Shown: positions 1 through 64,000 of the stretch, piece after piece
Position numbering within the stretch: the first letter of the stretch is position 1
Layout of the letters: each line of letters opens with the position of its first letter
Origin: Actinomycetota bacterium
Lineage (GTDB): Bacteria > Actinomycetota > Acidimicrobiia > Spongiisociales > ZC4RG35
Direction: 5' to 3'
Assembly (NCBI GenBank): GCA_052390035.1
Contig: JBQTHI010000109.1
Location: 1,401-65,400, forward strand
DNA length: 64,000 nucleotides
Made by a program: the position numbers and the translations under genes
The notes under the pieces: model-generated
Database searches by the model: none
Told to the model about the DNA's origin: nothing
Seen by the model: the letters and a program-made list of their open reading frames with translations, nothing else

Positions 1-486
1 GAACACCGAACCTAGTAGCGGGTGGTAGCCGTCGCGGTACTTGGCGTTCGAAGTTGTGTACGTGACGGCGCCCATGGTCCGCCCATGAAAAGCGCCGCGG
101 AAGACCACGATGCCCTGGCGGCCGGTCACCTTCTTGGTCAGCTTGACCGCCGCCTCCACCGCCTCCGCTCCCGAATTGGCGAAACCGAACTTCTCGATAG
201 GGGGTGGGGTGATTCGGGCCAAGCGCTCGGCTGCCTCGACCAGGGTGTCGTAACGAAAAACGCATCCGGAGTGGATGAAGCGATCTAGTTGGGCGTGGGC
301 CGCAGCTACCACTGCCGGGTGGTTATGACCCAGATTGGTGACGGCCGTTCCGCAGGCGAAGTCGGCGTATCGGCGTCCGTCGGCGGTGTGAACCCAGATG
401 CCCTGGGCGCGCTCGGCAACGATCTCGGTGTCGAAGTTGATCACCTGAGCGATTAATTGGCGGTGGCGGTCGAGTAGGTCGGTCAT
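1..486 (-). CDS. Class III (PLP-dependent) aminotransferase, N-terminal part; gene continues beyond window start
   Basis: Minus-strand translation from ATG at 486-484 gives MTDLLDRHRQLIAQVINFDTEIVAERAQGIWVHTADGRRYADF...GRQGIVVFRGAFHGRTMGAVT, with the GabT/ArgD-like FHGRT motif. An AGGAG RBS lies 6 nt upstream. It is not in the ORF track because it runs off the window edge. Confidence 0.6.
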   Translation of the reverse strand, partial: MTDLLDRHRQLIAQVINFDTEIVAERAQGIWVHTADGRRYADFACGTAVTNLGHNHPAVVAAAHAQLDRFIHSGCVFRYDTLVEAAERLARITPPPIEKFGFANSGAEAVEAAVKLTKKVTGRQGIVVFRGAFHGRTMGAVTYTTSNAKYRDGYHPLLGSVF

Positions 487-656
487 TCGTGACTCCTGGT
501 AGGCGGGTCATAGGTCGGGGAATCGAGGCGAAACCTCGACTACGGTGCCGCGAAAAGACCTGCCCGCCCACGGCGAGGGGGGGACGGGCGAAGGTCACGA
601 GCCATGGCCGGGATTCTAGTTGAAGCACACCATGAGCCGCGGAGGCCCTGCCGTTG

Positions 657-1034
657 TTATGCGAAGAAGTCGGTGATGACGGCGGTGTCGTCGGAAAAGG
701 CCCAACGGTGGGTGATCTTGCCGTTGCTCACGTGATAGATCTCGGCGGTCTTGTAGGCGAGGGTACCTTTCGGTCCGGTGGCATTGGCCCGGGCCAGCGC
801 CACCATGTGGGCGTCGTTGGCTATCACATCATGAAGGTCTACCTTGACCTGCCAATTACTACCGAGTCCCATCATCCTCTCTTGCAGTGCGGCCTTGCCC
901 CGGATCGGCTCGCTTGAACCGATCTCCCACCACTCGACGTTGTCGTCGATCATGTCGGCCCAGGACTCGAAGTCCCCTGAATCGAATGCCTTACTCACCG
1001 TTCGATATTTGGCAGCGTTGGGATGGTCCTCCAT
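657..1034 (-). CDS. NTF2/SnoaL-like (ketosteroid-isomerase fold) protein
   Basis: 125-aa ORF with the SnoaL-like pattern (DMIDDNVEWWEIG...GKITHRW). A strong RBS GGAAGGAGGG precedes the ATG at 1034. Confidence 0.6.
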   Translation of the reverse strand: MEDHPNAAKYRTVSKAFDSGDFESWADMIDDNVEWWEIGSSEPIRGKAALQERMMGLGSNWQVKVDLHDVIANDAHMVALARANATGPKGTLAYKTAEIYHVSNGKITHRWAFSDDTAVITDFFA

Positions 1035-1075
1035 GAGCCCTCCTTCCTAGGGTACGACCCGAAGCTACTCGCGCC

Positions 1076-1816
1076 ATGCATCAACAAGACGAAGAAGCTG
1101 AGCTTGACCGACTCTACGCGGCGCCCCGCGAAGAGTTCGTCAAACTCCGCAACGATCTCGCCAGCCGGCTGCGGAAGGAGGGAGATCAGAAGGCCGCCAA
1201 CCGGATCGGCCGGCTGTCGAAGCCGACGGTTTCTGCATGGGTAGTGAACCAACTCGTTCGGAACCGCCAGCTCGACGCCCAACGCCTAATCAAGGCGGGA
1301 GAGTCTCTTGAGCAAGCCCAACAGGCGGCATTGTCGGGAAGTCCTCGAGGCTTCGAGGCGGCTCGGCAAGAAGAAGGCGCCGCTGTTCGGTTGCTGCGGG
1401 CGGCGGCGGCTGAGACTCTCCCGTCGGTCACGTCAGCAGTCCTCGATCGGGTGGTCGTGACTCTGCGCGCCGCGGCGGCGACAGCCGCCGGGCGCAAACT
1501 CCTCGAGGAAGGGCGGCTGACCGACGACCTCGAACCGGTCGGATTTGGCGCTTTCACGCCGATGGGATCAACCGCCCGGGAGGAGCAGCCGGTCTCGGCC
1601 AGGATGGAAGCCCTCCGCCGACGCAAGGAGGAGGCAGATGCCAAGGCTGAGGCGCGGGCCATCGAGGCCCGGGATTTGGATCGGGCAGCGCGCGAGGCTG
1701 AGCAGGTGGCCAGTCGGGCGGCCCGGGCGGCGGCAACCGCTCGCAAGCGAGCCGAAACAGCCGCCGAACAAGCGCGACGGGTACAGGCGGAAATCGCCGA
1801 AGCGTCGAAGGAATAG
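1076..1816 (+). CDS. Hypothetical Ala/Arg-rich protein with coiled-coil C-terminus
   Basis: 246-aa ORF. The N-terminal half is conserved-looking (LYAAPREEFVKLRNDLASRLRKEG). The C-terminus is A/R/E-rich and low complexity. No family recognised. Confidence 0.45.
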   Translation: MHQQDEEAELDRLYAAPREEFVKLRNDLASRLRKEGDQKAANRIGRLSKPTVSAWVVNQLVRNRQLDAQRLIKAGESLEQAQQAALSGSPRGFEAARQEEGAAVRLLRAAAAETLPSVTSAVLDRVVVTLRAAAATAAGRKLLEEGRLTDDLEPVGFGAFTPMGSTAREEQPVSARMEALRRRKEEADAKAEARAIEARDLDRAAREAEQVASRAARAAATARKRAETAAEQARRVQAEIAEASKE

Positions 1817-1828
1817 TCGAGTGGCCGA

Positions 1829-2461
1829 TTAGAGCGGGGTTCCCACCTCAACCAACCCAGCCAACTCGATCAGTCCCGCCGCGGCCGGGATGAGCAGAGC
1901 CAAGCCAATCATCTTGCGACCCCAGTGAAAAGAGGGACGGATCAAGGTCCAGGCCATCAGGGTCATAACGATCACTCCAGCGGGCAGGGCCAGCCAGGTC
2001 CAGCGGGAAAAGCTGAAGAGATTCACGGCCACAATCCAAGTGGTGCCCCAGAAGAGCCCGAGGACCCCGGCGGCAACGCGGGGGATGGGTCGGGCTTCTT
2101 CCCGACGCCTGCTCCAGACGATGAACCCGAGGGCGACAAGAAGGCCTCCCATGACGTTGGCCTCGACTGCCAGCGTCCGTTTGGAGAGAAGTTTGGCGTC
2201 ACATTCCAACAGGATCACGCCTGGTTGATCGCCCAAGTCGCCGGCCGACTCAATCCTGGCGGTGGCCTCAGATTGGCTATCTGCGGGCGTCCCACAGAAG
2301 TAGCTGTCGCCTTCCCCCGCCGGCGTGAAAACCGGCGTGCGGTAAAGCGCTTGCGCGCCCACCAGGCAGAGGCCTGCCAGCAAGAGGAGACCGAGGCCGG
2401 CGTATCGAAGCGGGTTGGAGGCGGGCCGGGTCGATCTCGCGGGAGCTGTGATGGTCTTCAA
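1829..2461 (-). CDS. Hypothetical integral membrane protein
   Basis: 210-aa ORF with about 5 hydrophobic segments. Uses a TTG start in the track, so the real start is uncertain. Confidence 0.4.
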   Translation of the reverse strand: MKTITAPARSTRPASNPLRYAGLGLLLLAGLCLVGAQALYRTPVFTPAGEGDSYFCGTPADSQSEATARIESAGDLGDQPGVILLECDAKLLSKRTLAVEANVMGGLLVALGFIVWSRRREEARPIPRVAAGVLGLFWGTTWIVAVNLFSFSRWTWLALPAGVIVMTLMAWTLIRPSFHWGRKMIGLALLIPAAAGLIELAGLVEVGTPL

Positions 2462-2539
2462 AGGTGGGTCCCCCTCTTGTGAGATTTTACCGTTCTGGCC
2501 CCCAGCGATGTCAACAGCGCGAACGATGTCTGCCTGCGG

Positions 2540-2577
2540 CTAACTTGACAGTGATAACTGAGGCACGATAACTTGAC
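2540..2577 (+). promoter_or_regulatory. Candidate mmpL promoter with TAACTTGAC direct repeats (possible TetR operator)
   Basis: TAACTTGAC at 2541-2549 and 2569-2577. -35 TTGACA (2545-2550), 17-nt spacer, -10 ATAACT (2568-2573). Confidence 0.3.
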
Positions 2578-2597
2578 GCCGCTAACCAAGGAGATTG

Positions 2598-4790
2598 ATG
2601 GCAGGGTTTGCGGGATGGATCGTGCGGCGTCGGGTTCCCGTGTTGATAGCAAGCGTGCTGGTGATGTTGGGCGCCGGGTATCTCGGAGGCGGCGTTGCCG
2701 GGCGCCTCTCGAGCGGGGGATTTGAAGACGAGGGGGCAGAATCTTTTGCAGCGGCCGAAACCCTCGCCGAACAGTTCGGGGTGGGGGTGCCAGACATCGT
2801 CATCGTCGTCACCAACCCGGCGGGATCGATCGACAGTGCGGAGGCGGTAGCCGGAGGCACGGCGCTCACCCAACAGCTAGCCGACGAGGATCAGGTGGCC
2901 GAGGTCACCTCCTATTGGTCGCTCGGGTCACCAACTTCGTTGCGGAGCCAGGACGGAACTCGAGCGATGGTTTTTGTTTCGGTCGAAGGGAACCAGGCCG
3001 AGGTGCTGGCGAGGTCGGGTGAGCTTGCCGACCTTTACCGAGGCGAATTCCGCGGTCTTGATGTGGCGGTGGGCGGTAGTGGGCCGCTGTTCGCGGAGGT
3101 CACCGAGACTGTCGAAAGCGACCTGGTCAAAGCCGAAACCATCGCCTTTCCGCTCACCTTCATTCTGCTGATCCTGGTTTTCGGTTCTCTGGTGGCAGCA
3201 CTGCTTCCCCTAGGGGTAGGCGCCTTCGCCATCGTCGGAACCTTCCTGGCATTGGACCTCATCGCCCGCCTAACCGAGGTGTCCATTTTTTCGCTGAACC
3301 TCACCACCGCCCTCGGGTTGGGGTTGGCGATCGACTACGCCCTATTTGTCGTCAGCCGTTTCAGGGAAGAACTCGCCGCCGGCCACGAGGCACAGGCCGC
3401 GGCTGTCAACACCGTGCGCACCGCCGGGCGGACCGTGCTCTTTTCGGCGGGAACGGTGATGGTTTCGCTGGCGGCGATGATCGTCTTTCCTCTTGCCTTC
3501 CTTCGCTCGTTTGCCTATGCCGGGATGGCGGTGGTTGGCCTGACCGCGCTCGGCGCCGTCGTTGCCTTGCCTGCCCTGCTGGCCGTCCTCGGCCGCCGGG
3601 TCGACCGGCTCGCCATTCGCCGGGGCGCGGAAACCCGGAGCAAGGTCTGGCACCGGGTCGCCCTCGCTGTGATGAAGAGGCCAATTCCGATCGCCACCGC
3701 CGCCGTGGCACTGCTTGCCTTCCTGGGGCTCCCCTTCCTCCAGGTCAATCTGGTCCAGTCCGACGATCGGGTTCTTCCTCCAAGCTCACCCTCCCGCCAG
3801 GTCGGTGAGGTCCTCCGGGCCGAGTTCAACTCATTCGAGTCATCGGCCATCCAGGTTGTGGCGCCGGAGACAGACGAGCCCGTGGCGGTGGCCGACTATG
3901 CCACCTCCCTTTCCGCCCTGGATGGGGTGGCTCGGGTCGACACCACGACCGGAAGTTATGTGGGTGGCATTCAGGTGGTCCCCGCCGGTCCGGCTCATGC
4001 GCGCTTCAGCAACGGCGCTGGTACCTACTGGTCCGTCGTACCCGCCGTCGACCCCGGCTCCGAGGAAGCAGAAACCCTGGTCCACGAGGTCAGATCCCTC
4101 GATGCCCCGGGGGAAGTGCTGGTGGGCGGGGTGACGGCCGACTTGGTCGACACCAAGGCCGCGCTTTTCTCTCGACTGCCCGTGGCTCTTGGCTTCATCG
4201 GGCTGGTCACCTTCGTCGTGCTGTTCCTCATGTTCGGATCACTGCTGGTACCGGCCAAGGCGGTCGTTCTCAACCTCCTGTCGTTGTCGGCCACCTTCGG
4301 GGCGCTGGTGTGGATCTTCCAAGAGGGCCACCTGGCCGATCTGCTCGGGTTCACTCCGACCGGAGGACTTGATCTCACCGTCCCGATCCTCATGTTTGCC
4401 ATCGCCTTCGGCCTATCAATGGACTACGAGGTCTTCCTCCTCTCCCGTATCAAAGAGGAGCACGACTCCGGGGCGGATGACATCGGAGCCGTCGCGATGG
4501 GATTGGAGCGAACCGGGCGGATCGTCACTGCAGCCGCGGCTCTGATCGCCGTCGTGTTCATCGCCTTCGCCACCTCGCAGGTGACGATGATGAAGATGTT
4601 TGGAGTCGGCATGACTCTGGCGGTTCTCGTCGATGCGTTCATAGTCAGGGCAGCGCTGGTGCCGGCTTTCATGCGTTTGGCCGGTAGGGCCAACTGGTGG
4701 GCACCGCAATGGCTACGACCGATATACCGCCGTTTCGGCTTCAGTGAATCGTCCACGCCTCGCCTGGCCGGCAGCTGGGACCGAGTATGA
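2598..4790 (+). CDS. mmpL: MMPL-family RND transporter
   Basis: About 730 aa with 12 predicted TM helices and two MMPL-type periplasmic loops. ATG at 2598 follows AAGGAG at 2587-2592 (the track TTG at 2595 is less likely). Confidence 0.85.
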   Translation: MAGFAGWIVRRRVPVLIASVLVMLGAGYLGGGVAGRLSSGGFEDEGAESFAAAETLAEQFGVGVPDIVIVVTNPAGSIDSAEAVAGGTALTQQLADEDQVAEVTSYWSLGSPTSLRSQDGTRAMVFVSVEGNQAEVLARSGELADLYRGEFRGLDVAVGGSGPLFAEVTETVESDLVKAETIAFPLTFILLILVFGSLVAALLPLGVGAFAIVGTFLALDLIARLTEVSIFSLNLTTALGLGLAIDYALFVVSRFREELAAGHEAQAAAVNTVRTAGRTVLFSAGTVMVSLAAMIVFPLAFLRSFAYAGMAVVGLTALGAVVALPALLAVLGRRVDRLAIRRGAETRSKVWHRVALAVMKRPIPIATAAVALLAFLGLPFLQVNLVQSDDRVLPPSSPSRQVGEVLRAEFNSFESSAIQVVAPETDEPVAVADYATSLSALDGVARVDTTTGSYVGGIQVVPAGPAHARFSNGAGTYWSVVPAVDPGSEEAETLVHEVRSLDAPGEVLVGGVTADLVDTKAALFSRLPVALGFIGLVTFVVLFLMFGSLLVPAKAVVLNLLSLSATFGALVWIFQEGHLADLLGFTPTGGLDLTVPILMFAIAFGLSMDYEVFLLSRIKEEHDSGADDIGAVAMGLERTGRIVTAAAALIAVVFIAFATSQVTMMKMFGVGMTLAVLVDAFIVRAALVPAFMRLAGRANWWAPQWLRPIYRRFGFSESSTPRLAGSWDRV

Positions 4791-5437
4791 CCGAGCGAAC
4801 CAAAAAGCGGCGAACCGGCAGCCACCGCGCCCGCAAGGGCGAAGGCGCGCTGCTCCGAGAGGAGATCCTCGATGCCGCCGAAGATCTCCTCTATCGCCAC
4901 GGGAACATCGACGCCGTCTCGATCAGGGCGATCGCCCATCGAGTTGGGGTGACCCCGCCGGCCATCTATTTGCACTTCGAGGACAAAGACCGACTGTTTT
5001 ACGCGGTCTGCCGGAGAGGGTTTGATCGGTTCGCCGCCCGCCTGGCCCCGGTGATGGCCGGGGACACGCCGGCCATCGAAAGGGTCCGCCGGCTGGGGGA
5101 GGAGTACGTGCGTTTCGGACTCGAGAACTGGCAGCAGTACCCGGTGCTGTTCGGCGTCAAGACCAAAGTCAACGTCCTCCCCGAGGAACTGGCCGACGAT
5201 CCAGGGCTTCGCATCCTCGAGGGTCTAGTGGCATTGGTTGAGCAAGCCATGGTCGACGGCGACATCCGGGGCGACCTGAGCCCGGATACCGTCGCCGGAG
5301 TGATGTGGGCGACAGCACATGGCATCGTCGAACTTCTCCTCGGGGCCAAAGTCAACCCCGATCTGGTACCGGTGCCTTCGCCGGAGGTGCTGGTTCCCGC
5401 CACCTTGAACACGATCCTGGCCGGGTTTCGTCCCTAA
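4787..5437 (+). CDS. TetR-family transcriptional regulator
   Basis: N-terminal HTH ([29 protein letters not shown]). Start overlaps the mmpL stop (ATGA). Confidence 0.85.
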
Positions 5438-5520
5438 GGCGACCTCCGGTTTTGGGGCGGACAACCAAATCGGGGCGTGGCTCTCTCGCCCCGGGACGGA
5501 AAATGCGACACTGGAGGTTC

Positions 5521-6663
5521 ATGCGGATCGGGATCTTGACCGGCGGGGGCGATGTCCCCGGACTCAACGCCTGTATCAAGGCGGTCGTCAACCGGGTGGC
5601 GGGGGAAGGGCACCAGGTAGTGGGAATCCGCCGCGGTTGGGGTGGGCTGGCCGACACCAATCCCGAGGATCCCGCCACGATTGAGGCGAATCTGATCACC
5701 CTCGATCCCAGCACCGTCCGCACGGTCGATCGGACCGGCGGCACGTTCCTCCACACCTCCCGCACCAATCCGGGCAAAGTCAAAGCTGTTCCCGAATTCC
5801 TTGCCGCCCGCTACACGGACGGTGGCCCCCACGATCTCACCAGCCATGTTCTTTCCGTGCTGGAGAGCCAAAAGATCGACGTGCTCATCCCAATTGGTGG
5901 AGACGACACACTCTCTTATGGCCTGAGGATGCACGAGGAAGGTGTGCCCGTTATCGCCGTTCCGAAGACCATGGACAACGATGTTCACGGAACCGACTAC
6001 TGCATCGGGTTTTCGACCGCGGTGACTCGGGGGGTGCAGTTCATACACAGCCTGCGAACCGCCACCGGATCACACGAGCGGATCGCGGTGGTCGAGCTTT
6101 TTGGGCGTTACAGCGGGGAGACATCGTTGATCACCGGTTATCTGGCCGGTGTCGACCGGGCCATCATCTCCGAAGTCCCCTTCGACATCACCAAGCTGAG
6201 CGGGATGCTGATTGATGACAAGCAACGCAATCCGTCCAACTACTCGATGATGACCATCTCCGAAGGCGCCCGGCTCCTCGAAGGTGAGATGCACCTGGCC
6301 GGGGAGGCCGATGCATATGGGCATCGCAAATTGGGCGGGGTCGGCGCCTTGATCGGTGAGCTGCTCAAAGAGGCAACCGGTGAAGACGTGGTGTACCAGC
6401 AGATCGGTTACCTGATGCGCTCCGGCGCCCCCGACTCCCTCGATTTGATGGTGGCGACCAATTACGCAGTGATGGCCGCCGACCTTGCCTTAGAAGGAGG
6501 TACCGGTCGGATGGTTGCCCTGCGCGGCGGCACCTACACCCACGTGCCTATCTCGGTGACTAGGGAAGGGGTGAAACGGGTCGATGTCGACGAGCTATAC
6601 GACATCGAAACCTACCGCCCCAAGGTACGCCACGTGCTGGGCAAACCCATGTTCCTCTACTAG
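5521..6663 (+). CDS. pfk: 6-phosphofructokinase, probably PPi-dependent type
   Basis: [17 protein letters not shown]...IGGDDTL...PKTMDND...FGRYSG. GGDD and PKT in place of GGDG/PGT are the known PPi-PFK determinants. GGAGG RBS lies 6 nt before the ATG at 5521; the longer track ORF overlaps tetR. Confidence 0.8.
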
Positions 6664-6689
6664 GGCGTCAAGCTAACTCTGGGCACCAG

Positions 6690-7712
6690 TCAAGACCGGG
6701 AGGTCACGCGGACTCCCGAGCCTGAGATCACCCGGCCAATCACCTGAGCTTGGTGGCCGATCTCGGCGCAGAGACGATCGGTGGCATCTGGCGAGACGAT
6801 CAGGCAGAAGCCGATCCCCAGGTTAAACACTCGGACCATCTCATCGTCGGACACGTCTCCCCAACGCTGGAGGACTCGAAAGGTTTCCGGCACCGGCCAG
6901 TGCTGGTCGAGGATCACCCCGAGACCGGTTGGCAGGATGCGAGGAAGGTTGCCGATCAATCCTCCGCCGGTGATGTGGGCGCCGGCCTTTACCCCTCCCC
7001 CGGACAACGCCGATATCACGGCCGGGGCGTAGACGACAGATCGATCGAGCAAAACCTCACCGATCGAAGCTTCGGCCCCAGGAAAACCGTCATCGAGCGA
7101 ACGGTCTCCGATTATCGCCCGGACGAGCGAATAACCATTGGAGCGCAGGTTGGGCGAGGCCAGTCCGATGACCAGGTCGCCTGGGGCGACCCGGTGGGCG
7201 CCCAGCTCCTGGCCATGTTCGACCACCCCTAGCCCGGTCGCCGCCAGGTCGACCTGGTCCGGTTCCATGATCCCGGGGTGTTCAGCGGTCTCGCCCCCGA
7301 GGAGCGGGCATCCCGCCTCCGAACATGCACGGGCAATAGAGGAGATGATGGTCACGTCCCGTTCCTCGTCGAGCGCTCCCACCGCCATGTAGTCGACCAG
7401 ACCGATGGTCTGCGCTCCGGCGGCGGCGAGATCGTCCACCACCATCGCCACCAGATCAAACCCGACGCCATCCCAGCGGCCTGTGCGGCGAGCCAGGTCG
7501 AGCTTGGTCCCGACTCCGTCGGTGGTCATCATCAGCACCGGCCGGTGATAACCCAAAGGGACGGTCACACCGGCGGCAAACCCCCCGAAGCCGCCTATCA
7601 CACGAGCAGACCAGGTGGATGTCACTAGTGGGCGTATCAGGTCGACATGTCGGTCTGCCCCCTCAAGGTCAACGCCGGTCGCCCGATAGGTGGTCGGGCC
7701 GTCCGCGGTCAT
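6690..7712 (-). CDS. purM: Phosphoribosylformylglycinamidine cyclo-ligase (AIR synthetase)
   Basis: MTADGPTTYRATGVDLEGADR...GGFGGF...TDGVGTKL. Start ATG at 7712-7710 overlaps the purF stop (ATGA). The upstream extension in the track is spurious. Confidence 0.9.
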   Translation of the reverse strand: MTADGPTTYRATGVDLEGADRHVDLIRPLVTSTWSARVIGGFGGFAAGVTVPLGYHRPVLMMTTDGVGTKLDLARRTGRWDGVGFDLVAMVVDDLAAAGAQTIGLVDYMAVGALDEERDVTIISSIARACSEAGCPLLGGETAEHPGIMEPDQVDLAATGLGVVEHGQELGAHRVAPGDLVIGLASPNLRSNGYSLVRAIIGDRSLDDGFPGAEASIGEVLLDRSVVYAPAVISALSGGGVKAGAHITGGGLIGNLPRILPTGLGVILDQHWPVPETFRVLQRWGDVSDDEMVRVFNLGIGFCLIVSPDATDRLCAEIGHQAQVIGRVISGSGVRVTSRS

Positions 7713-9145
7713 CTCGCTACGGAGACCGTTGGGATCTCCTCGAGGACGAACTTGCCCGATGCCGCGCCGACGTCCGTCGGATATTCGCCGGATAGGCAGG
7801 CATGACAGAACCCGCCGCTCTTCACCCCGGTCGCCTCGACCAGGCCGGCCAGCGTGAGATAGCCCAGTGAGTCCGCTCCAACATGACGGCGAATCTCCTC
7901 TGTCTCCATCCGGGCGGCGATCAGGGTCGTTCGATCGGAAGTGTCCATCCCGTAGAAGCACGGCCAGCGATAGGGCGGGGAGGAGATGCGCAGATGGACC
8001 TCGGCCGCCCCGCTCTCACGGACCAGCGCCACCAGCTGACGGGTGGTCGACCCGCGCACGATCGAATCGTCGATCAGCGCCACCCTTTTGCCGGCGAGGG
8101 TGGTCGCGATCGGATTCAGCTTGAGACGTACCCCGCGGTCACGTTGCAGCTGGCTCGGCTCGATGAAGGTTCGGCCCACATACCGGTTCTTGACGAGGCC
8201 GTCGGCGTAAGGGATGCCCGACTCCATCGAGAAACCCTGCGCTGCGGGGATGCCCGACTCCGGGACAGGCACGACAACATCTCCATCGACCGGGTGTTCG
8301 AGAGCCAGCCGGCGGCCCATCTCGTGGCGGGCGGCGTGGATGTTGCGACCGTAGAGCTGGGAGTCGGGACGGGCGAAATAGACGAACTCGAACAGGCAGA
8401 GGGAAGGTTCGGTCAGGGAGAAGGGGAAGACCGACCGGAGACCGGAGGCGTCGATCACGACCATTTCGCCGGGTGCAACTTCTCGCACCAGCCGGGCGCC
8501 AACAATGTCGAGCCCGGCCGACTCCGAGGAGAGGACCCAGCCGTCTTCGGCCAGCCGGCCAATACATAACGGCCGAAACCCGTTGGGATCACGCACCCCG
8601 ATCAGGCGGCCCTGATCCATCACCGTCAGAGAGAAGGCGCCCTGGAACGACGGCAAGACGTCGATGAGGGCTCGCTCAAGACCACGCCCATCAGAGCGGC
8701 CGTCTTCTACTGCCCGGCTGATCGCCTCCACCATCAACTCGGAGTCAGTGGTTCCCTGTCCCCGTCCGTATCGGCTGGCAAGCTCAACGGCGTTGGTCAG
8801 ATTGCCGTTGTGGGCAAGGGCGATCGAGGTTTGGCCGACCTGACGATGAATCGGTTGGGCGTTCTCCCATCGAGTCGAGCCCATCGTCGAGTAACGGGTG
8901 TGCCCGATCCCCAGATGGCCGTCGAGCCCGGCCAGCGATGACTCGTCAAAGACCTGGGCAACCAACCCCAGATCTTTGTACACGGTGGCCGTCCGCCCGT
9001 CGGAGGCGGCAATCCCGGCCGATTCTTGGCCACGATGTTGAAGGGCGAACAACCCGAAGTAGATGAGCTGGCTGACCTGGCGCCCCGGGGCATACACGCC
9101 GAAAACGCCACAAGCCTCGCCGGGGCTCGACTGTGGGTTGTTCAC
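7709..9145 (-). CDS. purF: Amidophosphoribosyltransferase
   Basis: CGVFGV N-terminal nucleophile, PRTase domain DDSIVRGSTT, and a C-terminal Cys cluster. Start is uncertain; a GTG at 9145-9143 gives MNNPQSSPGEACGVFGV. Confidence 0.85.
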   Translation of the reverse strand: MNNPQSSPGEACGVFGVYAPGRQVSQLIYFGLFALQHRGQESAGIAASDGRTATVYKDLGLVAQVFDESSLAGLDGHLGIGHTRYSTMGSTRWENAQPIHRQVGQTSIALAHNGNLTNAVELASRYGRGQGTTDSELMVEAISRAVEDGRSDGRGLERALIDVLPSFQGAFSLTVMDQGRLIGVRDPNGFRPLCIGRLAEDGWVLSSESAGLDIVGARLVREVAPGEMVVIDASGLRSVFPFSLTEPSLCLFEFVYFARPDSQLYGRNIHAARHEMGRRLALEHPVDGDVVVPVPESGIPAAQGFSMESGIPYADGLVKNRYVGRTFIEPSQLQRDRGVRLKLNPIATTLAGKRVALIDDSIVRGSTTRQLVALVRESGAAEVHLRISSPPYRWPCFYGMDTSDRTTLIAARMETEEIRRHVGADSLGYLTLAGLVEATGVKSGGFCHACLSGEYPTDVGAASGKFVLEEIPTVSVAR

Positions 9146-9243
9146 CGGACCATGGTATCGAGTTGGCCCCGGCTCAACTGACCATCGACCGGGAGGCAGA
9201 TTCTCCCTCTTGGGGGGACACCCACCGGTTGAGGGGGTAGGGC

Positions 9244-10368
9244 TTAGTCGCCGAGCGCGACACCCAGGCGCCGGGCCGACTCGAGCCATCGGTGGTCAGG
9301 TGGCACCGTCTTCCGCCGTCCGGCGACCTCGGCCAGAGGCACCGAGACAACCTGCTCTCCCTGGGCTGCCACCATCACTCCCCTCTCGCCGCCGGCAATC
9401 GCATCAGCGCACGCTGTGCCAAGGCGAGTGGCCAGTACTCGGTCGACCGGTGAGGGCATCCCTCCCCGTTGGACGTGACCCAGGATCGTCACCCGTGCCT
9501 CGAGCCCGGTCAACGCCTCGAGTCGTTCCGCCATTTGCTCGGTGGAACGGGTCCTTGCTTCTTCGAATTTGAGCAATGCGGCCCTCGCCGCATCCTCATC
9601 ATCGTCACTCTTCGCCTCATCGACGGCAATGCGGAGTTGGTCGTGTTCGGCCCGTTCGGGACCCGACATCGCGCCCTCAGACACCACCACGATCGAAAAT
9701 GAGCTGCCCCCGGCTTTGCGCTGCATAACCGAGTCGGCCACCGCCTCAACCGAATAGGGGATCTCTGGAGTGAGGATGGCGTCTGCACCTCCGGCCAGGC
9801 CGGCTCCTAGGGCTAGCCAGCCGGCGTTGTGCCCCATCAACTCCACGACCATGATCCGGTGATGGGAGTGGGCGGTCGAGTGGAGCCGATCCACCGCCTC
9901 GGTGGCGATGCCCAGGGCGGTATCAAACCCGAACGAGGTGTCGGTTCCCCACACATCGTTGTCGATCGTCTTGGGAAGGGTGATGACCGGAATCCCCACC
10001 TCCCAGAGCCGCAATGCGTTCTTCTGGGTGCCGCCCCCGCCCAGGCATACGAGGGCTTCGAGGTCGTGCTGCTCGACCACCTTCCTGATCATCGGCCTCA
10101 TGTCCATCGGACGGCCATTGCCCACGTCCATGCGGTGGACCTTCTCTCGGCTGGTGCCGAGGATCGTGCCGCCCTTGGTGAGGATGCCGGAGAGGGTTTC
10201 GCCGTCCAGGCGGATGAAGCGATTCTGCATGAGTCCGCGGAAGCCGTCTCGAAAGCCGATCACGTGCATTCCATACGCACGTTGGGCGGCTTTGCCCACC
10301 GCCCGGATGGCAGCGTTCAGCCCAGGTGAGTCTCCGCCGGCGGTGAGAATGCCAATGGTTTGCAGCAC
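9244..10368 (-). CDS. Phosphofructokinase-family paralog (A-family, atypical active site, acidic insertion)
   Basis: [24 protein letters not shown]...LGGGGTQ...LPKTIDND...MGHNAG. Aligns cleanly to PfkA but has GGGGT where GGDGS is expected and H where the F6P-binding R of MGR is expected. It also carries a roughly 35-aa acidic insertion ([39 protein letters not shown]). Confidence 0.8.
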
Positions 10369-10480
10369 CAGGCAGATTTTAGTTCGGGGCGGCCAGGGCT
10401 TCTGGTCGAAGGGTGCATCCCAGCCGACATGTGCACCGATTAGTCAGTAGGTTCAGGGCTACTCGAGACGGAGTCAGCTC

Positions 10481-10882
10481 ATGTTCGTACCCATCACCGC
10501 CGATGACCTCTCGCATGTGCCTTTGTTCGCAGGGCTCAGCCGCGACAAGCTGGAGAAGATCGCTGCACAGTCGGTCCGCATCTCGGTTCATCCCGGCATC
10601 CACCTGGCCAAGCAGGGTGATCCGGGGTTCGACTTCTTCATCGTCCTCGACGGTGCCGCCGACGTGAAGCGGGACGGAGAGACGATCGCCACCTTGACCG
10701 AAGGGGAGGTCTTTGGGGAGATGGCCCTTCTCGGAGGGCGGCGTCGCAATGCCGACGTGGTGGCAACCACTCCGATGACTTTGATGACCATGATGGTGTG
10801 GGATTTTCGATCGATCACCGACAACTATCCGGTGATCCACCAGCGCCTGGAGGAGTTGGCCCAGAGTCGCTCCGACGCCTGA
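10481..10882 (+). CDS. Stand-alone cyclic-nucleotide-binding (CAP effector) domain protein
   Basis: 133 aa with FGEMALLGG....ADVVA, the canonical cNMP-binding signature. No DNA-binding domain. Confidence 0.75.
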   Translation: MFVPITADDLSHVPLFAGLSRDKLEKIAAQSVRISVHPGIHLAKQGDPGFDFFIVLDGAADVKRDGETIATLTEGEVFGEMALLGGRRRNADVVATTPMTLMTMMVWDFRSITDNYPVIHQRLEELAQSRSDA

Positions 10883-10883
10883 A

Positions 10884-10937
10884 CCCGTGGAGAGTCCGAG
10901 CGGCCCGGGAGCGAAGCGACGCGGCCCGAACCACGGG
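10884..10937. terminator. Candidate bidirectional terminator hairpin between convergent cNMP-binding gene and purL
   Basis: CCCGTGG ... CCACGGG inverted repeat enclosing GC-rich sub-stems in the 66-bp convergent intergenic region. No clean U-tract. Confidence 0.25.
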
Positions 10938-10948
10938 GGTATTGCTCG

Positions 10949-13165
10949 CTACCCAAGCAGCGAGGGGAGCGCTTCCTTCCAGGCTCGGGTCGCAAGCTCG
11001 AGATCGACGGTGGCTCCCAATCCGCCCCGGTCGAAGCTGATTTGATCCCCGCGGAGGAACCCGATCCGGACGGCTGGGATGCCCGCCTCACCGGCCACCC
11101 GCTCAACCTCGGCGCTCCGTTCGGTGCTGACCGCAAGCACGAAGCGGTGGGGGTCCTCACAGAAGAGATGTCGCCAATCGCCGTACTCGACGATGGCCCC
11201 GACCCGAGAGGCGATGCATATCTCGGAGACGGCCGTTGCCAAACCACCGAGCGAAATGTCGTGGATAACCGGGATGCCGGCTTGGGCGAGCCTGCGGGCT
11301 ACCACCAGCGCCGACCTAGCCATGGTTGGGTCACCGGCCGAGGGCCGTCCGCCGACGTGGCCGAAGGCGACCTTCTCAAAGGCGGATCCGGCCAGGTTGA
11401 TCGCCCATACCGTTCCGACCAGCCACAACTCCATGCCGGCCGCCCCCCGATCGAGCCTCGGCGGGGATGGAGGCATCGGGTCGGCAACTCCCAACATGCC
11501 GACCACCGGAGTCGGGTAGATGTCAAGCCCGTCGGTCTCGTTGTAGAAGGACACATTGCCCCCGATGATGGGGATGCCGAGCGCCTCACATGCCTCCGAG
11601 AGACCTTCTACCGTTTCTCGGAACTGCCACATCACCTCCGGTTTCTCCGGGTTTCCAAAGTTCAGATTGTCCACTAGCGCCTTCGGCTCGGCACCGGCCA
11701 GGGCAACGTTGAGAGCCGCTTCGTAGACGAGCCGGGCTGCTCCCCGTCGGGGGTCGAGGTAGCAAATACGCCCGTTCCCATCGGTGGTGAGAGCTAGAGC
11801 TTTGTTGGTGCCCTTCAACCGCAGCAGTGTTGCGTCGTGTCCGGGGCCGATCACCGTGTTGAGAAACAACATGTGGTCGAATTGTTCGTACGCCCATGCC
11901 TTACTGGCCAGTTCCGGATCGGAGAGCATCCGGAGGAGAGCCGAGGCGATGCCCGGCTGCGCAACGAACTTGACCGTGTTTGCCCACAGATCCTCCATCC
12001 AGCCTGGCTCTCCCATCGGTCGCTCGTATCGGGGCGCCCCCTCGGCCAAGGAGCCGGCCGGGACATCAACCACCTGCTCTCCCCGATGGAAGACCCGCAC
12101 CCGATCGCCGCTCGTGACCGTACCAACCCGGGAGGCGGTAATTTCATGGCGGGCCGCCACCTCGAGCACCTCATCCACCGAGTCTTCGGAGACAAATGCC
12201 ATCATCCGTTCCTGCGATTCGGAGGTGAGCAGCTCGGCGGCGGTCATGCCCGGCTCGCGGACGTGGACCTGGTCGAGGTCGATGTCGATCCCCACCCCGG
12301 CGCGGGCGGCCGGCTCGGACACGGCGCAGGAGAGGCCGGCGGCGCCCAGGTCCTGGATGCCGATCACCAGCTTGCGCCGGAACAACTCGAGACAGGCCTC
12401 GATGAGCTTCTTTTCCTCGAATGGGTCACCGACCTGGACAGAAGGCCGTTTATGGTCCGACTCCTCGACGAACGGAGCCGACGCCAGCACCGAGGCACCT
12501 CCGATGCCGTCCCGCCCGGTGGCAGCCCCGAGCAACACCGCCGCCGATCCCTCGGTCCCGGCGGTGGCGAGCATCAGTTCGTCGTCGCGGAGCAGACCAA
12601 GACACATGACGTTGACAAGCGGGTTGGTCGAGTAGTGCTCGGCGAAGGCGATCTCCCCGCCCACGGTCGGTACACCCACCGCGTTTCCGTATCCGGCGAT
12701 CCCGGCGACGACTCCTTTGAACAAATACCGGTTGCGAGGCTGGTCGAGGGGGCCAAAACGGATGGAGTCCCACAAGGCGATCGGACGGGCGCCCATGGTG
12801 AAGACATCGCGGAGGATGCCACCCACCCCGGTGGCAGCCCCCTGGTAGGGCTCGACCATAGAAGGATGGTTGTGGCTTTCGATCTTTAGAGCCGCCAGCC
12901 AGCCATCACCGATTTCTATCACCCCGGCGTTTTCGCCGGGCCCCACCACGACCCAGGGTGCCGCGGTCGGAAATCGTTTCAGATGGATCCGCGACGACTT
13001 GTAGGAGCAATGTTCGGACCACATGACCGAATACATCGCCAGCTCGGCGGAGGAAGGCGGGCGTTCGAGGGTGGTCACTATCTGAGTGAATTCGTCGTCA
13101 CTCAGGCCGAGGCGGTGGTGGAGCGATTCCGGTTCGGCGGCGACGGCCTCCTCGTCGTCGGTCAC
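10949..13165 (-). CDS. purL: Phosphoribosylformylglycinamidine synthase subunit PurL
   Basis: 738 aa with AIR-synthase-related tandem domains. Start overlaps the purQ stop. Confidence 0.95.
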   Translation of the reverse strand: MTDDEEAVAAEPESLHHRLGLSDDEFTQIVTTLERPPSSAELAMYSVMWSEHCSYKSSRIHLKRFPTAAPWVVVGPGENAGVIEIGDGWLAALKIESHNHPSMVEPYQGAATGVGGILRDVFTMGARPIALWDSIRFGPLDQPRNRYLFKGVVAGIAGYGNAVGVPTVGGEIAFAEHYSTNPLVNVMCLGLLRDDELMLATAGTEGSAAVLLGAATGRDGIGGASVLASAPFVEESDHKRPSVQVGDPFEEKKLIEACLELFRRKLVIGIQDLGAAGLSCAVSEPAARAGVGIDIDLDQVHVREPGMTAAELLTSESQERMMAFVSEDSVDEVLEVAARHEITASRVGTVTSGDRVRVFHRGEQVVDVPAGSLAEGAPRYERPMGEPGWMEDLWANTVKFVAQPGIASALLRMLSDPELASKAWAYEQFDHMLFLNTVIGPGHDATLLRLKGTNKALALTTDGNGRICYLDPRRGAARLVYEAALNVALAGAEPKALVDNLNFGNPEKPEVMWQFRETVEGLSEACEALGIPIIGGNVSFYNETDGLDIYPTPVVGMLGVADPMPPSPPRLDRGAAGMELWLVGTVWAINLAGSAFEKVAFGHVGGRPSAGDPTMARSALVVARRLAQAGIPVIHDISLGGLATAVSEICIASRVGAIVEYGDWRHLFCEDPHRFVLAVSTERSAEVERVAGEAGIPAVRIGFLRGDQISFDRGGLGATVDLELATRAWKEALPSLLG

Positions 13166-13821
13166 GTATTGGAGCTCACCGCTAGGGGCCGACTGGCCAG
13201 GCCCGCCAGCAGGAGCCGCCCATCGGTCGAGCCGAGGATCTCTTCACAGGCCCTCTCGGGATGAGGCATAACTCCAACCACATTGCCGGCCAGGTTGGAC
13301 ACGGCCGCGGCGTCCCCTTCGGCACCGTTCGGGTTGTCGACATACGTCAAGACGACCCGAGCGGTTCGCGAGGGGTCGACATAATTGCCTTCGTATGAGT
13401 TGAGAGGCATGCGGACAACGGCTCCCGGATCGACTTCGGCGGTGAGGAAAGAGTCGTTGGACACGACCGCCAGTTCTACCCATCGGCAGATGAACGAAAG
13501 CCCGGAATTGGCGATGAATGCTCCCGGCAGCAGCCCCGCTTCGCACAAGATCTGAAAGCCGTTGCAGATCCCGAGCACCGGATATCCGGAGGCAGCCATG
13601 CGCCCGACTTCCCTCATCACCGGTGAGAGACAGGCGATGGCACCCGTCCGTAGGTAGTCGCCATGGGCGAAGCCGCCGGGCAAGACCACCGCGTCGAAGC
13701 CCGCGAGGCTCTGCTGACGATGCCACACGAGCTGGGCGTCAAAACCCATCGAATCGAGGGCGAGGTGGGTGTCGAGCTCACAATTGGTGCCGGGGAAGAC
13801 CACCACTGCGACACGGGTCAC
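13162..13821 (-). CDS. purQ: Phosphoribosylformylglycinamidine synthase subunit PurQ (glutaminase)
   Basis: MTRVAVVVFPGTNCE...GICNGFQIL GATase motif. Overlaps purS and purL by 4 nt each. Confidence 0.95.
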   Translation of the reverse strand: MTRVAVVVFPGTNCELDTHLALDSMGFDAQLVWHRQQSLAGFDAVVLPGGFAHGDYLRTGAIACLSPVMREVGRMAASGYPVLGICNGFQILCEAGLLPGAFIANSGLSFICRWVELAVVSNDSFLTAEVDPGAVVRMPLNSYEGNYVDPSRTARVVLTYVDNPNGAEGDAAAVSNLAGNVVGVMPHPERACEEILGSTDGRLLLAGLASRPLAVSSNT

Positions 13822-14060
13822 GACTCAACCTCGACCGTGAAGTCCTCGATCACCGGGTTGGCGAGGAGACGGCGAGCCATCTCTTCGGCGCGGGTGATGG
13901 CGACCTTCGGGTCGGCCGTGTCCAGGTCGAGGGCGATTGACCGGTCGAAGCGGATCCGGCCTACCTCGGTGAACCCGAGCTCGTGAAGGGCTCGCTGGAC
14001 CGTGGTTCCCTCGGGATCGGCGATCTCGGGGCGACGCACGATGGCGATGCGTACCCTCAC
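13818..14060 (-). CDS. purS: Phosphoribosylformylglycinamidine synthase subunit PurS
   Basis: 80-aa core VRVRIAIVRRPEIADPEGTTVQRALHELGF. A GTG start at 14060-14058 overlaps the purC TGA (GTGA). A GGAGGGAGGG RBS is formed by the purC 3' end. The upstream extension in the track is unlikely. Confidence 0.85.
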   Translation of the reverse strand: MRVRIAIVRRPEIADPEGTTVQRALHELGFTEVGRIRFDRSIALDLDTADPKVAITRAEEMARRLLANPVIEDFTVEVES

Positions 14061-14929
14061 CCCTCCCTCCGCGAATAGCTGGCAAAGGAGTCTCCGGTTA
14101 TCCGCTCGTACGCTTCGACATATCGCGACCGGGTCTCGTCGAGGACTTCTGGTGGGAGCGGTGGGGCGGGGGGAGCGTGATCCCAGCCTTGTCGATCGAG
14201 CCAATCACGCACGTACTGTTTGTCAAAGGAGGGGACCTCACGTCCGGGCACCCATTGGTCGGCCGGCCAGTAGCGCGAAGAATCGGGGGTGAGCACCTCG
14301 TCTACCAACAAGAGTTCGTCCCCGACATGACCGAACTCGAGCTTGGTATCGGCGAGGATCACCCCCCGGGCCGCGGCGTGAGCGGCCGCCCTGCGGTAGA
14401 TCTCAACCGAGCGCCGCCGCAGCTCCTCGTATAGGACGTCACCGATGAGGCGGCGGGCCCCCTTCTCGTCGAGGTTCTGATCGTGGCCCTCCACTGCCTT
14501 GGTGGCCGGGGTGAAGATCGGCACATCGAGGCGATCCCCCATGACCAAGCCCGAAGGAAGGTGTTCGGTGGTGGGTCCTCCCCCCGCCCGATATTCGCGC
14601 CACGACGAGCCGTATAGATAACCCCTGACGACACATTCCATGGGGACCACCTCTGCCTGGCGGACGATCATCGATCTTCCTTCGAACCAGGCTCCCAGAT
14701 CGAGTCCGTTGAGCTCGGTCGTGAGCAGATGATTGGGAACGTCGAGCAGCTCAAAAAAGTGGAGCGACAGCCCGGTGAGTACCCGGCCTTTGTCGGGAAC
14801 GAGGTCGTCGAGGACGACGTCGTAGGCACTAATCCGATCGGTGGCGACCATCAGCAGCCGCTCCTCGTCAACGGCGTAGATGTCTCGCACCTTCCCGGAG
14901 CCGATCTTGTTGAGCGCTCCCGACCTCAC
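14057..14929 (-). CDS. purC: SAICAR synthetase
   Basis: MRSGALNKIGSGKVRDIYAVD...LADTKLEFG canonical PurC. Confidence 0.95.
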   Translation of the reverse strand: MRSGALNKIGSGKVRDIYAVDEERLLMVATDRISAYDVVLDDLVPDKGRVLTGLSLHFFELLDVPNHLLTTELNGLDLGAWFEGRSMIVRQAEVVPMECVVRGYLYGSSWREYRAGGGPTTEHLPSGLVMGDRLDVPIFTPATKAVEGHDQNLDEKGARRLIGDVLYEELRRRSVEIYRRAAAHAAARGVILADTKLEFGHVGDELLLVDEVLTPDSSRYWPADQWVPGREVPSFDKQYVRDWLDRQGWDHAPPAPPLPPEVLDETRSRYVEAYERITGDSFASYSRREG

Positions 14930-14966
14930 CCGGCGATGGTACCGGTCGGTTACTGTCCGTCCGGCG

Positions 14967-15644
14967 ATGCATGTAGCCGTGATCCAACATTGCCGGCAAT
15001 CGACCGCTCGTCTCGACGAGGCATTGGCTGCCGTCGGGGCCGAGGTTGACCGGCTCGATCTCGAATGGGGAGATGCCGTCCCCTTGAGCGCAACTTACGA
15101 CAAGGTCGTAGTGCTGGGCGGGGCCATGGGGGTCTACGACCACCCTCGCTTTCCTTGGTTGGAAGACGAGAAGAAGTGGTTGCGGGACCTGGTAGATCGC
15201 CACGTTCCGGTGTTGGGAATCTGCCTGGGGAGCCAGCTACTGGCCGACGCCCTCGGGGGCCGCGCTCACCTGGCCGAAGAACCAGAGGCCGGGGTGTTCC
15301 CGCTCCAGCTCACCGAGGCCGGTCGCACCCACCCGGTCGTTTCGGCGGCCGGGCAGGTAGTTTTCTCCCTCCATCGCGACACCTTCACCCTGCCTCCCGC
15401 TGCCACGCTGCTCGCTCATACCGATCTTGCTCACCAGGCATTTCAGCTGGGCTCGGCGACGGCCATACAGTTCCACCCCGACGCCGACCTTGACCTCGCC
15501 ATACGGTGGGGGGAGCAGGAAGCGTCGATCCTGGCGGCGGCGGGGGTCGCCTTCGATGACTATGTCAGGGCCTTGCACGAAGCCGATCCCGAGCTCGACG
15601 CCGGCTCGCGACGGTTGTTCAAGACCTGGCTGGCATTGGATTGA
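14967..15644 (+). CDS. Type 1 glutamine amidotransferase-like protein
   Basis: VLGICLGSQLL catalytic Cys motif and an FHPD His motif. Start chosen at MHVAVIQH; the longer track ORF overlaps purC. Confidence 0.65.
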   Translation: MHVAVIQHCRQSTARLDEALAAVGAEVDRLDLEWGDAVPLSATYDKVVVLGGAMGVYDHPRFPWLEDEKKWLRDLVDRHVPVLGICLGSQLLADALGGRAHLAEEPEAGVFPLQLTEAGRTHPVVSAAGQVVFSLHRDTFTLPPAATLLAHTDLAHQAFQLGSATAIQFHPDADLDLAIRWGEQEASILAAAGVAFDDYVRALHEADPELDAGSRRLFKTWLALD

Positions 15645-16042
15645 TCGACCGCCAACAAGTCGCCGCCCTGCTGGCCCGAGATCCGTATGCGAGCGGACTG
15701 GGGATCCGGCTGGATGACGTGAAGGATGCCTCGATCACCATCGGCCTCACGGTGACACCGCCCATGACCAATTTCCATGGGGGGATGCACGGTGGCGCCC
15801 TCTTCTCGTTGGCCGACTGCGCCTTCTCTTTGTTCTCCAACCAGTACGGGCCGGCCGCGGTGGCGATCGACACCCACATGGTTTTCTCGGCGCCGGTCGC
15901 CGTTGGGGATGACCTGACCGCGGTCGTTTCCGAAGTGAGCCGGGGACGCCGCCTCGCCACCTATCGGGTGTTGGTGCATCGAGGTGACGGCAGGGTGGCA
16001 GGCCATTTCACCGGGACGGTGCTGACCATGGATGGTCCCTGA
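15641..16042 (+). CDS. PaaI/hotdog-fold thioesterase
   Basis: NFHGGMHGGALFSLAD motif. ATGA overlap with the upstream gene. Confidence 0.75.
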   Translation: MIDRQQVAALLARDPYASGLGIRLDDVKDASITIGLTVTPPMTNFHGGMHGGALFSLADCAFSLFSNQYGPAAVAIDTHMVFSAPVAVGDDLTAVVSEVSRGRRLATYRVLVHRGDGRVAGHFTGTVLTMDGP

Positions 16043-16064
16043 GAGAGCCACCAATCGGGGGGAA

Positions 16065-17237
16065 ATGTCTTACCATCGAACGGTCACCCCTGGAGGAATC
16101 CTGGTCGCTTATGCCCAGCGGCACCCGATGCGGGTCGCCATCATCATCGTTGCCGGTGTGATTGCCGGCACGGCTGGCTTTCTCGTTTCCAGGGTTTTGG
16201 GCACATTCAACGCGGTGGCGATCGAGGACTTCGATCCCGGGTCTGCGGCTCAGGCGATGGGGAACCGAACCCAGGGCGACGTGCAAGGTCTGATCGACCG
16301 CAGGCTCACCCAACTCGAACGCCAGGCCCTCGATGCCGCCGCCTCCTCCGACCTGGCGACCCTCGCACTACAGGAGGAGCTGCAACAGCAGCTGTCGGAG
16401 CTACACCCCAAGACCTACAACAACCCGGCCGCCATCGGGTTGGCGTTGCCCGACGACATGTTCAATGCCTATCTGGGGGTGGGGAGCGACGAGTCCGGGG
16501 TGCGGGCCGACACGATCCTTCTTGCCCTTGCTCCCACCGATGGCGCCGCCCCGATCCTTGTTTCGATTCCGCGCGACCTGCTTGTCCAGAATCCCTGCAC
16601 CAGGGGTTGGAGCCGGATCAACTCCGGTCTCGGCGGGTGCGAGGGCTTCGCCTCGGGCACGGAGCTGATCGCGCTTATGGTCGAGGGGTATACCGGTGTT
16701 CCAGTCGATCATGTGGTGCGACTCAGTTTCGACGGCTTTGCTTCGGTGGTCACCGCCCTGGGTGGAACAACGGTGTGCACCGATTATCCGGCCAGGGATC
16801 CCCGCTCGGGCCTCGCGCTGCCCGGGGGCTGCGTCAACGCCGATGGTTATGCGACGCTCGCCTGGGTGCGATCACGGCACACCGAGCAGCTAATCGACGG
16901 TGACTGGAAGGTGGTGTCCGGGAGCGACTTCGATCGTCAGACACGCCAGCAGGACATCCTCTTCCAGCTCGCCGGGAGGATGACGTCATTCGGGTCGCTG
17001 GGCTCGCTCAGCTCGACCCTGTCCGCCGTTGCCGGGGCGGTGAGGGTTGATTCGGGCTGGTCGTTTGGTGATGCGGTGGCAACCGCCTGGCAATACCGCG
17101 GGATCACTCGTGATGGTGTCAATCGCATTTCGATCAGGGTGAAAGACATACGCACCTCCGGGGGTGCTTTGGTCCTGGCTCCTACCGTCAACTTCAACGA
17201 GCTGCTGGCCAACGTGTATCCCCCGGCGGCCGGCTGA
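16065..17237 (+). CDS. LCP (LytR-CpsA-Psr) family cell-envelope phosphotransferase
   Basis: N-terminal TM segment, then ADTILLA....ILVSIPRDL, the LCP signature. Start is uncertain (M at 16032, 16065 or 16128). Confidence 0.7.
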   Translation: MSYHRTVTPGGILVAYAQRHPMRVAIIIVAGVIAGTAGFLVSRVLGTFNAVAIEDFDPGSAAQAMGNRTQGDVQGLIDRRLTQLERQALDAAASSDLATLALQEELQQQLSELHPKTYNNPAAIGLALPDDMFNAYLGVGSDESGVRADTILLALAPTDGAAPILVSIPRDLLVQNPCTRGWSRINSGLGGCEGFASGTELIALMVEGYTGVPVDHVVRLSFDGFASVVTALGGTTVCTDYPARDPRSGLALPGGCVNADGYATLAWVRSRHTEQLIDGDWKVVSGSDFDRQTRQQDILFQLAGRMTSFGSLGSLSSTLSAVAGAVRVDSGWSFGDAVATAWQYRGITRDGVNRISIRVKDIRTSGGALVLAPTVNFNELLANVYPPAAG

Positions 17238-17243
17238 TCGAGT

Positions 17244-18149
17244 GTGAATCGGATCGGGGTCGATCTCGGGGGAACGAAGATCGAAGCGATTGCCCTTTCG
17301 ACCGATGGGGAGGAGCTCGTCCGCTTACGGGTCGCCACTCCGGCCAACGATTATCAGGCGATCCTCCAGGCGATTTCTACCCTGGTCGGCGAGGTGGAAG
17401 CGGCGGCAGCACCTACCTTCCCCGCCATCGGGATCGGGACACCGGGGGCGGTGAGTCCTGCCACCGGGCTAATGAAGAACTCCAATTCCGAGGCGCTCAA
17501 CGGGCGGCCCTTTCCACCGGACCTCGAGAGCATGCTCGGGCGGCCGGTGATCTCGCGCAACGACGCCGACTGTTTCGCACTCTCCGAGGCGCGGGACGGG
17601 GCCGGGTCCGGTCGCGACACGGTCTTCGGGGTGATCATCGGCACCGGAGTGGGCGGTGGGATCGTGGTCGACGGTCGGGCGCTGTCCGGGCCCAACGCCA
17701 TCGCCGGAGAATGGGGCCACAACCCGCTGCCGTGGCCACGGGACGACGAGCGTCCGGGAGTCGAGTGCTACTGCGGTTTGCGCGGATGCATCGAGACGTT
17801 CCTTTCCGGCCCCGGATTCGCCGGCCACCATCAGAGTCGTTCGGGCCGGCGCGCCGCTCCCGAAATCGTGGCCGCCGCCCGGGCCGGGGATGTCTCCGCC
17901 CGGCGGAGCCTTGCCGACTATGCCGACCGGCTGGCCCGCAGCCTGGCCGTAGTCATCAACCTCCTCGACCCCGATGTCATCGTGCTTGGTGGCGGCATGA
18001 GCAACATCGACGAGCTCTACCGACTCGTGCCGGAGACTTGGGGGAGTTACGTCTTCAGCGACACGGTCAGGACACCCCTGGTACGAAACAAACACGGCGA
18101 CTCGAGCGGAGTAAGAGGGGCGGCCTGGTTGGTCGATCCCGTTACCTAA
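17244..18149 (+). CDS. ROK-family sugar kinase (NagK/glucokinase-like)
   Basis: IGVDLGGTKIE N-terminal ATP motif and the ROK zinc motif ECYCGLRGCIE. GTG start. Confidence 0.8.
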   Translation: MNRIGVDLGGTKIEAIALSTDGEELVRLRVATPANDYQAILQAISTLVGEVEAAAAPTFPAIGIGTPGAVSPATGLMKNSNSEALNGRPFPPDLESMLGRPVISRNDADCFALSEARDGAGSGRDTVFGVIIGTGVGGGIVVDGRALSGPNAIAGEWGHNPLPWPRDDERPGVECYCGLRGCIETFLSGPGFAGHHQSRSGRRAAPEIVAAARAGDVSARRSLADYADRLARSLAVVINLLDPDVIVLGGGMSNIDELYRLVPETWGSYVFSDTVRTPLVRNKHGDSSGVRGAAWLVDPVT

Positions 18150-18183
18150 GGTTTGGGGTGGGGCTGTACCACACCGATCGCCT

Positions 18184-19458
18184 TTAGAAGCCTGGCCGAT
18201 CGGCGACGAAGTGTCCTCCTACCATCACCGAGGTGACGTCGCTGGCGGTGGCGGCGAAGACGGCGGCGGCCAGCCAGTGCTCGGGGGCGATTCCTCGCAA
18301 CCGCTCCGAGTCGAAGTTGATGGTCACGAGGTCGGCGAGGCCGCCGGGGGCGAGTACGCCACCTTCCCACCCGAGGCTCCGGTAGCCGTTGACGGTGGCG
18401 GCGCTGAGCAGCTCTTGAAGCGAGTGGTTTCCCCGGCGCAGCGTGGTAAGCCGCTGGTTGAGCTCCACCGCCCTGGTCTCCTCGAAAGGGTCGATGATGG
18501 CCTGCGAGTCGCTGCCGATCGCCAACCGCGCCCCGGTGGCAGCCAGCCTCATCGACGGACCAATGCCGTCGGCCAGATCTCGCTCGGTGGTCGGACACAA
18601 ACATACCGTGGCTTGCGCTTCGCCGAGCAGACGGATGTCATGGTCGGTGAGATGGGTGCCATGCACCGCGGTGAAGTTGGCGTCTACCAGACCGACCGAG
18701 GCGAGCAGTTCGGTGGGGGTGCAGCCGTGGACGGCCCGGCAGGCATCGTTTTCTGCCGGCTGCTCGGACACATGAGCATGGACCGGCAGCTGCCGATGCC
18801 GAGCCAGCACCGCAACTGCTTGCATCGCCTCCGGGTCGACCGCCCGCACTGAATGGACCGCCAGCGCCCGTTTGGCCTCGGTCCGCCACGACGTGAATCG
18901 ATCCACCCAGGCTTCGGCGGAGCCATCGGAGAAGCGGGTCTGGAAGGCTTCGAGCGGGAGATAGCGACCATCAAGCCCCCCATGTAGATAGACGCTGTCG
19001 ATGATGGTCAAGCGGATCCCCGTTAGGCGAGCGGCTTCGACGAGGGCTTCACCCATGGCATGCGGGTTCTCATAAGGGATGCCACCCGGACCGTGATGGA
19101 GATAATGGAATTCCCCCACCACGGTGTACCCGGCGGCCACCATCTCTGAGAAGACTCCGGCAGCCAGAACTCGATATGAGTCTGGATCGAGCGCAGCGGC
19201 GGCCTCGTACATCTTCTCCCGCCACGTCCAGAACGAGCCCGATCCTTGCTGGCTGCGGCCCCGCATCATCCGGTGGAAGGCGTGGCTGTGGGCGTTGGCA
19301 AAACCGGGCAAGGTAAGACCCCAAAGGCTGGTAGCCCCGGCGGGTGGCGACACCCCGGGAGTGACGCTCGCAATATTCTCCCCGTCGACTTCTATCAGCA
19401 CCCCCTGCTCGGCATCATCGCCGGCCAGCCACGCCTGCTCACACCACAGAGTGGTCAC
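18184..19458 (-). CDS. hutF: Formimidoylglutamate deiminase
   Basis: LPGFANAHSHAFHRMMRG and SFWTWREKMY closely match Pseudomonas HutF (LPGMPNLHSHAFQRAMAG, SFWTWRELMY). GTG start overlaps the def TGA (GTGA). Confidence 0.85.
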   Translation of the reverse strand: MTTLWCEQAWLAGDDAEQGVLIEVDGENIASVTPGVSPPAGATSLWGLTLPGFANAHSHAFHRMMRGRSQQGSGSFWTWREKMYEAAAALDPDSYRVLAAGVFSEMVAAGYTVVGEFHYLHHGPGGIPYENPHAMGEALVEAARLTGIRLTIIDSVYLHGGLDGRYLPLEAFQTRFSDGSAEAWVDRFTSWRTEAKRALAVHSVRAVDPEAMQAVAVLARHRQLPVHAHVSEQPAENDACRAVHGCTPTELLASVGLVDANFTAVHGTHLTDHDIRLLGEAQATVCLCPTTERDLADGIGPSMRLAATGARLAIGSDSQAIIDPFEETRAVELNQRLTTLRRGNHSLQELLSAATVNGYRSLGWEGGVLAPGGLADLVTINFDSERLRGIAPEHWLAAAVFAATASDVTSVMVGGHFVADRPGF

Positions 19459-20024
19459 GAACCGACCCGCTTGACAAAGGCTGTTATGCGGGCAACGAAA
19501 TCATCCTTGTAATGGGCTTCGTATTGCTCCCAAGTGGAGAGGGTGCGAGGGTCGGTGCGGTCGAGGATCAGGGTTCCGTCGAGATGATCGATTTCGTGCT
19601 GGAACGTGCCGGCGGTCAGGCCCCGCTTGACCTCCACGTGTTTGACACCGCTTCGGTCCCAGTAGGTCACCTCGATGTTCACATGACGCTCAAGGAGGCC
19701 CCGCAGGGGAACGGAAAGGCATCCCTCGTTGATCTCGACCATCTCGTCATCGAGAGGGACAAAAGTCGGGTTGATGGCCACCACCAGAGGAATCTGGGGT
19801 TTGTAGGGATAGCGGGGGTTGCTGGCCACCTCGATGGTGGCCATCCGCCATGACGATCCGACCTGGTTGGCGGCGATCCCTGCCCCGGCCGCGTCCCTCA
19901 TCGTGTCTATCAGGTCATCGATGAGTCGTTGCACGTCACCCGACGCCAGCCGTTCGAGAGGCACCGGAACGGTGCCAGCGCGGAGAATTGGGTGCCCCAC
20001 CGCCATGATCGGGAGCACCGCCAT
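19455..20024 (-). CDS. def: Peptide-deformylase-family metallohydrolase embedded in the hut operon (possible N-formylglutamate deformylase)
   Basis: All three PDF motifs are present: GAGIAANQVG (motif 1 with P replaced by N), EGCLS, and HEIDHL. ATG lies 4 nt after the hutU stop, and its stop overlaps the hutF GTG. Confidence 0.85.
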   Translation of the reverse strand: MAVLPIMAVGHPILRAGTVPVPLERLASGDVQRLIDDLIDTMRDAAGAGIAANQVGSSWRMATIEVASNPRYPYKPQIPLVVAINPTFVPLDDEMVEINEGCLSVPLRGLLERHVNIEVTYWDRSGVKHVEVKRGLTAGTFQHEIDHLDGTLILDRTDPRTLSTWEQYEAHYKDDFVARITAFVKRVGS

Positions 20025-20028
20025 CGGT

Positions 20029-21702
20029 CTAGGCGCCCTGAACCATCATCGGTATTTGCACTCCCCGTTCTGCGGCCACGGTCCGGGCCTGGGGGTATCC
20101 GGCGTCGACGTGGCGAATGACCCCCATCCCCGGGTCGCAGGTGAGGACACGCTCCAACTTTTGGGCAGCGAGATTGGAACCGTCGGCGACGGTCACCTGG
20201 CCGGCGTGGATCGAGCGTCCAATCCCCACGCCGCCGCCGTGATGGATGGAGACCCATGATGCCCCCGAAGCGGTATTGACCATGGCGTTGAGGAGTGGCC
20301 AGTCGGCGATAGCGTCTGAGCCGTCGAGCATGTCTTCGGTTTCCCGGTATGGCGACGCCACCGAGCCCGAGTCGAGATGGTCACGTCCGATGACAATGGG
20401 CGCCTTCAGGTCGCCTCGGCGGACCATGTCGTTGAAGCGGAGACCCAGGCGATGACGCTCTCCATAGCCCAACCAGCAGATGCGTGCGGGCAACCCTTGA
20501 TATGCGACTCGTTCGGAAGCCAGCTCGATCCACCGCCGGAGCGGCTCGTTGTCGGGGAACTCTTCCATGACCGCCCGGTCGGTTGCGGCGATGTCGGCGG
20601 GATCGCCGGAGAGGGCGACCCATCGGAACGGCCCCTTACCCTCGCAAAACAGCGGGCGGATGTAGGCAGGGAGGAAGCCCGGATAGTCGAACGCCCTTTC
20701 GTACCCTCCCAGCCTGGCTTCAGCCCGCAGGCTGTTTCCGTAGTCGAAAACCTCGGCACCGGCGTCCATGAAACCGACCATCGCTTCGACATGGGAGACG
20801 ATGCTGGCCCGGGCGCGTCTCACGTACCCGTCCGGATCTTCGATTTTCATTCGTTCGGCCGCCTCGGGAGAAAGGTCCACTGCGGCATAGCTGAACGGGT
20901 CGTGGGCCGACGTCTGATCGGTGAGGACATCGGCGTCGAATCCCTCCACCAGTAGGCGGGGGAGGACGTCGGCGGCGTTGCCTACCAACCCGACCGACAA
21001 CGGCCTCCTCTCGGCTTTCGCCTCCCGGCAGAGCCGCAGAGCGTGGGCATAGTCGTCGGCCTTGACGTCCAGATAGCGCGTTTCGAGCCGCCTCTGCACC
21101 CTCGCCGGATCGACCTCCACACACAGCGCCACTCCGTTGTTCATCGTGATCGCCAGAGGTTGAGCGCCTCCCATTCCGCCCAGACCGGCGGTGACGGTGA
21201 TGGTGCCTGCCAGCGTTCCGCCGAACCGTTTGTCGGCGATGGCGGCAAAACATTCATAGGTTCCCTGCAGAATCCCCTGGGTGCCGATGTAGATCCATGA
21301 CCCGGCGGTCATCTGGCCATACATGGTCAGTCCCAGATGTTCCAGACGGCGGAACTCTTCCCAGGTTGCCCACTCGGGGACCAGGTTGGAGTTGGCGATC
21401 AAAACGCGGGGTGCCCATTCGTGGGTGCGGAAGACACCCACCGGCTTACCCGACTGGACGAGCATGGTCTCGTCGTCCTCGAGGGTTCGGAGAGTCGTCA
21501 GCATGGCGTCAAGAGCCTCCCAACTGCGAGCGGCTCTACCGGTGCCTCCGTACACGACGAGGTCCTCGGGACGTTCGGCGACGTCAGGGTCGAGGTTGTT
21601 CTGCAGCATCCGGAAGGCGGCCTCCTGCGGCCAACCCCGACAGGTCAATTGGGGGCCGGTGGGTGAACGGACAAGACGAGCCATGCCCGCCATTCTGGTC
21701 AT
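20029..21702 (-). CDS. hutU: Urocanate hydratase
   Basis: [45 protein letters not shown]..., near-identical in pattern to Pseudomonas HutU. The true start is at one of three Met codons (21702/21693/21684). The 146-aa upstream extension in the track is spurious. Confidence 0.9.
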
Positions 21703-21750
21703 CCGCGGCGGCTGAGACCTGGCCGCACGTCGCTCGGTATCGTCCCTTCC

Positions 21751-23280
21751 ATGGTGCTGTTGTTGTCCGGATTCGGCGTAACGATCGAGGACGTGGTGGC
21801 GGTGGCGAGAGAAGGCGCGGTCGTCGAGATCACCGCCCAAGCCCAAGAGCGCATGGCTGCCTCTCGTCATATCGTCGACCGGTTGGTCGAGGGCGAGCCG
21901 ACCTATGGCGTTTCGACCGGCTTCGGGGCACTGGCGACGGTCTCGATCCCATCCGAGCGCCGAGCGGCGTTGCAGGTGGCGCTGGTGCGGTCTCACGCCG
22001 CGGGTATGGGCGACACAGTGGAAACCGAAGTGGTCAGGGCCATGACCTTCCTCCGGGCTCGCACACTGGGACTGGGATTCAGCGGGACACGGCCCGCAAC
22101 CGCCCAGGCGCTGGTCGACCTTCTCAACCACCACATTCACCCGCTGGTGCGCGAGTACGGATCACTCGGCGCAAGCGGTGACTTGGCTCCGCTCGCTCAC
22201 GTCGCCTTGGCACTCATTGGCGAAGGTGAGGTGGAGTGGAGCGGGTCCGTAATGCCGGCCATCGCCGCCCTGCGATCCTCCGGACTCACCCCGATCGTCC
22301 TTGCCGAGAAAGAGGGTCTGGCCCTCACCAACGGGACCGATGGCGTCCTGGCGATGCTTTGTCTTGCCGTCGCCGATGCCACGCTTCTGCTCAAGACCGC
22401 AGACGTGGTCGCCGCTCTCACTGTCGAAGCGATGCTGGCCACCGATCGCGCCTTTGCCGCCGATCTGTTGGCCCTCCGGCCTCATCCCGGGCAGGCGGCC
22501 AGTGGGGCCAACCTCCGCCGGCTGCTCAAGGGTTCACCTTTGGTGGCGAGCCACCGCTACGACGATCCCCGGGTGCAGGATGCCTACTCGATCCGCTGCA
22601 CCCCCCAGGTCCACGGCGCCGCTCGTGACACCCTCGCCCATGTTCGGATGGTGGCCGATCGCGAGCTAGCCGCGGCGATCGACAACCCCATGGTGCTTCC
22701 CGACGGCCGGGTGGAGTCGGGTGGGAACTTCCATGGAGCCCCGCTCGGTCATGCCGCCGACTTCCTTGCCATTTCGCTAACCGATGCTTCGGCGATTGCC
22801 GAAAGACGCATGGATCGGATCCTCGACCAGGCCCGTAGCCACGGACTGCCCCCGTTCTTAGCCGATGACCCCGGGGTTGACTCCGGTTTGATGATCGCCC
22901 ACTACACCGCCGCCTCGATGGTGGAGGAGAATCGGCGCCTATCCACCCCAGCCAGCATCGACTCGTATCCGACCTCGGGAATGCAGGAGGACCACGTTTC
23001 GATGGCCTGGGGGGCCGCCCGCAAACTTCGCAAGGTCATCGACAACTACGCCAGGGTGGTGGCGGTCGAGCTGGCCATAGCCGCTCGAGGGGCGGAGTTG
23101 CGGGCAGATGTGGGATTGCCGGCGCCGGCTACTCGAAGGGTGATCGAGCGCCTACGAACGGTGGTCCCGGGGCCCGGGCCCGACCGTTACTTGTCCCCCG
23201 AGTTGCGCGCCGCCGAGGAATTGGTCTCCGTGGGGGCAGTCCTCGCCGCCGCCGAGGGAGTTACTGGGCCTTTGGACTGA
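21751..23280 (+). CDS. hutH: Histidine ammonia-lyase
   Basis: 509 aa with the ASG MIO-forming triad in [11 protein letters not shown]. Confidence 0.9.
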
Positions 23281-23284
23281 TGGC

Positions 23285-25435
23285 TCAGGTGTTGAGCACC
23301 ACCACCGGGCAGGGGCAACCGGCCAGCACCCGCTCGACACGGGGGCCGAGGAATAGCCGTCGCGAGGCGGAACGCACCGAGGTGCCGAGAACGACGAGGT
23401 CGGCCCCGATCCGACGAGCCGTCTCCAAGATGGCCTCCTCCGGCTCCGGACCCATCCGCACCTCGAGCTCTGTCGAAACCCCGACGGCCTCACCGAGCTG
23501 GCGGATTTCGCCGGCGATCTGCTGGCCGATCTCGAGCTTGGTGGCCGGCTCGTCGGTGATCGCCCCCGATAACAGGTCGCTCCCCGAGGGAACGACGTGG
23601 ACGACGGTCACCAGCGCGTCCGACTCGGCGACGGCGAAAGCCAGTTCCGCCGCTCGGCGGCTGGCCGGGGTTCCATCGGTAGGCAGGACGATCCGCCGCG
23701 GCCTCCAATTCCGGTCGACCCCCTCGCCTCGCACCACTAATGACGGCACCGGGGCCAGGCGGACGATCTCGTCGACCACCCCGCCGAAGAGGGCCTCGGA
23801 CGTCGAGTCCATCTCGGTCGCCCCCAGCACTACCAGGTCGTAGTCGCGGTTGGCCTCGGCCAGCACTGCCGCCACCGCGCTCTTGGCCTCGATCACCCTC
23901 CGGGTCACCGCGGTGCGCGATCCGAATAGGAGCTCGACCTCGCCGAGGAAATCGTTCACCTGGGAGCGATCGGCCCTGCTGGCGACCGACATCAAGGTCA
24001 CCACCAGGCCGTGATTTGCTGCCAGCCTGCCCAACAGCGCCGCCTCGATGATCTGGGGCCCCCCGGCCGGATTGGCCCGGGGCCGCATCGGCAGCAACAC
24101 CCTTCTGATACCGGCGACCAGCGATCCCTGGACGCTTTCCTCCCGCTTGAGCCGGTCCAGTTCCTCCGCTTCCGGCTCGATACGGCGGAAAGTCGCCCGA
24201 AGGGCGAAGGGCGCCGTCAGCGAAGTCACCACTGCCATCAGTACCACCATCGAAAAGACCTCTTGGCTGAGGATCCCGAGCGATAAACCGATGGCGGCGA
24301 CGATGATGCCTACCGCCCCCCGGGCGTTGAGTCCGGCCCCATAGGCAAGTGAGGTCCAGTGATCCTGGTGGCTGAGCAGGCGGGCTCCCGCATAGGCCCC
24401 CGCCACCTTGCCAATGGTGGCCACACCGATCACGATTCCGGCCAGAGTCAACAACCTGGGGTTGGCCAGACTGGGGATGTCCACCTTCAAACCGGCCACG
24501 GCAAAGAAGATCGGGGAGAGCACCGCCAGGGTCATCCCCTCCAGCTTCTCGGCCACGTCGGGAGGAAGTCTGCGCATCTGCCCAAAGAGGATCCCGATGG
24601 CAAACGCTCCCACGACCGGCTCCAGCCGCAGCCATTGGGAAAAGGCCCCCCAAGCCAACGACAGCAGCACCACCAGAGTCAGGATCCGGTCGCGGCTGTG
24701 AAGGTGGTCCTGGACGAAGGCGATCGAGCGTGCCACGACGACCCTCCCCACCAACGCGGTGGCGACGATGAAGACGGCGACGGTGGCAAACCCCTGAAGG
24801 ATCTCGCTTGCCACGAACCCCCCGGCGGCCGCGAGGCTGGCCACGATCCCGAGCAGTGTCCAGCCAGTGATGTCATCGAGCATGGCGGCGGCGAGCACGG
24901 TTTGTCCGATGTCGCGGCGGATGAGCCGGAGGTCGATCAGCACCTTGGCCAGCACCGGTATGGCCGAGATCGACATGGCGGTGGCGAGAAACAATGCGAA
25001 CAAGCTTCGTTGACTGGGGTCGGCGAGCAGATCGGCGGGGAACACGAGACCGAGGACCAGGCCGGCAATGAAAGGGACGACCAGGCCGCCGATCGCAACC
25101 CCTACCGCCGTCCTCGCCTTACGACGGATCAGGGACAGGTCGGTTTCGAGGCCGGTGATGACCAGGAGCAACATGACTCCGATGAGAGCCACCAGCTCGA
25201 CCAGATGTCCCTGCACCGGTGTCTGCGGAATGACCCAGGCCGCCAATCCCGGGGCCAGCACCCCCAGCACCGACGGTCCCAGCAGAACCCCTGCCAGGAT
25301 CTCGCCGACGACCGATGGTTGCCCGAGGCGGAGGAACAGCTCCCCGAGCAGACGAGCAGCGGCGAGCAGCGCGACCAGCGCTACCAGAACGTGGAGGACG
25401 TCCTGGCTGGGGGCCGCCATGAATGGCGGGATCAA
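23285..25435 (-). CDS. CPA2-family cation:proton antiporter fused to two C-terminal universal-stress-protein (USP) domains
   Basis: About 12 TM helices (GEILAGVLLGPSVLG...) followed by two USP-like modules (DLVVLGATE...VPSLVV; DLVVLGTS...CPVVVL). ATG overlaps the purB stop by 4 nt. Confidence 0.8.
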   Translation of the reverse strand: MIPPFMAAPSQDVLHVLVALVALLAAARLLGELFLRLGQPSVVGEILAGVLLGPSVLGVLAPGLAAWVIPQTPVQGHLVELVALIGVMLLLVITGLETDLSLIRRKARTAVGVAIGGLVVPFIAGLVLGLVFPADLLADPSQRSLFALFLATAMSISAIPVLAKVLIDLRLIRRDIGQTVLAAAMLDDITGWTLLGIVASLAAAGGFVASEILQGFATVAVFIVATALVGRVVVARSIAFVQDHLHSRDRILTLVVLLSLAWGAFSQWLRLEPVVGAFAIGILFGQMRRLPPDVAEKLEGMTLAVLSPIFFAVAGLKVDIPSLANPRLLTLAGIVIGVATIGKVAGAYAGARLLSHQDHWTSLAYGAGLNARGAVGIIVAAIGLSLGILSQEVFSMVVLMAVVTSLTAPFALRATFRRIEPEAEELDRLKREESVQGSLVAGIRRVLLPMRPRANPAGGPQIIEAALLGRLAANHGLVVTLMSVASRADRSQVNDFLGEVELLFGSRTAVTRRVIEAKSAVAAVLAEANRDYDLVVLGATEMDSTSEALFGGVVDEIVRLAPVPSLVVRGEGVDRNWRPRRIVLPTDGTPASRRAAELAFAVAESDALVTVVHVVPSGSDLLSGAITDEPATKLEIGQQIAGEIRQLGEAVGVSTELEVRMGPEPEEAILETARRIGADLVVLGTSVRSASRRLFLGPRVERVLAGCPCPVVVLNT

Positions 25436-26730
25436 ACGAGCTCCAAATCGCGCAGGCGTTCGTAAACCACGTCGCTGTTACTAAAGAAGCGTTGTGGCTC
25501 AAAACAGTTCTTCAGGTCATCCGGCGACAAGGTGACCCGGTCGTCATCAGCCAAAAGGTCGTATAGCTGGGAACCCGTATCCCAAGCTCGGAGGGCGTTC
25601 TCCTGCACGATCCGATAAGCCGTGTCACGAGCGGTCCCCACCGCCACCATCGCCAGCAACACGGCTTGGCTATAGACCAATCCGCTCGTGGCGGACAGGT
25701 TGGCCTCCATTCGCCGCCCGTCGACGACCATGCCATCGATGAGTTGGCGCATCCGTACGAGCATGTAATGCAGGGCGAGGCAGGCATCGGGGACCGCCAC
25801 CCGCTCGGCCGAGGAGTGGCTGATATCACGTTCGTGCCAGAGCGAGACATTCTCGAAGCCCACGACGGCGTATCCACGGAGCAGCCGCGCCATTCCGCAG
25901 ATTCGCTCGGCAGTGATCGGGTTGCGTTTGTGGGGCATCGCCGACGAGCCCTTCTGTCCGGGGCGAAACGGCTCTCGCACCTCCCCCACCTCGGACCGCT
26001 GCAGGTGGCGGATCTCTGTCGCCATCCGCTCCAGGCAAGCTCCGACAAGAGCAATGGTCGCCAGGAACTCGGCGTGCCGATCGCGAGCCGTCACCTGCGT
26101 CGAGGCCGGCTCGGCGATCAAGCCAAGCTGTGAACAGACGTGCTGCTCGATCGATGGTGGAGTGTGGGCGTAGGTGCCAACCGCCCCCGAGATCTTCCCC
26201 ACGGACACCGTCCGTCTCGCTTCGACCAGCCGCCGATGGCCGCGGGCAACTTCGAACGCCCATCCCGCCACCTTGAGCCCAAAGGTGGTGGGCTCGGCCC
26301 AGATCCCATGGGTGCGACCCACCATCACGGTGTCCCGATGTTCGAATGCCTTCTTCCTGACTACGGCAAACAAGTCGGCGGTCGCCGAGATGAGCAGGGT
26401 GGCCGCCTCCGCCATGATTGCCCCCGAGGCGGTGTCCAGCACATCGGACGAGGTCAGGCCGTAATGGAGCCATTCCCCATTGGGAGCGATCCGGGCCGAG
26501 AGCACATCGACAAAAGCGGCCACGTCGTGGTCGGTCAGCTTCTCCCGTTCGGCAACTTCCTCTGGGGTCGGCGTTGGCACGTCCCGGAGTACCGGCGCCA
26601 ACCCGATCGGGGCGACACCGAGTTGAGCCCATGCCTCCAGGGCGAGGGTTTCTACCTCCTTCCAGAGGTCGAGACGGTGGGATTCCGTCCACACCGCCGC
26701 CATCTCGGGAAGCGAATAACGACCGATCAC
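25432..26730 (-). CDS. purB: Adenylosuccinate lyase
   Basis: GSSAMPHKRNP signature. A GTG start giving MIGRYSLPEM matches the conserved PurB N-terminus. The longer track ORF is unlikely. Confidence 0.9.
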   Translation of the reverse strand: MIGRYSLPEMAAVWTESHRLDLWKEVETLALEAWAQLGVAPIGLAPVLRDVPTPTPEEVAEREKLTDHDVAAFVDVLSARIAPNGEWLHYGLTSSDVLDTASGAIMAEAATLLISATADLFAVVRKKAFEHRDTVMVGRTHGIWAEPTTFGLKVAGWAFEVARGHRRLVEARRTVSVGKISGAVGTYAHTPPSIEQHVCSQLGLIAEPASTQVTARDRHAEFLATIALVGACLERMATEIRHLQRSEVGEVREPFRPGQKGSSAMPHKRNPITAERICGMARLLRGYAVVGFENVSLWHERDISHSSAERVAVPDACLALHYMLVRMRQLIDGMVVDGRRMEANLSATSGLVYSQAVLLAMVAVGTARDTAYRIVQENALRAWDTGSQLYDLLADDDRVTLSPDDLKNCFEPQRFFSNSDVVYERLRDLELV

Positions 26731-26833
26731 GCATTCACCATCTCGGCGGAGGGTACCGACCAATCCGCTCCCTCTCACCCCGAACGCCTCGGGGAAGGAA
26801 GCCACCAGCCCGCGTTCTCCTAGCCTGGCACTC

Positions 26834-28018
26834 GTGCGCCGCTTCACCATCCCTCAGGCTCGTCGGATCGCCCTCGCCGCACAGGGTTTTGCCGATCCCC
26901 GTCCCGCCGGGCGGATTGATAACCGTCACCTGCGCCGCGTAATTCAACGGGTGGGGGTGGTTCAACTCGACTCCGTCAATGTGGTTGCCCGCGCCCACTA
27001 TTTGCCGTTTTTCGCCCGGCTCGGCGCCTACCCGATGGAACTGGTCGATCGAATGGCCTGGAGGAGCAGGGAGCTGACCGAATATTGGGCGCACGAAGCC
27101 GCCCTTGTCCCGGTGAACCGGTGGCCCCTCTTTCGTCATCGGATGAGGGCCGGGTGGCATCACTGGCCTTCGATGGCCCGTTGGATGGAGGCGAATCCAC
27201 AGGTGATCTCAGAGGTGATGGCCGAAATCCGACAGCGGGGAGCGCTGCGCCCAGCCGACCTCGATCACCACGCCAACGGGGAGAAAGGACCATGGTGGTC
27301 CTGGTCGGACGCCAAGGGTGCACTCGAAGGACTGTTCTTTACCGGTCAGGTGGTTGTGACGGAGAGGGTCAGATTCGAGCGCTACTACGACCTACCCGAA
27401 AGAGTGCTGCCGGCCGAGGTGCTCTACACCGAGGTGGATGAAGACGACGCCCGCCGGAGGCTTTTGACCTTCGCCACCCAACATCTCGGAATCGGCACGG
27501 TGCCTGACATTGCCGACTATTACCGCATGAAACGGCAGCCGGCCTCGACGATCCTCGCCGACCTGGCGCGGGAAGGGGTGGTCGATGAGGTTGAAGTGAC
27601 CGGCTGGAAGGGCCCGGTATATATCGACCCGTCGGCTCGTCGTCCGCGCCGGATCGAAGCGGTGGCGCTGTTGTGCCCATTCGACCCGGTGGTGTGGTTC
27701 CGACCACGGGCCGAGCGCCTGTTCAACTTTCACTATCGAATCGAGATCTACACCCCGCCGTCCAAGCGGGTATATGGCTATTACGTGTTCCCCATCCTCC
27801 TCAACGAAGAACTGGTTGGACGGGTCGACCTCAAGGCCGACCGCCAAGCGGGGATGCTGCGGGTTCGGGGGTCTTACATCGAGCCAGGCCATGATCCTTC
27901 TCGGGTGGCGGGACCGGTGGCCGGTGAACTCGTTCTGATGTCCGGCTGGCTGGGTTTGAACGGAGTGGTGGTTGAGGAGCGGGGCGATCTGGCCCCGGCG
28001 TTGAGCCGGGCCCTCTAA
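26834..28018 (+). CDS. Winged-helix DNA glycosylase of the AlkZ/YcaQ (HTH_42) family, putative interstrand-crosslink repair
   Basis: About 394 aa. The N-terminal GVVQLDSVNV carries the Q-phi-D catalytic motif described for YcaQ-type enzymes. Overall length and Trp-rich pattern fit the family. Assigned by pattern memory only. Confidence 0.55.
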   Translation: MRRFTIPQARRIALAAQGFADPRPAGRIDNRHLRRVIQRVGVVQLDSVNVVARAHYLPFFARLGAYPMELVDRMAWRSRELTEYWAHEAALVPVNRWPLFRHRMRAGWHHWPSMARWMEANPQVISEVMAEIRQRGALRPADLDHHANGEKGPWWSWSDAKGALEGLFFTGQVVVTERVRFERYYDLPERVLPAEVLYTEVDEDDARRRLLTFATQHLGIGTVPDIADYYRMKRQPASTILADLAREGVVDEVEVTGWKGPVYIDPSARRPRRIEAVALLCPFDPVVWFRPRAERLFNFHYRIEIYTPPSKRVYGYYVFPILLNEELVGRVDLKADRQAGMLRVRGSYIEPGHDPSRVAGPVAGELVLMSGWLGLNGVVVEERGDLAPALSRAL

Positions 28019-28473
28019 CCGGCAAGGGTTTCTTCGGCCAATTGCCGGCGGTAGGCAGCCAGCTTGTTGGTGAGGGCTTGGTCGCCTATGGCGAGGATGG
28101 CCACCGCCAGCAGAGCGGCATTGGCGGCGCCATCAACTGCCACCGTGGCCACCGGGATCCCCGTCGGCATCTGCACGGTCGAGAGCAGCGCATCCAAACC
28201 GTTGAGCGACGCTGACAGCGGCACTCCGATCACCGGGAGCAGCGATTTGGCTGCCATCACCCCGGCGAGATGGGCGGCTTTTCCAGCCCCGGCGATAATC
28301 ACCGAAAAGCCGTCAGCCGCCGCCCCCTCGGCGAAGGCGATCGCCTGCTCGGGGGTCTTGTGAGCCGACAGCACCCTCGTCTCGTACTCCACCTCGAATC
28401 GGGCGAGGATCGCTGCGGCCTTTTCCATAACCGGGCGGTCGCTCCCCGAACCCATCAGTATTGCCACCTTCAT
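28015..28473 (-). CDS. purE: N5-carboxyaminoimidazole ribonucleotide mutase
   Basis: MKVAILMGSGSD...VIIAGAGKAAHL canonical PurE. Confidence 0.9.
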   Translation of the reverse strand: MKVAILMGSGSDRPVMEKAAAILARFEVEYETRVLSAHKTPEQAIAFAEGAAADGFSVIIAGAGKAAHLAGVMAAKSLLPVIGVPLSASLNGLDALLSTVQMPTGIPVATVAVDGAANAALLAVAILAIGDQALTNKLAAYRRQLAEETLAG

Positions 28474-29753
28474 CGGCGTGAGACGCTAATGGTTTCTTGC
28501 TCCAGCCCAGGCGCCGAGGCGATGTCGCGCCGAAGCTGTTTTCCAGCGAAGGTGATCCGGTCGGCCAGCGAATATGCTCGCGACCGAGCCTGAGCCAGGT
28601 CTGGCCCGAGACCGACTGCCGACAGCACTCGACCCCCGCCGGTGAAAAGTTGTCCGCCCTGGTTCGAGGTTGCAGCGTGGAAGACCAACTCGCCCTCGCC
28701 CATTTCGGGGATGCTGATCGTCTCACCGACAAGAGGGCGGTCGGGATATCCAGCCGAGGCCAGCACCACGCTCACCACCGCCTCCTCGGACCATTCGATG
28801 GTTTGCCGAGCGAGGGTGCCTTCGAGTCCGGCCTCGATCAGATCGACCAGATCGGTCTCGAGCCGGGGGAGCACAGCTTGGGTTTCGGGATCACCGAGAC
28901 GGCAGTTGAACTCCAACACCCGTGGTCCGGCTTCGGTTAATACCAACCCGACATACAAGAAACCCGTGTAAGGGAAGCCATCACCGGACAGAGTGGTGAG
29001 GACCGGTCGCATCACCTTCTCGACCGTGTGACCGACCAGCCCGGCCGGCAAGTCGCTAAGTGGCGAGAAGGCGCCCATCCCACCGGTGTTGGGCCCGGCG
29101 TCGCCATCGAGTAGCCGCTTGTAGTCCCGCGCCGGCTCGAGCGGAAGCACATCGGATCCCGCGCAAAGGGCAAACAGGCTCACCTCCGGTCCGTCGAGGA
29201 AGTCCTCGATGATCACGACCTTTTCACCGAACCAGCCGCTCAGGCAACGGTGCACCCACTCCTCGGCGGCGGCTCGGTGATCGGTGACCAGCACCCCCTT
29301 TCCCGCCGCCAGACCATCGGCCTTGACAACGAAGGGACCGGTTCGCCCGTCCAGGTAGGAGATCGCTCTACCTTCGTCGGTGAAAGTGCCCCAATCGGCG
29401 GTGGCTACCCCGGCTCGGTCCATCACGTGTTTGGCAAACGACTTGGACCATTCGAGACGGGCAGCGGCCCGGCTCGGGCCCCACACCGGGATCCGCCCGC
29501 TCCGTAGATGGTCGACCACACCGGCGGCCAACGGCGCCTCGGGCCCGACCACCACCAGATCTACCCCCCACGCCCTGGCGCTGGCGGCGACCCGATCGCC
29601 ATCGGAGGCGTCAACCCCACCGATGGTGGGACCTAACGACGCCAGGCCGGGGTTGCCGGGGAGCGAGACCAGTTGATCCACCCGGGAGCTCTTGGCGAGC
29701 CTCCAGCCGAGCGCATGTTCTCTCGCCCCCGAACCCAGGAGAAGGATCTTCAC
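28470..29753 (-). CDS. purD: Phosphoribosylamine--glycine ligase
   Basis: MKILLLGSGAREHALGWRL N-terminus with an ATP-grasp fold. Confidence 0.9.
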   Translation of the reverse strand: MKILLLGSGAREHALGWRLAKSSRVDQLVSLPGNPGLASLGPTIGGVDASDGDRVAASARAWGVDLVVVGPEAPLAAGVVDHLRSGRIPVWGPSRAAARLEWSKSFAKHVMDRAGVATADWGTFTDEGRAISYLDGRTGPFVVKADGLAAGKGVLVTDHRAAAEEWVHRCLSGWFGEKVVIIEDFLDGPEVSLFALCAGSDVLPLEPARDYKRLLDGDAGPNTGGMGAFSPLSDLPAGLVGHTVEKVMRPVLTTLSGDGFPYTGFLYVGLVLTEAGPRVLEFNCRLGDPETQAVLPRLETDLVDLIEAGLEGTLARQTIEWSEEAVVSVVLASAGYPDRPLVGETISIPEMGEGELVFHAATSNQGGQLFTGGGRVLSAVGLGPDLAQARSRAYSLADRITFAGKQLRRDIASAPGLEQETISVSRR

Positions 29754-31021
29754 CTTTCGACGAGCTGATTCCGCTCAGGACCTACGGACACCCACCCGAT
29801 GGGAACTCCGGCCTCCGCTTCGATGAACTCTAGGAAAGCTTGAACAGCGGCGGGCAGTTCTCGGTACTGCCTCGTTTTGGAGAGTGGAGTCTCCCACCCT
29901 GCAAATTCGGCATAGACCGGCGTGCAGTGATAGAGCACCCGATGCTGCCGGGGAAACTCGGTGAATGTCTCGCCAGCGGCCTGGTAGGCCATGGCCACCT
30001 TGATCTCCGAAAAGTGCGAGAGGATGTCGAGTTTGGTGATGAATAGCCGGGTGATGCCGTTGACCCTCACCGCATATCGAAGAGCCACCAGGTCGAGCCA
30101 CCCGCAGCGGCGCCGCCTTCCGGTCACGGTGCCGAATTCACCACCCAACTCGGTAAGTCGATTGCCAGTGTCATCGGTGAGTTCAGTCGGGAAGGGTCCG
30201 GTTCCCACCCGGGATATGTAGGCCTTGGCCACGCCGACCACCGAGGAAACCTCTGTCGGCCCGATCCCGGCTCCGATCAGCGCCCCGCCCGCGGTCGGGT
30301 TGGAGGAGGTAACGAAGGGGTAGGTGCCGTGGTCGACGTCGAGCAGGGTTCCTTGTGCACCCTCCAGTAAGACCTGTTTTCCCGACCGCAGCCCCTCCCA
30401 GAGGAGAAGCGACGTGTCGGCGACATGAGGGAGGAGTCGCTCGCCGTAACCGAGGTATTCGTCGGCAATCTCGCTCGCCTTCATCGGCAGCTGGTTGTAG
30501 ACCCGGGCAAGCAGGCGATTCTTCTCCTCGAGCGCCGCCTCAACTTTCCTGCGGAAGATCCCCGGGTCGTAGAGGTCCTGGACCCGTATTCCAGATCTGG
30601 CGAACTTGTCGGTGAAGGCCGGGCCGATACCCCGCTTGGTGGTTCCGATCTGATTGCGGCCTAAGTACCGCTCCATCACCGCATCGAGCTTGCGGTGATA
30701 GGGCATGATCAGGTGGGCGTTGGCCGAGATCCGCAACAGGGACGGGTCGACGTTGCGTTCGGCCAGCATGTCCATCTCGGCCAACAGAACCTTGGGATCG
30801 ATGACACACCCCGAGCCGATCACGGGGATGCACCCGGGGTAAAGCACGCCGGAGGGAATCAGGGAGAGGGCAAGCGTTTGCTCGCCGACGACGATGGTGT
30901 GCCCGGCGTTATTGCCCCCCTGATAGCGCACTACGAAGTCGGAGGACTTCGCAAAGAAATCGGTCACCCGACCTTTGCCCTCGTCACCCCATTGGGCGCC
31001 AAGAACGATGGTGGCCGGCAT
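29750..31021 (-). CDS. purA: Adenylosuccinate synthetase
   Basis: QWGDEGKGRVTD P-loop and GGNNAGHT motif. Confidence 0.95.
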   Translation of the reverse strand: MPATIVLGAQWGDEGKGRVTDFFAKSSDFVVRYQGGNNAGHTIVVGEQTLALSLIPSGVLYPGCIPVIGSGCVIDPKVLLAEMDMLAERNVDPSLLRISANAHLIMPYHRKLDAVMERYLGRNQIGTTKRGIGPAFTDKFARSGIRVQDLYDPGIFRRKVEAALEEKNRLLARVYNQLPMKASEIADEYLGYGERLLPHVADTSLLLWEGLRSGKQVLLEGAQGTLLDVDHGTYPFVTSSNPTAGGALIGAGIGPTEVSSVVGVAKAYISRVGTGPFPTELTDDTGNRLTELGGEFGTVTGRRRRCGWLDLVALRYAVRVNGITRLFITKLDILSHFSEIKVAMAYQAAGETFTEFPRQHRVLYHCTPVYAEFAGWETPLSKTRQYRELPAAVQAFLEFIEAEAGVPIGWVSVGPERNQLVER

Positions 31022-31080
31022 TGGGGGGGACGGTAGTGGGGAGGCACCACCGAACCGATCGCCGTATCCTCGCTGGCTTC

Positions 31081-31887
31081 ATGCCCAACCTCCCCACCGG
31101 TACGGTCACTTTCGTCTTCAGCGACATCGAGGGAAGCACGACTCTTCTCAAACAGCTCGGAGACCAGGCCTACTCCGCACTCCTGGCGACCCATCGCCGC
31201 CTGGTGAGGGAGATCTTCGGAAGACACCGGGGCCAGGAGATCGACACCCAGGGCGACGCCTTTTTCTACTCATTTCCCCGGGCGCGGGATGCCGTGGCGG
31301 CTGCCGTCGAGGTCCAGCGGGCCCACGCCGGCCAGGCCTGGCCCGAGGGGGTGGCAGTGCGGATGCGGCTCGGACTGCACACGGGCGAGCCTTCGGTGGG
31401 TGATGAGGGATATACCGGGCTGGATGTAGTCCGGGCATCACGGATCGCAGCAGTGGGCCGAGGTGGCCAGGTGCTTCTCTCCGAAACGACCAAGGCCATC
31501 GTTGCCGGGGATCTCCCGGCAGGGGTCCGTCTCAACGCCCTCGGTGACCAGCGCCTCCGCGACATCGACCGGCCCGAGCCGCTGCACGAACTCCAGATCG
31601 AAGAGGTCCCGGTCACATCTGGCGGCCGGCCGGCCAGATCGCCGGATTGGGCCGGCGAACTCGCCTCGTTCGGAATGCGAGCACGAGAGATGATCGAGGG
31701 CCGGGTGCTCGCCGAGCTGGCCGACTCTTTCGGGGCGGCGGATCGGAAGCCCCCCCGAAAGAAGCCTTCCAAGTCGGGATCGGTCACCGACCAGATTCGA
31801 GACCTTCAGGCGCTGCATGAAAGTGGTGCTCTCACCGACCAGCAATACGAGAGGGCGGTCAACCGGGTGATCGACGAGGACGGGTAG
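31081..31887 (+). CDS. Class III adenylate/guanylate cyclase with C-terminal SHOCT-like domain
   Basis: TVTFVFSDIEGST...TQGDAFF CHD signature. The C-terminus LQALHESGALTDQQYERAVNRVI resembles a SHOCT motif. Start taken at MPNLPTG; the TTG at 31021 in the track is less likely. Confidence 0.75.
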   Translation: MPNLPTGTVTFVFSDIEGSTTLLKQLGDQAYSALLATHRRLVREIFGRHRGQEIDTQGDAFFYSFPRARDAVAAAVEVQRAHAGQAWPEGVAVRMRLGLHTGEPSVGDEGYTGLDVVRASRIAAVGRGGQVLLSETTKAIVAGDLPAGVRLNALGDQRLRDIDRPEPLHELQIEEVPVTSGGRPARSPDWAGELASFGMRAREMIEGRVLAELADSFGAADRKPPRKKPSKSGSVTDQIRDLQALHESGALTDQQYERAVNRVIDEDG

Positions 31888-31897
31888 CCATCGCCCC

Positions 31898-31924
31898 GTA
31901 ACAGTCCGTTAACAGTCGTGCAAC
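31898..31924 (+). promoter_or_regulatory. GlnR-box-like repeats upstream of glnA
   Basis: GTAAC-agtccg-TTAAC-agtcgtg-CAAC. Half-sites of GTnAC/GnAAC type with n6 spacing, also readable as AACAGTCnGT direct repeats. Lies about 65-90 nt upstream of the glnA ATG. Confidence 0.4.
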
Positions 31925-31986
31925 GGGGGAGAAACGGCGTTTCGATACAAACCCAACGTTCCAGGCGAATGACAAGGAGCTAACCA

Positions 31987-33411
31987 ATGGCCAAGACGGC
32001 GGCGGATGTCCTGAGGATGGTTGGTGAGGAGGCATACGAGTTCGTTGACCTCCGGTTCTGCGACCTCCCCGGGCAGGTGCAACATTTCACGATCCCCTCC
32101 AAGCAGTTGACCGAAGAGGGTTTCGAAGAGGGCTACGGCTTCGACGGCTCGTCGATACGCGGCTTCCAGGCCATCCAGGAGTCGGACATGCTGCTCATCC
32201 CCGACCCCTCCTCCGCCGTCGACGACCCGTTCCGTTCCCGCAAGACCTTGCTGCTCTATTGCTTCGTCCACGACCCCCTCACCGGGGAGCCCTACGACCG
32301 CGATCCTCGTTACGTCGCCAAGAAGGCCGAGATCTATTTGAAGAGCACCGGGATCGCAGACACCAGCTACTGGGGTCCCGAGGCGGAGTTCTACATCTTC
32401 GATTCGGCTCGGTTCGCCCAGAACCAGTTCTCGGCGTATTACTTCGTCGACTCCGAAGAGGGGGCGTGGAACTCGGGCCGGGACGAGGCGGGCGGCAACC
32501 TCGCCTATAAGCCTCGTTACAAGGAAGGATATTTTCCGGTCCCGCCTACGGACCACTTCCAGGATCTGCGTTCCGAGATGACCGCGGCTTTGGAGACGGC
32601 CGGCATCGAAATCGAAGTCCAGCACCACGAAGTAGGGACGGCCGGCCAGGCCGAGATCGACATGCGTTTCGACACCCTCCTGCGCATGGCCGACAAGGTG
32701 ACCCTCTACAAGTACATTGTCAAGAACGTCGCCTGGGCACATGGCAAGACCGTGACCTTCATGCCAAAGCCGATCTTCGAGGACAACGGCTCAGGCATGC
32801 ACACCCACCAGTCGCTGTGGAACAACGACAGGCCGCTCTTCTACGACGAGGCCGGCTATGCCGGGCTGTCCGACCTAGCCCGGTGGTACATCGGGGGCCT
32901 GCTGAAACATGCCGCCGCCATCCTGGCCTTTGCCGCCCCCACCACCAACTCCTACCGGCGCCTGGTGCCCGGCTATGAAGCACCGGTCAACTTGGTCTAT
33001 TCATCCCGTAATCGGTCGGCGGCCATCCGGATCCCTCAGTACAGCCAGAAGCCGGCGGCCAAGCGGTTGGAATTCCGGTGTCCGGACCCGTCCTGCAACC
33101 CCTACCTGGCCTTCTCGGCGATGCTGCTCGCCGGCCTCGACGGTATCCAAAACCGGATCGAGCCGATGGCCCCGGTCGACAAGGACATCTATGACCTGCC
33201 GCCGGAGGAGCTGAAGGGCCTCCCTTCCGTCCCGGGAAGCCTCGACGAAGCCCTCGCTGCCCTCGAAGCCGACAACGAGTTCCTGCTGGCCGGCGGAGTG
33301 TTCAGCCGGGGCCTGATCGAAACCTGGATCGACTACAAGAGAGCCCGCGAGGTGGATGCGATCCGGTTGCGGCCCCACCCTTACGAGTTCTACCTCTTCT
33401 ACGACGTCTGA
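31987..33411 (+). CDS. glnA: Glutamine synthetase type I
   Basis: 474 aa. Canonical GSI N-terminus ([19 protein letters not shown]) and catalytic regions. AAGGAG RBS at 31974-31979. Confidence 0.95.
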
Positions 33412-33420
33412 GGTCGCAGC

Positions 33421-34638
33421 TCAGAAGATCTCCGGACACCAGGGTGGGGGATCCCAGCCGAACATGCTGTCCGCCAGGGTGAGGGTGTGGTGGTCGGCAG
33501 CCAACCGCCCGGCTCGAGCCATGCCGCGGAATCGGGCCCAGCCGAGATAACAGGCGCCCAGGTCTTCGAGGTCGAGGACCAGATCGGGCTCCTGGTCGGT
33601 CACCCGACACAGGGCCCCTTCCGGACCGCCCTCCAGGTGGACGCGTATGGGTCTTTGCCGGCGCGGGTCGTGGGCCTCAATAACCAGAGCACCCGTCGTT
33701 TGATACCGGCGGGCGGCGAGGGCAGCCACCGGATCAACCAGCCCCACCCAGATCGATTCACTGCGGTGTTGCTTGACCCGACGGGGGTCGGCCAGCATGT
33801 CGAGGACCGGATCGGCGGTCGAGCGAAGGTCGGCCTTCACCGTCGCGATCAGATCCTGATTGAGCACGAAGCTCCACAGGCCAGCCCAGGACTCGGGGTT
33901 TAGCCCGACCAGGTGGAGGACGATCAATTCGCCGATGGCATTGCCGTCCTCCCAGCGCGCCTTTTGCCGGTATATGACGTACCCGTCGCCCTCGCTGGTG
34001 ACGGCATATCTGGTGGCGCTCGCCCCACCCCGATCCTCGGGAGGGTCGGCAAACCAGCGCGATTCCCACCAACCCTCCGTACGGGAATAAAAGCCGGGCC
34101 ACACCTTGCGGGCCAGGTCGTGGATGTCGGGGAGGACTTTTCTTGCCTCATCGGGGCCGATCAGCCGGACTCGGGCGGGCGTCGGCGCCAGACGATGGAA
34201 CGACGTCCGAGTCCGCGGTATCGCCATCTCCACCTGATCGGCGGCAGCGCCGTAGCCAAAACGTCCATAGATGGAGGATTCCGAGGCCCACAACGCCGCT
34301 ACCGGCTCCCCTCGGTTGGCGACGTCGTCAAGATGGGCACCGATCATGCGGTTGAGCAGCCCCTGACGGCGGTGAGTGGGCAGCACCGCCACCATGGTGG
34401 TTCCTCCCGCCGCCACGTTGCCGCCCGGGACGGTTAGATCAAGCGAAAAGGCGCCGGAGGTTCCGACCATCTCACCGTCGTCGAAAGCGCAGAAAGATCG
34501 CTCTGGCTCCCAAATGCGGCGAAATCGCTCCAATCCGTCGGGACTTGGGTCACGACCGAAGGCGGCTCCCATGACCCGGCGCATCGCTTCCGCATCGGTC
34601 GGAAGGGCGGCCCGAATCTGGATGGCCATCAGCCGCAA
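33421..34638 (-). CDS. Eis-like GNAT N-acetyltransferase (GNAT + sterol-carrier-like C-terminal domain)
   Basis: 405 aa. GNAT motif HRRQGLLNRMI plus a long C-terminal domain, as in enhanced-intracellular-survival-type acetyltransferases. Confidence 0.7.
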   Translation of the reverse strand: MRLMAIQIRAALPTDAEAMRRVMGAAFGRDPSPDGLERFRRIWEPERSFCAFDDGEMVGTSGAFSLDLTVPGGNVAAGGTTMVAVLPTHRRQGLLNRMIGAHLDDVANRGEPVAALWASESSIYGRFGYGAAADQVEMAIPRTRTSFHRLAPTPARVRLIGPDEARKVLPDIHDLARKVWPGFYSRTEGWWESRWFADPPEDRGGASATRYAVTSEGDGYVIYRQKARWEDGNAIGELIVLHLVGLNPESWAGLWSFVLNQDLIATVKADLRSTADPVLDMLADPRRVKQHRSESIWVGLVDPVAALAARRYQTTGALVIEAHDPRRQRPIRVHLEGGPEGALCRVTDQEPDLVLDLEDLGACYLGWARFRGMARAGRLAADHHTLTLADSMFGWDPPPWCPEIF

Positions 34639-34645
34639 CTCCCGG

Positions 34646-35353
34646 TCAAGCGACGGCGGCGATCGAATCGGCCACCGCCGCCACCGCCTGGTCGAAGGCG
34701 GTTATGGCTGCCCGGCGGGCCTCACCGGTGTCGGGGGAAGGCGCCCGCAGCCCGGCGAGGGCCGAGTTGGCAGCATCGGCGGCCTGCTGCATGGCCGCCA
34801 CCACCGCGGCGTGGGCGTCGGTGAGGGGTGGAGGCGGAACCAGCGCCGCCACCTCCCCGACGAGCCCCGAAACGCCCTCCGCCACTTGGATGAAGACCTC
34901 CTCGGCTTGATCGAAACTGACCGTCCGAGGACTGGCATCCCACCCGCTGTTGGCCCCGGCTAGCTGGGTGTGAAAATCGGTCAGCCGGGTCTGGAACTCC
35001 GCCAGTTGATCGAGGTAGGCCTGGGTGGTCTGATCGATGGCGACGGTGCTAGTCGTCTGGGTCGTGGTGGTTTGGGTGGGGAGGGTGGTGGACGTCCCGT
35101 CGCCGGGAAACGAGGTCGCGGTAGCGGCAGAGGGCAGCTCACGGACAAACAGGTAGGTGAAGGCGACCATGGCCAGCACGACCAGGGGAAGGATCCAGCG
35201 GCCGGGTCGGGGGTCGTAACTGGAGGTCATCTTGAGGTGGGGAAGGGTAGCGGCGGCAGGTCTCTTGAAACCGGACCCGGCGAGCCGTACTTTCGACGGA
35301 TGACACCACCCGGTCCCGACGATGAGCGATTCGAACACATTCCCTGGGAGCAC
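34646..35353 (-). CDS. Hypothetical membrane-anchored protein with Thr-rich linker
   Basis: Likely start at internal MTSSYDPRPGRW (about 35230), followed by one TM helix, a T-rich linker, and an Ala-rich helical ectodomain. No family recognised. Confidence 0.4.
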   Translation of the reverse strand: MLPGNVFESLIVGTGWCHPSKVRLAGSGFKRPAAATLPHLKMTSSYDPRPGRWILPLVVLAMVAFTYLFVRELPSAATATSFPGDGTSTTLPTQTTTTQTTSTVAIDQTTQAYLDQLAEFQTRLTDFHTQLAGANSGWDASPRTVSFDQAEEVFIQVAEGVSGLVGEVAALVPPPPLTDAHAAVVAAMQQAADAANSALAGLRAPSPDTGEARRAAITAFDQAVAAVADSIAAVA

Positions 35354-36169
35354 CTGAGGCCTGCTTCGAACGACCGTCGCTGGTCGGTTTACGCGGTGGC
35401 GGGTGCGATCGTGGTGGGGGCATTGGCGTTTTCTTTTGCCCGGGACGGTGGTCAGGAGGGGATGGCGATTCCGGCGACCGGGGCTTCGGCGACGACGTTG
35501 GCGGTTGGCGGCGACGAAGCGGCGACCACACCGACGGCGTCGGTGACCACCACTTCGATCGGAGCCGCGGTCAGCGAAGCCGATCTCATGGCGGTTCCTC
35601 CCGACCGGCTGGCGGCCGAAGCGGCGGCCTGGGCCGAGTGGGTCACCCGTATCTACCTAACGATCGATGGGAGCGAAATCACCGCCGGTACGCTCGAGGA
35701 GGTTCTCCCCCCGGGACTACCACTGCCCGCCCCCTCGGATGGCCAGCGGCTGTTCGTAGAGTGGGTCCGCACCGTCGAGGTGGCGGAAAGCGGGATCGCC
35801 GAGTTCAGGGCGGTGGTCGCCGCCAGAACGTTGGGGGCCATCGGCGAGCAGTCGTACGAGCGATTGCCCGACCGGGCGTTGGAATGGAGACTGCACTGGA
35901 CGCCGGATGGATGGTCGGTCGTCGACCTGCCTAATCCGGTTGAATTTCCCCGACTGGTGCCACCCGGCGACTTGACGGCCGGTGAATTGACCGAGGCGGA
36001 GCTGCCGCACCCGGTGATCCAGGCAGCCAGCGAGCTCGGCGAAGTGAGAGAAGGGTGGTCGGAGGGGGAGTTGTTTCGAGTCGTGGTCGAACTGGTAGAT
36101 CCTTTTGGTGGGCGCTGGCCTGCGGTCTTGTGGTACGACTCCGACGGCCAACGGGTCGACCGACCCTAG
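35299..36169 (+). CDS. Hypothetical single-pass membrane protein
   Basis: Start taken at MTPPGPDDERFEHIPWEH. Has a TM segment AVAGAIVVGALAFSF. The longer track ORF (from 34970) is GC-noise-like upstream. No family recognised. Confidence 0.4.
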
Positions 36170-36417
36170 CCGTAGTGATCTTCGAGGATTGCCACTGCCT
36201 CCGAGACGATCTCGCCCCACTCAGCATCCTGCGTTTTGGACACCGTCACGAAATTGGCGGTTAAAAAGACGCTGGTGACGCCGGGCAGATCAAGAAGTTG
36301 TTGGGCCATGGGGCTTTCCGCCGGTTTCCCGGCCATGTATGTCATTGGACCTCCGACCGGCTGGCCCACGACGAACTTCACGGCGTTGGGATTGGGAGTC
36401 GACTCGACAGAGATCAC
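36166..36417 (-). CDS. Nfu/NifU N-terminal-domain-like small protein
   Basis: ISVESTPNPNAVKFVV....VFLTANFVTVSK matches the Nfu_N scaffold-domain pattern. A GTG start at 36417 gives 83 aa. The 148-aa track ORF would overlap hyuA. Start uncertain. Confidence 0.45.
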   Translation of the reverse strand: MISVESTPNPNAVKFVVGQPVGGPMTYMAGKPAESPMAQQLLDLPGVTSVFLTANFVTVSKTQDAEWGEIVSEAVAILEDHYG

Positions 36418-36447
36418 GAACGTTTTATACCAGCAAGAGAGTGCTTG

Positions 36448-38358
36448 ATGAGGGTAGGGGTTGACGTGGGCGGCACCTTCACAGACCTGGTCGGTTGGGA
36501 CGGGGCGAGACTGGCCACTGCCAAGGTGCCAACCACCTTGGATCAAGGAGAAGGGATCGGACTGGGGTTGGGCTCCCTTTCCGGAGGTGCCGCCGTTCAG
36601 CTCCTTTTGCACGGGACCACCGTCGCCACCAACGCCCTGTTGGAGCGAAAAGGGGCGAAGACGGCCTTGATCACCGATGCCGGTTTCGAGGACCTGGTCG
36701 AAATCGCTCGCCAGGACCGCCCTTCTCTCTACGACCCTTTTGCCGATCGTCCCGCAGCATTGGTCGAGCGCGAGGATCGATGGGGTGTGGATGACGAGCT
36801 GGAATTGCTCCTCTCCGAAAGAGGTCCGGAGGCGGTCGCCGTGGCTCTGCTCAACTCGTACCGCGACGGCGCCGCCGAACTCGCCATCGGCGAACGGGTG
36901 CGCACCATCCTCCCTCGTGTCTCATTGAGCCTTTCCCACCTGGTGAGCGGAGAGTTCCGGGAATACGAGAGGACCGCCACCACCGTCCTCAACGCTTATC
37001 TCCAGCCACCGGTAGCCCGCTACCTCGACGCCCTCGAAGGGCGGACGGCAGGAGTGGTAGAGCGACTACTGGTCATGCAGTCGAATGGGGGCCTCACCTC
37101 GACCCGGGGAGCTTCCGACCTGGCCGCCTCCATCCTCTTGTCGGGACCGGCGGGCGGGGTCATGGCAGCCGCCGCCTGTGGTGCGGCCCATGGCTGGGAG
37201 CAGTTGATCTCTCTTGACATGGGAGGCACCAGCACCGACGTGGGCCGCATCGAGGCGGGCCGTCCGGCGATGGGATCGGAACGTTCGGTAGGGGGAATGA
37301 CCTGTCGGATGCCGAGCATCGCCATCCATACCATCGGGGCTGGCGGAGGGTCGGTGGCCTGGGCCGACTCCGGGGGAAGTCTGCGGGTCGGTCCACAAAG
37401 CGCCGGTGCCCATCCGGGTCCGGCCAGCTACGGGCAGGGCGGCAGCCGGCCGACGGTGACCGACGCCAACCTCGTCGCCGGCCGCCTCGGGGTGGAGCGG
37501 CCCCTGGCCGGAGGGATCCGGCTCGATGTTTCCCGCGGGCGAGAGGCGATAGCCCGCCTCGGTGACGAGCTGGGCATGGACGTGGGCCGTACCGCCATGG
37601 GCATTCTGGAGGTGGCGAACGCCCTGATGGAACGAGCCGTTCGCAAGGTCTCCATCGAACAAGGGGCAGATCCTCGACGGTCGCCGCTCTTGGCATTCGG
37701 CGGCGCCGGGGCCCTCCACGCCACCTCCCTTGCCCGCCGGCTGGACATGCCGGCGGTGCTGATCCCGCCACACTGCGGAGTTTTCTCCGCCCTCGGCCTG
37801 TTGTTGAGTCCGACCAGGACCGATGTCAGCCGTACCGTATTCACGGAGGAGGGCGATCCGCTGATCGCTCGCATCGCCTTGGTGTTGGACGAAGCATCGA
37901 AAGCCTTCAGGCAGGCTGTTGGCGAAAATCCCGAACGTACCGAGTGCCGCCTCGACATGCGGTACCGCGGCCAGTCGCACGAAACGACGGTCGAGTTCCG
38001 GGAAGGCGATGGCTGGCCGTCGTTGATAGAGCGTTTTCACCAAGCCCACCTGCAGGCCAACGGGTTTTCCCGACCGGGTGAGGTCACGGAGATAGTAACG
38101 ATTCGGGCGGCCGCTCTCAGGCCGCCGGTGGTGTCGTGGAGCTCGATACCTTGGCGATTCGAGGAGTCATCCGCTGAGATCGGCGAGCGTGGCTTGGTCG
38201 ACGGCGATCGGGTCCGGCGATGGTGGAGACCCGCCCTCCGCCCCGCAGACGAGGTAATCGGTCCGGCTGTAATCGAAGAAGAAGAAGCCGCCACCTTGGT
38301 TGGCACCGGTGAGAGGGCCCAGGTCTTGGAGGACGGTTCGATCGAGGTGACCTGGTGA
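36448..38358 (+). CDS. hyuA: Hydantoinase/oxoprolinase family subunit A
   Basis: MRVGVDVGGTFTDLV conserved N-terminus. The 50-aa upstream extension in the track is discarded. Confidence 0.85.
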   Translation: MRVGVDVGGTFTDLVGWDGARLATAKVPTTLDQGEGIGLGLGSLSGGAAVQLLLHGTTVATNALLERKGAKTALITDAGFEDLVEIARQDRPSLYDPFADRPAALVEREDRWGVDDELELLLSERGPEAVAVALLNSYRDGAAELAIGERVRTILPRVSLSLSHLVSGEFREYERTATTVLNAYLQPPVARYLDALEGRTAGVVERLLVMQSNGGLTSTRGASDLAASILLSGPAGGVMAAAACGAAHGWEQLISLDMGGTSTDVGRIEAGRPAMGSERSVGGMTCRMPSIAIHTIGAGGGSVAWADSGGSLRVGPQSAGAHPGPASYGQGGSRPTVTDANLVAGRLGVERPLAGGIRLDVSRGREAIARLGDELGMDVGRTAMGILEVANALMERAVRKVSIEQGADPRRSPLLAFGGAGALHATSLARRLDMPAVLIPPHCGVFSALGLLLSPTRTDVSRTVFTEEGDPLIARIALVLDEASKAFRQAVGENPERTECRLDMRYRGQSHETTVEFREGDGWPSLIERFHQAHLQANGFSRPGEVTEIVTIRAAALRPPVVSWSSIPWRFEESSAEIGERGLVDGDRVRRWWRPALRPADEVIGPAVIEEEEAATLVGTGERAQVLEDGSIEVTW

Positions 38359-39890
38359 TCGACCCGATCACCCTCGAGGTGGCCCGAAACCGATTCGCCG
38401 CCTTGGCCGACGAGATGGGCTTGGTGCTCCGGCGCACCTCCCATTCGCCCAACATCAAGGAGCGCGCCGACTGTTCGGTGGCGATTTTCCTCGCCTCCGG
38501 TGAAATGCTGGCGCAGGCGGAGCACATTCCCGTCCATCTCGGTTCAATGCCGGCCTCGGTAGCGGCGGTGGCGGAACGATTCGACCCTCACCCGGGCGTG
38601 CAGTACGCGGTCAACGATCCCTATGCCGGCGGAACCCATCTCAACGACCTCACCCTGGTGAGGCCGGTGTTTGCGGAGGGGAGACTGGTGGCCTGGGTCG
38701 CCAATCGTGCTCACCACGCCGACGTCGGGGGCGAGGCGCCGGGGTCGATGCCCGCCCATGCCACGGTGCTCGAGCAGGAGGGCCATGTGGTTCGGCCGAT
38801 GGCGGCGGTGGAGAATGGTCATTGGGATCCGGTGTTTCATGGCCCATTCATTGCGGCCACCCGCACCCCCGGGGAACGGGAGGGCGACCTCGCCGCCCAG
38901 ATGGGCGCCAATGAGGTGGGGGCATGGCGGCTTGCTGCCCTCATCGACGAGATGGGCGTTGCCGAGTTCGAGCGGGTCGCCGCCGCATTGCTCGACTACG
39001 GCGAGCGACGCATGCGATCGGCCCTGGGGGCGCTGCCCGACGGCACCTTCCGTTTCGAGGACCTGATCGAATCCGGTGACAACGACGTAGCCATCCGAGT
39101 GGCGGTTCAAATCGGGGGCGGAGAACTCTCTGCCGACTTCGCCGGAACCGGCCGGCAGGTAGCCGGCAACCTGAACGCGGTCGAAGCCGTGACCAGGTCG
39201 TGCCTGTATTACGCAGTGCGGGTGGCGGCCGATCCCACCATCCCGGCCAATGGCGGGTGTTATCGCCCCCTCCACCTATACGCTCCCGCCGGGACCCTGG
39301 TGAATGCCCTTCCACCAGCGGCGGTGGCGGCGGGCAACGTCGAAACCAGCCAGCGGATCGCCGACGTGCTGCTTGGCGCCCTCGCCCAGGCCGCCCCGGA
39401 TCGGGTGCCGGCGGCCTCCCAGGGGACGATGAACAACGTCCTACTTGGGAACGACGACTTCGCCTATTACGAGACGCTGGGCGGCGGGCAAGGAGGACGA
39501 CCGGGCAAGGCAGGGCAGTCGGGAATCCACACCGGGATGACCAATACCCGCAACACCCCGATCGAGTCTCTTGAGGCCCATTACCCCTTCCGCGTCCGCC
39601 GATACACGCTGCGCCGAAATTCGGGAGGAGTCGGAGAGTTCCCCGGAGGTGAGGGGCTTGAACGCGAGATCGAGTTTCTGGTGCCGGCCGTGCTGTCATT
39701 GATCGGCGAGCGCCGCCGCCATCAGCCGTGGGGCCTGGCAGGCGGGGGGCCGGGGGCATGCGGCGAGGACTGGCTGCTCCGCCCTGGAAGATCCCCGGAA
39801 CGGGTACCCGCCAAGGTCACGATCGACGTCCAACCCGGCGACCGTCTCCTGGTCAAAACCCCCGGCGGCGGCGGTTGGGGTTCGGCCTAA
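38355..39890 (+). CDS. hyuB: Hydantoinase/oxoprolinase family subunit B
   Basis: MIDPITLEVARNRFAALADEM... HyuB pattern. ATGA overlap with hyuA. Confidence 0.85.
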   Translation: MIDPITLEVARNRFAALADEMGLVLRRTSHSPNIKERADCSVAIFLASGEMLAQAEHIPVHLGSMPASVAAVAERFDPHPGVQYAVNDPYAGGTHLNDLTLVRPVFAEGRLVAWVANRAHHADVGGEAPGSMPAHATVLEQEGHVVRPMAAVENGHWDPVFHGPFIAATRTPGEREGDLAAQMGANEVGAWRLAALIDEMGVAEFERVAAALLDYGERRMRSALGALPDGTFRFEDLIESGDNDVAIRVAVQIGGGELSADFAGTGRQVAGNLNAVEAVTRSCLYYAVRVAADPTIPANGGCYRPLHLYAPAGTLVNALPPAAVAAGNVETSQRIADVLLGALAQAAPDRVPAASQGTMNNVLLGNDDFAYYETLGGGQGGRPGKAGQSGIHTGMTNTRNTPIESLEAHYPFRVRRYTLRRNSGGVGEFPGGEGLEREIEFLVPAVLSLIGERRRHQPWGLAGGGPGACGEDWLLRPGRSPERVPAKVTIDVQPGDRLLVKTPGGGGWGSA

Positions 39891-39904
39891 CCGTCTGGAG
39901 ACGG
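39891..39904 (+). terminator. Short hairpin directly after hyuB stop (weak terminator/attenuator candidate)
   Basis: CCGTCTggAGACGG followed by GTTTCGG. The stem is short and the U-tract poor. Confidence 0.25.
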
Positions 39905-39910
39905 GTTTCG

Positions 39911-39947
39911 GCGTAGAAAACCGTCGCATAGCGACGTTTTTCTACGC
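39911..39947 (+). promoter_or_regulatory. 17-bp near-perfect palindrome (candidate operator) upstream of glcD
   Basis: GCGTAGAAAACCGTCGC-ata-GCGACGTTTTTCTACGC. 16 of 17 positions are complementary. It sits about 30-65 nt upstream of the glcD start. Confidence 0.5.
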
Positions 39948-39977
39948 AGAAATCCTGATAGAACAGGGGTTGTGACC

Positions 39978-41390
39978 ATGATCGATGAGTTGCGCCGGGC
40001 CCTTTCCGAGGAGCGGGTCCTCGACACCCCGTTGGCGCGGCACCTCTACGCCAAAGATGCGGGGGTCTACCGAGGGGATGCCTCGGTGGTCGTCTTGCCC
40101 CTTACCACCGGCGAAGTAGTCGACGTCGTGAAGATTGCTGCTCGTCACCAGGTCCCGCTGGTCGCCCGGGGAGCAGGGACCGGCCTGGCGGCGGGAGCCG
40201 TGCCTTTGGAGGGAGGGATCGTCCTCTCGACGACCCGCATGAACCAGATCGGCGACGTGGATCCGATCAACCGCACGGCCTGGGTTGGTCCGGGTGTGAT
40301 CAACCTTGACCTGTCGCGGGCAGTCAGTCACTTGGGGCTTCACTTTGCCCCTGACCCATCCTCCCAGGCGGCCTGCACCATCGGTGGCAACGTCGCCAAC
40401 AACTCCGGCGGACCCCATTGCCTTTCCGAAGGCTCCACCGTCAACCACGTCCTGGCTCTCGAGATGGTGCTGGCGGATGGCTCGGTGGTGACCGTGGGCT
40501 CGCCCGCGCCCGACCCGATCGGACTCGACGTTCGAGGGGTGGTAGTCGGTTCAGAGGGAACCCTGGCGATTGTGACGGCGGCTCTGGTCAAGCTCACCAC
40601 CAACCCTCCCGACGTCCGCACGTTGCTCGCCTCTTTCAGCCGGGTGGCGGACGCCGCCGCCACAGTTTCGGGGATCATCGCCGCCGGGGTGGTGCCGGCG
40701 GCCCTTGAGATGATGGATCAGAAGATCACCCAGGCGTGTGAAAACTTCATACACGCCGGGCTACCCACCGATGCCGCCGCCATCCTCCTCGCCGAGGTGG
40801 TCGGGGAGACCGCTGCGGTCGACGCTGAGGCCGATCTGATCAAATCGATTGCCGTCGAGCAGCAGGCCCGCAGCGTGATGCTGGCCGCCGACGAGGCCGA
40901 ACGGGCTCTTCTCTGGAGGGCACGAAAGTCGGCGTTTGGGGCGGTTGCCCAGATAGCACCGAATTACTACCTGCATGACACAGTGGTGCCGCGCACCAGG
41001 CTGGTCGACACCCTTGAGCGGATTTACGAGGTGGGCGATCGTTATGGACTCACCATGATGAACGTGTTCCACGCCGGTGACGGAAACCTTCACCCGCTGA
41101 TGATCTTCGACGCCGGTGAGCCGGGGATGATCGACCGGGTAACCGCCGCCTCCGACGAACTCGTCAAAGCGTGCGTCGAAGCCGGCGGAGCGCTCAGCGG
41201 CGAGCACGGGATCGGACGCGAGAAGAGAGATCTCATGCCGCTCCTGTTCTCCCCGATCGACCTCGACGCCCAGGCTCGGATCAAAGAGGCCTTCGACCCC
41301 GACGGCCTTTTCAACCCGGGCAAGATCCTTCCCCGCGGTGCACGCTGCTTCGACACCGGTGGCGGCCTCCCGGATGGTGCCTGGGTGTGA
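39978..41390 (+). CDS. glcD: FAD-linked oxidase, glycolate oxidase subunit GlcD-like
   Basis: FAD-binding PCMH-type domain (VVLPLTTGEVVDVVKIAARHQVPLVARGAGTGLAAGAVP). ATG at 39978 after AGGGG; the track GTG at 39972 is also possible. Confidence 0.85.
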   Translation: MIDELRRALSEERVLDTPLARHLYAKDAGVYRGDASVVVLPLTTGEVVDVVKIAARHQVPLVARGAGTGLAAGAVPLEGGIVLSTTRMNQIGDVDPINRTAWVGPGVINLDLSRAVSHLGLHFAPDPSSQAACTIGGNVANNSGGPHCLSEGSTVNHVLALEMVLADGSVVTVGSPAPDPIGLDVRGVVVGSEGTLAIVTAALVKLTTNPPDVRTLLASFSRVADAAATVSGIIAAGVVPAALEMMDQKITQACENFIHAGLPTDAAAILLAEVVGETAAVDAEADLIKSIAVEQQARSVMLAADEAERALLWRARKSAFGAVAQIAPNYYLHDTVVPRTRLVDTLERIYEVGDRYGLTMMNVFHAGDGNLHPLMIFDAGEPGMIDRVTAASDELVKACVEAGGALSGEHGIGREKRDLMPLLFSPIDLDAQARIKEAFDPDGLFNPGKILPRGARCFDTGGGLPDGAWV

Positions 41391-42490
41391 GCACGATCAG
41401 GGCCGCCCTGGCCAGGGTGGCGAACTCGCTCACCACGCCGGGGCCGGGGATGCCGGCCGCCGACCTTTTGGTCGCCCCAAGGACCGCCGAAGAGCTGGCG
41501 GCCGTCCTCGAGCAGGCGACGATATCCGGTCTGAAAGTGCTGATCTGGGGTGGAGGTACCCATCAGGGGTTGGGATACCCATTGGCCCCCGACCTCATCG
41601 TCTCCGTGGCCAACCTCAACCGGATCGTCGCATGGGAACCCGAAGACCTCACCCTCGTGGCCGAGCCGGGAGTGGCGGTCGCCGAATTGGAGACTTTGCT
41701 CGCCTCCAAGGGCCAAACCGCCCTCCTCCCCGAAGTGCCCGGACATGGAACCCTCGGCGGGACCTTGGCCGCCGGGTTGTCGGGCTACCGCCGGGGAAGG
41801 TACGGCCCCACCAGGGACCGGATCCTCGAAGTCACGCTGGTGACCGGCGACGGTCGAATCGTCAAGGCGGGAGGCAGGGTGGTAAAAAACGTCACCGGGT
41901 ATGACCTTCCCCGGCTGGTCGTCGGCTCGCTCGGCTCTCTGGGGGTGATTGTCTCAGCCTGTCTCAAGCTGTGGCCTACCCCAGAGGCAGTTGCGACCGT
42001 CATCGTTGACGATTCCGACCGGGCCGCGTTGGTCTACCGTCCTCTCGCCGTCCTGGCCTCGCCGACCAAGACCCAGATCTACCTCGGTGGTACTCCGGCC
42101 GAAGTTGACGATCAGGCGAGACACCTGGGAGGCGAGCGAGTCGATGAGCTCGTCTGGCCCCCACCGCTTCCGGGACCGCTCCATTGGTCGCTACGGATCC
42201 CCCCGGCACAAGGAGCGGAGGCCATCGGGCGCCTCCCGTCCGCTTGCGCCTATCTCCATCAGGTCACCGTAGGTGAAATTGCGGTGGCCACCGAAACGAT
42301 CGAAGGAATGGCGGCGGTGAGATCCTGGGCCGAGTCGGTTGGTGGGCGCCTGGTCCTCACTGCCGGGACGGTCGACGGCTTTGATCGGTGGGGTACCCCG
42401 CCTCAAGGCCTCGACCTGCAGCGGCGCCTGATCGCCGGATTCGACCCGGCCCGGGTGCTGAACCCGGGGCGCTTGCCCGGACGTATTTGA
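41387..42490 (+). CDS. glcE: Glycolate oxidase FAD-binding subunit GlcE-like
   Basis: GTG start overlaps the glcD TGA (GTGA). Contains an FAD-binding domain (LKVLIWGGGTHQGLGYP). The upstream part of the track ORF lies inside glcD. Confidence 0.8.
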   Translation: MSTIRAALARVANSLTTPGPGMPAADLLVAPRTAEELAAVLEQATISGLKVLIWGGGTHQGLGYPLAPDLIVSVANLNRIVAWEPEDLTLVAEPGVAVAELETLLASKGQTALLPEVPGHGTLGGTLAAGLSGYRRGRYGPTRDRILEVTLVTGDGRIVKAGGRVVKNVTGYDLPRLVVGSLGSLGVIVSACLKLWPTPEAVATVIVDDSDRAALVYRPLAVLASPTKTQIYLGGTPAEVDDQARHLGGERVDELVWPPPLPGPLHWSLRIPPAQGAEAIGRLPSACAYLHQVTVGEIAVATETIEGMAAVRSWAESVGGRLVLTAGTVDGFDRWGTPPQGLDLQRRLIAGFDPARVLNPGRLPGRI

Positions 42491-42561
42491 TGACCGGACG
42501 TATTTGATGACCGGACGTATTTGATGATCGGACGTATTTGATGACCGGTCGAATCTGATGA
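42477..42561 (+). repeat. Tandem direct repeat, 17-bp unit x5 (CCGGACGTATTTGATGA)
   Basis: Copies at 42477-42493, 42494-42510 and 42511-42527 are perfect. Copy 42528-42544 has 1 mismatch and copy 42545-42561 has 3 mismatches. Copy 1 contains the glcE stop codon. Copy 5 contains the glcF ATG. Confidence 0.9.
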
Positions 42562-43781
42562 GCGCCTGGGTTACCGAGCGTGCCCCCACGCAGACCGAAC
42601 TCGCCACCTGTGTCCAGTGTGGCCTCTGCCTCCCTCACTGCCCGACCTTCCGGCTCACCGGGTTGGAGACGGCTTCGCCGCGTGGCCGGATCGCGGCGAT
42701 GCGGGCGGTGGCCGATGGGGTGATCGCACTCGACGCCGAATTCGAGGAGGTGATGACGTTTTGCCTCAACTGCCGCGCCTGTGAGGCGGTGTGTCCCAGC
42801 TTCGTCCCGTTTGGCCGGGTAATGGAAGGCGCCCGAGCCGAGCTAACCGCCCAACGCCCGAGTTCCCAACGGCGACTGCGACATTTCCTGCTGGGCCGAG
42901 TGCTGCCTCAAACCGCCCTGGTGAGACTGGCAACGTTCTTTGCGGTTTACGCCCAGAGGACCGGGTTGGTCGGATGGCTGAAAGGTGGTGTCGGTCGAAG
43001 CGCTCGGGGTCTGCGGCCGCTCTCGCGACGTTTGCCGCGCCGGCCCACCATCGCGGTTCCGTCGGTTGTTCGGGGGACGGTCGGCTTGCTTACCGGCTGT
43101 GTCATGCAGTCCTGGTTTGCCGGGGTCAACCAGGCGGCGGTTGATCTCCTCACCCGGGCGGGATATCAAGTGGTGGTCCCCGACCAGCAGACGTGTTGTG
43201 GTGCGCTGGCGGTTCACGACGGCGATGTTGTCGACGGCGACCGTCTCGCCCGCCGCAACATGGCGGCTTTCGCCAAAGTGGACCGGGTGGTGGCCACCGC
43301 CGCCGGGTGCAGCGCCCACCTCAAGGACTATCGCCACCTCGGGGAGGAGGGCGCCGATCTCTCCAGTCGGGCGGCCGACATCACCCAGATCGTCTCCGAG
43401 GCGATTGAGGCCGGTCACCTGCCGCTCATCGATCGGGCGTCGGGAAAGGTGGTCGTCCATGATCCCTGCCATCTGCGTCATGCCCAGGGGGTCACCGCCG
43501 CCCCGAGACGGATCCTCGCCGCCGCCGGTTATCAGGTCGTCGAGATCGACCCAGACGGGATTTGCTGTGGTGCGGCTGGGGTCTACAGCCTGATGAGGCC
43601 CGAGGCTGCCCACCAGCTCGGCATGGACAAGGCCAACCAGATCGTGACAACCGGGGTGCGCCTGGTCGCCTCGGCCAACCCGGGCTGCGACATGCAGATC
43701 AGAAGCCACCTCGACCGGGGCTACCGGGTTGTCCACCCGATTGAGCTGTATGCCGAAGCCCTGGGTGCCGAAGGCGCCTAG
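42558..43781 (+). CDS. glcF: Glycolate oxidase iron-sulfur subunit GlcF-like
   Basis: Two 4Fe-4S ferredoxin motifs (CVQCGLCLPHCP; CLNCRACEAVCP) and CCG domains (QTCCG; GICCG). Confidence 0.85.
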   Translation: MSAWVTERAPTQTELATCVQCGLCLPHCPTFRLTGLETASPRGRIAAMRAVADGVIALDAEFEEVMTFCLNCRACEAVCPSFVPFGRVMEGARAELTAQRPSSQRRLRHFLLGRVLPQTALVRLATFFAVYAQRTGLVGWLKGGVGRSARGLRPLSRRLPRRPTIAVPSVVRGTVGLLTGCVMQSWFAGVNQAAVDLLTRAGYQVVVPDQQTCCGALAVHDGDVVDGDRLARRNMAAFAKVDRVVATAAGCSAHLKDYRHLGEEGADLSSRAADITQIVSEAIEAGHLPLIDRASGKVVVHDPCHLRHAQGVTAAPRRILAAAGYQVVEIDPDGICCGAAGVYSLMRPEAAHQLGMDKANQIVTTGVRLVASANPGCDMQIRSHLDRGYRVVHPIELYAEALGAEGA

Positions 43782-43912
43782 CGGCGCCTCGGTATGCTCG
43801 CTCACCGTATGGCGGTCTGCCTCTGAACGAGCCTGGTGCGAACCCGTTCATTGCGGACCGGCCGAGTGGCTGGCGGCACTATGCGCGCCTGGCGGCAAAT
43901 TCGTTCGTCACG

Positions 43913-44416
43913 ATGCTCGATCTTTCACTCTTCGCCCTCGGAGCGGCATTGGTCGGTCTGGGGGCCTCTTTGCTGCTGGCTGGTTTCGGGTTGGTTGATC
44001 GCGACTCCGGGCTGTCGACAGGAAGCGGCCTGGTCACCGCACTGGTACTCGTGGTGATCGGCACCTTCTCAATGGGGATTGCCGCGGAGGGCCCGGCCCG
44101 CCGCACCCTGGCGTCGGTCCGTTCCGAGATTGAGCGATCGGTCAGTCGGGCCCTCGCCTCGGTGGCGGTTGGGATCGTGCTGGTGGTAGCAGCCTCTTCT
44201 CTTCGTCGTTACGCGGTCGATTTTCCTCCGCCACTGACCACCGGCGTCGATCTCATCCGGGCCACCGGCGTGGCCGGTTTGTGGCCAGTACCGGTGATCG
44301 GTGTACCGCTCGCTTGGGGTGTGCGTCAGGCCGCCCTCTTCGGGAAATACGGCTTGGAAGCCGAGCTGCCGATCCTCTTCACGGTCTGGGTGATTGCCCT
44401 CATCGCTCTCCGATAG
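43913..44416 (+). CDS. Hypothetical integral membrane protein
   Basis: 167 aa with 4-5 hydrophobic helices. No family recognised. Confidence 0.4.
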   Translation: MLDLSLFALGAALVGLGASLLLAGFGLVDRDSGLSTGSGLVTALVLVVIGTFSMGIAAEGPARRTLASVRSEIERSVSRALASVAVGIVLVVAASSLRRYAVDFPPPLTTGVDLIRATGVAGLWPVPVIGVPLAWGVRQAALFGKYGLEAELPILFTVWVIALIALR

Positions 44417-45305
44417 CAGGTCGGGGAACCACCTTCTCGTATACGAAGTGTGGATGACGGAGTTCCATCCTCTCTTCGATGAGGGCCGTCTCCAACCATC
44501 CGACCCGGGGGATCATGGCCATCAGCCTGGTGGCGCCCTTCTCCTCTGCCAGGTCGATGAGGGCCCTGACCGCTCGATGGGCGTCATCGGGAGTAGTGAT
44601 CAGCAGCGAAACCCATAGTTCGTGGTGGTCCTCGTCGACGACGGCCCAGCCAGACGGACAGGTCCACAGGCTCCGCTGGCGGGCGGCCTCGACCAGGTCG
44701 GCGGCGGTGAGCCGGCGAAACGACCAGCCGTCGGCGCCGTAGAGGCCATGGCCGGTACGAGCGAGGGAGCCCACCGACCAGACCATGAAACCTGGCTCTG
44801 CTTCGGCGGCCGGTGCCAGATCAAACCGTTCAGGACCGGCCAGCCGTCGTCCCCCATTTGATTCAACTCCCTGGGTGGCAAAGGACCGGGAAACCATGAC
44901 GAATCGAGCGATTCGCCGGTAGCCGAGCTTTGCCACCTGAGCCTGGGCCACATAGTTGTTCTCCTCCGTGGAGAGCCGGATGACGGCCGCCCCGCGTCTC
45001 GTAGCCCAGTCGACGCCGTAGTGGTTGAGCTGTGACCCGACTCCCTGACGGCGATGATCGGCGTGGACCCGAGCTCCGGACAACCACGCCTCCTTCCCCG
45101 ACATCATCCGGACGTGCACGACCGCCACCGGCGAATCGTTTCCGTCGACTGCCACCAACGCCTCTCCGTCGGGTTGGTCGAGCCAGTTCAGATATTCGTC
45201 GGGGACATAGTCGCCCCAATCGAAGGTCTCGGTGGTGAAGGCGGCGATCGCATCCCGATCGGATGCCCGGCCGGGCCGGATTATCAACCCGGTCGCCATC
45301 TTCAC
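44400..45305 (-). CDS. GNAT-family N-acetyltransferase
   Basis: RRQGVGSQL acetyl-CoA binding motif. Start overlaps the argS stop. Confidence 0.7.
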   Translation of the reverse strand: MKMATGLIIRPGRASDRDAIAAFTTETFDWGDYVPDEYLNWLDQPDGEALVAVDGNDSPVAVVHVRMMSGKEAWLSGARVHADHRRQGVGSQLNHYGVDWATRRGAAVIRLSTEENNYVAQAQVAKLGYRRIARFVMVSRSFATQGVESNGGRRLAGPERFDLAPAAEAEPGFMVWSVGSLARTGHGLYGADGWSFRRLTAADLVEAARQRSLWTCPSGWAVVDEDHHELWVSLLITTPDDAHRAVRALIDLAEEKGATRLMAMIPRVGWLETALIEERMELRHPHFVYEKVVPRPAIGER

Positions 45306-47104
45306 ATCCGGTCGGGAATCTCGATACCAAGGGTGTCGAGAGCCAAAGTGAGGGTACGAAGAGTGAGATCGGCAAGGCCGAGCCAGGAGGCCTGCCGGGC
45401 TGGGTCCGCTTCATCAAGGATGTGACAGGCGTCATAAAAGCGGTTCCAGGTGGAGGCGAGGTCGTAGGCGAACTCCGCCACGTGGTTGGGGGCACGCAGT
45501 TCGGTAGCTCGGCCAACGGCTGGTGGCAACTGGAGCAACTGCAACATCAGGTCTCGTTCGGCCTCCACCACCGGCGCCATCACCGGGCCCGGGCGCAGTC
45601 CACGTGCTACGGCTTTGCGTTGGATCGATCGGATGCGGACCGCCCCGTATTGGAGATAGGGGCCGGTCTTTCCTTCAAAGGAGGCGAAGCGGCCCGGGTC
45701 GAAGAGATAGTCGGAGTTGCGGTTGTTAATGAGATCGCCGAATTTGAGCGCCGCCACCCCCACCAGGTGGGCGATCTGCTCTCGCTCCCCGGCCGGGTAA
45801 TCCTGGGCGATGTCGGCCTCTTCCAGTTTGGCTCGAGCCGCCGTCTCAACGAGTCTGATCAGGTCGGACAGGCTCACCACCCCGCCGGCGCGAGTCTTGA
45901 ACGGTTTGCCGTCGCTGCCATTCATGGTGCCGAAACGGATGTGCTCGAGGTGTACGGAAGGAGGAGCAATGCCCGCCAAACGGGCGGCGCGGAAAACCTG
46001 CTCGAGATGATCCGATTGACGGGCATCGACCACATACAACGCCAAGTCGATGTCGAGGTCGTTGATCCGCAGGTCGACCGTGGCCAGATCGGTCGTCGAG
46101 TAGAGGAAGCCCCCGAGCGAAGTCTCCAGGATCAATGGTGGCAACTCTCGTTTGTCCCCGGCTTGGTCGACGCTGACGATCAGTGCTCCCTCGCTTTCCA
46201 CGGCCAGACCCTGATGGCGAAGCCTTTCAACCAAAGGGGCGAGCCGATCGGCCACGTCCGATTCGCCATACCAGAGGTCGAACTCCACTCCTAACGATGA
46301 GAAGTCGGCGCGCTGGCTCACCTCGGATACGCGTTTCATGTGTCTCCACAACGCCACATAGCCGGGCCGCCCCTGTTGAAGCTCGACCGTCGCCCGGCGG
46401 GCTCGTTCGGCCCACTCCTCGTCCGTGTCCGACCGCTCGGAGGCAGCCGGGTAGATCTCCTGGAGATCGGCCAGCGTCACCGGCGATCCATCCGGATACG
46501 GACCGTCGTAGGTGGAGTCGAAGTAAGGCAGGTCTGGATGTCGCTCCTCGATGGCGACGATGAGAAGACCCATTTGCAGACCCCAGTCACCAAAGTGGGG
46601 ATCGCGGATCACGCGGTGGCCGAGCAGATGGAAGAGGCGGGCGAGGGAGTCGCCGATGATGGTGGCCCGCAGATGGCCTGCGTGCATGGCCTTGGCGACG
46701 TTGGGCCCCGCGTAGTCGACCAGGACCACCAAAGGTGGCGAGGCACGAGGGATCCGCAGCAGCGGGTCGGTCTCGGTTCTTTGGGTTTGCTCGGCGAGGA
46801 ATTGATCGGTGACGGTGAGGTTGATGAAGCCGGGACCGGCCACTTCCACCTTGGCCAGGGCGGCTCTGGCCGGTTCGACCCCGGCCTCAAGCTGGGCGGC
46901 GATGCGGTCGGCCAGGTGACGGGAGTTCTCCGAAGCGACCTTGGCAGCCGCCAGCGCACCATTGCACTGGAACTGGGCGAGCTCAGGACGCGACGACACC
47001 ACCACCTTCCCGAATTCGGGGTTGAGCCCGGCGGCGGCAAACGCCTTTCCAACCAGGTCGGACAGCTCGTCGAGCATCGACATCGCGGGCGCCATTGTGG
47101 TCAT
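45302..47104 (-). CDS. argS: Arginine--tRNA ligase
   Basis: HAGH (HIGH-class) motif in NVAKAMHAGHLRATIIGD, with DALR anticodon-binding C-terminus. About 600 aa. Confidence 0.9.
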   Translation of the reverse strand: MTTMAPAMSMLDELSDLVGKAFAAAGLNPEFGKVVVSSRPELAQFQCNGALAAAKVASENSRHLADRIAAQLEAGVEPARAALAKVEVAGPGFINLTVTDQFLAEQTQRTETDPLLRIPRASPPLVVLVDYAGPNVAKAMHAGHLRATIIGDSLARLFHLLGHRVIRDPHFGDWGLQMGLLIVAIEERHPDLPYFDSTYDGPYPDGSPVTLADLQEIYPAASERSDTDEEWAERARRATVELQQGRPGYVALWRHMKRVSEVSQRADFSSLGVEFDLWYGESDVADRLAPLVERLRHQGLAVESEGALIVSVDQAGDKRELPPLILETSLGGFLYSTTDLATVDLRINDLDIDLALYVVDARQSDHLEQVFRAARLAGIAPPSVHLEHIRFGTMNGSDGKPFKTRAGGVVSLSDLIRLVETAARAKLEEADIAQDYPAGEREQIAHLVGVAALKFGDLINNRNSDYLFDPGRFASFEGKTGPYLQYGAVRIRSIQRKAVARGLRPGPVMAPVVEAERDLMLQLLQLPPAVGRATELRAPNHVAEFAYDLASTWNRFYDACHILDEADPARQASWLGLADLTLRTLTLALDTLGIEIPDRM

Positions 47105-47122
47105 CCCGCCGGCGGACCGGCC

Positions 47123-48733
47123 CTAACCGACCGGATCCGTTCGCAGCACGGTCATCGTCGGTTGCTCGACCTGCCCAGACTGATAGTTCACTCCCAAAAG
47201 AAAGGTATCGCCAGCCTGCCCGATCAGCGTCACAAAGTTGGCGATGAGGCCGGAGTAGGACTTGGCCCAGGTGTACCCGTCGGCCGAAACGAACACATCG
47301 GTGCGCGGCTTTGGCTCCCTCCAAAATTTGACCAGGTCGGCCAGCGGAAAGGTGAACGTCCTCTCTTCCTGACTTGTGATGGTCACCGAGTCCGTGGCCG
47401 CGTCGTAGGAGCCAACCCCGGTCATGGAGATGTAACTGCGCAAGCCGTCGCCATCATCGACCCGCAGTCCGCCATCAGCAGTCCTTAGTTTCAGGTCGCC
47501 CGACTCGACGATGATCGGCTGGGGGCCTGGGTAAGTGGCGGTTAGGGCAGCGAAACCGTCCGGTCCGGCGCGAATGTCACCAGCTGGCACATCCGCTGTG
47601 GCCTCGACCAGAACGATTCGTTCGCCGTCATTCAGGTAGTAGCGGGCGGGGCTCGCCGTACTTATCCCAATGAGGTTGGGTCCCGCACTCGAATAGACGG
47701 CATTGGGCACTCGATCGTCGGCCCACCAACCGAGCCCAAGGGTAGAGATCGTGGTCTCCTGGTGCCCGGCCGACCACGAGGTCTTGACGAATCTGCCGTT
47801 GGGCAGAACGGCGATCCTCCCGGAAGTTTCGGTCAGCTCGGTCCACTGCATCGCGATGTCGTCCGACCGGAGCAGCAACTGCGTCGAATTGTCGGTGTAG
47901 CGAATGTCGGTCGACCAGACCTTTACCCCCGGTGGCGAGACGATCTCCAACCCTCGGTCGTAGACCCAAAGCGCCAAGTCTCCGGTCGTCAGGGCCGGCT
48001 CTAACTGAGGAGGGATCAGATCCAGGTAGCCGGGATCGAGAGCTCTGGTTGTGTAGGCCGTCAGCAACCCGATGCGATCCGACACGGCCAAGCGGATGTT
48101 GTGGTATTCAGTATCACCGGTGTCGTCGCGTACCGTCGCGGGGGTCCATTGGCGGCCGTCGACCGAGCGCCAGAGCGCCAAACACCCCGGCATCACCCGG
48201 AAGTAGCTCTTGCCGGTTTCGCTCCCGATCGTGCCAGCCGCGGTGAGTCCCTCTCCCCAAACCACCAGGTCATCGATCCTGACCGCTCTTCCGGTCCCGG
48301 CCAGAATCTCGGATTCGGTGATCCAGGCGGTGCCGTCCTCGGAGGAGAGGATCACTACCCGGTCGGTGGGCCGGGGAGGGTTGGCGGCCATCCAATGTCG
48401 CCCCTGGAACTCGACCGGTCCCGCGAAGGAGACATACCCGTCGAGCCCCGACGCCCTCATCAGGGCGAACCTTTCTTCGCCCACCACCGCCACCCGGGAC
48501 TGGGGACGGGCGGTGGTGGTCGTCGCCTCCTCCGGCCGGCGAAGGGTTTCGTCCTCAGGTGGGGCATTGTCGGGTTCGGACGTGGGGATAAGCGCCAGCC
48601 CTGTCATCAGCACCAGCGCCAACACGGTCAGGATAAGGGCGCGGGGACGCCGGGGATTGCCCGGCCTGGCCCGCAGTCGATCGTCGGACTCAGCGTCGAG
48701 TTCCACGATCTCGATATCCGGCTGCTCGGCCAT
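47123..48733 (-). CDS. Membrane-anchored BNR/Asp-box repeat protein (paralog 1)
   Basis: Short cytoplasmic N-terminus (IEIVELD), one TM helix, and an ectodomain with repeated SxDGxxW Asp-box-like motifs (SEDGTAW, RSVDGRQW, SADGYTW). Confidence 0.55.
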   Translation of the reverse strand: MAEQPDIEIVELDAESDDRLRARPGNPRRPRALILTVLALVLMTGLALIPTSEPDNAPPEDETLRRPEEATTTTARPQSRVAVVGEERFALMRASGLDGYVSFAGPVEFQGRHWMAANPPRPTDRVVILSSEDGTAWITESEILAGTGRAVRIDDLVVWGEGLTAAGTIGSETGKSYFRVMPGCLALWRSVDGRQWTPATVRDDTGDTEYHNIRLAVSDRIGLLTAYTTRALDPGYLDLIPPQLEPALTTGDLALWVYDRGLEIVSPPGVKVWSTDIRYTDNSTQLLLRSDDIAMQWTELTETSGRIAVLPNGRFVKTSWSAGHQETTISTLGLGWWADDRVPNAVYSSAGPNLIGISTASPARYYLNDGERIVLVEATADVPAGDIRAGPDGFAALTATYPGPQPIIVESGDLKLRTADGGLRVDDGDGLRSYISMTGVGSYDAATDSVTITSQEERTFTFPLADLVKFWREPKPRTDVFVSADGYTWAKSYSGLIANFVTLIGQAGDTFLLGVNYQSGQVEQPTMTVLRTDPVG

Positions 48734-48735
48734 GT

Positions 48736-50373
48736 CTAATCGAAAGGCCCCGCCCGGTAGACGGTCATCGGCTCCCCCGGGCCGCGGCCGGTCCCGACGG
48801 AGCCGAACAGAAAGAAGTCGGCGCCCCCGCCAACCAGTCGCAGATCATTGGAGAAAAGGCCGATCTGCCCGCTTGACCAGTTGACCCCATCCGTCGAGAC
48901 ATACAGGTCGTATCGGGGCGGTGGGTAGGCAGATAGCCCTTGTAGGTCGGCTAGGGAAAACTCGAAAGTCTGGTCGCCGGCGACGACGGTGACCATATCG
49001 GTGGCCGGGTTGTAGCGGTGTGGGGCGTAGGGAAAGATCTGGATCGGCTCGGATAGGTCGGGCCCGGTCAGGGTGAGGTCGGAGGTGAGCGTATAGCCGC
49101 CCGCCCCGACGCTCATTGATCGGTATTTCGTATGGGTCGCCACGGTGGCTGCCAACCCGGCCGGCCCACCGTCCAGCGCCACGTAACCACTCCGGCCGTC
49201 TATCTCGGACGGAAAGCTGACCGTGACGAAGCCGGCTCCGTCGCCGATCAAGTAGCTGGTGCCGGACAATCGTTGTCCGGCCACCCGGTCACCCCAGTTC
49301 ACGTAATAGTGGGCGGGCGGAACCCTGGAGTTGAGTTGCCAAACCACCCCAAAAGCAGAGGTGAAGGAGCCAGGGCCGATGGTCACAAAGCCGCCCTCCG
49401 GGAGCACGGCGATTGTTCCTGCGAACCCGTCGAATGGCTCGGTGACCTCCCAGCGCTCTCCGACGCCGGAGCGGAAGAGGAACCCCTTACCGGTCTGATC
49501 CCAAAGTGAGGTCGAGGTCGAGAAGATCACGAGTCCGGGTGGGGCGGCGATCTCCAACCGCCCGTATCCCGGCCACAACCACAGATCACCCCTGGTCAGG
49601 GCCGGCTCCAGTTCGGCGGGGATCGCACCCAGCACAGCCGCAGGGTTGGTCGTGGTCTCCCTCCAACCGTTGACGAGGAGGGTCGAGCCACTGGTCACCA
49701 CCTGATTGACCCAAAATTGGGTGTTGGCAATGGGGGCGCCCAGCGCTTCGGCCCGCCAGTCTCGACCGTCGGTGGAACGCCAGACTGTGAGGTCCCCGGG
49801 GAGTGTTAGCCAGTAGGGACTGCCCGCCCTGGCACCGACGGTTCCGGCGGCGACCAGACCAGCGTTTGAAAGTGCCATCTCATCGACCCGGAGCGCCCCC
49901 CCGGGCGGGGCCACCAGTTCGGTCTCGACGGCCCACGCCCCACCGTCTGCGGAGGACAGAACCACCGCCTTTAGGGCGGGTGGAGGCGGGGTGCCGATGA
50001 CCCAATGGCGGCCGTTCATCTCGACGGGACCTGCCAGTGAGGCATAGCCGTCCAGCCCCGACACGAGGGAAATGGGGAAGGACTCATCTGTAACGACCCC
50101 GACCAGCATCTCCGGCCGGGTCGGGACGGTGGTGGCCTCGGCCGGCCGGGGAAGGGTTTCGGCGACGGGTTGGGCCACCTCCGGCTCGGCGGCGGGCAAC
50201 AGAGCCACTGCCGCCAGCATCACCATCGCCCCCGCTAAGAGGATCAGCCCCTGGTGACCTCCGGATGCGGCCGGTTGGGTCGGCGGCCGAGCCTCGGGTT
50301 CACGATCGAGCTCGACGATCTCAATCTGGGCCCGATCGGCGGTGGGATCAGTATTTGGCCAACTCCTGGGCAT
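48736..50373 (-). CDS. Membrane-anchored BNR/Asp-box repeat protein (paralog 2)
   Basis: Same architecture and collinear motifs as paralog 1 (IEIVELD, GLDGY.SLAGPVE, SADGGAW, RSTDGRDW, STDGVNW). Start taken at MPRSWPNTD (50373). The track ORF extends to 50541 inside the E1 gene. Confidence 0.55.
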   Translation of the reverse strand: MPRSWPNTDPTADRAQIEIVELDREPEARPPTQPAASGGHQGLILLAGAMVMLAAVALLPAAEPEVAQPVAETLPRPAEATTVPTRPEMLVGVVTDESFPISLVSGLDGYASLAGPVEMNGRHWVIGTPPPPALKAVVLSSADGGAWAVETELVAPPGGALRVDEMALSNAGLVAAGTVGARAGSPYWLTLPGDLTVWRSTDGRDWRAEALGAPIANTQFWVNQVVTSGSTLLVNGWRETTTNPAAVLGAIPAELEPALTRGDLWLWPGYGRLEIAAPPGLVIFSTSTSLWDQTGKGFLFRSGVGERWEVTEPFDGFAGTIAVLPEGGFVTIGPGSFTSAFGVVWQLNSRVPPAHYYVNWGDRVAGQRLSGTSYLIGDGAGFVTVSFPSEIDGRSGYVALDGGPAGLAATVATHTKYRSMSVGAGGYTLTSDLTLTGPDLSEPIQIFPYAPHRYNPATDMVTVVAGDQTFEFSLADLQGLSAYPPPRYDLYVSTDGVNWSSGQIGLFSNDLRLVGGGADFFLFGSVGTGRGPGEPMTVYRAGPFD

Positions 50374-52456
50374 GGCGGATGATTCCCTCGGGGTTGGGAT
50401 AAACCATTTCTTCGAGCTCGGAGGCATAAGGGAAGGCGGGCAGATCACCCAGGGCATAGCGGCGAACCGGGGCGTCGAGCCACTCGAACGCCTTGTCGGC
50501 CACCTGGGCGGCCAGCTCCGCCCCGTACCCAACGAATTCATTGTCCTCGTGAACGATCAACACCCGGCTGGTCTTTCGCACCGAGGCTTCGATGGTGGGC
50601 CAGTCGAGCGGCTTGAGGGTCCGCAAGTCGATCACCTCCGGGGAGATGTCGAGCGCCTCGAGCGGGTCCACCGCTTCCATCGTGAAGTGGGCCATCGCCC
50701 CGTAGGTGAGGATGGTGAGGTCAGAGCCGGAATGGCGGATGGCCGCCTGGCCGATGGGGACCCGCCACTCACCTTCGGGATACGGTCCTTTGGCCAGTCG
50801 ATAGAGTTTCTTCGGTTCGAGGAACATCACCGGATCGGGGTCCTCGACCGCCGAGAAGAGGAGACCCTTGACATCGGCGGGAGTGGAGGGCGCCACCACC
50901 TTGAGGCCGGGGACATGGGCGTAATAGACCTCGATCGACTGCGAGTGGTAGAGGGCGCCGTGGATACCACCCCCGAATGGAACCCGGATGACGATCGGGC
51001 ATGACCATTGCCCGTTGCTGCGGTAGTGGATCCGGGCTGCCTCTGAAACGATCTGGTCAAAAGCCGGGTGGATGTAGTCGGCGAACTGGATCTCGGCGAT
51101 CGGTTTGGCGCCGGCCGCGGACATCCCGATGGCCAGCCCGGCGATCAGTGATTCCGAGATCGGGGTGTTGAAGCAACGGGCATCGCCGAACCGTTCAGTT
51201 AGTCCTTGGGTGGCCTTGAAGACCCCGCCCTTTTTCCCGGCCACGTCTTCGCCGAAAACGGTGGTGTCGGGGTGGACTTCCATGACTTCGTGAATTGCCC
51301 GGTTGATGGCCGTGATCAGGTTCACCTCAGCACCGGCCGGCCGCACGGTGGGGGCGGTTACGGCCGGCCCCGGTTCGATCAGCCTGGCGTACACGTGGCT
51401 GTATGGGTCGTCGGGCGGTGGCGATGCCTCCGCCTCCTCGACCGCACTCGCCACCGAGCGGGTTACCTCTTCTCCGATCTGCTGCTCGTCGGCGGCAGTG
51501 AGGAGCCGCTCTTCGATCAGATATTGCTTGAGGGTGGTCAGTGGATCTTGCCGGCGCCACTCCTCCACCTCTTCCCGGTCTCGGTAGAGCCGATCGTCGT
51601 CGTCCGAGGTGTGGGCGTAGTACCGGTAGGTCTCGGCCTCGATCAAGCTGGGACCGTCTCCCCGGCGGGCTCGGTCGGCCGCCTCCCGAACCACGCGGAA
51701 GACCTCGAGCGGATCGTTGCCGTCCACCAGGTAGCCCTCGATCCCATAGCCGGTTGCCCGTTGGTGGATGGCCCCGGCCACCTCATCTTTGCTCGGCACC
51801 GAGATGGCATAACGGTTGTTCTCTGTAATGAAAAGCATCGGCAGCCGGTGGATGCCGGCGAAGTTGACCGACTCGTGCCAATCCCCCTCCGAGGTGGAGC
51901 CTTCGCCTCCATAAACCACCACCACCCCCGGCTGTTCTCGAATCTGGAGAGCCCGAGCGATGCCGGCGGCGTGGGGGTACTGGGTGCCGATGCACGAGGA
52001 TTGGGTGAACACCCGGCGAGGGACATCCGACCAGTGGTTGGGGATCTGGCGTCCACCGGAGAGAGGATCGTCGCCTCGGGCAAAGGCGGCCAGAAACACG
52101 TCGCGGATCGGAGTGCCCCATGCCAACGCCACCCCCAGGTCGCGGTAATAGGGGAGCAGCCAATCGCGTTCGGGGTCGAGGGCGAAGACCGAGGCGACCT
52201 GGACCGCCTCATGACCGGACGAGCCGACCACGAAGGGGATTCGTCCCTGACGGTTGAGGGCGTACATGCGGTCGTCGATCCGGCGGGCGGTGAGCATCAG
52301 CCGGTACATGTCGAGTAGGTGGTCATCGGACAGCCCCAGGTCACGATGATGAAGGTGGCGTTTCATCCACTCCATGGGGATGACAGCTCTCGGAAGGGGA
52401 TGGCGCTCCTTTCTGTGGAAAGTGTAACGGTCCGGGCCGGCGATGGACCTGCCCAT
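50348..52456 (-). CDS. Fused 2-oxoacid (pyruvate/acetoin/branched-chain) dehydrogenase E1 component alpha+beta
   Basis: N-terminal TPP-binding alpha part (GSSGHEAVQ...) and C-terminal transketolase-like beta part (FNTPISESLIAGLAIGMS...) in one 702-aa ORF. Start uncertain (M at 52456/52375/52366). Confidence 0.8.
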   Translation of the reverse strand: MGRSIAGPDRYTFHRKERHPLPRAVIPMEWMKRHLHHRDLGLSDDHLLDMYRLMLTARRIDDRMYALNRQGRIPFVVGSSGHEAVQVASVFALDPERDWLLPYYRDLGVALAWGTPIRDVFLAAFARGDDPLSGGRQIPNHWSDVPRRVFTQSSCIGTQYPHAAGIARALQIREQPGVVVVYGGEGSTSEGDWHESVNFAGIHRLPMLFITENNRYAISVPSKDEVAGAIHQRATGYGIEGYLVDGNDPLEVFRVVREAADRARRGDGPSLIEAETYRYYAHTSDDDDRLYRDREEVEEWRRQDPLTTLKQYLIEERLLTAADEQQIGEEVTRSVASAVEEAEASPPPDDPYSHVYARLIEPGPAVTAPTVRPAGAEVNLITAINRAIHEVMEVHPDTTVFGEDVAGKKGGVFKATQGLTERFGDARCFNTPISESLIAGLAIGMSAAGAKPIAEIQFADYIHPAFDQIVSEAARIHYRSNGQWSCPIVIRVPFGGGIHGALYHSQSIEVYYAHVPGLKVVAPSTPADVKGLLFSAVEDPDPVMFLEPKKLYRLAKGPYPEGEWRVPIGQAAIRHSGSDLTILTYGAMAHFTMEAVDPLEALDISPEVIDLRTLKPLDWPTIEASVRKTSRVLIVHEDNEFVGYGAELAAQVADKAFEWLDAPVRRYALGDLPAFPYASELEEMVYPNPEGIIRHAQELAKY

Positions 52457-52469
52457 TTAGGATGATCGG

Positions 52470-53234
52470 ATGATCAAGTCGGCATACCTGCGGGTCTACC
52501 TGCCGGAGACCAAGGTCCGCGCTTGGGAGCAACACCCGGCACGATCGAACGTGCGGTCTCGGCGGTGGGAGCCTTACGGTTTTGTCGGTGAGTCGATGAT
52601 TGAAGACGCTCTCATCGTCGAATGGCGAGGCGAAAGGTACGTCTGCCCGCGGCGCCCTCAGCTGCGGATGCTGGAGGGGGTTCTCGCCATGTACCGGGCG
52701 CTCGAGGTTCACGGACAGTCGGTCATCATCCCCGAGCGGGTCGCTCGACAGGCCGACCGGGAGCTGCGCCACCTTCGGGCCGGGGAGCCGGACATCAGGT
52801 CGCAGATCCTCACCTCTGCCTGGCATGTTCCGCTGCGCTGGTTCGTTGCCTTCGACGCGACAGAACGAGTCTTCGACGACGAGGAAGGGCGGGTATCGCT
52901 TCGCTACCGAACCTCCCTGGAGCAGGCTCTGAGTCGGATCGATCGGGCTGTGGCGTTGCTCACCAGCGCCCAAATGTCCGAAACCCTCATCGACTACCTG
53001 GCCTCGCTGGGCGTGTGGCTGCGTGACTTCCCACCGGAGTCGATGGTCGAGCTCGACTATGGCGACGTTGTCGAGCTGTTCGCCATAGCCGATGTGGTCC
53101 TCGATGAGTCGGCGGCCGAGATCTGGGCCTCGATCGAAGCGATGGCGGCCGGCGACGCCGCGGCCGCCGCTGAGCTGTATACCGCGGTCGTGGCTCGGTG
53201 GGAGCCGGCCCAGGCGGTGGCGTTCTCCAACTGA
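52470..53234 (+). CDS. Hypothetical conserved protein
   Basis: 254 aa. No TM segment and no recognised domain. Sits 13 bp divergent from the E1 ORF start. Confidence 0.4.
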   Translation: MIKSAYLRVYLPETKVRAWEQHPARSNVRSRRWEPYGFVGESMIEDALIVEWRGERYVCPRRPQLRMLEGVLAMYRALEVHGQSVIIPERVARQADRELRHLRAGEPDIRSQILTSAWHVPLRWFVAFDATERVFDDEEGRVSLRYRTSLEQALSRIDRAVALLTSAQMSETLIDYLASLGVWLRDFPPESMVELDYGDVVELFAIADVVLDESAAEIWASIEAMAAGDAAAAAELYTAVVARWEPAQAVAFSN

Positions 53235-53257
53235 TACGCCACTGGTAGTTTGGGGCC

Positions 53258-54433
53258 ATGGACCCCAAACCCACCGATTTCCTCGACATCGATTTCCTCC
53301 TCTCCGATGAAGAGAAGTTGCTCCGCCACACGGTGCGCCGTTTCACCGAGGAGCGGATCCTCCCGGAAGTGGGGGAATGGTGGGAGCAGGGGACCTTTCC
53401 GGCGGAGTTGTCCAAAGAGATGGGGGCCATGGGTCTGCTCGGCATGCACCTCGAGGGTTACGGGTGTGCCGGGACCAGTGCCACTGCCTATGGGCTCGCC
53501 TGCCTCGAATTGGAGGCGGGGGATTCGGGAACCCGCAGCTTTGTTTCGGTGCAGGGCTCGCTGGCGATGTTCCCCATCTGGAGGTTCGGTTCGGAGGAGC
53601 AGAAGCAGACCTGGCTGCCCCCGATGGCGGCAGGGGAAATCATCGGTTGTTTTGGGCTAACCGAACCGGATTCCGGTTCGGATCCGGCTTCGATGCGAAC
53701 GGCTGCCCGCCGGGATGGGTCCGACTGGGTGATCAACGGGACCAAGATGTGGATCACCAACGGCAATGTGGCCGACGTTGCTGTGGTGTGGGCAAAAGCC
53801 GAGGGTGGGATAAGGGGCTTCATCGTTCCGACCAATAGCAAGGGCTTCACCGCCAACCTCATCCACCGCAAGGCCTCCCTGCGAGCTTCGATCACCTCCG
53901 AACTGGTGCTTGAGGACGTGAGAGTTCCGGAAGACTTCGTGCTGCCCGGGGTTTCCTCGATGAGAGGCCCGCTCTCCTGCCTGAACGAGGCCCGCTTCGG
54001 CATCTTGTGGGGAGTGATGGGAGCGGCCCGGGCGTGTTATGAGTCGGCCCTCGCCTATGCGGGTAGTCGTAGCCAATTTGGCAGCCCGATCGGGGCCTTC
54101 CAGCTCACCCAGCAGAAACTGGTGGAGATGATGGTGGCCGTCAATCGCGGCACCCTGATAGCTCTTCACCTGGGACGAATGAAAGACGAGCACCGACTGA
54201 GTCCCGAGCAAGTCAGCTTTGGAAAGTTGGACAATGTGCGCAACGCCCTAGAGGTGGCCCGCACCGCTCGTTCGGTACTCGGGGCCAACGGCATCACACT
54301 CGAATATCCCGTCATCCGCCACATGACCAACCTGGAGACCGTGTACACGTACGAGGGGACCAACGAGATCCACACCCTCATCCTGGGCCAAGCCCTCACC
54401 GGGATCGCGGCCTTTAAGTCGAGCAAGCGCTAA
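53258..54433 (+). CDS. Acyl-CoA dehydrogenase, glutaryl-CoA dehydrogenase-like
   Basis: ACAD N/M/C domains (GCFGLTEPDSGSDPASMRT...) and a C-terminal YEGTNEIHTLILG. Confidence 0.85.
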   Translation: MDPKPTDFLDIDFLLSDEEKLLRHTVRRFTEERILPEVGEWWEQGTFPAELSKEMGAMGLLGMHLEGYGCAGTSATAYGLACLELEAGDSGTRSFVSVQGSLAMFPIWRFGSEEQKQTWLPPMAAGEIIGCFGLTEPDSGSDPASMRTAARRDGSDWVINGTKMWITNGNVADVAVVWAKAEGGIRGFIVPTNSKGFTANLIHRKASLRASITSELVLEDVRVPEDFVLPGVSSMRGPLSCLNEARFGILWGVMGAARACYESALAYAGSRSQFGSPIGAFQLTQQKLVEMMVAVNRGTLIALHLGRMKDEHRLSPEQVSFGKLDNVRNALEVARTARSVLGANGITLEYPVIRHMTNLETVYTYEGTNEIHTLILGQALTGIAAFKSSKR

Positions 54434-54492
54434 ATCCCAAACCCAGGGTTCCTGCCAACGATATCGTTGGCTGCAGCCCCAAGAATGCGTAA

Positions 54493-55620
54493 TCAGTCGA
54501 GGGCGGCGCGCAGGGCCTGCTCGAAGAGGTGGGGTTCGGTCAAGAAGGCGTCGTGACCCTTGGACGATGTCACCGTGATCCATTCCACCGGGACGCCCGC
54601 CCGACGCAGCTCTGTCACCAGCTGGGCTTGCTCCTCTGGATAGAAGCAGATGTCCGAATCGATGGTGAATACGTGCCAGCGTTGCTCCCGACAGGGTGCC
54701 AACGCCTCCAGGTAATTGGAAGCGCCGGTGTCATCGAGGACGTCGTAGTCGGACCAGGCGTCGAGGATGCGCAGATAACTGTTGGGGTCGAAGCGGATCA
54801 CCAGCTTTTCGCCCTGATGCCAGAAATAGGACTCGACGGGGTGTTTGACAAAGGGGTGATCAATGATCTCGTCGCGGGCTCGACTTCGGATCGCCTCCAG
54901 TGACACGAAGGCCTTGTGGCCGATGATCCGGGCCAGTCCCAGCCCGGCGGCGGGGAAGGGCCCTTCGTAGTAGTGGCCGCCGTTGAAGTGGGGATCGTTG
55001 AGGATGGCGAGCTTTTGCTCGAAGTTGAGCATCCGATGAAGGGTGGTGGCGGCAAGACCCCCCGCCAGGGCTATCAGGTTCTCCACTCGGTCCGGGTAGC
55101 GCGTGGCAAGCGACAGCCCGAGTAGGGCACCCACCGACGCCCCCCCGGCCGCTTTCACCCGGTGCACTCCCAAGTGATCGAGCAGGTGTAGCTGAGAGTC
55201 GACGATGTCGGCCAGGGTTATGGCCGGAAAGTCCGGTCCGTACTTGCGACCGGTGGCCGGATCAATCGAAGTTGGCCCGGTGCTGCCATAACACCCGCCG
55301 AGATAGTTGACACAGAGCACCGCGATCTTGTCGGTGTCGACCGCCAGCCCGGGGCCAATAAAGCCGTCCCACCATCCGGTCTGGTTCTCTTCGGACCATC
55401 GTTCGACCCCTGCTACCCCGGGGTTGTAGCCGCTGGCGTGCTGGCTACCGGTGAGAGCATGGAACAACAGGACCACGTTGTCCCGGCGTTCGGAGATCTC
55501 GCCGTAGAGCTCATAAGCGAGCCTGACCCTGGGGAGAAGCGCTCCGCTTCGAAGCCGGAACGGCAACGCCGTCTCGGGTAAGTCGAAGAACTGGGTTTCG
55601 TTCCGGGTCAGGTCGCTCAT
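54493..55620 (-). CDS. metX: Homoserine O-acetyltransferase
   Basis: Alpha/beta-hydrolase MetX pattern (VVLLFHALTGSQHA...GGASVGAL) with a catalytic Ser in GASVG. Confidence 0.85.
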   Translation of the reverse strand: MSDLTRNETQFFDLPETALPFRLRSGALLPRVRLAYELYGEISERRDNVVLLFHALTGSQHASGYNPGVAGVERWSEENQTGWWDGFIGPGLAVDTDKIAVLCVNYLGGCYGSTGPTSIDPATGRKYGPDFPAITLADIVDSQLHLLDHLGVHRVKAAGGASVGALLGLSLATRYPDRVENLIALAGGLAATTLHRMLNFEQKLAILNDPHFNGGHYYEGPFPAAGLGLARIIGHKAFVSLEAIRSRARDEIIDHPFVKHPVESYFWHQGEKLVIRFDPNSYLRILDAWSDYDVLDDTGASNYLEALAPCREQRWHVFTIDSDICFYPEEQAQLVTELRRAGVPVEWITVTSSKGHDAFLTEPHLFEQALRAALD

Positions 55621-55645
55621 GGGCGGCTAACTATTTGCTTTCTTG

Positions 55646-55681
55646 TGACGGTCAACCGGTATGTGTGCCGGTCGACCGTCA
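55646..55681 (-). promoter_or_regulatory. 14-bp imperfect palindrome / strong hairpin between osmC stop and metX start
   Basis: TGACGGTCAACCGG-tatgtgtg-CCGGTCGACCGTCA. 13 of 14 positions are complementary. No U-tract follows on the minus strand. Confidence 0.4.
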
Positions 55682-55695
55682 TCAGAACCCGGTGT

Positions 55696-56211
55696 TTAGA
55701 CGAGGTTGACCGAGACGCTGATCGGGCGGGTGATGGTGTGACCCACCGGTGAGGTGGCCACCACCTTGTTGTGCAGGTCTGCGATCTGGTCAGGGTCGGC
55801 GTCGGCGTCGAGGTGGACCTTTGCCCTGATCTCGGAGAAGCCGGCATTGCCGTCGGCCAAGCCGAGAAAGGTGTGGAGGTCGAGGTCACCCTCGAGCTCG
55901 ATCCGCAGCTCGTTGATCGGGATGCCCGCCGCCGTGGCGTTGGCGGCGTAGCCGATGGCAAGGCACGAACCAAACGCGCCGAGGATCTGCTCAACCGGGT
56001 TGGCGGCGGTATTGGTGCCCCCCAGGGCCGGCGGCTCGTCGTAGGCGACCGGCCCAAAATCGCGGCTCCGGGCCTTCGTCCGGAATGCCCGATCCCAGGT
56101 GACTTCGGCCTTCCAGATGGTCTGGGCGTGGTCGGGGTTGGTCTGTATGGCCTCCACCAGGGCGCCGACCGCAGCGAGGTCGACATGGTTGAGGGCTGAG
56201 GATGTCGTCAT
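55696..56211 (-). CDS. OsmC/Ohr-family peroxiredoxin-like protein
   Basis: 171 aa with the OsmC-like pattern (GGTNTAANPVEQILGAFGSC). Confidence 0.8.
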   Translation of the reverse strand: MTTSSALNHVDLAAVGALVEAIQTNPDHAQTIWKAEVTWDRAFRTKARSRDFGPVAYDEPPALGGTNTAANPVEQILGAFGSCLAIGYAANATAAGIPINELRIELEGDLDLHTFLGLADGNAGFSEIRAKVHLDADADPDQIADLHNKVVATSPVGHTITRPISVSVNLV

Positions 56212-56640
56212 CGGTTTCCTTCCGTTGCTAAAGGCGAAAAAACCGCCGGGGCGGAGATCGTGACTCTCGGGTGGTAGGCGGTTGGTCGGCGAGCGGCTGC
56301 CGTCAGCGCTCGCGTGGGCGGGCCACCCGAGAGCACCGACAGCCCCTGCACCGGAAGATGGCGGAACGGAGATTCACTCTTGTCATGGCGTTGGGCCTCC
56401 TCAGTTGTCGTCTCAACACGCTCAGCGAGCGCCCGAGGCGGCAGTCCGCCATAGGCAACTCATCGATCAGGCGTTGGCACCGAACTGAATCGGTTGCCGC
56501 GGTTTCACAGGGCCTGTCCCTCCACCGCTCTGGATGAGCGCTGTCAAGTGGGCCGCAGTTTGGCATCCAGAGAAGACTTGAGCAAGAACCGCAGCCACCC
56601 GATGGGTCTCGGCTTACGATCGACGGGAACAAGGAGGACG

Positions 56641-57351
56641 ATGGCGAACCTGCGGATAACCCGACTAGGTCATGGGGGGGTGCTGTACAGATCACCCAAG
56701 GACATCTGGGTCTGGGTCGACCGCTGGACCGGCGCCCCCACCTATGCGGCGGCGTACCGCTCGCCGGAACGGGTTGACGTGGTCGCCCCGACCCACGGTC
56801 ATTTCGATCACTGCGGGGATGACCTGGTCGATCTGGTCGAGTTGGCCAGGGTGGACGGAGCGCAGACGATCTGCAGCCACGAGATGAGCGTGTATCTGGC
56901 CGGACGGGGGATCGAAGCGATCGGGATGAACAAGGGTGGTCGGGTAGAGGCGGCGGGCATCGGATTCACGATGGTGCACGCCGACCACACCGGCGGCGCC
57001 ACTCTCACAGGAAGTGATGCCTCGGTTACCCGCGACTTCGGCTGCTGGGGATGGGTTATTGAGTTCGAGGACGGAACCACCGTCTATCAGTCCGGAGACA
57101 CCGACGTCTTTAGTGACATGCGACTGATCGGTGAGCGGTTCCATCCGTCCATCACCGTCCTCCCGATTGGCGGGCACTACACAATGGGTCCGTCCGGAGC
57201 GGCTATGGCGCTCGACTTGATCGGGGCGGCGCAAGTCATCCCGGTCCACTACGGGACCTTTCCGATCCTGGCGGGGACCCCGGCACAACTCCAAGCCAAC
57301 ACCGCGGTCGAGGTGGTCGAGTTGGCGCCGGGTGAAACCTGGTCGGGCTAG
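56641..57351 (+). CDS. MBL-fold metal-dependent hydrolase (UPF0173-like)
   Basis: HGHFDHCGD metal-binding motif. ATG at 56641 follows a perfect AAGGAGGA RBS. The 49-aa upstream extension in the track is discarded. Confidence 0.75.
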   Translation: MANLRITRLGHGGVLYRSPKDIWVWVDRWTGAPTYAAAYRSPERVDVVAPTHGHFDHCGDDLVDLVELARVDGAQTICSHEMSVYLAGRGIEAIGMNKGGRVEAAGIGFTMVHADHTGGATLTGSDASVTRDFGCWGWVIEFEDGTTVYQSGDTDVFSDMRLIGERFHPSITVLPIGGHYTMGPSGAAMALDLIGAAQVIPVHYGTFPILAGTPAQLQANTAVEVVELAPGETWSG

Positions 57352-58337
57352 GCCCTGACCTCTTGTCGCATGAAGGCCACGTAAGCAAACGCAAACAGCA
57401 CCGCGGTCATCGCCACCAGCCCCACGATCTGTGGCCAGACGACCGAAAGGCTCTGGCTCATGGTCAGGTTGGAGAGGATCGCCCGATTGATCTGCTCGAC
57501 GGTGACGAGACCAGTGGTCCGCTCGGTCGGGTCGAGCAGCACCGTTGAGGTCTCCGAATAAAGGGTGAAGGGTGAAACCCGGGAAATCGCCAGCGTGGTG
57601 CCCAAGCCCCCAGTTGCATCGTCCGGTCCGACGAACAGGGCGGCGGCGGCTTGGAAGAGGAAGCCGCCGAACAGGATGACAACCAGCCAGATTCCGACGG
57701 CGAGCATCGCCGAGGTGGCAGCCCGCCGGGCGGTGACCGAAGTGAGGGTGGCCAGGGCCTGCCAGAACCCGACATAGATGATCGCCACCAGAAGCCAGAC
57801 GAACAGTCTGACGATCTCGGTGGCGGTCGGGATCAGACCTAGCCGAAAGATGCCGATCCCGGCCACGAAGGTGGTGAGGGCAATCAACATCAGCGCCACG
57901 ATCGAAAGGCCCCCGACGAACTTGCCGAGAATTACCTCATCGCGGTGGATCGGCTGGGAGAGCAGCCGGGGCAAGGTGCCCTGCGACCGTTCGCCGCTGA
58001 TGGCATCAAACCCGAACATGATGCCGAGCAGAGGAGCAAGGAAGCCGATGAACTCGACCAGTGTCAGCGGGACCTGATCGTTGGTGACGGTGAACAGCTT
58101 GAGAAAGAGGGCGGGAATGCCCTGGGTGTCAAAGGCCACGGCCCTGATCTGGCCGGAGGCAGCGAACACCGCGGCGGCGGCCGCCACCCCGAGTATTCCC
58201 ATCAGTACGAGGAAGCGGGCCGACAGCAGATGATCGGCGAACTCCTTTCGAGCCACCACCCGCCATCCCCTACCAAATCCCTCACGAAATCCGACGGGCG
58301 CCGGAGGAACGTCGGATGAAATCGCCACATCAGACAT
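57348..58337 (-). CDS. ABC-2 family transporter permease
   Basis: 329 aa with 6 TM helices typical of ABC-2 exporters. Overlaps the ATPase gene. Confidence 0.75.
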   Translation of the reverse strand: MSDVAISSDVPPAPVGFREGFGRGWRVVARKEFADHLLSARFLVLMGILGVAAAAAVFAASGQIRAVAFDTQGIPALFLKLFTVTNDQVPLTLVEFIGFLAPLLGIMFGFDAISGERSQGTLPRLLSQPIHRDEVILGKFVGGLSIVALMLIALTTFVAGIGIFRLGLIPTATEIVRLFVWLLVAIIYVGFWQALATLTSVTARRAATSAMLAVGIWLVVILFGGFLFQAAAALFVGPDDATGGLGTTLAISRVSPFTLYSETSTVLLDPTERTTGLVTVEQINRAILSNLTMSQSLSVVWPQIVGLVAMTAVLFAFAYVAFMRQEVRA

Positions 58338-59289
58338 TGGACTCGGCCTCCTCGGTGTGGAAATAGCGGCGGTAGACCTCGTCGAGATCGTCGGACAAAC
58401 GCTTCACGCCATTCAACTGGACGCCGGCACCGACCAATGTGGCCACCAGTTCATTGGTCGCGCCGTGGCTGACCTCGATGATGTAGCTGCGCGGGACCCG
58501 ACCGGGTCCGATCTTGCGGATGAACTGCTTCCCTGACAGCGCCGTTCGCAGTTCGGCGTCGGTCCCGCCCGCTTGCACTTCGACTTCTTCGGGTCCCGAG
58601 CTGTTTCTAGCCAGTTCATGCGGGGTCCCTTGCGCAACGACTTTCCCCCTGACAAAGATCGCCACCCGATCGCAGACCGCCTGTACCTGGTGGAGGAGGT
58701 GGCTGGAGAGAAGGATCGTGACCCTCCGCTCCTCGGCCAACCGGCGAATCAGGGCCAACATTTCCGCCACACCTTCGGGATCGATGGCGGTGGTGGGCTC
58801 ATCGAGGATGAGGACTTCCGGATCCTTGACCAGGGCGTCGGCTATTCCGAGTCTTTGCTTCATGCCCCGCGAGTAGATGCCGGAGTTCACGTCGGCGGCC
58901 TCGGCCAGACCCACCTCGGTGAGCAGGCGCTCGATTCGGTCGTCCGCTTCCCCGGCGGGGATCTGATTCAGCCGGGCGGTAAACTCCAGGTTCTCGCGGC
59001 CAGTCATCCCGTCGTAGAAACCCACCGCATCGGGCAGATACCCGACCCAGCGCTTGACTCCAAGCGGATGACGGGCAGGGTTCATGCCGAGGACCTCAAC
59101 CTGGCCTGAGGTCGGTTCGACCAGCCCGAGGATCATCAGGATGGTGGTGGTTTTGCCCGCCCCGTTGGGGCCGAGCAGCCCGAACACCTCGCCGGCGCGC
59201 AGCCGGAGGTCAAGGTTGTCGACCACCTTCGTATCACCGTACTGCTTGGTCAGCCGGTGGGTGAGAATGCTGGGAACGACGGCGGTCAT
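58330..59289 (-). CDS. ABC transporter ATP-binding protein
   Basis: Walker A GPNGAGKTTT, signature SRGMKQRLGIA, Walker B ILILDEPT. Confidence 0.9.
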   Translation of the reverse strand: MTAVVPSILTHRLTKQYGDTKVVDNLDLRLRAGEVFGLLGPNGAGKTTTILMILGLVEPTSGQVEVLGMNPARHPLGVKRWVGYLPDAVGFYDGMTGRENLEFTARLNQIPAGEADDRIERLLTEVGLAEAADVNSGIYSRGMKQRLGIADALVKDPEVLILDEPTTAIDPEGVAEMLALIRRLAEERRVTILLSSHLLHQVQAVCDRVAIFVRGKVVAQGTPHELARNSSGPEEVEVQAGGTDAELRTALSGKQFIRKIGPGRVPRSYIIEVSHGATNELVATLVGAGVQLNGVKRLSDDLDEVYRRYFHTEEAESNV

Positions 59290-60431
59290 CTGCGCCCGAA
59301 GCGACGGAATACCCAGCCGAGGGCGGCCAGCGTGAGGAGAATTAGCCCGATCCCCACCAGACCACCGAAGGCCGATGGGCTGACGGTCGATCTGATCTCC
59401 ATCGAGGCATCGGTCTCTTCGACCGTCGAGCGGAAGGTGATCTGATAGTCCCCGGCGATCGCATCCCCCGAGGGGGTGATGGTGGCGTTGACGGTGGCGA
59501 AGTCGCCGGGGGCGATAGTGGTGATCACCTCGCTATCGAAGGTCACCTCCCAGCCGGTGGGCGGTATGGCATTGACGGTCACGTTCGTGAGGTCGGCGCT
59601 GCCGCTGTTAACGATCAGAATCGGGAACTGGGTCGGTTGACCGGCCGTGACCTGGGCGTTGAGCCTCTGGTCGGGGGTGGTGAGCTGCATGTCGAAGCTG
59701 CCGGTCACCTGAACCTGGAGGGGTGCCTCGGTGTCGATGCCACCCCCACGGGCGGTAACCCGTAGGTCGTAGAGACCGGCGGCGACGTTGGTGGGAGGGG
59801 TGGCGGTGACGGTGACCCGCCCGTTTGACCCGGAGTCGACGGTGATCGAAGAGGCCTGGGTCTGACCCTGCGGCCGTGCCTCGACCCGCCACCCCACCGG
59901 TCCTTCGGCATCGAGTTCGAGTTGCACCTCGGCGGGTGTGTCGTTCTTGACTTCTACTTGGAAGGTGAAGGTGGCGCTGGCCGGTCCCCGTAGGCCCGGG
60001 GCTTCGGGGGTGAGGGTCACGACGCCGCCGGAGCCTCCCTGGACTGTGACAACCACCGGAAGCGTGATGGTCTCACTCGCTCCCGCCGCTTCGATGGTTA
60101 GGGGGTATTCACCGTCGGCGGTGCCGGTGGGCACAATCACGTCGAGCCGGAGGTCGGGAGCCTCTTCGGGTGCCGTGCTAACCCGGTTGACGACGGACCC
60201 ACTGCCGCGGAAGGTGGCCGTCCACCCGTCGGGGACCCCGTCGACTCCCATGGTCACCGCGGTAGCGATGGTCGCCGAGAGGGTTAGGTCAAAACTGGCG
60301 GTGTCGCCGGGCTCTACGGTCAGGCCGGGATAGGGCGTGTTCATCGTCAACCCGGCGGTCTGGGCCGCTGCCGGCGAGGCGAGCAGAGCCACCAGGCCTG
60401 CGAGCGCGACAGCCACCTTTACCTTGAGCAT
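59286..60431 (-). CDS. Secreted, C-terminally anchored repeat protein (NEW3/DUF11-like Ig-fold repeats) associated with the ABC-2 exporter
   Basis: Signal peptide MLKVKVAVALAGLVALLASPAAAQ after an AGGAGGA RBS (start 60431). Repeated roughly 100-aa beta-rich modules (TVEPGDTASFDLTL..., LTPEAPGLRGPASATFTFQVEV..., VTATPPTNVAAGLYDLRV..., NAQVTAGQPTQFPILIVN...). C-terminal TM helix plus RRFGRR. Confidence 0.6.
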   Translation of the reverse strand: MLKVKVAVALAGLVALLASPAAAQTAGLTMNTPYPGLTVEPGDTASFDLTLSATIATAVTMGVDGVPDGWTATFRGSGSVVNRVSTAPEEAPDLRLDVIVPTGTADGEYPLTIEAAGASETITLPVVVTVQGGSGGVVTLTPEAPGLRGPASATFTFQVEVKNDTPAEVQLELDAEGPVGWRVEARPQGQTQASSITVDSGSNGRVTVTATPPTNVAAGLYDLRVTARGGGIDTEAPLQVQVTGSFDMQLTTPDQRLNAQVTAGQPTQFPILIVNSGSADLTNVTVNAIPPTGWEVTFDSEVITTIAPGDFATVNATITPSGDAIAGDYQITFRSTVEETDASMEIRSTVSPSAFGGLVGIGLILLTLAALGWVFRRFGRR

Positions 60432-60613
60432 CAATCGAATCCTCCTGGGTACTGCTTGGTCAGGTCGGCGGGTCAGGCTGGTCCTTTGGACCGGCGTCCA
60501 GTCCCACCAACTCCTTGATGGTAGGCGGATCACCTAAAACGCCGCTAAACGATTCGAGCTCTCGGAAACGGTTTCCTACCGCTTTCGGTGGGTTGGAGCC
60601 GGCTCGGACCGTG

Positions 60614-61162
60614 TCACCAAACGATGGCGCAGCCGAAGGGTTCGGTGGCGGCGACTGCCGGGGCCTTTCCCGAAAGGAGCTTGGCGATGGCGTGCTCGAG
60701 GTCTGGTGATGTGACGCTTCCGGAGACGCGGGCGTCGTCCACCCGGCCCTGATAAGCCAGCCTCCGTTGATCATCGAATAAGAAGGCGTGGGGGGTGCAG
60801 ATTGCACCGACCGCCCGGGCCAACGCCCCGTCGGCGTCCTTCAGATAGATGTACGGAAACTCCTCGGCCTCGGCGCGTCTGATCATCTCCTCCAGGGAGT
60901 CTCCTGGCGACAGGTGGGGATTGTTGGAGTTGACCGCTATCAGCCGGACACCTTGATCGGCGTATCGACGGTGGAGGGCGGCGAGTCGATCCTGGTAGGC
61001 GCGAACTGTCGGGCAACCGTTGGAGGTAAACACCATCACGAGCAGGCGGTCGTCGGCGAAAGAGGAGAGCGTGTATCGCTTGCCATCGGTCCCGGGCAAC
61101 TCGTCGAAATCCGGGACAGGGGCTCCCGGCTCAAGGGTGAAGGTCGCTGTTTGGGCGTCCAT
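60614..61162 (-). CDS. Thioredoxin-fold redoxin/peroxiredoxin-like protein
   Basis: FTSNGCPTVRA single-Cys redoxin motif. Start at MDAQTATF (61162) after a GAGGA RBS. Confidence 0.6.
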   Translation of the reverse strand: MDAQTATFTLEPGAPVPDFDELPGTDGKRYTLSSFADDRLLVMVFTSNGCPTVRAYQDRLAALHRRYADQGVRLIAVNSNNPHLSPGDSLEEMIRRAEAEEFPYIYLKDADGALARAVGAICTPHAFLFDDQRRLAYQGRVDDARVSGSVTSPDLEHAIAKLLSGKAPAVAATEPFGCAIVW

Positions 61163-61166
61163 TCCT

Positions 61167-61712
61167 CTACTCCGCGAAGCGATCAGGGAACTGTTTGATG
61201 ATCCCATCGGAAAGTACGTCGGCCAGCGTCAAAATCTCAGTAAAGATCTGATCGAAGGCTTCGACATCGGCGTCCCAGTCCTGCTGCATACGGGCCACGG
61301 CTTCATCCTTGGTGAGCTTGAGATGAATCGCCAGGATGTCCACTACATCCTTCTTCGGCCAGTTTGGGTTTGCACTGCTTAGGAGCTCGGCGATCTCCTC
61401 GGCGTTGTGGGTCCATCTCTTGTCATGCACCTCGAACTGCTCGCTTTCCCCGGACTTGGCAGCTTCGATCAGATCGACGGCGATCAGGATGTGCTGTTTC
61501 AAGAGGCCGGTCAGCGCGGTGCCCGCTGCTTCGCCGTAGTAAGGCACTATCGCCCCACCGATGTCCTCCTGATTCTTGAGGAGACGCCCGGCGGCGGTTT
61601 GGGTGTCAGCTGCGTCTCCGACTGCAGCCACCACGTAGTTGCGAGTCCATACCACGTGGTCGGCCCACAACCTCCGCATCGCTCCTTTGAGGGACCAGGT
61701 CTTGTTGCCCAT
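61167..61712 (-). CDS. Hypothetical protein (possibly DinB-like helical bundle)
   Basis: 181 aa. AAGGAG RBS 5 nt before the ATG. Domain not confidently recognised. Confidence 0.45.
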   Translation of the reverse strand: MGNKTWSLKGAMRRLWADHVVWTRNYVVAAVGDAADTQTAAGRLLKNQEDIGGAIVPYYGEAAGTALTGLLKQHILIAVDLIEAAKSGESEQFEVHDKRWTHNAEEIAELLSSANPNWPKKDVVDILAIHLKLTKDEAVARMQQDWDADVEAFDQIFTEILTLADVLSDGIIKQFPDRFAE

Positions 61713-61781
61713 GACTTCTCCTTCTTGTTGCTGACGGTCACTCGCTCGCCGACGACCGTGCCTAGAAGACCCACTATGTCA

Positions 61782-61820
61782 GACAATTTTTCTATTGTCA
61801 ATATAGTTACGCGTTAGAAT
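61782..61820. promoter_or_regulatory. AT-rich bidirectional promoter island
   Basis: Only markedly AT-rich stretch in the window. Plus strand: TTGTCA-14nt-TAGAAT. Minus strand: TTGACA-17nt-CATAGT. Includes a 6-bp inverted repeat GACAAT-6-ATTGTC. Confidence 0.35.
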
Positions 61821-61883
61821 CATGAAGGACCACCCCGGCTGACTATCGCACGGGACCACTAGCGTGGGTGCAGAAGGAGCCGT

Positions 61884-63827
61884 TTGGGTGTGAACCTGGC
61901 GCAGAAGCTGATCGCCTCGCATCTTGTCGAGGGTGAGATGGAGCCCGGCGAGGAGATCGGCATCAGGATCGACCAGACGCTGACCCAAGACGCCACCGGG
62001 ACCCTGGTCATGCTGGAGTTGGAGGCGATGGGTCTCGACCGGGTGAGGACCGAGCTTTCCGCCCAATACGTCGATCACAACCTGATCCAGGAGGACAGCA
62101 AGAACCCCGACGACCACTTGTTCCTGTTCTCCGCCTGCCAGCGTTTTGGCATCTGGTACAGCCGTCCCGGTAACGGCGTCAGCCATCCGGTTCACCAGGA
62201 GCGCTTCGGCATTCCCGGCAAGACGTTGGTCGGTTCGGACAGCCACACTCCGGCGGCCGGGGCGATCGGGATGCTGGCCATCGGGGCCGGGGGCCTGGAG
62301 GTTGCTCTGGCCATGGCCGGGGAGCCCTTCTTCCTGAAGATGCCGGGCGTCTGGGGGATTCGACTGGTGGGGGAGCTGCCCCCCTGGGTGAGCGCCAAAG
62401 ACGTGATCTTGGAGATGTTGCGTCGCCACGGCGTCTCCGAAGCCGTCGGGCAGGTTGTCGAATATTTCGGTCCGGGTCTGGAGGGTCTCTCGGCCATGGA
62501 TCGTCACGTGATCGCCAACATGGGGGCCGAGTTGGGAGCCACCACCACGATCTTTCCTTCGGACGAAACGGTGCGCCGCTTCATGCGCTCTCAGGGTCGG
62601 GAGAAAGATTGGATCGAGCTCTCGCCCGACTCCGACGCCTCCTATGACTTAGAGGACGAGATCGACCTCACCTCCCTCGAACCGCTCGTCGCCCTCCCTA
62701 CCAGCCCGGGCAACGTGGTCCCGGTGCGGGAGGTGGCGGGGGTAGAGATCTACCAGTCCTATGTTGGTTCTTCGGCCAACCCCGGCTACCGCGACTTCGC
62801 GATGGCGGCCGCAATCGTCGAGGGGCGCCAGGTGCATCCGAGAGTGTCTTTCGATGTCAACCCCACTTCCCGCCAGATCCTGGAGAATCTGGTGTCAGAC
62901 GGGCAACTCCTGGCGCTGATTCACGCTGGGGCCCGCATCCACCAGGCGGGGTGCAATGGCTGCATCGGGATGGGCCAGGCGGCCGCCACCGACAAGATCA
63001 GCCTACGTACGGTGCCCCGCAACTTCCCCGGCCGCTCGGGCGTTCGCGAGGACAAGGTTCACCTGGTGAGCCCGGAGACGGCCGCCGCCTCAGCCCTAAC
63101 TGGGGTGATCACCGATCCCCGAACGCTCGACATCGAGTACCCCAGAGTGGTCGACCCCGAGCAGCCCATTCTCAACACCGACATGCTGGTCCCCCCCTTG
63201 GATCCAGGTCATCCCCGAGTTGCCTTGGTGAAGGGCCCCAACATCGCCCCGCTCCCCGAGTTCGACCCACTCCCCGCTCGAATCGAGCTCCCGGTGTTAT
63301 TGAAGGTGGCAGATAACGTCTCCACCGATGCCATCATGCCCGCCGGCGCTCGGGTATTGCCCTACCGGTCCAACATTCCCAAGATCGCCGAGTTCTGCTT
63401 CGAGATGATCGACGAAACCTATCCGGAGCGAGCCAGAGAGATCGCCCATCTTGGGGGCCATCTGGTGGTAGGTGGGACGAACTACGGTCAGGGCTCCAGC
63501 CGTGAGCACGCAGCCATGGCCCCCCGATACCTTGGCCTGCGGGCTGTGCTGGCGGTGAGCTTCGCCCGCATACATTGGCAGAACCTTCCCAACTTTGGGG
63601 TGCTGCCGCTGACGTTCATTGATCAGACCGACTACCACAAGGTCAAGCAGGGCGATGTGCTGATCCTGGAGGCGGTGCGCGAGGCTATCCAGCTGAGCGA
63701 GCAACTGCAGATCCGCAACGCCACTCAGGGCACCGTTTTCCCTGCACGGCACGACCTATCAGCGCGCCAGGTGGAGATTCTCCTCGAAGGTGGCCTAATC
63801 AACTGGATGAAGAGGCGGCTCATCTGA
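61884..63827 (+). CDS. Aconitase-family hydro-lyase (fused catalytic + swivel domains)
   Basis: 647 aa. Aconitase Fe-S ligand regions (GSDSHTPAAGA...; CNGCIGMGQ) and a C-terminal swivel domain. TTG start at 61884 follows a GAAGGAG RBS. Confidence 0.75.
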   Translation: MGVNLAQKLIASHLVEGEMEPGEEIGIRIDQTLTQDATGTLVMLELEAMGLDRVRTELSAQYVDHNLIQEDSKNPDDHLFLFSACQRFGIWYSRPGNGVSHPVHQERFGIPGKTLVGSDSHTPAAGAIGMLAIGAGGLEVALAMAGEPFFLKMPGVWGIRLVGELPPWVSAKDVILEMLRRHGVSEAVGQVVEYFGPGLEGLSAMDRHVIANMGAELGATTTIFPSDETVRRFMRSQGREKDWIELSPDSDASYDLEDEIDLTSLEPLVALPTSPGNVVPVREVAGVEIYQSYVGSSANPGYRDFAMAAAIVEGRQVHPRVSFDVNPTSRQILENLVSDGQLLALIHAGARIHQAGCNGCIGMGQAAATDKISLRTVPRNFPGRSGVREDKVHLVSPETAAASALTGVITDPRTLDIEYPRVVDPEQPILNTDMLVPPLDPGHPRVALVKGPNIAPLPEFDPLPARIELPVLLKVADNVSTDAIMPAGARVLPYRSNIPKIAEFCFEMIDETYPERAREIAHLGGHLVVGGTNYGQGSSREHAAMAPRYLGLRAVLAVSFARIHWQNLPNFGVLPLTFIDQTDYHKVKQGDVLILEAVREAIQLSEQLQIRNATQGTVFPARHDLSARQVEILLEGGLINWMKRRLI

Positions 63828-64000
63828 CAGAGGCAGGAACGACACGTTGGCCGGTGCCTTCGGATGACGCCGATGCGAGGTTGGTGGTCGGCGTCAAACG
63901 AAGACGCCTCGACCCGTGTCAACATTTCGTCGTCAGCAACGCCTACGCTCATCTCGCTGTAGAGGTGACGGTGCCCGAGGCTCGGTGATCGCAACGGCGG

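Follow-up and report, generated by a model that had tools for sequence, protein, structure and literature searches.

The gene at 9244 to 10368 of the window (the whole stretch of DNA analyzed, 64,000 nucleotides) is, as judged from its sequence, a genuine phosphofructokinase gene of the PFK-A family, and its product combines an intact fructose-6-phosphate (F6P) site and general base with a rebuilt phosphoryl-donor/metal pocket. We consider it quite possible, and propose it tentatively, that the protein is catalytically competent and belongs to a separate PFK-A subfamily, widespread but as yet uncharacterized, with a nonstandard donor, for which polyphosphate (polyP) is the leading candidate.

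9244..10368, minus strand: PFK-A family gene, 374 aa, GTG start, assigned by its PF00365 match and its homologs to the GG[G/N]G...MG[H/N] ("PfkC-like") clade

A Pfam profile search matched PF00365 to the 374-aa product with E=1.3e-97 over profile positions 2 to 277 of 277, and the best solved relative is E. coli PfkA (1pfk, 7.7e-67), in line with the original prediction of a PFK paralog that aligns with PfkA. The N terminus agrees with the family consensus, and the AF2 model (pLDDT 85) has a normal PFK fold with a TM of 0.90 to 0.91 to 1pfk/2pfk; the whole-domain match and the two-domain fold both place the protein in the PFK-A superfamily. Among NCBIfam models, the query scores above the cutoff of the broad subfamily NF002872 ("ATP-dependent 6-phosphofructokinase"; 389 versus 253 bits) and below those of the ATP-PFK equivalog TIGR02482 (289 versus 371), of NF010674 (314 versus 544), which we take to represent the ADP-dependent PFK group, and of TIGR02483, and it lies far below every cutoff of the PPi-PFK models.

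Residues of the query were mapped onto E. coli PfkA with HMMER and MAFFT alignments, which were concordant; positions follow standard E. coli PfkA numbering, that is, numbering from M1 minus 1. The motifs that define the active site are as follows.

10132..10152, minus strand: SREKVHR loop; R74 equals E. coli R72 and is conserved, accompanied by K76 (position 74), H78 (position 76), and R79 (position 77), basic residues typical of the clade
10027..10041, minus strand: GGGGT, equivalent to E. coli GGDGS, with Gly112 in place of the Mg2+-ligand Asp103, then Q-K-N (K at 107, N at 108)
9955..9975, minus strand: PKTIDND, within LPKTIDND; K133 at G124, T134 equals T125, D136 equals the catalytic base D127, D138 equals D129
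9856..9867, minus strand: SHHR (SHHRI; E. coli SHQRI); query R171 equals E. coli R162, the 6-phosphate-binding Arg, conserved
9829..9837, minus strand: MGH; query His180 in place of E. coli R171, not R162
9460..9483, minus strand: LGHVQRGG; equivalents of H249 and R252, which bind the F6P 6-phosphate, both conserved

The predicted replacement of D103 by Gly holds, since GGGGT aligns with GGDGS and Gly112 occupies the place of the acidic Mg2+ ligand (Asp/Glu). The Lys of PKT without a GGDD motif was likewise recovered, with K at G124 and Gly-Gly at 103/104. The reading of MGH as loss of the F6P 6-phosphate Arg R162 had to be given up, because the Arg of the MGR motif is R171 and R162 is kept in SHHRI; of the proposed motif mapping, the D103 part thus stands and the R162 assignment does not. 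The catalytic base D127 and the F6P ligands R162, R243, H249, R252, E222, and M169 are all present in the query. Structural and mutagenesis work on E. coli PfkA assigns D103 as the Mg2+ ligand and R171 as a contact of the transferred phosphate. The altered positions (103, 171, 124, 107, 108, and 74) all lie on the phosphoryl-donor/transfer side, so that any neofunctionalization would more probably concern the donor than the sugar substrate. A compensating acidic residue at position 73, beside R72, was rejected as a candidate, being D/E in only ~70% of G103 sequences and also in some canonical ones; a phospho-histidine intermediate at His171 is unlikely, given Asn at this position in 16 of 342 sequences.

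The motif variants are shared by the closest homologs (69 to 100% identity), of which 114 of 120 carry GGGGT and 119 of 120 carry MGHN, which argues against chance or decay; the GGGG/MGH variant is therefore conserved in orthologs, with G/N and H/N at the two positions clade-wide. Conservation within the clade was counted over 342 unique relatives. D127, D129, R162, E222, R252, K124, G104, M169, and G170 occur in all 342 sequences, T125 and R72 in 341 each, and R243 in 340, whereas position 249 holds His (283 sequences) or Tyr (59). At position 103, Gly (286 sequences) prevails over Asn (47), Asp (7), and Ala (2), at position 171 His (326) over Asn (16), and at position 108 Asn (295) over Thr (39), with K at position 74 in 300 sequences and at position 107 in 329. 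The conservation of the F6P site and the catalytic base implies that both are under selection and that only the donor/metal pocket was rebuilt, and such selection makes a pseudoenzyme less likely. The few clade members that retain D103 (L013, L014, L018, L019, and L024) suggest that this position is simply dispensable. Positions 103 and 171 co-vary among 94 representatives at ≤50% identity (55 / 5 / 6 / 28; Fisher 3e-13, uncorrected for phylogeny).

The clade is coherent in a neighbor-joining tree, with the query nested inside it and ADP-type sequences with GGDG[ST]xxI as its nearest canonical neighbors. At the sequence level its signature is SRxKP...GG[G/N]G[T/S]x[K/R][N/T]...PKTIDND...MG[H/N], and the query has all the clade hallmarks (H/N at 171, G/N at 103, K at 124, K/R at 107, N/T at 108, and an intact F6P site). 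Members are found in more than 10 phyla, with hosts among Acidimicrobiia, Chloroflexota, Verrucomicrobiota, Planctomycetota, Bacteroidales, Spirochaetota, and Desulfobacterota, as well as sulfur-oxidizing Beta- and Gammaproteobacteria, and the query is 60 to 87% identical to GGGG members of many phyla.

None of the published donor signatures, GGDGSxxG for ATP, GGDGSxxI for ADP, and GG(D/E)D(S/T) for PPi, fits the clade motif. The query departs from the ATP type (Shen 2024), in which position 124 is mostly Gly, by GGGGTQKN and PKT; from the ADP type by the missing D103 and Asn at 108; and from the PPi type, which combines GG(D/E)D(S/T) with PKTIDxD, by Gly-Gly at 103/104, although the Lys is present. 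That the protein is a nonstandard PFK, as originally proposed, is thus upheld by the clade-wide substitution at D103 and by the mismatch with all three signatures. The short ("40 kDa," group III) PFK-A enzymes, especially the ADP group, share fold and size class with the query, along with the PKTIDND Lys, a retained G104, and a non-Gly residue at 108. Unlike them, the query clade has Gly/Asn at 103, His/Asn at 171, and extra basic residues at 74, 76, and 107; residue 108 is Asn/Thr rather than the Ile of ADP PFK-A, and a helical segment follows E222 in the query where aligned group III sequences have a D-x-F/Y-G-H...GG-I/V-G stretch. An ADP-dependent PFK-A group with the signature GGDGSxxI has been described in cyanobacteria and alphaproteobacteria (Shen et al. 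2024, PMC11609450); identity of the GGNG/MGH relatives with the cyanobacterial enzymes was rejected, because those keep GGDGSxxI. The PPi-PFKs (B. burgdorferi 1KZH/2F48 and short GG(D/E)D types) share the Lys of PKTIDxD with the query, and Borrelia PFK shares the non-Gly residue at 108 (Asn181), whereas the query lacks both acidic residues of GGDD and R171. The PPi-PFK of Thermotoga maritima (TM0289) reportedly prefers tri- and polyphosphate; it would be a precedent for a polyP donor in PFK-A, though from a different subfamily.

A member of the clade may already have been assayed. B. thetaiotaomicron PfkC (BT3356) showed no ATP-dependent PFK activity in vitro and failed to rescue a pfk mutant of E. 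coli by complementation (Kabonick et al. 2025, PMC12078602). Bacteroides and Phocaeicola species encode 335- to 337-aa proteins with GGNGTQKT...MGHK that are ~44% identical to the query, some of them named "6-phosphofructokinase 3," and BT3356 probably belongs to the clade, to judge by the annotated names, its length and taxon, and how closely it matches E. coli PfkA; a homolog search aimed at BT3356 itself retrieved only near-identical B. salyersiae sequences. The Bacteroides proteins differ from the query in having Asn at 103 and in lacking the ~17 aa by which the hairpin is extended (gap about 130 versus 164 to 172). The clade motif offers a concrete sequence rationale for the published, unexplained inactivity of PfkC.

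The query also carries an insertion after the equivalent of E222.

9544..9669, minus strand: clade-specific charged insertion, residues 234 to 275, with ~42 residues unaligned with E. coli; a hairpin in the AF2 model

An acidic, helical insertion of ~35 aa had been predicted, and its presence and predicted helicity were confirmed; the figure of ~37 aa applies to the comparison with E. coli and shrinks to only ~17 aa against the nearest PFK relatives, and the acidity is specific to the Acidimicrobiia-dominated lineage, with charge varying across the clade. The segment from E222 to LGH has a median length of 57 aa in the clade versus 36 to 40 aa in relatives. In the AF2 model the insertion comprises helices H236-250 and H255-287 (pLDDT about 90), and it is predicted to pair with the canonical helix that follows to form an alpha-helical hairpin. 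The site is a usual insertion hot spot of PFKs, as in B. burgdorferi PFK, where the insertion likewise follows the E222 equivalent and builds helices and a hairpin that cover the active site; that of the query clade is instead a simple two-helix hairpin of variable charge. Placed where decorated PFKs cover the active site, the charged hairpin probably serves as a lid or interface element that varies between lineages.

The candidate donor comes from genomic context. PPK1 or PPK2 is encoded less than 700 bp from the PFK gene in 10 of 139 clade loci (~7%) of diverse lineages: a Pfam-confirmed PPK1 gene directly adjoins it in L071, L074, L084, L090, L116, L149, and L155, a PPK2 gene is found no more than 700 bp away in L009, L045, and L097, and the ppk and PFK reading frames overlap in several of the linked loci. 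PolyP gene clusters occur 3.5 to 7 kb from the PFK gene in two further loci (L008 and L092). The ppk-linked PFKs are only 43 to 69% identical to each other, and unbiased clustering of neighbors returned PPK1 as the top neighbor common to several lineages. Random gene placement would give ~0.35 linked loci by a rough estimate against the 10 observed (Poisson 6e-12), while the internal control of canonical loci, which is too small to reach significance by itself, had 0 of 26 linked (Fisher p = 0.37). No ppk gene lies near the PFK gene in the window or in other Acidimicrobiia-type loci. Literature searches on GGNG PFKs, polyP-dependent PFK, Asp103/Arg171 mutagenesis, and Acidimicrobiia PFK turned up no relevant work, and the "polyphosphate-dependent 6-phosphofructokinase" of a Thiomargarita preprint is probably a PPi enzyme.

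PolyP is the leading candidate because the relatives are repeatedly linked to ppk1/ppk2, several with overlapping reading frames. In the mechanism we envisage, the enzyme would retain ketose 6-phosphate binding and transfer a phosphoryl group to the C1 hydroxyl. With the acidic Mg2+ ligand D103 and R171 both neutralized, Lys/His residues at 74, 76, 107, and 124 in the donor pocket, and the adenine cleft filled by a non-Gly residue at 108, it would not be a standard MgATP- or MgPPi-dependent PFK and would use another donor or donor-binding mode, with inorganic polyP or short polyphosphates foremost. A PPK neighbor might just as well serve to recycle nucleotides for an enzyme that uses ADP or ATP. 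PolyP-dependent kinases generally still require Mg2+, so loss of D103 is not specifically predicted by polyP use. In the strongest version, which we regard as somewhat doubtful, the clade would be a fourth PFK-A donor class after those for ATP, PPi, and, since 2024, ADP: a polyphosphate/oligophosphate-dependent fructose-6-phosphate 1-phosphotransferase in which Asp103/Arg171 were exchanged for a Lys/His-lined channel and ppk1/ppk2 couple polyP stores to upper glycolysis/gluconeogenesis in many phyla.

The neighborhood in the window, which bears on other possible roles, is composed of the following genes.

5521..6663, plus strand: second, PPi-type PFK paralog, with GGDD, PKTMDND, FGR, and GYLMRSG; divergent
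7709..9145, minus strand: purF, directly downstream of the PFK gene; probable GTG start near 9145, 98 nt past the PFK stop
10481..10882, plus strand: stand-alone cNMP-binding protein, 133 aa, PF00027 (4.9e-16); divergent, 112 bp from the PFK start
10949..13165, minus strand: purL, upstream of the PFK gene on the same strand

The divergent cNMP-binding neighbor at 112 bp, noted originally, is backed by the PF00027 match. The gene is likewise placed in an 84%-identical relative (L005, 9524 to 9928), and a CRP-type gene lies downstream in L007; among the clade loci examined, the pairing is confined to the closest relatives and absent from the others. The PFK at 5521 to 6663 had been called a canonical PPi-PFK; GGDD and PKTMDND bear out the type, but the substitutions R243V, H249Y, and M169F, together with scores that fall short of every NCBIfam cutoff, speak against a fully canonical enzyme. 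The other clade loci examined have no GGDD-type second PFK at a distance of 10 kb or less, and a heteromer with such a neighbor was rejected on this ground. The order purL...pfk...purF-purM is conserved in Acidimicrobiia-type loci, and the PFK gene is probably cotranscribed with purF-purM. The gap between pfk and purF has no minus-strand terminator-like site and no Rfam match of note, and a regulatory RNA or terminator there was accordingly discarded. The 9-mer AATCTGCCT precedes pfk as well as purF and has 3 copies against 0.24 expected, with its third copy within a GATase coding sequence (GICLG motif).

Three readings compete with that of a competent enzyme with a nonstandard donor. It is rather unlikely that the protein is an ordinary nucleotide-dependent PFK (ATP, GTP, or ADP) in which D103/R171 are dispensable, Mg2+ is held by phosphates, water, or other residues, and the PPK neighbors regenerate the nucleotide. 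This would agree with the NF002872 score, with G104 being invariant as in ATP-/ADP-type enzymes, with the ADP-type GGDG[ST]xxI of the nearest canonical relatives, and with the toggling of position 103 among G, N, D, and A, and since PPK1/PPK2 interconvert nucleotides and polyP, a nucleotide-recycling operon is conceivable; it is difficult to reconcile with the acidic residue at 103 in every PFK-A discussed in the PFK papers compared, with Asn/Thr at 108 instead of Gly (ATP types) or Ile (ADP types), with the lack of ATP-dependent activity and complementation in the probable Bacteroides member, and with scores below the TIGR02482 and NF010674 equivalog cutoffs. We judge it unlikely that the protein is a noncatalytic F6P/FBP-binding sensor, regulatory subunit, or scaffold, comparable to plant PFP alpha or to the C-terminal half in eukaryotic PFKs, with PPK, the purine operon, or another PFK as its possible target. 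Known noncatalytic PFK-like halves lose catalytic/F6P residues, whereas the query keeps D127, D129, T125, R72, and the F6P ligands, which are present in at least 340 of 342 sequences across many phyla (H249 apart); a second PFK is no conserved neighbor (0 matches), and the cNMP-binding gene is one only in close relatives. Loss of the metal ligand D103 and of R171, the inactivity of PfkC with ATP in vitro and its failure to complement, the second PFK and cNMP-binding protein nearby in the window, and the GGFEA that aligns with GGDG in the mammalian C-terminal half would suit such a role, but the pseudoenzyme originally suggested is disfavored by D127, D129, R162, E222, and R252 in 342 of 342 sequences.

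A change mainly in the sugar substrate, to another ketose phosphate such as sedoheptulose-7-P (S7P), which would feed the ribose-5-P/PRPP supply for the adjacent purine genes, or tagatose-6-P, seems quite improbable. In its favor, Acidimicrobiia-type loci have the gene in the purL-purF interval, three Betaproteobacteria-like loci (L010, L011, and L030) have it downstream of purF, and some PFK-A enzymes phosphorylate S7P according to the literature. The actinobacterial purL-purF interval, however, commonly holds unrelated genes, and in some of the Acidimicrobiia-type loci examined it is occupied by genes for MFS proteins, enoyl-CoA hydratase (ECH), or alcohol dehydrogenase (ADH); moreover, every F6P-contacting residue of E. 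coli PfkA is conserved, the S7P-active PPi-PFKs of the literature are substituted at R162 and H249, and the altered residues are on the donor side. Of the original proposal of a neofunctionalized sugar-phosphate kinase, the nonstandard PFK remains and the loss of a sugar-site Arg does not, as R162, R243, H249, and R252 are present.

The donor specificity of PFKs (ATP versus PPi and, since 2024, ADP) is read from few motif residues, and this large clade of many phyla is routinely annotated as "ATP-dependent 6-phosphofructokinase" even though its members are without the Mg2+-ligand Asp and Arg171. If they are not ATP-PFKs, metabolic reconstructions would be wrong at a key glycolytic step, an error that would touch environmental and gut bacteria such as Bacteroides, sulfur oxidizers, and Acidimicrobiia. 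If they use polyP, they would provide a direct link from polyP to glycolysis and a new donor class.

The gene at 9244-10368 encodes a full-length PFK-A protein of 374 aa whose N terminus agrees with the family consensus. It matches Pfam PF00365 over the entire profile (E=1.3e-97), and its best solved relative is E. coli PfkA (1pfk; E=7.7e-67); the top PDB sequence matches are all canonical enzymes, with no solved structure from its own clade. An AlphaFold2 model built with 60 homologues (mean pLDDT of 85) superimposes on the PFKs of E. coli and Bacillus at a TM score of ~0.9. Among the NCBIfam models, the protein passes only the cutoff of the broad subfamily model NF002872 and falls under every equivalog cutoff, which explains its database name, "ATP-dependent 6-phosphofructokinase." HMMER and MAFFT alignments gave concordant mappings onto E. 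coli PfkA (standard numbering, Met1 numbering minus 1), and the following coordinates were verified by translation.

9244-10368, reverse strand: PFK-A gene, GTG start
10027-10041, reverse strand: GGGGT (GGDGS in E. coli), Mg2+-ligand Asp103 replaced by Gly112
9955-9975, reverse strand: LPKTIDND, Lys at the Gly124 position
9856-9867, reverse strand: SHHRI (SHQRI in E. coli), R162 conserved
9829-9837, reverse strand: MGH (MGR in E. coli), R171 replaced

Both the replacement of Asp103, which we take from structures, mutagenesis, and UniProt annotation of E. coli PfkA to be the Mg2+ ligand, and the PKT Lys without a GGDD motif agree with the original prediction. That prediction also read MGH as the loss of the 6-phosphate Arg, R162, which is wrong: the Arg of MGR is R171, presumably, on the same kinds of evidence, the contact of the transferred 1-phosphate, while R162 is the Arg of SHQRI and is therefore conserved in SHHRI. 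The starting observation is thus largely real, with one residue misassigned. Since R243, H249, R252, E222, and M169 are retained along with R162, no residue holding the 6-phosphate or the sugar is altered; the protein also keeps R72, Thr125, Asp127 (the general base), and Asp129. The altered positions lie on the phosphoryl-donor/transfer side: D103G, R171H, G124K, M107K, and G108N, with K at 74 and H at 76.

Among the 120 closest homologues (69 to 100% identity, mostly Acidimicrobiia MAGs), GGGGT is found in 114 and MGHN in 119, and PKTIDND and LGHVQRGG in all. Judged from sequence, the protein is the carrier of a clade hallmark and not a decaying gene. One profile search and two collection scans recovered the same type at 50 to 68% identity from Chloroflexota, Verrucomicrobiota, Planctomycetota, Bacteroidales, Spirochaetota, Desulfobacterota, Acidobacteriota, Propionibacteriaceae, and sulfur-oxidizing Beta- and Gammaproteobacteria, including the cultured organisms Sulfuritortus calidifontis, Sulfurisoma sediminicola, Raineyella antarctica, Novipirellula herctigrandis, and Sunxiuqinia dokdonensis. 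Members of a sister group combine GGNG with MGH or MGN and come from Treponema, Lachnospiraceae-like gut bacteria, Bacteroides, and Phocaeicola. Unusual architectures among the relatives include a tandem double PFK (P0121, 730 aa) with a degenerate N-terminal half (GGRN, MGQ) and a PPi-type C-terminal half (GGDD), as well as two giant proteins (P0123, 2,620 aa; P0197, 1,376 aa) in which the PFK repeats (GGDGTHKG/PKTIDND) number three to five or more.

In a neighbor-joining tree of representatives at ≤50% identity, sequences lacking Arg171 form one coherent group with the GGGG type nested within it. Positions 103 and 171 covary in the same 94 sequences (55 with D/E and R, 28 with neither, and 6 and 5 of the two mixed kinds; Fisher 3e-13, a test that ignores phylogeny). 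Across 342 unique clade sequences, D127, D129, R162, E222, R252, K124, G104, M169, and G170 are invariant, and R72 and R243 are conserved in 341 and 340, respectively. This near-total conservation indicates strict purifying selection on the catalytic base and sugar-phosphate site over divergence at the phylum level. In the aligned sequences, the donor/metal pocket has a different residue set, conserved equally well: G 286, N 47, D 7, and A 2 at position 103; H 326 and N 16 at 171; K in 300 at 74 and in 329 at 107; and N 295 and T 39 at 108. Exceptions that could be intermediates or reversions, and would be useful for ordering the substitutions, are five long-hairpin members combining Asp103 with H/N171 (GGDGT..N and MGH/MGN; loci L013, L014, L018, L019, and L024) and one locus combining GGNG with MGR (L136).

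Published donor signatures are GGDGSxxG for ATP, GGDGSxxI for ADP, and GG(D/E)D(S/T) for PPi (Shen et al. 2024, PMC11609450); a 2025 review gives the same determinants, adding that the residue at 108 is larger than Gly in PPi enzymes and that the PKT Lys alone is not diagnostic. Our GGGGTQKN matches none of these signatures, and the G/N103 or H171 type is absent from both the 2024 study and the review. Of the three B. thetaiotaomicron PfkA homologues, all of which were tested, PfkA (BT2062) and PfkB (BT1102) are ATP dependent, whereas PfkC (BT3356) did not complement a pfk-deficient E. coli strain and, when purified, had no activity with ATP; the PPi panel took in PfkC too (Kabonick et al. 2025, PMC12078602). 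Gut Bacteroides and Phocaeicola encode GGNGTQKT...MGHK proteins of 335 to 337 aa (~44% identity to our protein, 40 to 42% to E. coli PfkA); the annotation of two reads "6-phosphofructokinase 3." From annotation names, length, taxon, and identity to E. coli PfkA, BT3356 probably belongs to this type; if so, the inactivity of PfkC fits the motif changes and argues against an ordinary ATP-PFK.

The insertion between E222 and LGH, originally described as acidic and probably helical, is predicted by AlphaFold2 to form a confident two-helix hairpin (residues 236-250 and 255-287), the second helix running on into a canonical helix in the model. Its acidity is lineage specific: the sequence is poorly conserved, and the median net charge is -9 in the Acidimicrobiia-dominated lineage versus +1 in other GGGG members. 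The median length of the segment is 57 aa for the GGGG type, as against ~40 aa for the GGNG type, 36 to 40 aa for canonical group III PFKs, and ~20 aa for E. coli. At the same site, the PPi-PFK of B. burgdorferi has an insertion of 83 residues, with helices and a hairpin over the active site, and the alignment with 1kzh breaks at our residue 235 (chain residue 316). The insertion is thus a decoration at a known hot spot.

For 139 nonredundant clade loci, every ORF up to 3 kb from the PFK gene was clustered without prior assumptions. After lineage-restricted neighbors, namely dnaX/recR in gut Clostridia, fabF/rnc in Bacteroidales, and pur genes in Acidimicrobiia, the top neighbor common to several lineages is polyphosphate kinase 1 (PPK1), which, confirmed by Pfam, directly adjoins the PFK gene in 7 loci:

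L071 (Sphaerochaetaceae): PPK1 45 bp upstream
L074: PPK1 and PFK reading frames overlap
L084 (Kiritimatiellia): PPK1 and PFK reading frames overlap
L090 (Bacteroidales): PPK1 downstream, with a small histidine-phosphatase ORF in between
L116: PPK1 and PFK overlap by 4 nt
L149: PPK1 convergent with PFK
L155: PPK1 6 bp downstream, in the order alarmone synthetase-PFK-PPK1

PPK2 lies within 700 bp in three loci (L009, Thiotrichales; L045, a deltaproteobacterium; L097), and PPK/PPX clusters lie 3.5 to 7 kb away in L008 (Sulfuritortus) and L092 (Pirellulales). The 10 PPK-linked loci compare with ~0.35 expected under rough random gene placement (Poisson about 6e-12); none of 26 canonical (MGR) control loci shows the link, a sample too small for significance alone (p=0.37). 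The PPK-linked PFKs share only 43 to 69% identity and their arrangements vary, which points to repeated, independent association. No ppk gene is present in the window.

Two arrangements are operon-like: a small alarmone synthetase (RelA_SpoT domain), GGNG PFK, and PPK1 (L155, 5315-9215) and GGNG PFK, histidine phosphatase, and PPK1 (L090, 9980-13610); they tie the GGNG type to stringent-response and polyphosphate modules. The S. calidifontis locus (L008, 1-4430) has a CYTH-CHAD protein together with PPK1 and PPX, 5.5 to 10 kb upstream of its GGGG PFK. The "polyphosphate-dependent 6-phosphofructokinase" of a Thiomargarita preprint (bioRxiv 10.1101/2022.02.16.480423) was probably written in error for the pyrophosphate-dependent one; Thiotrichales do carry the GGGG type beside PPK2 (L009), which makes the wording worth a check.

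The surroundings in the window are as follows.

10949-13165: purL; the PFK gene lies between purL and purF-purM
7709-9289, reverse strand: mechanical purF ORF, ATG start, 46-nt overlap with the PFK 3' end
10481-10882, forward strand: stand-alone cNMP-binding gene, divergent from the PFK gene, 112-bp gap
5521-6663, forward strand: GGDD PFK paralog (GGDD, PKTMDND, FGR, GYLMRSG)
10370-10378, reverse strand: AATCTGCCT, directly ahead of the PFK GTG start
9194-9202, reverse strand: AATCTGCCT, ~50 nt upstream of the probable purF start
15218-15226, forward strand: AATCTGCCT, within a glutamine amidotransferase coding sequence (GICLG motif)

Judging from its conserved N-terminal Cys (…EACGVFGV), purF probably starts at a GTG near 9145, 98 nt from the PFK stop, and no terminator-like site was found between the two genes. 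Acidimicrobiia-type loci share the purL...pfk...purF order, and the unrelated genes in between vary. In three Betaproteobacteria-like loci, the PFK gene comes one or two genes after purF, just downstream of a conserved cvpA-purF-(Cys/Met PLP enzyme) cluster (L010, 5896-11092; L011, 7202-11110; L030, 6923-11107; all GGGG), a second, independent proximity to purF. The 9-mer AATCTGCCT (3 window copies versus 0.24 expected) may recur by chance.

The divergent cNMP-binding gene is present as described, and the arrangement is seen again only in an 84%-identical relative (L005, 9524-9928); a CRP-type gene with an HTH domain lies downstream of PFK in one other locus (L007, 11171-11854). In the three closest lineages, then, cNMP genes flank PFK, two as divergent stand-alone proteins of 133 to 134 aa and one as a downstream CRP type. 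The GGDD paralog does not recur within 10 kb of the PFK in the other clade loci surveyed. Called a canonical PPi-type PFK in the original prediction, it does have GGDD and PKTMDND, but F replaces M169, V replaces R243, and Y replaces H249, and it scores under every NCBIfam cutoff, lower than our protein (best TIGR02483, 263 < 430); its acceptor specificity may itself be altered.

Overall, the clade is broad, with a conserved sugar-phosphate site and catalytic base, a remodeled donor pocket, and recurrent PPK adjacency. The expectation of a neofunctionalized kinase or a pseudoenzyme stands insofar as this is not a standard PFK; the donor pocket has changed and not the 6-phosphate site, and a pseudoenzyme is less likely. 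From these residue patterns, the protein could well be an active ketose-6-phosphate 1-kinase using neither MgATP nor MgPPi canonically, a reading we hold tentatively. Polyphosphate or short polyphosphates would be the leading candidate donor because of the PPK link and because an acidic residue has given way to a pocket rich in Lys and His, in which G104 stays open; polyphosphate specifically is a doubtful further step. A precedent is the PPi-PFK of T. maritima, which is reported to prefer tri- and polyphosphate.

The PPK link would also suit an ordinary nucleotide-dependent enzyme that can dispense with positions 103 and 171, PPK serving nucleotide recycling; this is unlikely, and the inactivity of PfkC with ATP speaks against it if BT3356 is of the clade type. 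A noncatalytic F6P/FBP sensor is rather improbable, the catalytic base being invariant. A changed acceptor such as S7P, tied to purine and PRPP supply, would give meaning to the pur neighbors; it is quite improbable, and the residues holding sugar and 6-phosphate are unaltered. The hypothesis of a noncanonical donor is readily testable, and the gene stands for a large, unrecognized variant of a well-known enzyme family.

Follow-up and report, generated by a model that had tools for sequence, protein, structure and literature searches.

Peptide deformylase (PDF; EC 3.5.1.88, PF01327) is generally regarded as an enzyme with a single task, the maturation of proteins, and is a target for antibiotics. 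Its chemistry is the hydrolysis of an N-formyl amide. A reaction of this type also occurs in histidine utilization (Hut), where HutF yields N-formyl-L-glutamate. In Pseudomonas, the step after HutF is carried out by HutG of the FGase family (PF05013, TIGR02017, EC 3.5.1.68), which is encoded in the hut cluster and releases formate and L-glutamate. Another protein called HutG, the formimidoylglutamase of the arginase family (EC 3.5.3.8), likewise ends the pathway with glutamate but acts directly on formimidoylglutamate and releases formamide, making HutF unnecessary. In other hut clusters, an amidase with the M20 dimetallopeptidase fold (COG0624; a match to NF006770, "allantoate amidohydrolase", at 591 bits) is encoded either just upstream of hutF or in the space between hutU and hutF. 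A prediction from genomic context that it is an N-formylglutamate deformylase has one published in vitro test, in which no such activity was detected for the Streptomyces avermitilis protein (PMC3223725, Table 3).

The locus described here lies in a 64-kb window (the whole stretch of DNA that was analysed) and carries a PDF-like gene, def, in that same slot. With a probability of about 0.75, its 189-aa product is a PDF-fold enzyme recruited to histidine catabolism, with N-formylglutamate deformylase as its predicted activity. The protein resembles PDF in its fold, in the three catalytic motifs with their Cys/His/His ligands, catalytic Glu and Gln, in an enlarged CD loop ("N-x-R-Y-P"), and in the predicted type of reaction. 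The nearest known structures are the Leptospira interrogans PDF (1SV2/1Y6H) and the mitochondrial-type PDF1A of Arabidopsis and human. Unlike a PDF in a housekeeping context, it is encoded by a gene coupled into a catabolic operon, and it is predicted to act on a free N-formyl amino acid bearing two carboxylates rather than on a peptide. It also differs in having a conserved extension of two helices (T164-W165, F176) at the C-terminus. The enzyme would share its step and its hut-cluster location with Pseudomonas HutG. However, it has no sequence or fold relationship with that protein and would be a non-orthologous replacement. It is equally unrelated in fold to the M20 amidase.

A PDF homolog coupled into a hut operon

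The minus-strand unit opens with hutU, followed by the PDF homolog and hutF (Table 1). The hutH gene is transcribed away from it, with 48 nt between the hutH and hutU start codons. The assignment of hutF, made in the initial annotation, is borne out by the equivalog model in the table (cut-off 362) and by a second model, TIGR02022 (438.5 bits, cut-off 413). The two junctions of def were also described there as too tight for a chance neighbour, and reading them base by base gave the same 4-nt spacer and the same stop-start overlap. The def gene is translationally coupled within the hut operon. The three genes are probably co-transcribed; a scan for promoters and terminators within the operon returned nothing meaningful.

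Table 1. Genes, junctions and motifs of the hut locus in the 64-kb window
Feature	Position	Strand	Basis or remark
hutH, histidine ammonia-lyase	21751..23280	+	TIGR01225 639 bits, NF006871 652 bits, PF00221
hutU, urocanate hydratase	20029..21702	-	TIGR01228 891.6 bits; three urocanase Pfam domains
hutU stop TAG (20031-20029) and 4-nt spacer ACCG, then def ATG (20024-20022)	20025..20031	-	read base by base
def, PDF-fold gene, 189 aa, predicted N-formylglutamate deformylase (hutG functional analogue)	19455..20024	-	PF01327 132 bits
Motif 1, G47-A-G-I-A-A-N-Q54	19863..19886	-	Ala48 in place of E. coli PDF S1' Ile44
CD-loop signature R71-Y-P-Y74-K75-P76	19797..19814	-	Tyr-Lys pair invariant in family
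Motif 2, E100-G-C102-L-S104	19713..19727	-	invariant in alignment A1; Cys102 is a metal ligand
Motif 3 region, A138-G139-T140-F-Q-H143-E144-I-D-H147	19584..19613	-	two His ligands and catalytic Glu
GTGA overlap of hutF GTG start (19458-19456) with def TGA stop (19457-19455)	19455..19458	-	read base by base
hutF, formimidoylglutamate deiminase	18184..19458	-	NF006681 equivalog 561.4 bits

What else in the window could complete the pathway? A Pfam scan of essentially every open reading frame in the 64 kb found no FGase, arginase-type HutG, M20 amidase or fmt. A tblastn search found neither hutI nor a second def there, and a PDF profile search agreed on def. The absence of a HutG-family gene and of hutI from the window, both reported earlier, is thereby upheld. 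The equivalog-level HutF match together with the lack of an FGase, arginase or M20 gene in the window supports a deformylase role for the PDF-like gene.

The 189-aa protein matches PDF models only in Pfam and NCBIfam, which places it in the PDF superfamily and outside the FGase family. It clears the superfamily cut-off of 22.8 bits by far and passes the subfamily model NF001159 (131.6 bits, cut-off 125). In contrast, it falls short of TIGR00079, the equivalog model of true PDF (99.3 bits, cut-off 103.95), a shortfall that is counted for the deformylase reading. NCBI and JGI annotate it and its closest relatives as peptide deformylase. An AlphaFold2 model (pLDDT 95.3) retrieved only PDFs as top matches in Foldseek, the best being the Leptospira enzyme 1sv2 (TM 0.87/0.95, rmsd 1.0 A). 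All three motifs listed in the initial annotation (GAGIAANQVG, EGCLS and HEIDHL) are present. Their cores, GAGIAANQ, EGCLS and QHEIDH, fit the PDF patterns GxGxAAxQ, EGCLS and QHExDH and supply the metal ligands (Cys/His/His) as well as the catalytic Glu; the motifs do not vary among 53 members of the family.

Linkage to hut genes and alternation with an M20 amidase

Relatives of the PDF-like gene are found in at least 453 species-representative genomes. Each of the best 80 of the 453 relatives has the gene beside hutU and/or hutF, and linkage to hut genes is kept in 81/81 related loci of the def-anchored set. The proposal had been staked on this adjacency being kept in relatives. The genes are arranged as hutU-def-hutF-hutI or hutH-hutF-hutI-hutU-def in the def-anchored loci, and a scan anchored on hutF added the order hutU-hutF-def-hutI, making three across both scans. 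The tight junctions recur as well: a 4-nt overlap between the end of def and a possible start of hutF is present in 52/72 related loci, and no more than 20 nt separate the hutU stop from the def start in 44/77. In other words, co-directional adjacency and coupling, as expected of a component of the hut operon, are kept across species and rearrangements. Clustering of the neighbours in these loci, with a coding filter against the antisense shadow ORFs of high-GC DNA, brought out no other widely conserved partner. The nearest relatives without the family signature described below, a PDF family of Rokubacteria, are neither hut-linked nor fmt-linked.

Further evidence comes from the distribution of the M20 amidase. 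In 80 metagenome loci picked by HutF similarity alone, the PDF type was present in 28 and the M20 amidase in 36, directly upstream of hutF, while no locus had both (0/80). Reading the ORFs in the gaps was needed to recognise this M20 protein, as M20 seeds from distant bacteria missed it. Conversely, an M20 gene was present in 0/81 def-anchored loci. The two types are therefore distributed in the complementary manner expected if both served the function of EC 3.5.1.68. Nine informative hutF-anchored loci had neither gene nearby, and these are counted against the deformylase reading.

The same alternation is seen in eukaryotes in the form of gene fusions. About 18 proteins join a PDF to HutF (PF01327+PF01979), a Rosetta-stone link to the enzyme of the preceding step; they come from choanoflagellates and a chrysophyte (Stephanoeca, Acanthoeca and Paraphysomonas) and from eukaryote-like contigs. 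Both the catalytic motifs and the signature (YPYKP and AGT) are kept in the fusions. In oomycetes, HutF is fused to an M20 amidase instead. A neighbour-joining tree with 500 bootstraps recovered a clade of eukaryotic fusions in 452-492 replicates; the signature-bearing PDFs of bacteria and eukaryotes did not come together in a single clade, which counts against the deformylase reading. Scoring the fusion PDF domains against hut-linked and canonical profiles gave a near tie. For these two reasons, no common origin is claimed for the bacterial and eukaryotic members, and because the tree gave no single clade, their common signature could be convergent.

The S1' pocket, the CD loop and a possible mechanism

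Housekeeping PDF has a hydrophobic S1' pocket. In AtPDF1B, Ile42 and Ile130 were named as key residues of this pocket (PMC3101196); they were equated here with Ile44 and Ile128 of E. coli PDF, whose reference sequence was verified for the comparison. The family lacks the hydrophobic residues of the E. coli pocket (Ile44, Ile128 and Cys129), and the window protein has Ala, Gly and Thr in their place. In the Ala48 column all hut-linked proteins and fusions (100%) have Ala, as against V/A/I in canonical PDFs. Gly139 (94-100% of the family) and Thr140 (100%) occupy columns in which canonical PDFs have R/V/A and V/I, respectively. Members of the third gene order carry A-C-T at the positions before motif 3. 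In the CD loop, a Tyr-Lys pair is inserted: Y74 and K75 are fully conserved (100%) in the hut-linked proteins and the fusions, where canonical relatives mostly have D/E and then A. Judged by these columns, the real signature of the family is Ala48, Tyr74-Lys75, Gly139 and Thr140.

The initial annotation had also proposed a remodelled S1' pocket, citing an Asn in motif 1 in place of a near-invariant Pro. The remodelling is corroborated by Ala48, Gly139 and Thr140, but the Asn is not its marker. E. coli PDF has Thr at this position and the housekeeping PDF of Mycobacterium tuberculosis has Asn. As a candidate marker of specificity the Asn was discarded: the hut-linked family has N in 73%, T in 22% and P in 5%, and all fusions have Pro.

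How would such an enzyme work in the pathway? HutH and HutU would convert histidine into imidazolonepropionate, and HutI, presumably encoded elsewhere in the genome, would open it to N-formimidoyl-L-glutamate. HutF would then remove ammonia to give N-formyl-L-glutamate, the probable substrate of the PDF-like enzyme, which would hydrolyse its formamide bond to formate and L-glutamate (EC 3.5.1.68). Catalysis is predicted to take place at a standard PDF metal centre formed by Cys102, His143 and His147, with Glu144 as the general base and Gln54 at the oxyanion site. Specificity may arise from the exchange of the hydrophobic Met pocket for the small or polar Ala48, Gly139 and Thr140. The CD loop of the Leptospira PDF opens and closes (PMC3101196), and Tyr74-Lys75 on this gating loop could hold a free N-formyl amino acid by its carboxylates. 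From the alignment, Lys75 and Thr140 may both take part in recognising the predicted substrate.

Alternative roles and meaning for the family

One alternative is a dual role, in which the protein serves nascent proteins as the PDF of the cell (perhaps its sole PDF) and, once the hut genes are induced, deformylates N-formylglutamate too. Its catalytic PDF residues are all intact, it passes NF001159, and its nearest matches among solved structures are active PDFs. Moreover, members of the third gene order reach 116 bits with TIGR00079, above the cut-off for true PDF, and this counts against the deformylase reading. A second def was found neither in the window nor across the 84 def-anchored loci that were searched, but this weighs little because the window and the loci span a small part of each genome. 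A housekeeping function, however, would not be expected to vanish wherever an M20 amidase fills the slot, nor would one expect eukaryotes to fuse a housekeeping PDF to HutF. Cytosolic translation in eukaryotes is not known to use formyl-Met. With the residues of the hydrophobic Met pocket replaced as well, a dual role is improbable.

The linkage evidence pins the pathway, not the substrate, which leaves a small chance that the enzyme acts on another compound of the Hut pathway (N-formimidoyl-L-glutamate, formylisoglutamine or another N-formyl by-product) or serves HutF as a structural or channelling partner. The negative assay of the M20 protein from the equivalent slot points in this direction, and it also counts against a PDF-fold N-formylglutamate deformylase. 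Nevertheless, HutF makes N-formyl-L-glutamate and nothing else in the clusters can take off the formyl group. If formimidoylglutamate were hydrolysed directly, HutF would be superfluous, which fits poorly with the coupling or fusion of the two genes, and a non-catalytic partner would hardly conserve the full catalytic apparatus. Least credible is an ordinary housekeeping PDF placed in the hut operon by chance and without a role in histidine catabolism: its database names, canonical fold and motifs would suit such a protein, but the unbroken hut adjacency in the 81 related loci, the three gene orders seen overall, the recurrent hutF overlap, the strict exclusivity with the M20 amidase in one slot, the PDF-HutF fusions and the unlinked Rokubacteria relatives make this very improbable.

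The proposal that a PDF homolog takes the place of an absent N-formylglutamate deformylase is thus supported by linkage, M20 exclusivity, fusions and pocket remodelling, and it is still a prediction. For the family as a whole, defined by RYP-YK-P and by a small residue and Thr before QHExDH, it is likely that these proteins make up a third type of N-formylglutamate deformylase, not homologous to the others, and with it the first metabolic (non-protein-maturation) role of the PDF fold. Such an enzyme would be distributed among Acidimicrobiia and other high-GC Actinomycetota-like lineages of soil and freshwater, and choanoflagellates and chrysophytes would use it as a PDF-HutF fusion. In a full-text literature search, no paper turned up that connects PDF with formylglutamate or with the hut pathway.

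The case is a clean one for study because the displacement is in place, with the PDF-like gene and the M20 amidase alternating in one slot, and the choanoflagellate fusions offer an independent handle on function. The Hut pathway looks incomplete in hundreds of Acidimicrobiia genomes because the genes in question are labelled "peptide deformylase", and relabelling them would close this apparent gap. A family acting on a free metabolite, if true, would widen the known chemistry of the PDF fold.

Organization of the hut cluster in the window

The gene for a 189-aa peptide deformylase (PDF) homolog lies between hutU and hutF in the window, which has a GC content of ~64%. The encoded protein, which retains all three PDF motifs, has a 100% identical counterpart at NCBI from an Actinomycetota MAG, and its nearest relatives carry Acidimicrobiia names. 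Base-by-base reading showed the hutU TAG followed by ACCG and then the def ATG, and a GTGA in which the hutF GTG start overlaps the def TGA stop. Together with the profile matches, this reading confirmed every detail of the arrangement and junctions described in the initial annotation. The annotation had also reported that a HutG-family gene and hutI are absent from the window. Scanning of virtually all ORFs in the window bore this out: it found no FGase (the Pseudomonas-type HutG family, PF05013), arginase-type HutG, M20-family amidase, hutI, fmt, or second def.

Features of the window (nt) and of retrieved loci (L-numbers) and proteins (P-numbers)
Feature	Location	Strand	Annotation
hutU	20029-21702	minus	TIGR01228, 892 bits
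PDF homolog (def-like)	19455-20024	minus	passes PF01327 and subfamily model NF001159 (131.6 vs 125); under the cut-off of TIGR00079, the equivalog model for true PDFs (99.3 vs 103.95)
hutF	18184-19458	minus	NF006681 equivalog, 561 bits vs cut-off 362
hutH	21751-23280	plus	divergent from hutU
hutU-hutH start codons	21702-21751		48 nt apart
Region with a ROK-family gene	17244-18184		convergent, downstream of hutF
Purine-biosynthesis-like blocks	10949-14929; 25432-31021		flank the hut cluster
Hydantoinase/oxoprolinase A and B genes, then oxidase set	36298-39890; 39972-43781		oxidase set GlcD/GlcE/GlcF-like, FAD and Fe-S
Phosphofructokinase-family genes	5242-6660; 9244-10368		two genes
purC-purS-purQ-purL-type genes	L001:11776-15722		Pfam; adjoin hut cluster of a distant relative
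PhyH-family gene	L076:5846-6748	same as hutU and def	PF05721, phytanoyl-CoA dioxygenase-like
220-aa ORF	L098:8539-9198		no Pfam match; directly after hutI
PDF-HutF fusions P0154, P0271-P0288	loci L085-L089		
M20-HutF fusions P0291, P0303, P0340, P0346			oomycetes

The 48-nt stretch between the two divergent start codons must accommodate, at least in part, the promoters of hutU and hutH and any regulator site. A consensus promoter scan of this stretch gave no match, and leaderless hutU and hutH transcripts are possible. Translations of the flanking blocks read as purL/Q/S/C on one side and purB/E/D/A on the other.

Linkage of PDF-type and M20 genes to hutF

When one genome per GTDB species was searched, 453 relatives of the PDF-type protein emerged, the best 80 of which all came from Acidimicrobiia-type MAGs, a few binned under other names. 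The initial annotation had set conserved adjacency to hut genes as a check, and adjacency was kept in 81/81 loci found with the PDF-type protein (def-anchored loci, duplicates removed), each of which has exactly one PDF gene. The commonest order was hutU-def-hutF-hutI, and six loci displayed hutH-hutF-hutI-hutU-def. Neighbor clustering identified hutU, hutF, hutI, and hutH as the sole widely common neighbors of def; an IclR regulator was present in ~12 loci. In 52 of 72 loci, the def stop shares a 4-nt overlap with a possible hutF start, and in 44 of 77 the hutU-def gap does not exceed 20 nt. Gaps of ~0.8 kb occur because some Ilumatobacteraceae-type operons have a PhyH gene between hutU and def (L076, with similar ORFs in L017, L023, L032, L042, L053, and L081). 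The hutI gene directly follows hutF in most loci; in the window's closest relatives (L005, L006, L016, L028, and L052), it lies 0.5-5.6 kb from hutF with inserted genes between. One MAG (MFD09779.bin.1.356) carries two near-identical hutH/hutU...def-hutF-hutI loci on different contigs (L010 and L012), probably a strain duplication in the bin and not a true paralogous operon.

Because circularity was to be avoided, hutF was also used as the anchor: metagenome contigs were scanned with the window HutF, and the genes beside hutF were then identified. Among 80 such loci, 28 had the PDF type, 36 had an M20 amidase gene directly upstream of hutF, and none had both; 7 of the remaining 16 were truncated. 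Where both hutU and hutF were visible (54 loci), the counts were 24 PDF, 21 M20, and 9 neither. Likewise, the M20 gene was found in 0/81 def-anchored loci. The M20 protein matched NF006770 "allantoate amidohydrolase" (NCBIfam) at 591 bits, and in other bacteria an ArgE/DapE-type M20 gene overlaps the hutF start. A third order, hutU-hutF-def-hutI, occurred in nine loci of a lower-GC lineage (~52% GC). On a HutF similarity dendrogram, partner types formed largely lineage-coherent blocks. A single position in the operon is thus shared, in alternation, by two unrelated metallo-amidohydrolases, as would be expected if one step of the pathway had undergone non-orthologous displacement. In hutH/hutU-hutF-hutI operons with neither gene, a conserved ORF follows hutI (L098, L105, and L107); it could represent a further candidate for this step or have no connection with it.

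The same two partners are found fused to HutF. An exhaustive representative search identified P0154, a 659-aa protein with an N-terminal PDF domain and a C-terminal HutF domain, and its use as a query retrieved ~18 PF01327+PF01979 fusion proteins. Sources of some of these were EukProt transcriptomes of the choanoflagellates Stephanoeca diplocostata and Acanthoeca spectabilis and the chrysophyte Paraphysomonas. The two fusion contigs examined have eukaryote-type neighbors (EF-hand, ankyrin, and Oscp1 proteins and a 1541-aa ABC transporter). All full-length fusions keep the catalytic motifs. In the same P0154 search, the fusion partner of HutF in oomycetes (Phytophthora, Pythium, Lagenidium, and Globisporangium) was an M20 peptidase. 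Functionally, the PDF-HutF fusions link the PDF domain to HutF, and the two fusion types parallel the alternation in operons. It thus seems that the HutF branch in microbial eukaryotes operates with either of two fused partners. In distance-based trees, the bacterial and eukaryotic PDFs bearing the residue signature described below did not group into a single clade.

Signature residues and the predicted substrate

The alignment comprised 82 hut-linked proteins, 15 fusion PDF domains, 16 further signature-bearing representatives, and 51 canonical relatives, numbered by E. coli PDF (sequence verified against PDB; literature numbering, Ser1 = 1). In the hut-linked and fusion family, Ile44 is replaced by Ala and Cys129 by Thr in 100% of sequences, and Ile128 by Gly in 94-100%; at this last position, the third-order group has Cys and one representative has Val. 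In the enlarged CD loop, the family sequence is R-Y-P-Y-K-P, and its Tyr-Lys pair does not vary; canonical relatives mostly have Asp/Glu and then Ala at these two positions. Among complete sequences, the AGT motif preceding QHExDH never occurred without RYPYKP. The Asn in motif 1, which the initial annotation took as consistent with a remodelled S1' pocket, has no diagnostic value: the residue there is Thr in E. coli PDF and likewise Asn in the housekeeping M. tuberculosis PDF (GVGLAANQ), it varies in the hut-linked family (N 73%, T 22%, P 5%), and Pro is retained in all PDF-HutF fusions. One 194-aa PDF-like protein from a low-GC organism (P0158) has QHVIDH in place of QHExDH, with loss of the catalytic Glu, and may be inactive judging from its sequence.

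How might these residues alter the pocket? Ile42 and Ile130, key residues of the hydrophobic S1' pocket in AtPDF1B (PMC3101196), are equated here with E. coli Ile44 and Ile128, and Leptospira PDF reportedly has a CD loop that opens and closes (PMC3101196). The AF2 model of the window protein is confident (pLDDT 95.3) and superposes on Leptospira PDF with an rmsd of 1.0 Å. From the residue changes, these published features, and the superposition, we infer a larger, more polar pocket in the family. Thr140 of the window protein would be close to where the tip of the Met side chain is placed, the expected site of the formyl-Glu gamma-carboxylate, and Lys75 would be available for a carboxylate.

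The best reading, with a probability of about 0.75, is that the gene encodes a PDF-fold N-formylglutamate deformylase. By deformylating N-formylglutamate, the enzyme would complete the HutF branch of histidine catabolism. The hut-linked M20 protein was likewise predicted in SEED to be an alternative N-formylglutamate deformylase; in vitro work on the Streptomyces avermitilis protein is reported, with details not given, not to have confirmed this prediction (PMC3223725, Table 3). Either the assay missed a real activity, or its outcome warns that the slot's reaction is not exactly EC 3.5.1.68; the latter would favor a hut-linked enzyme acting on a different substrate, which we consider unlikely. 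A dual-function PDF is no likelier. A housekeeping PDF placed here by coincidence is less probable still. Full-text literature searches found nothing on a hut-linked PDF family, enzymology included. The predicted deformylase, undescribed as far as we found, would add a new functional variant to a known fold and fill an already known step of the pathway.
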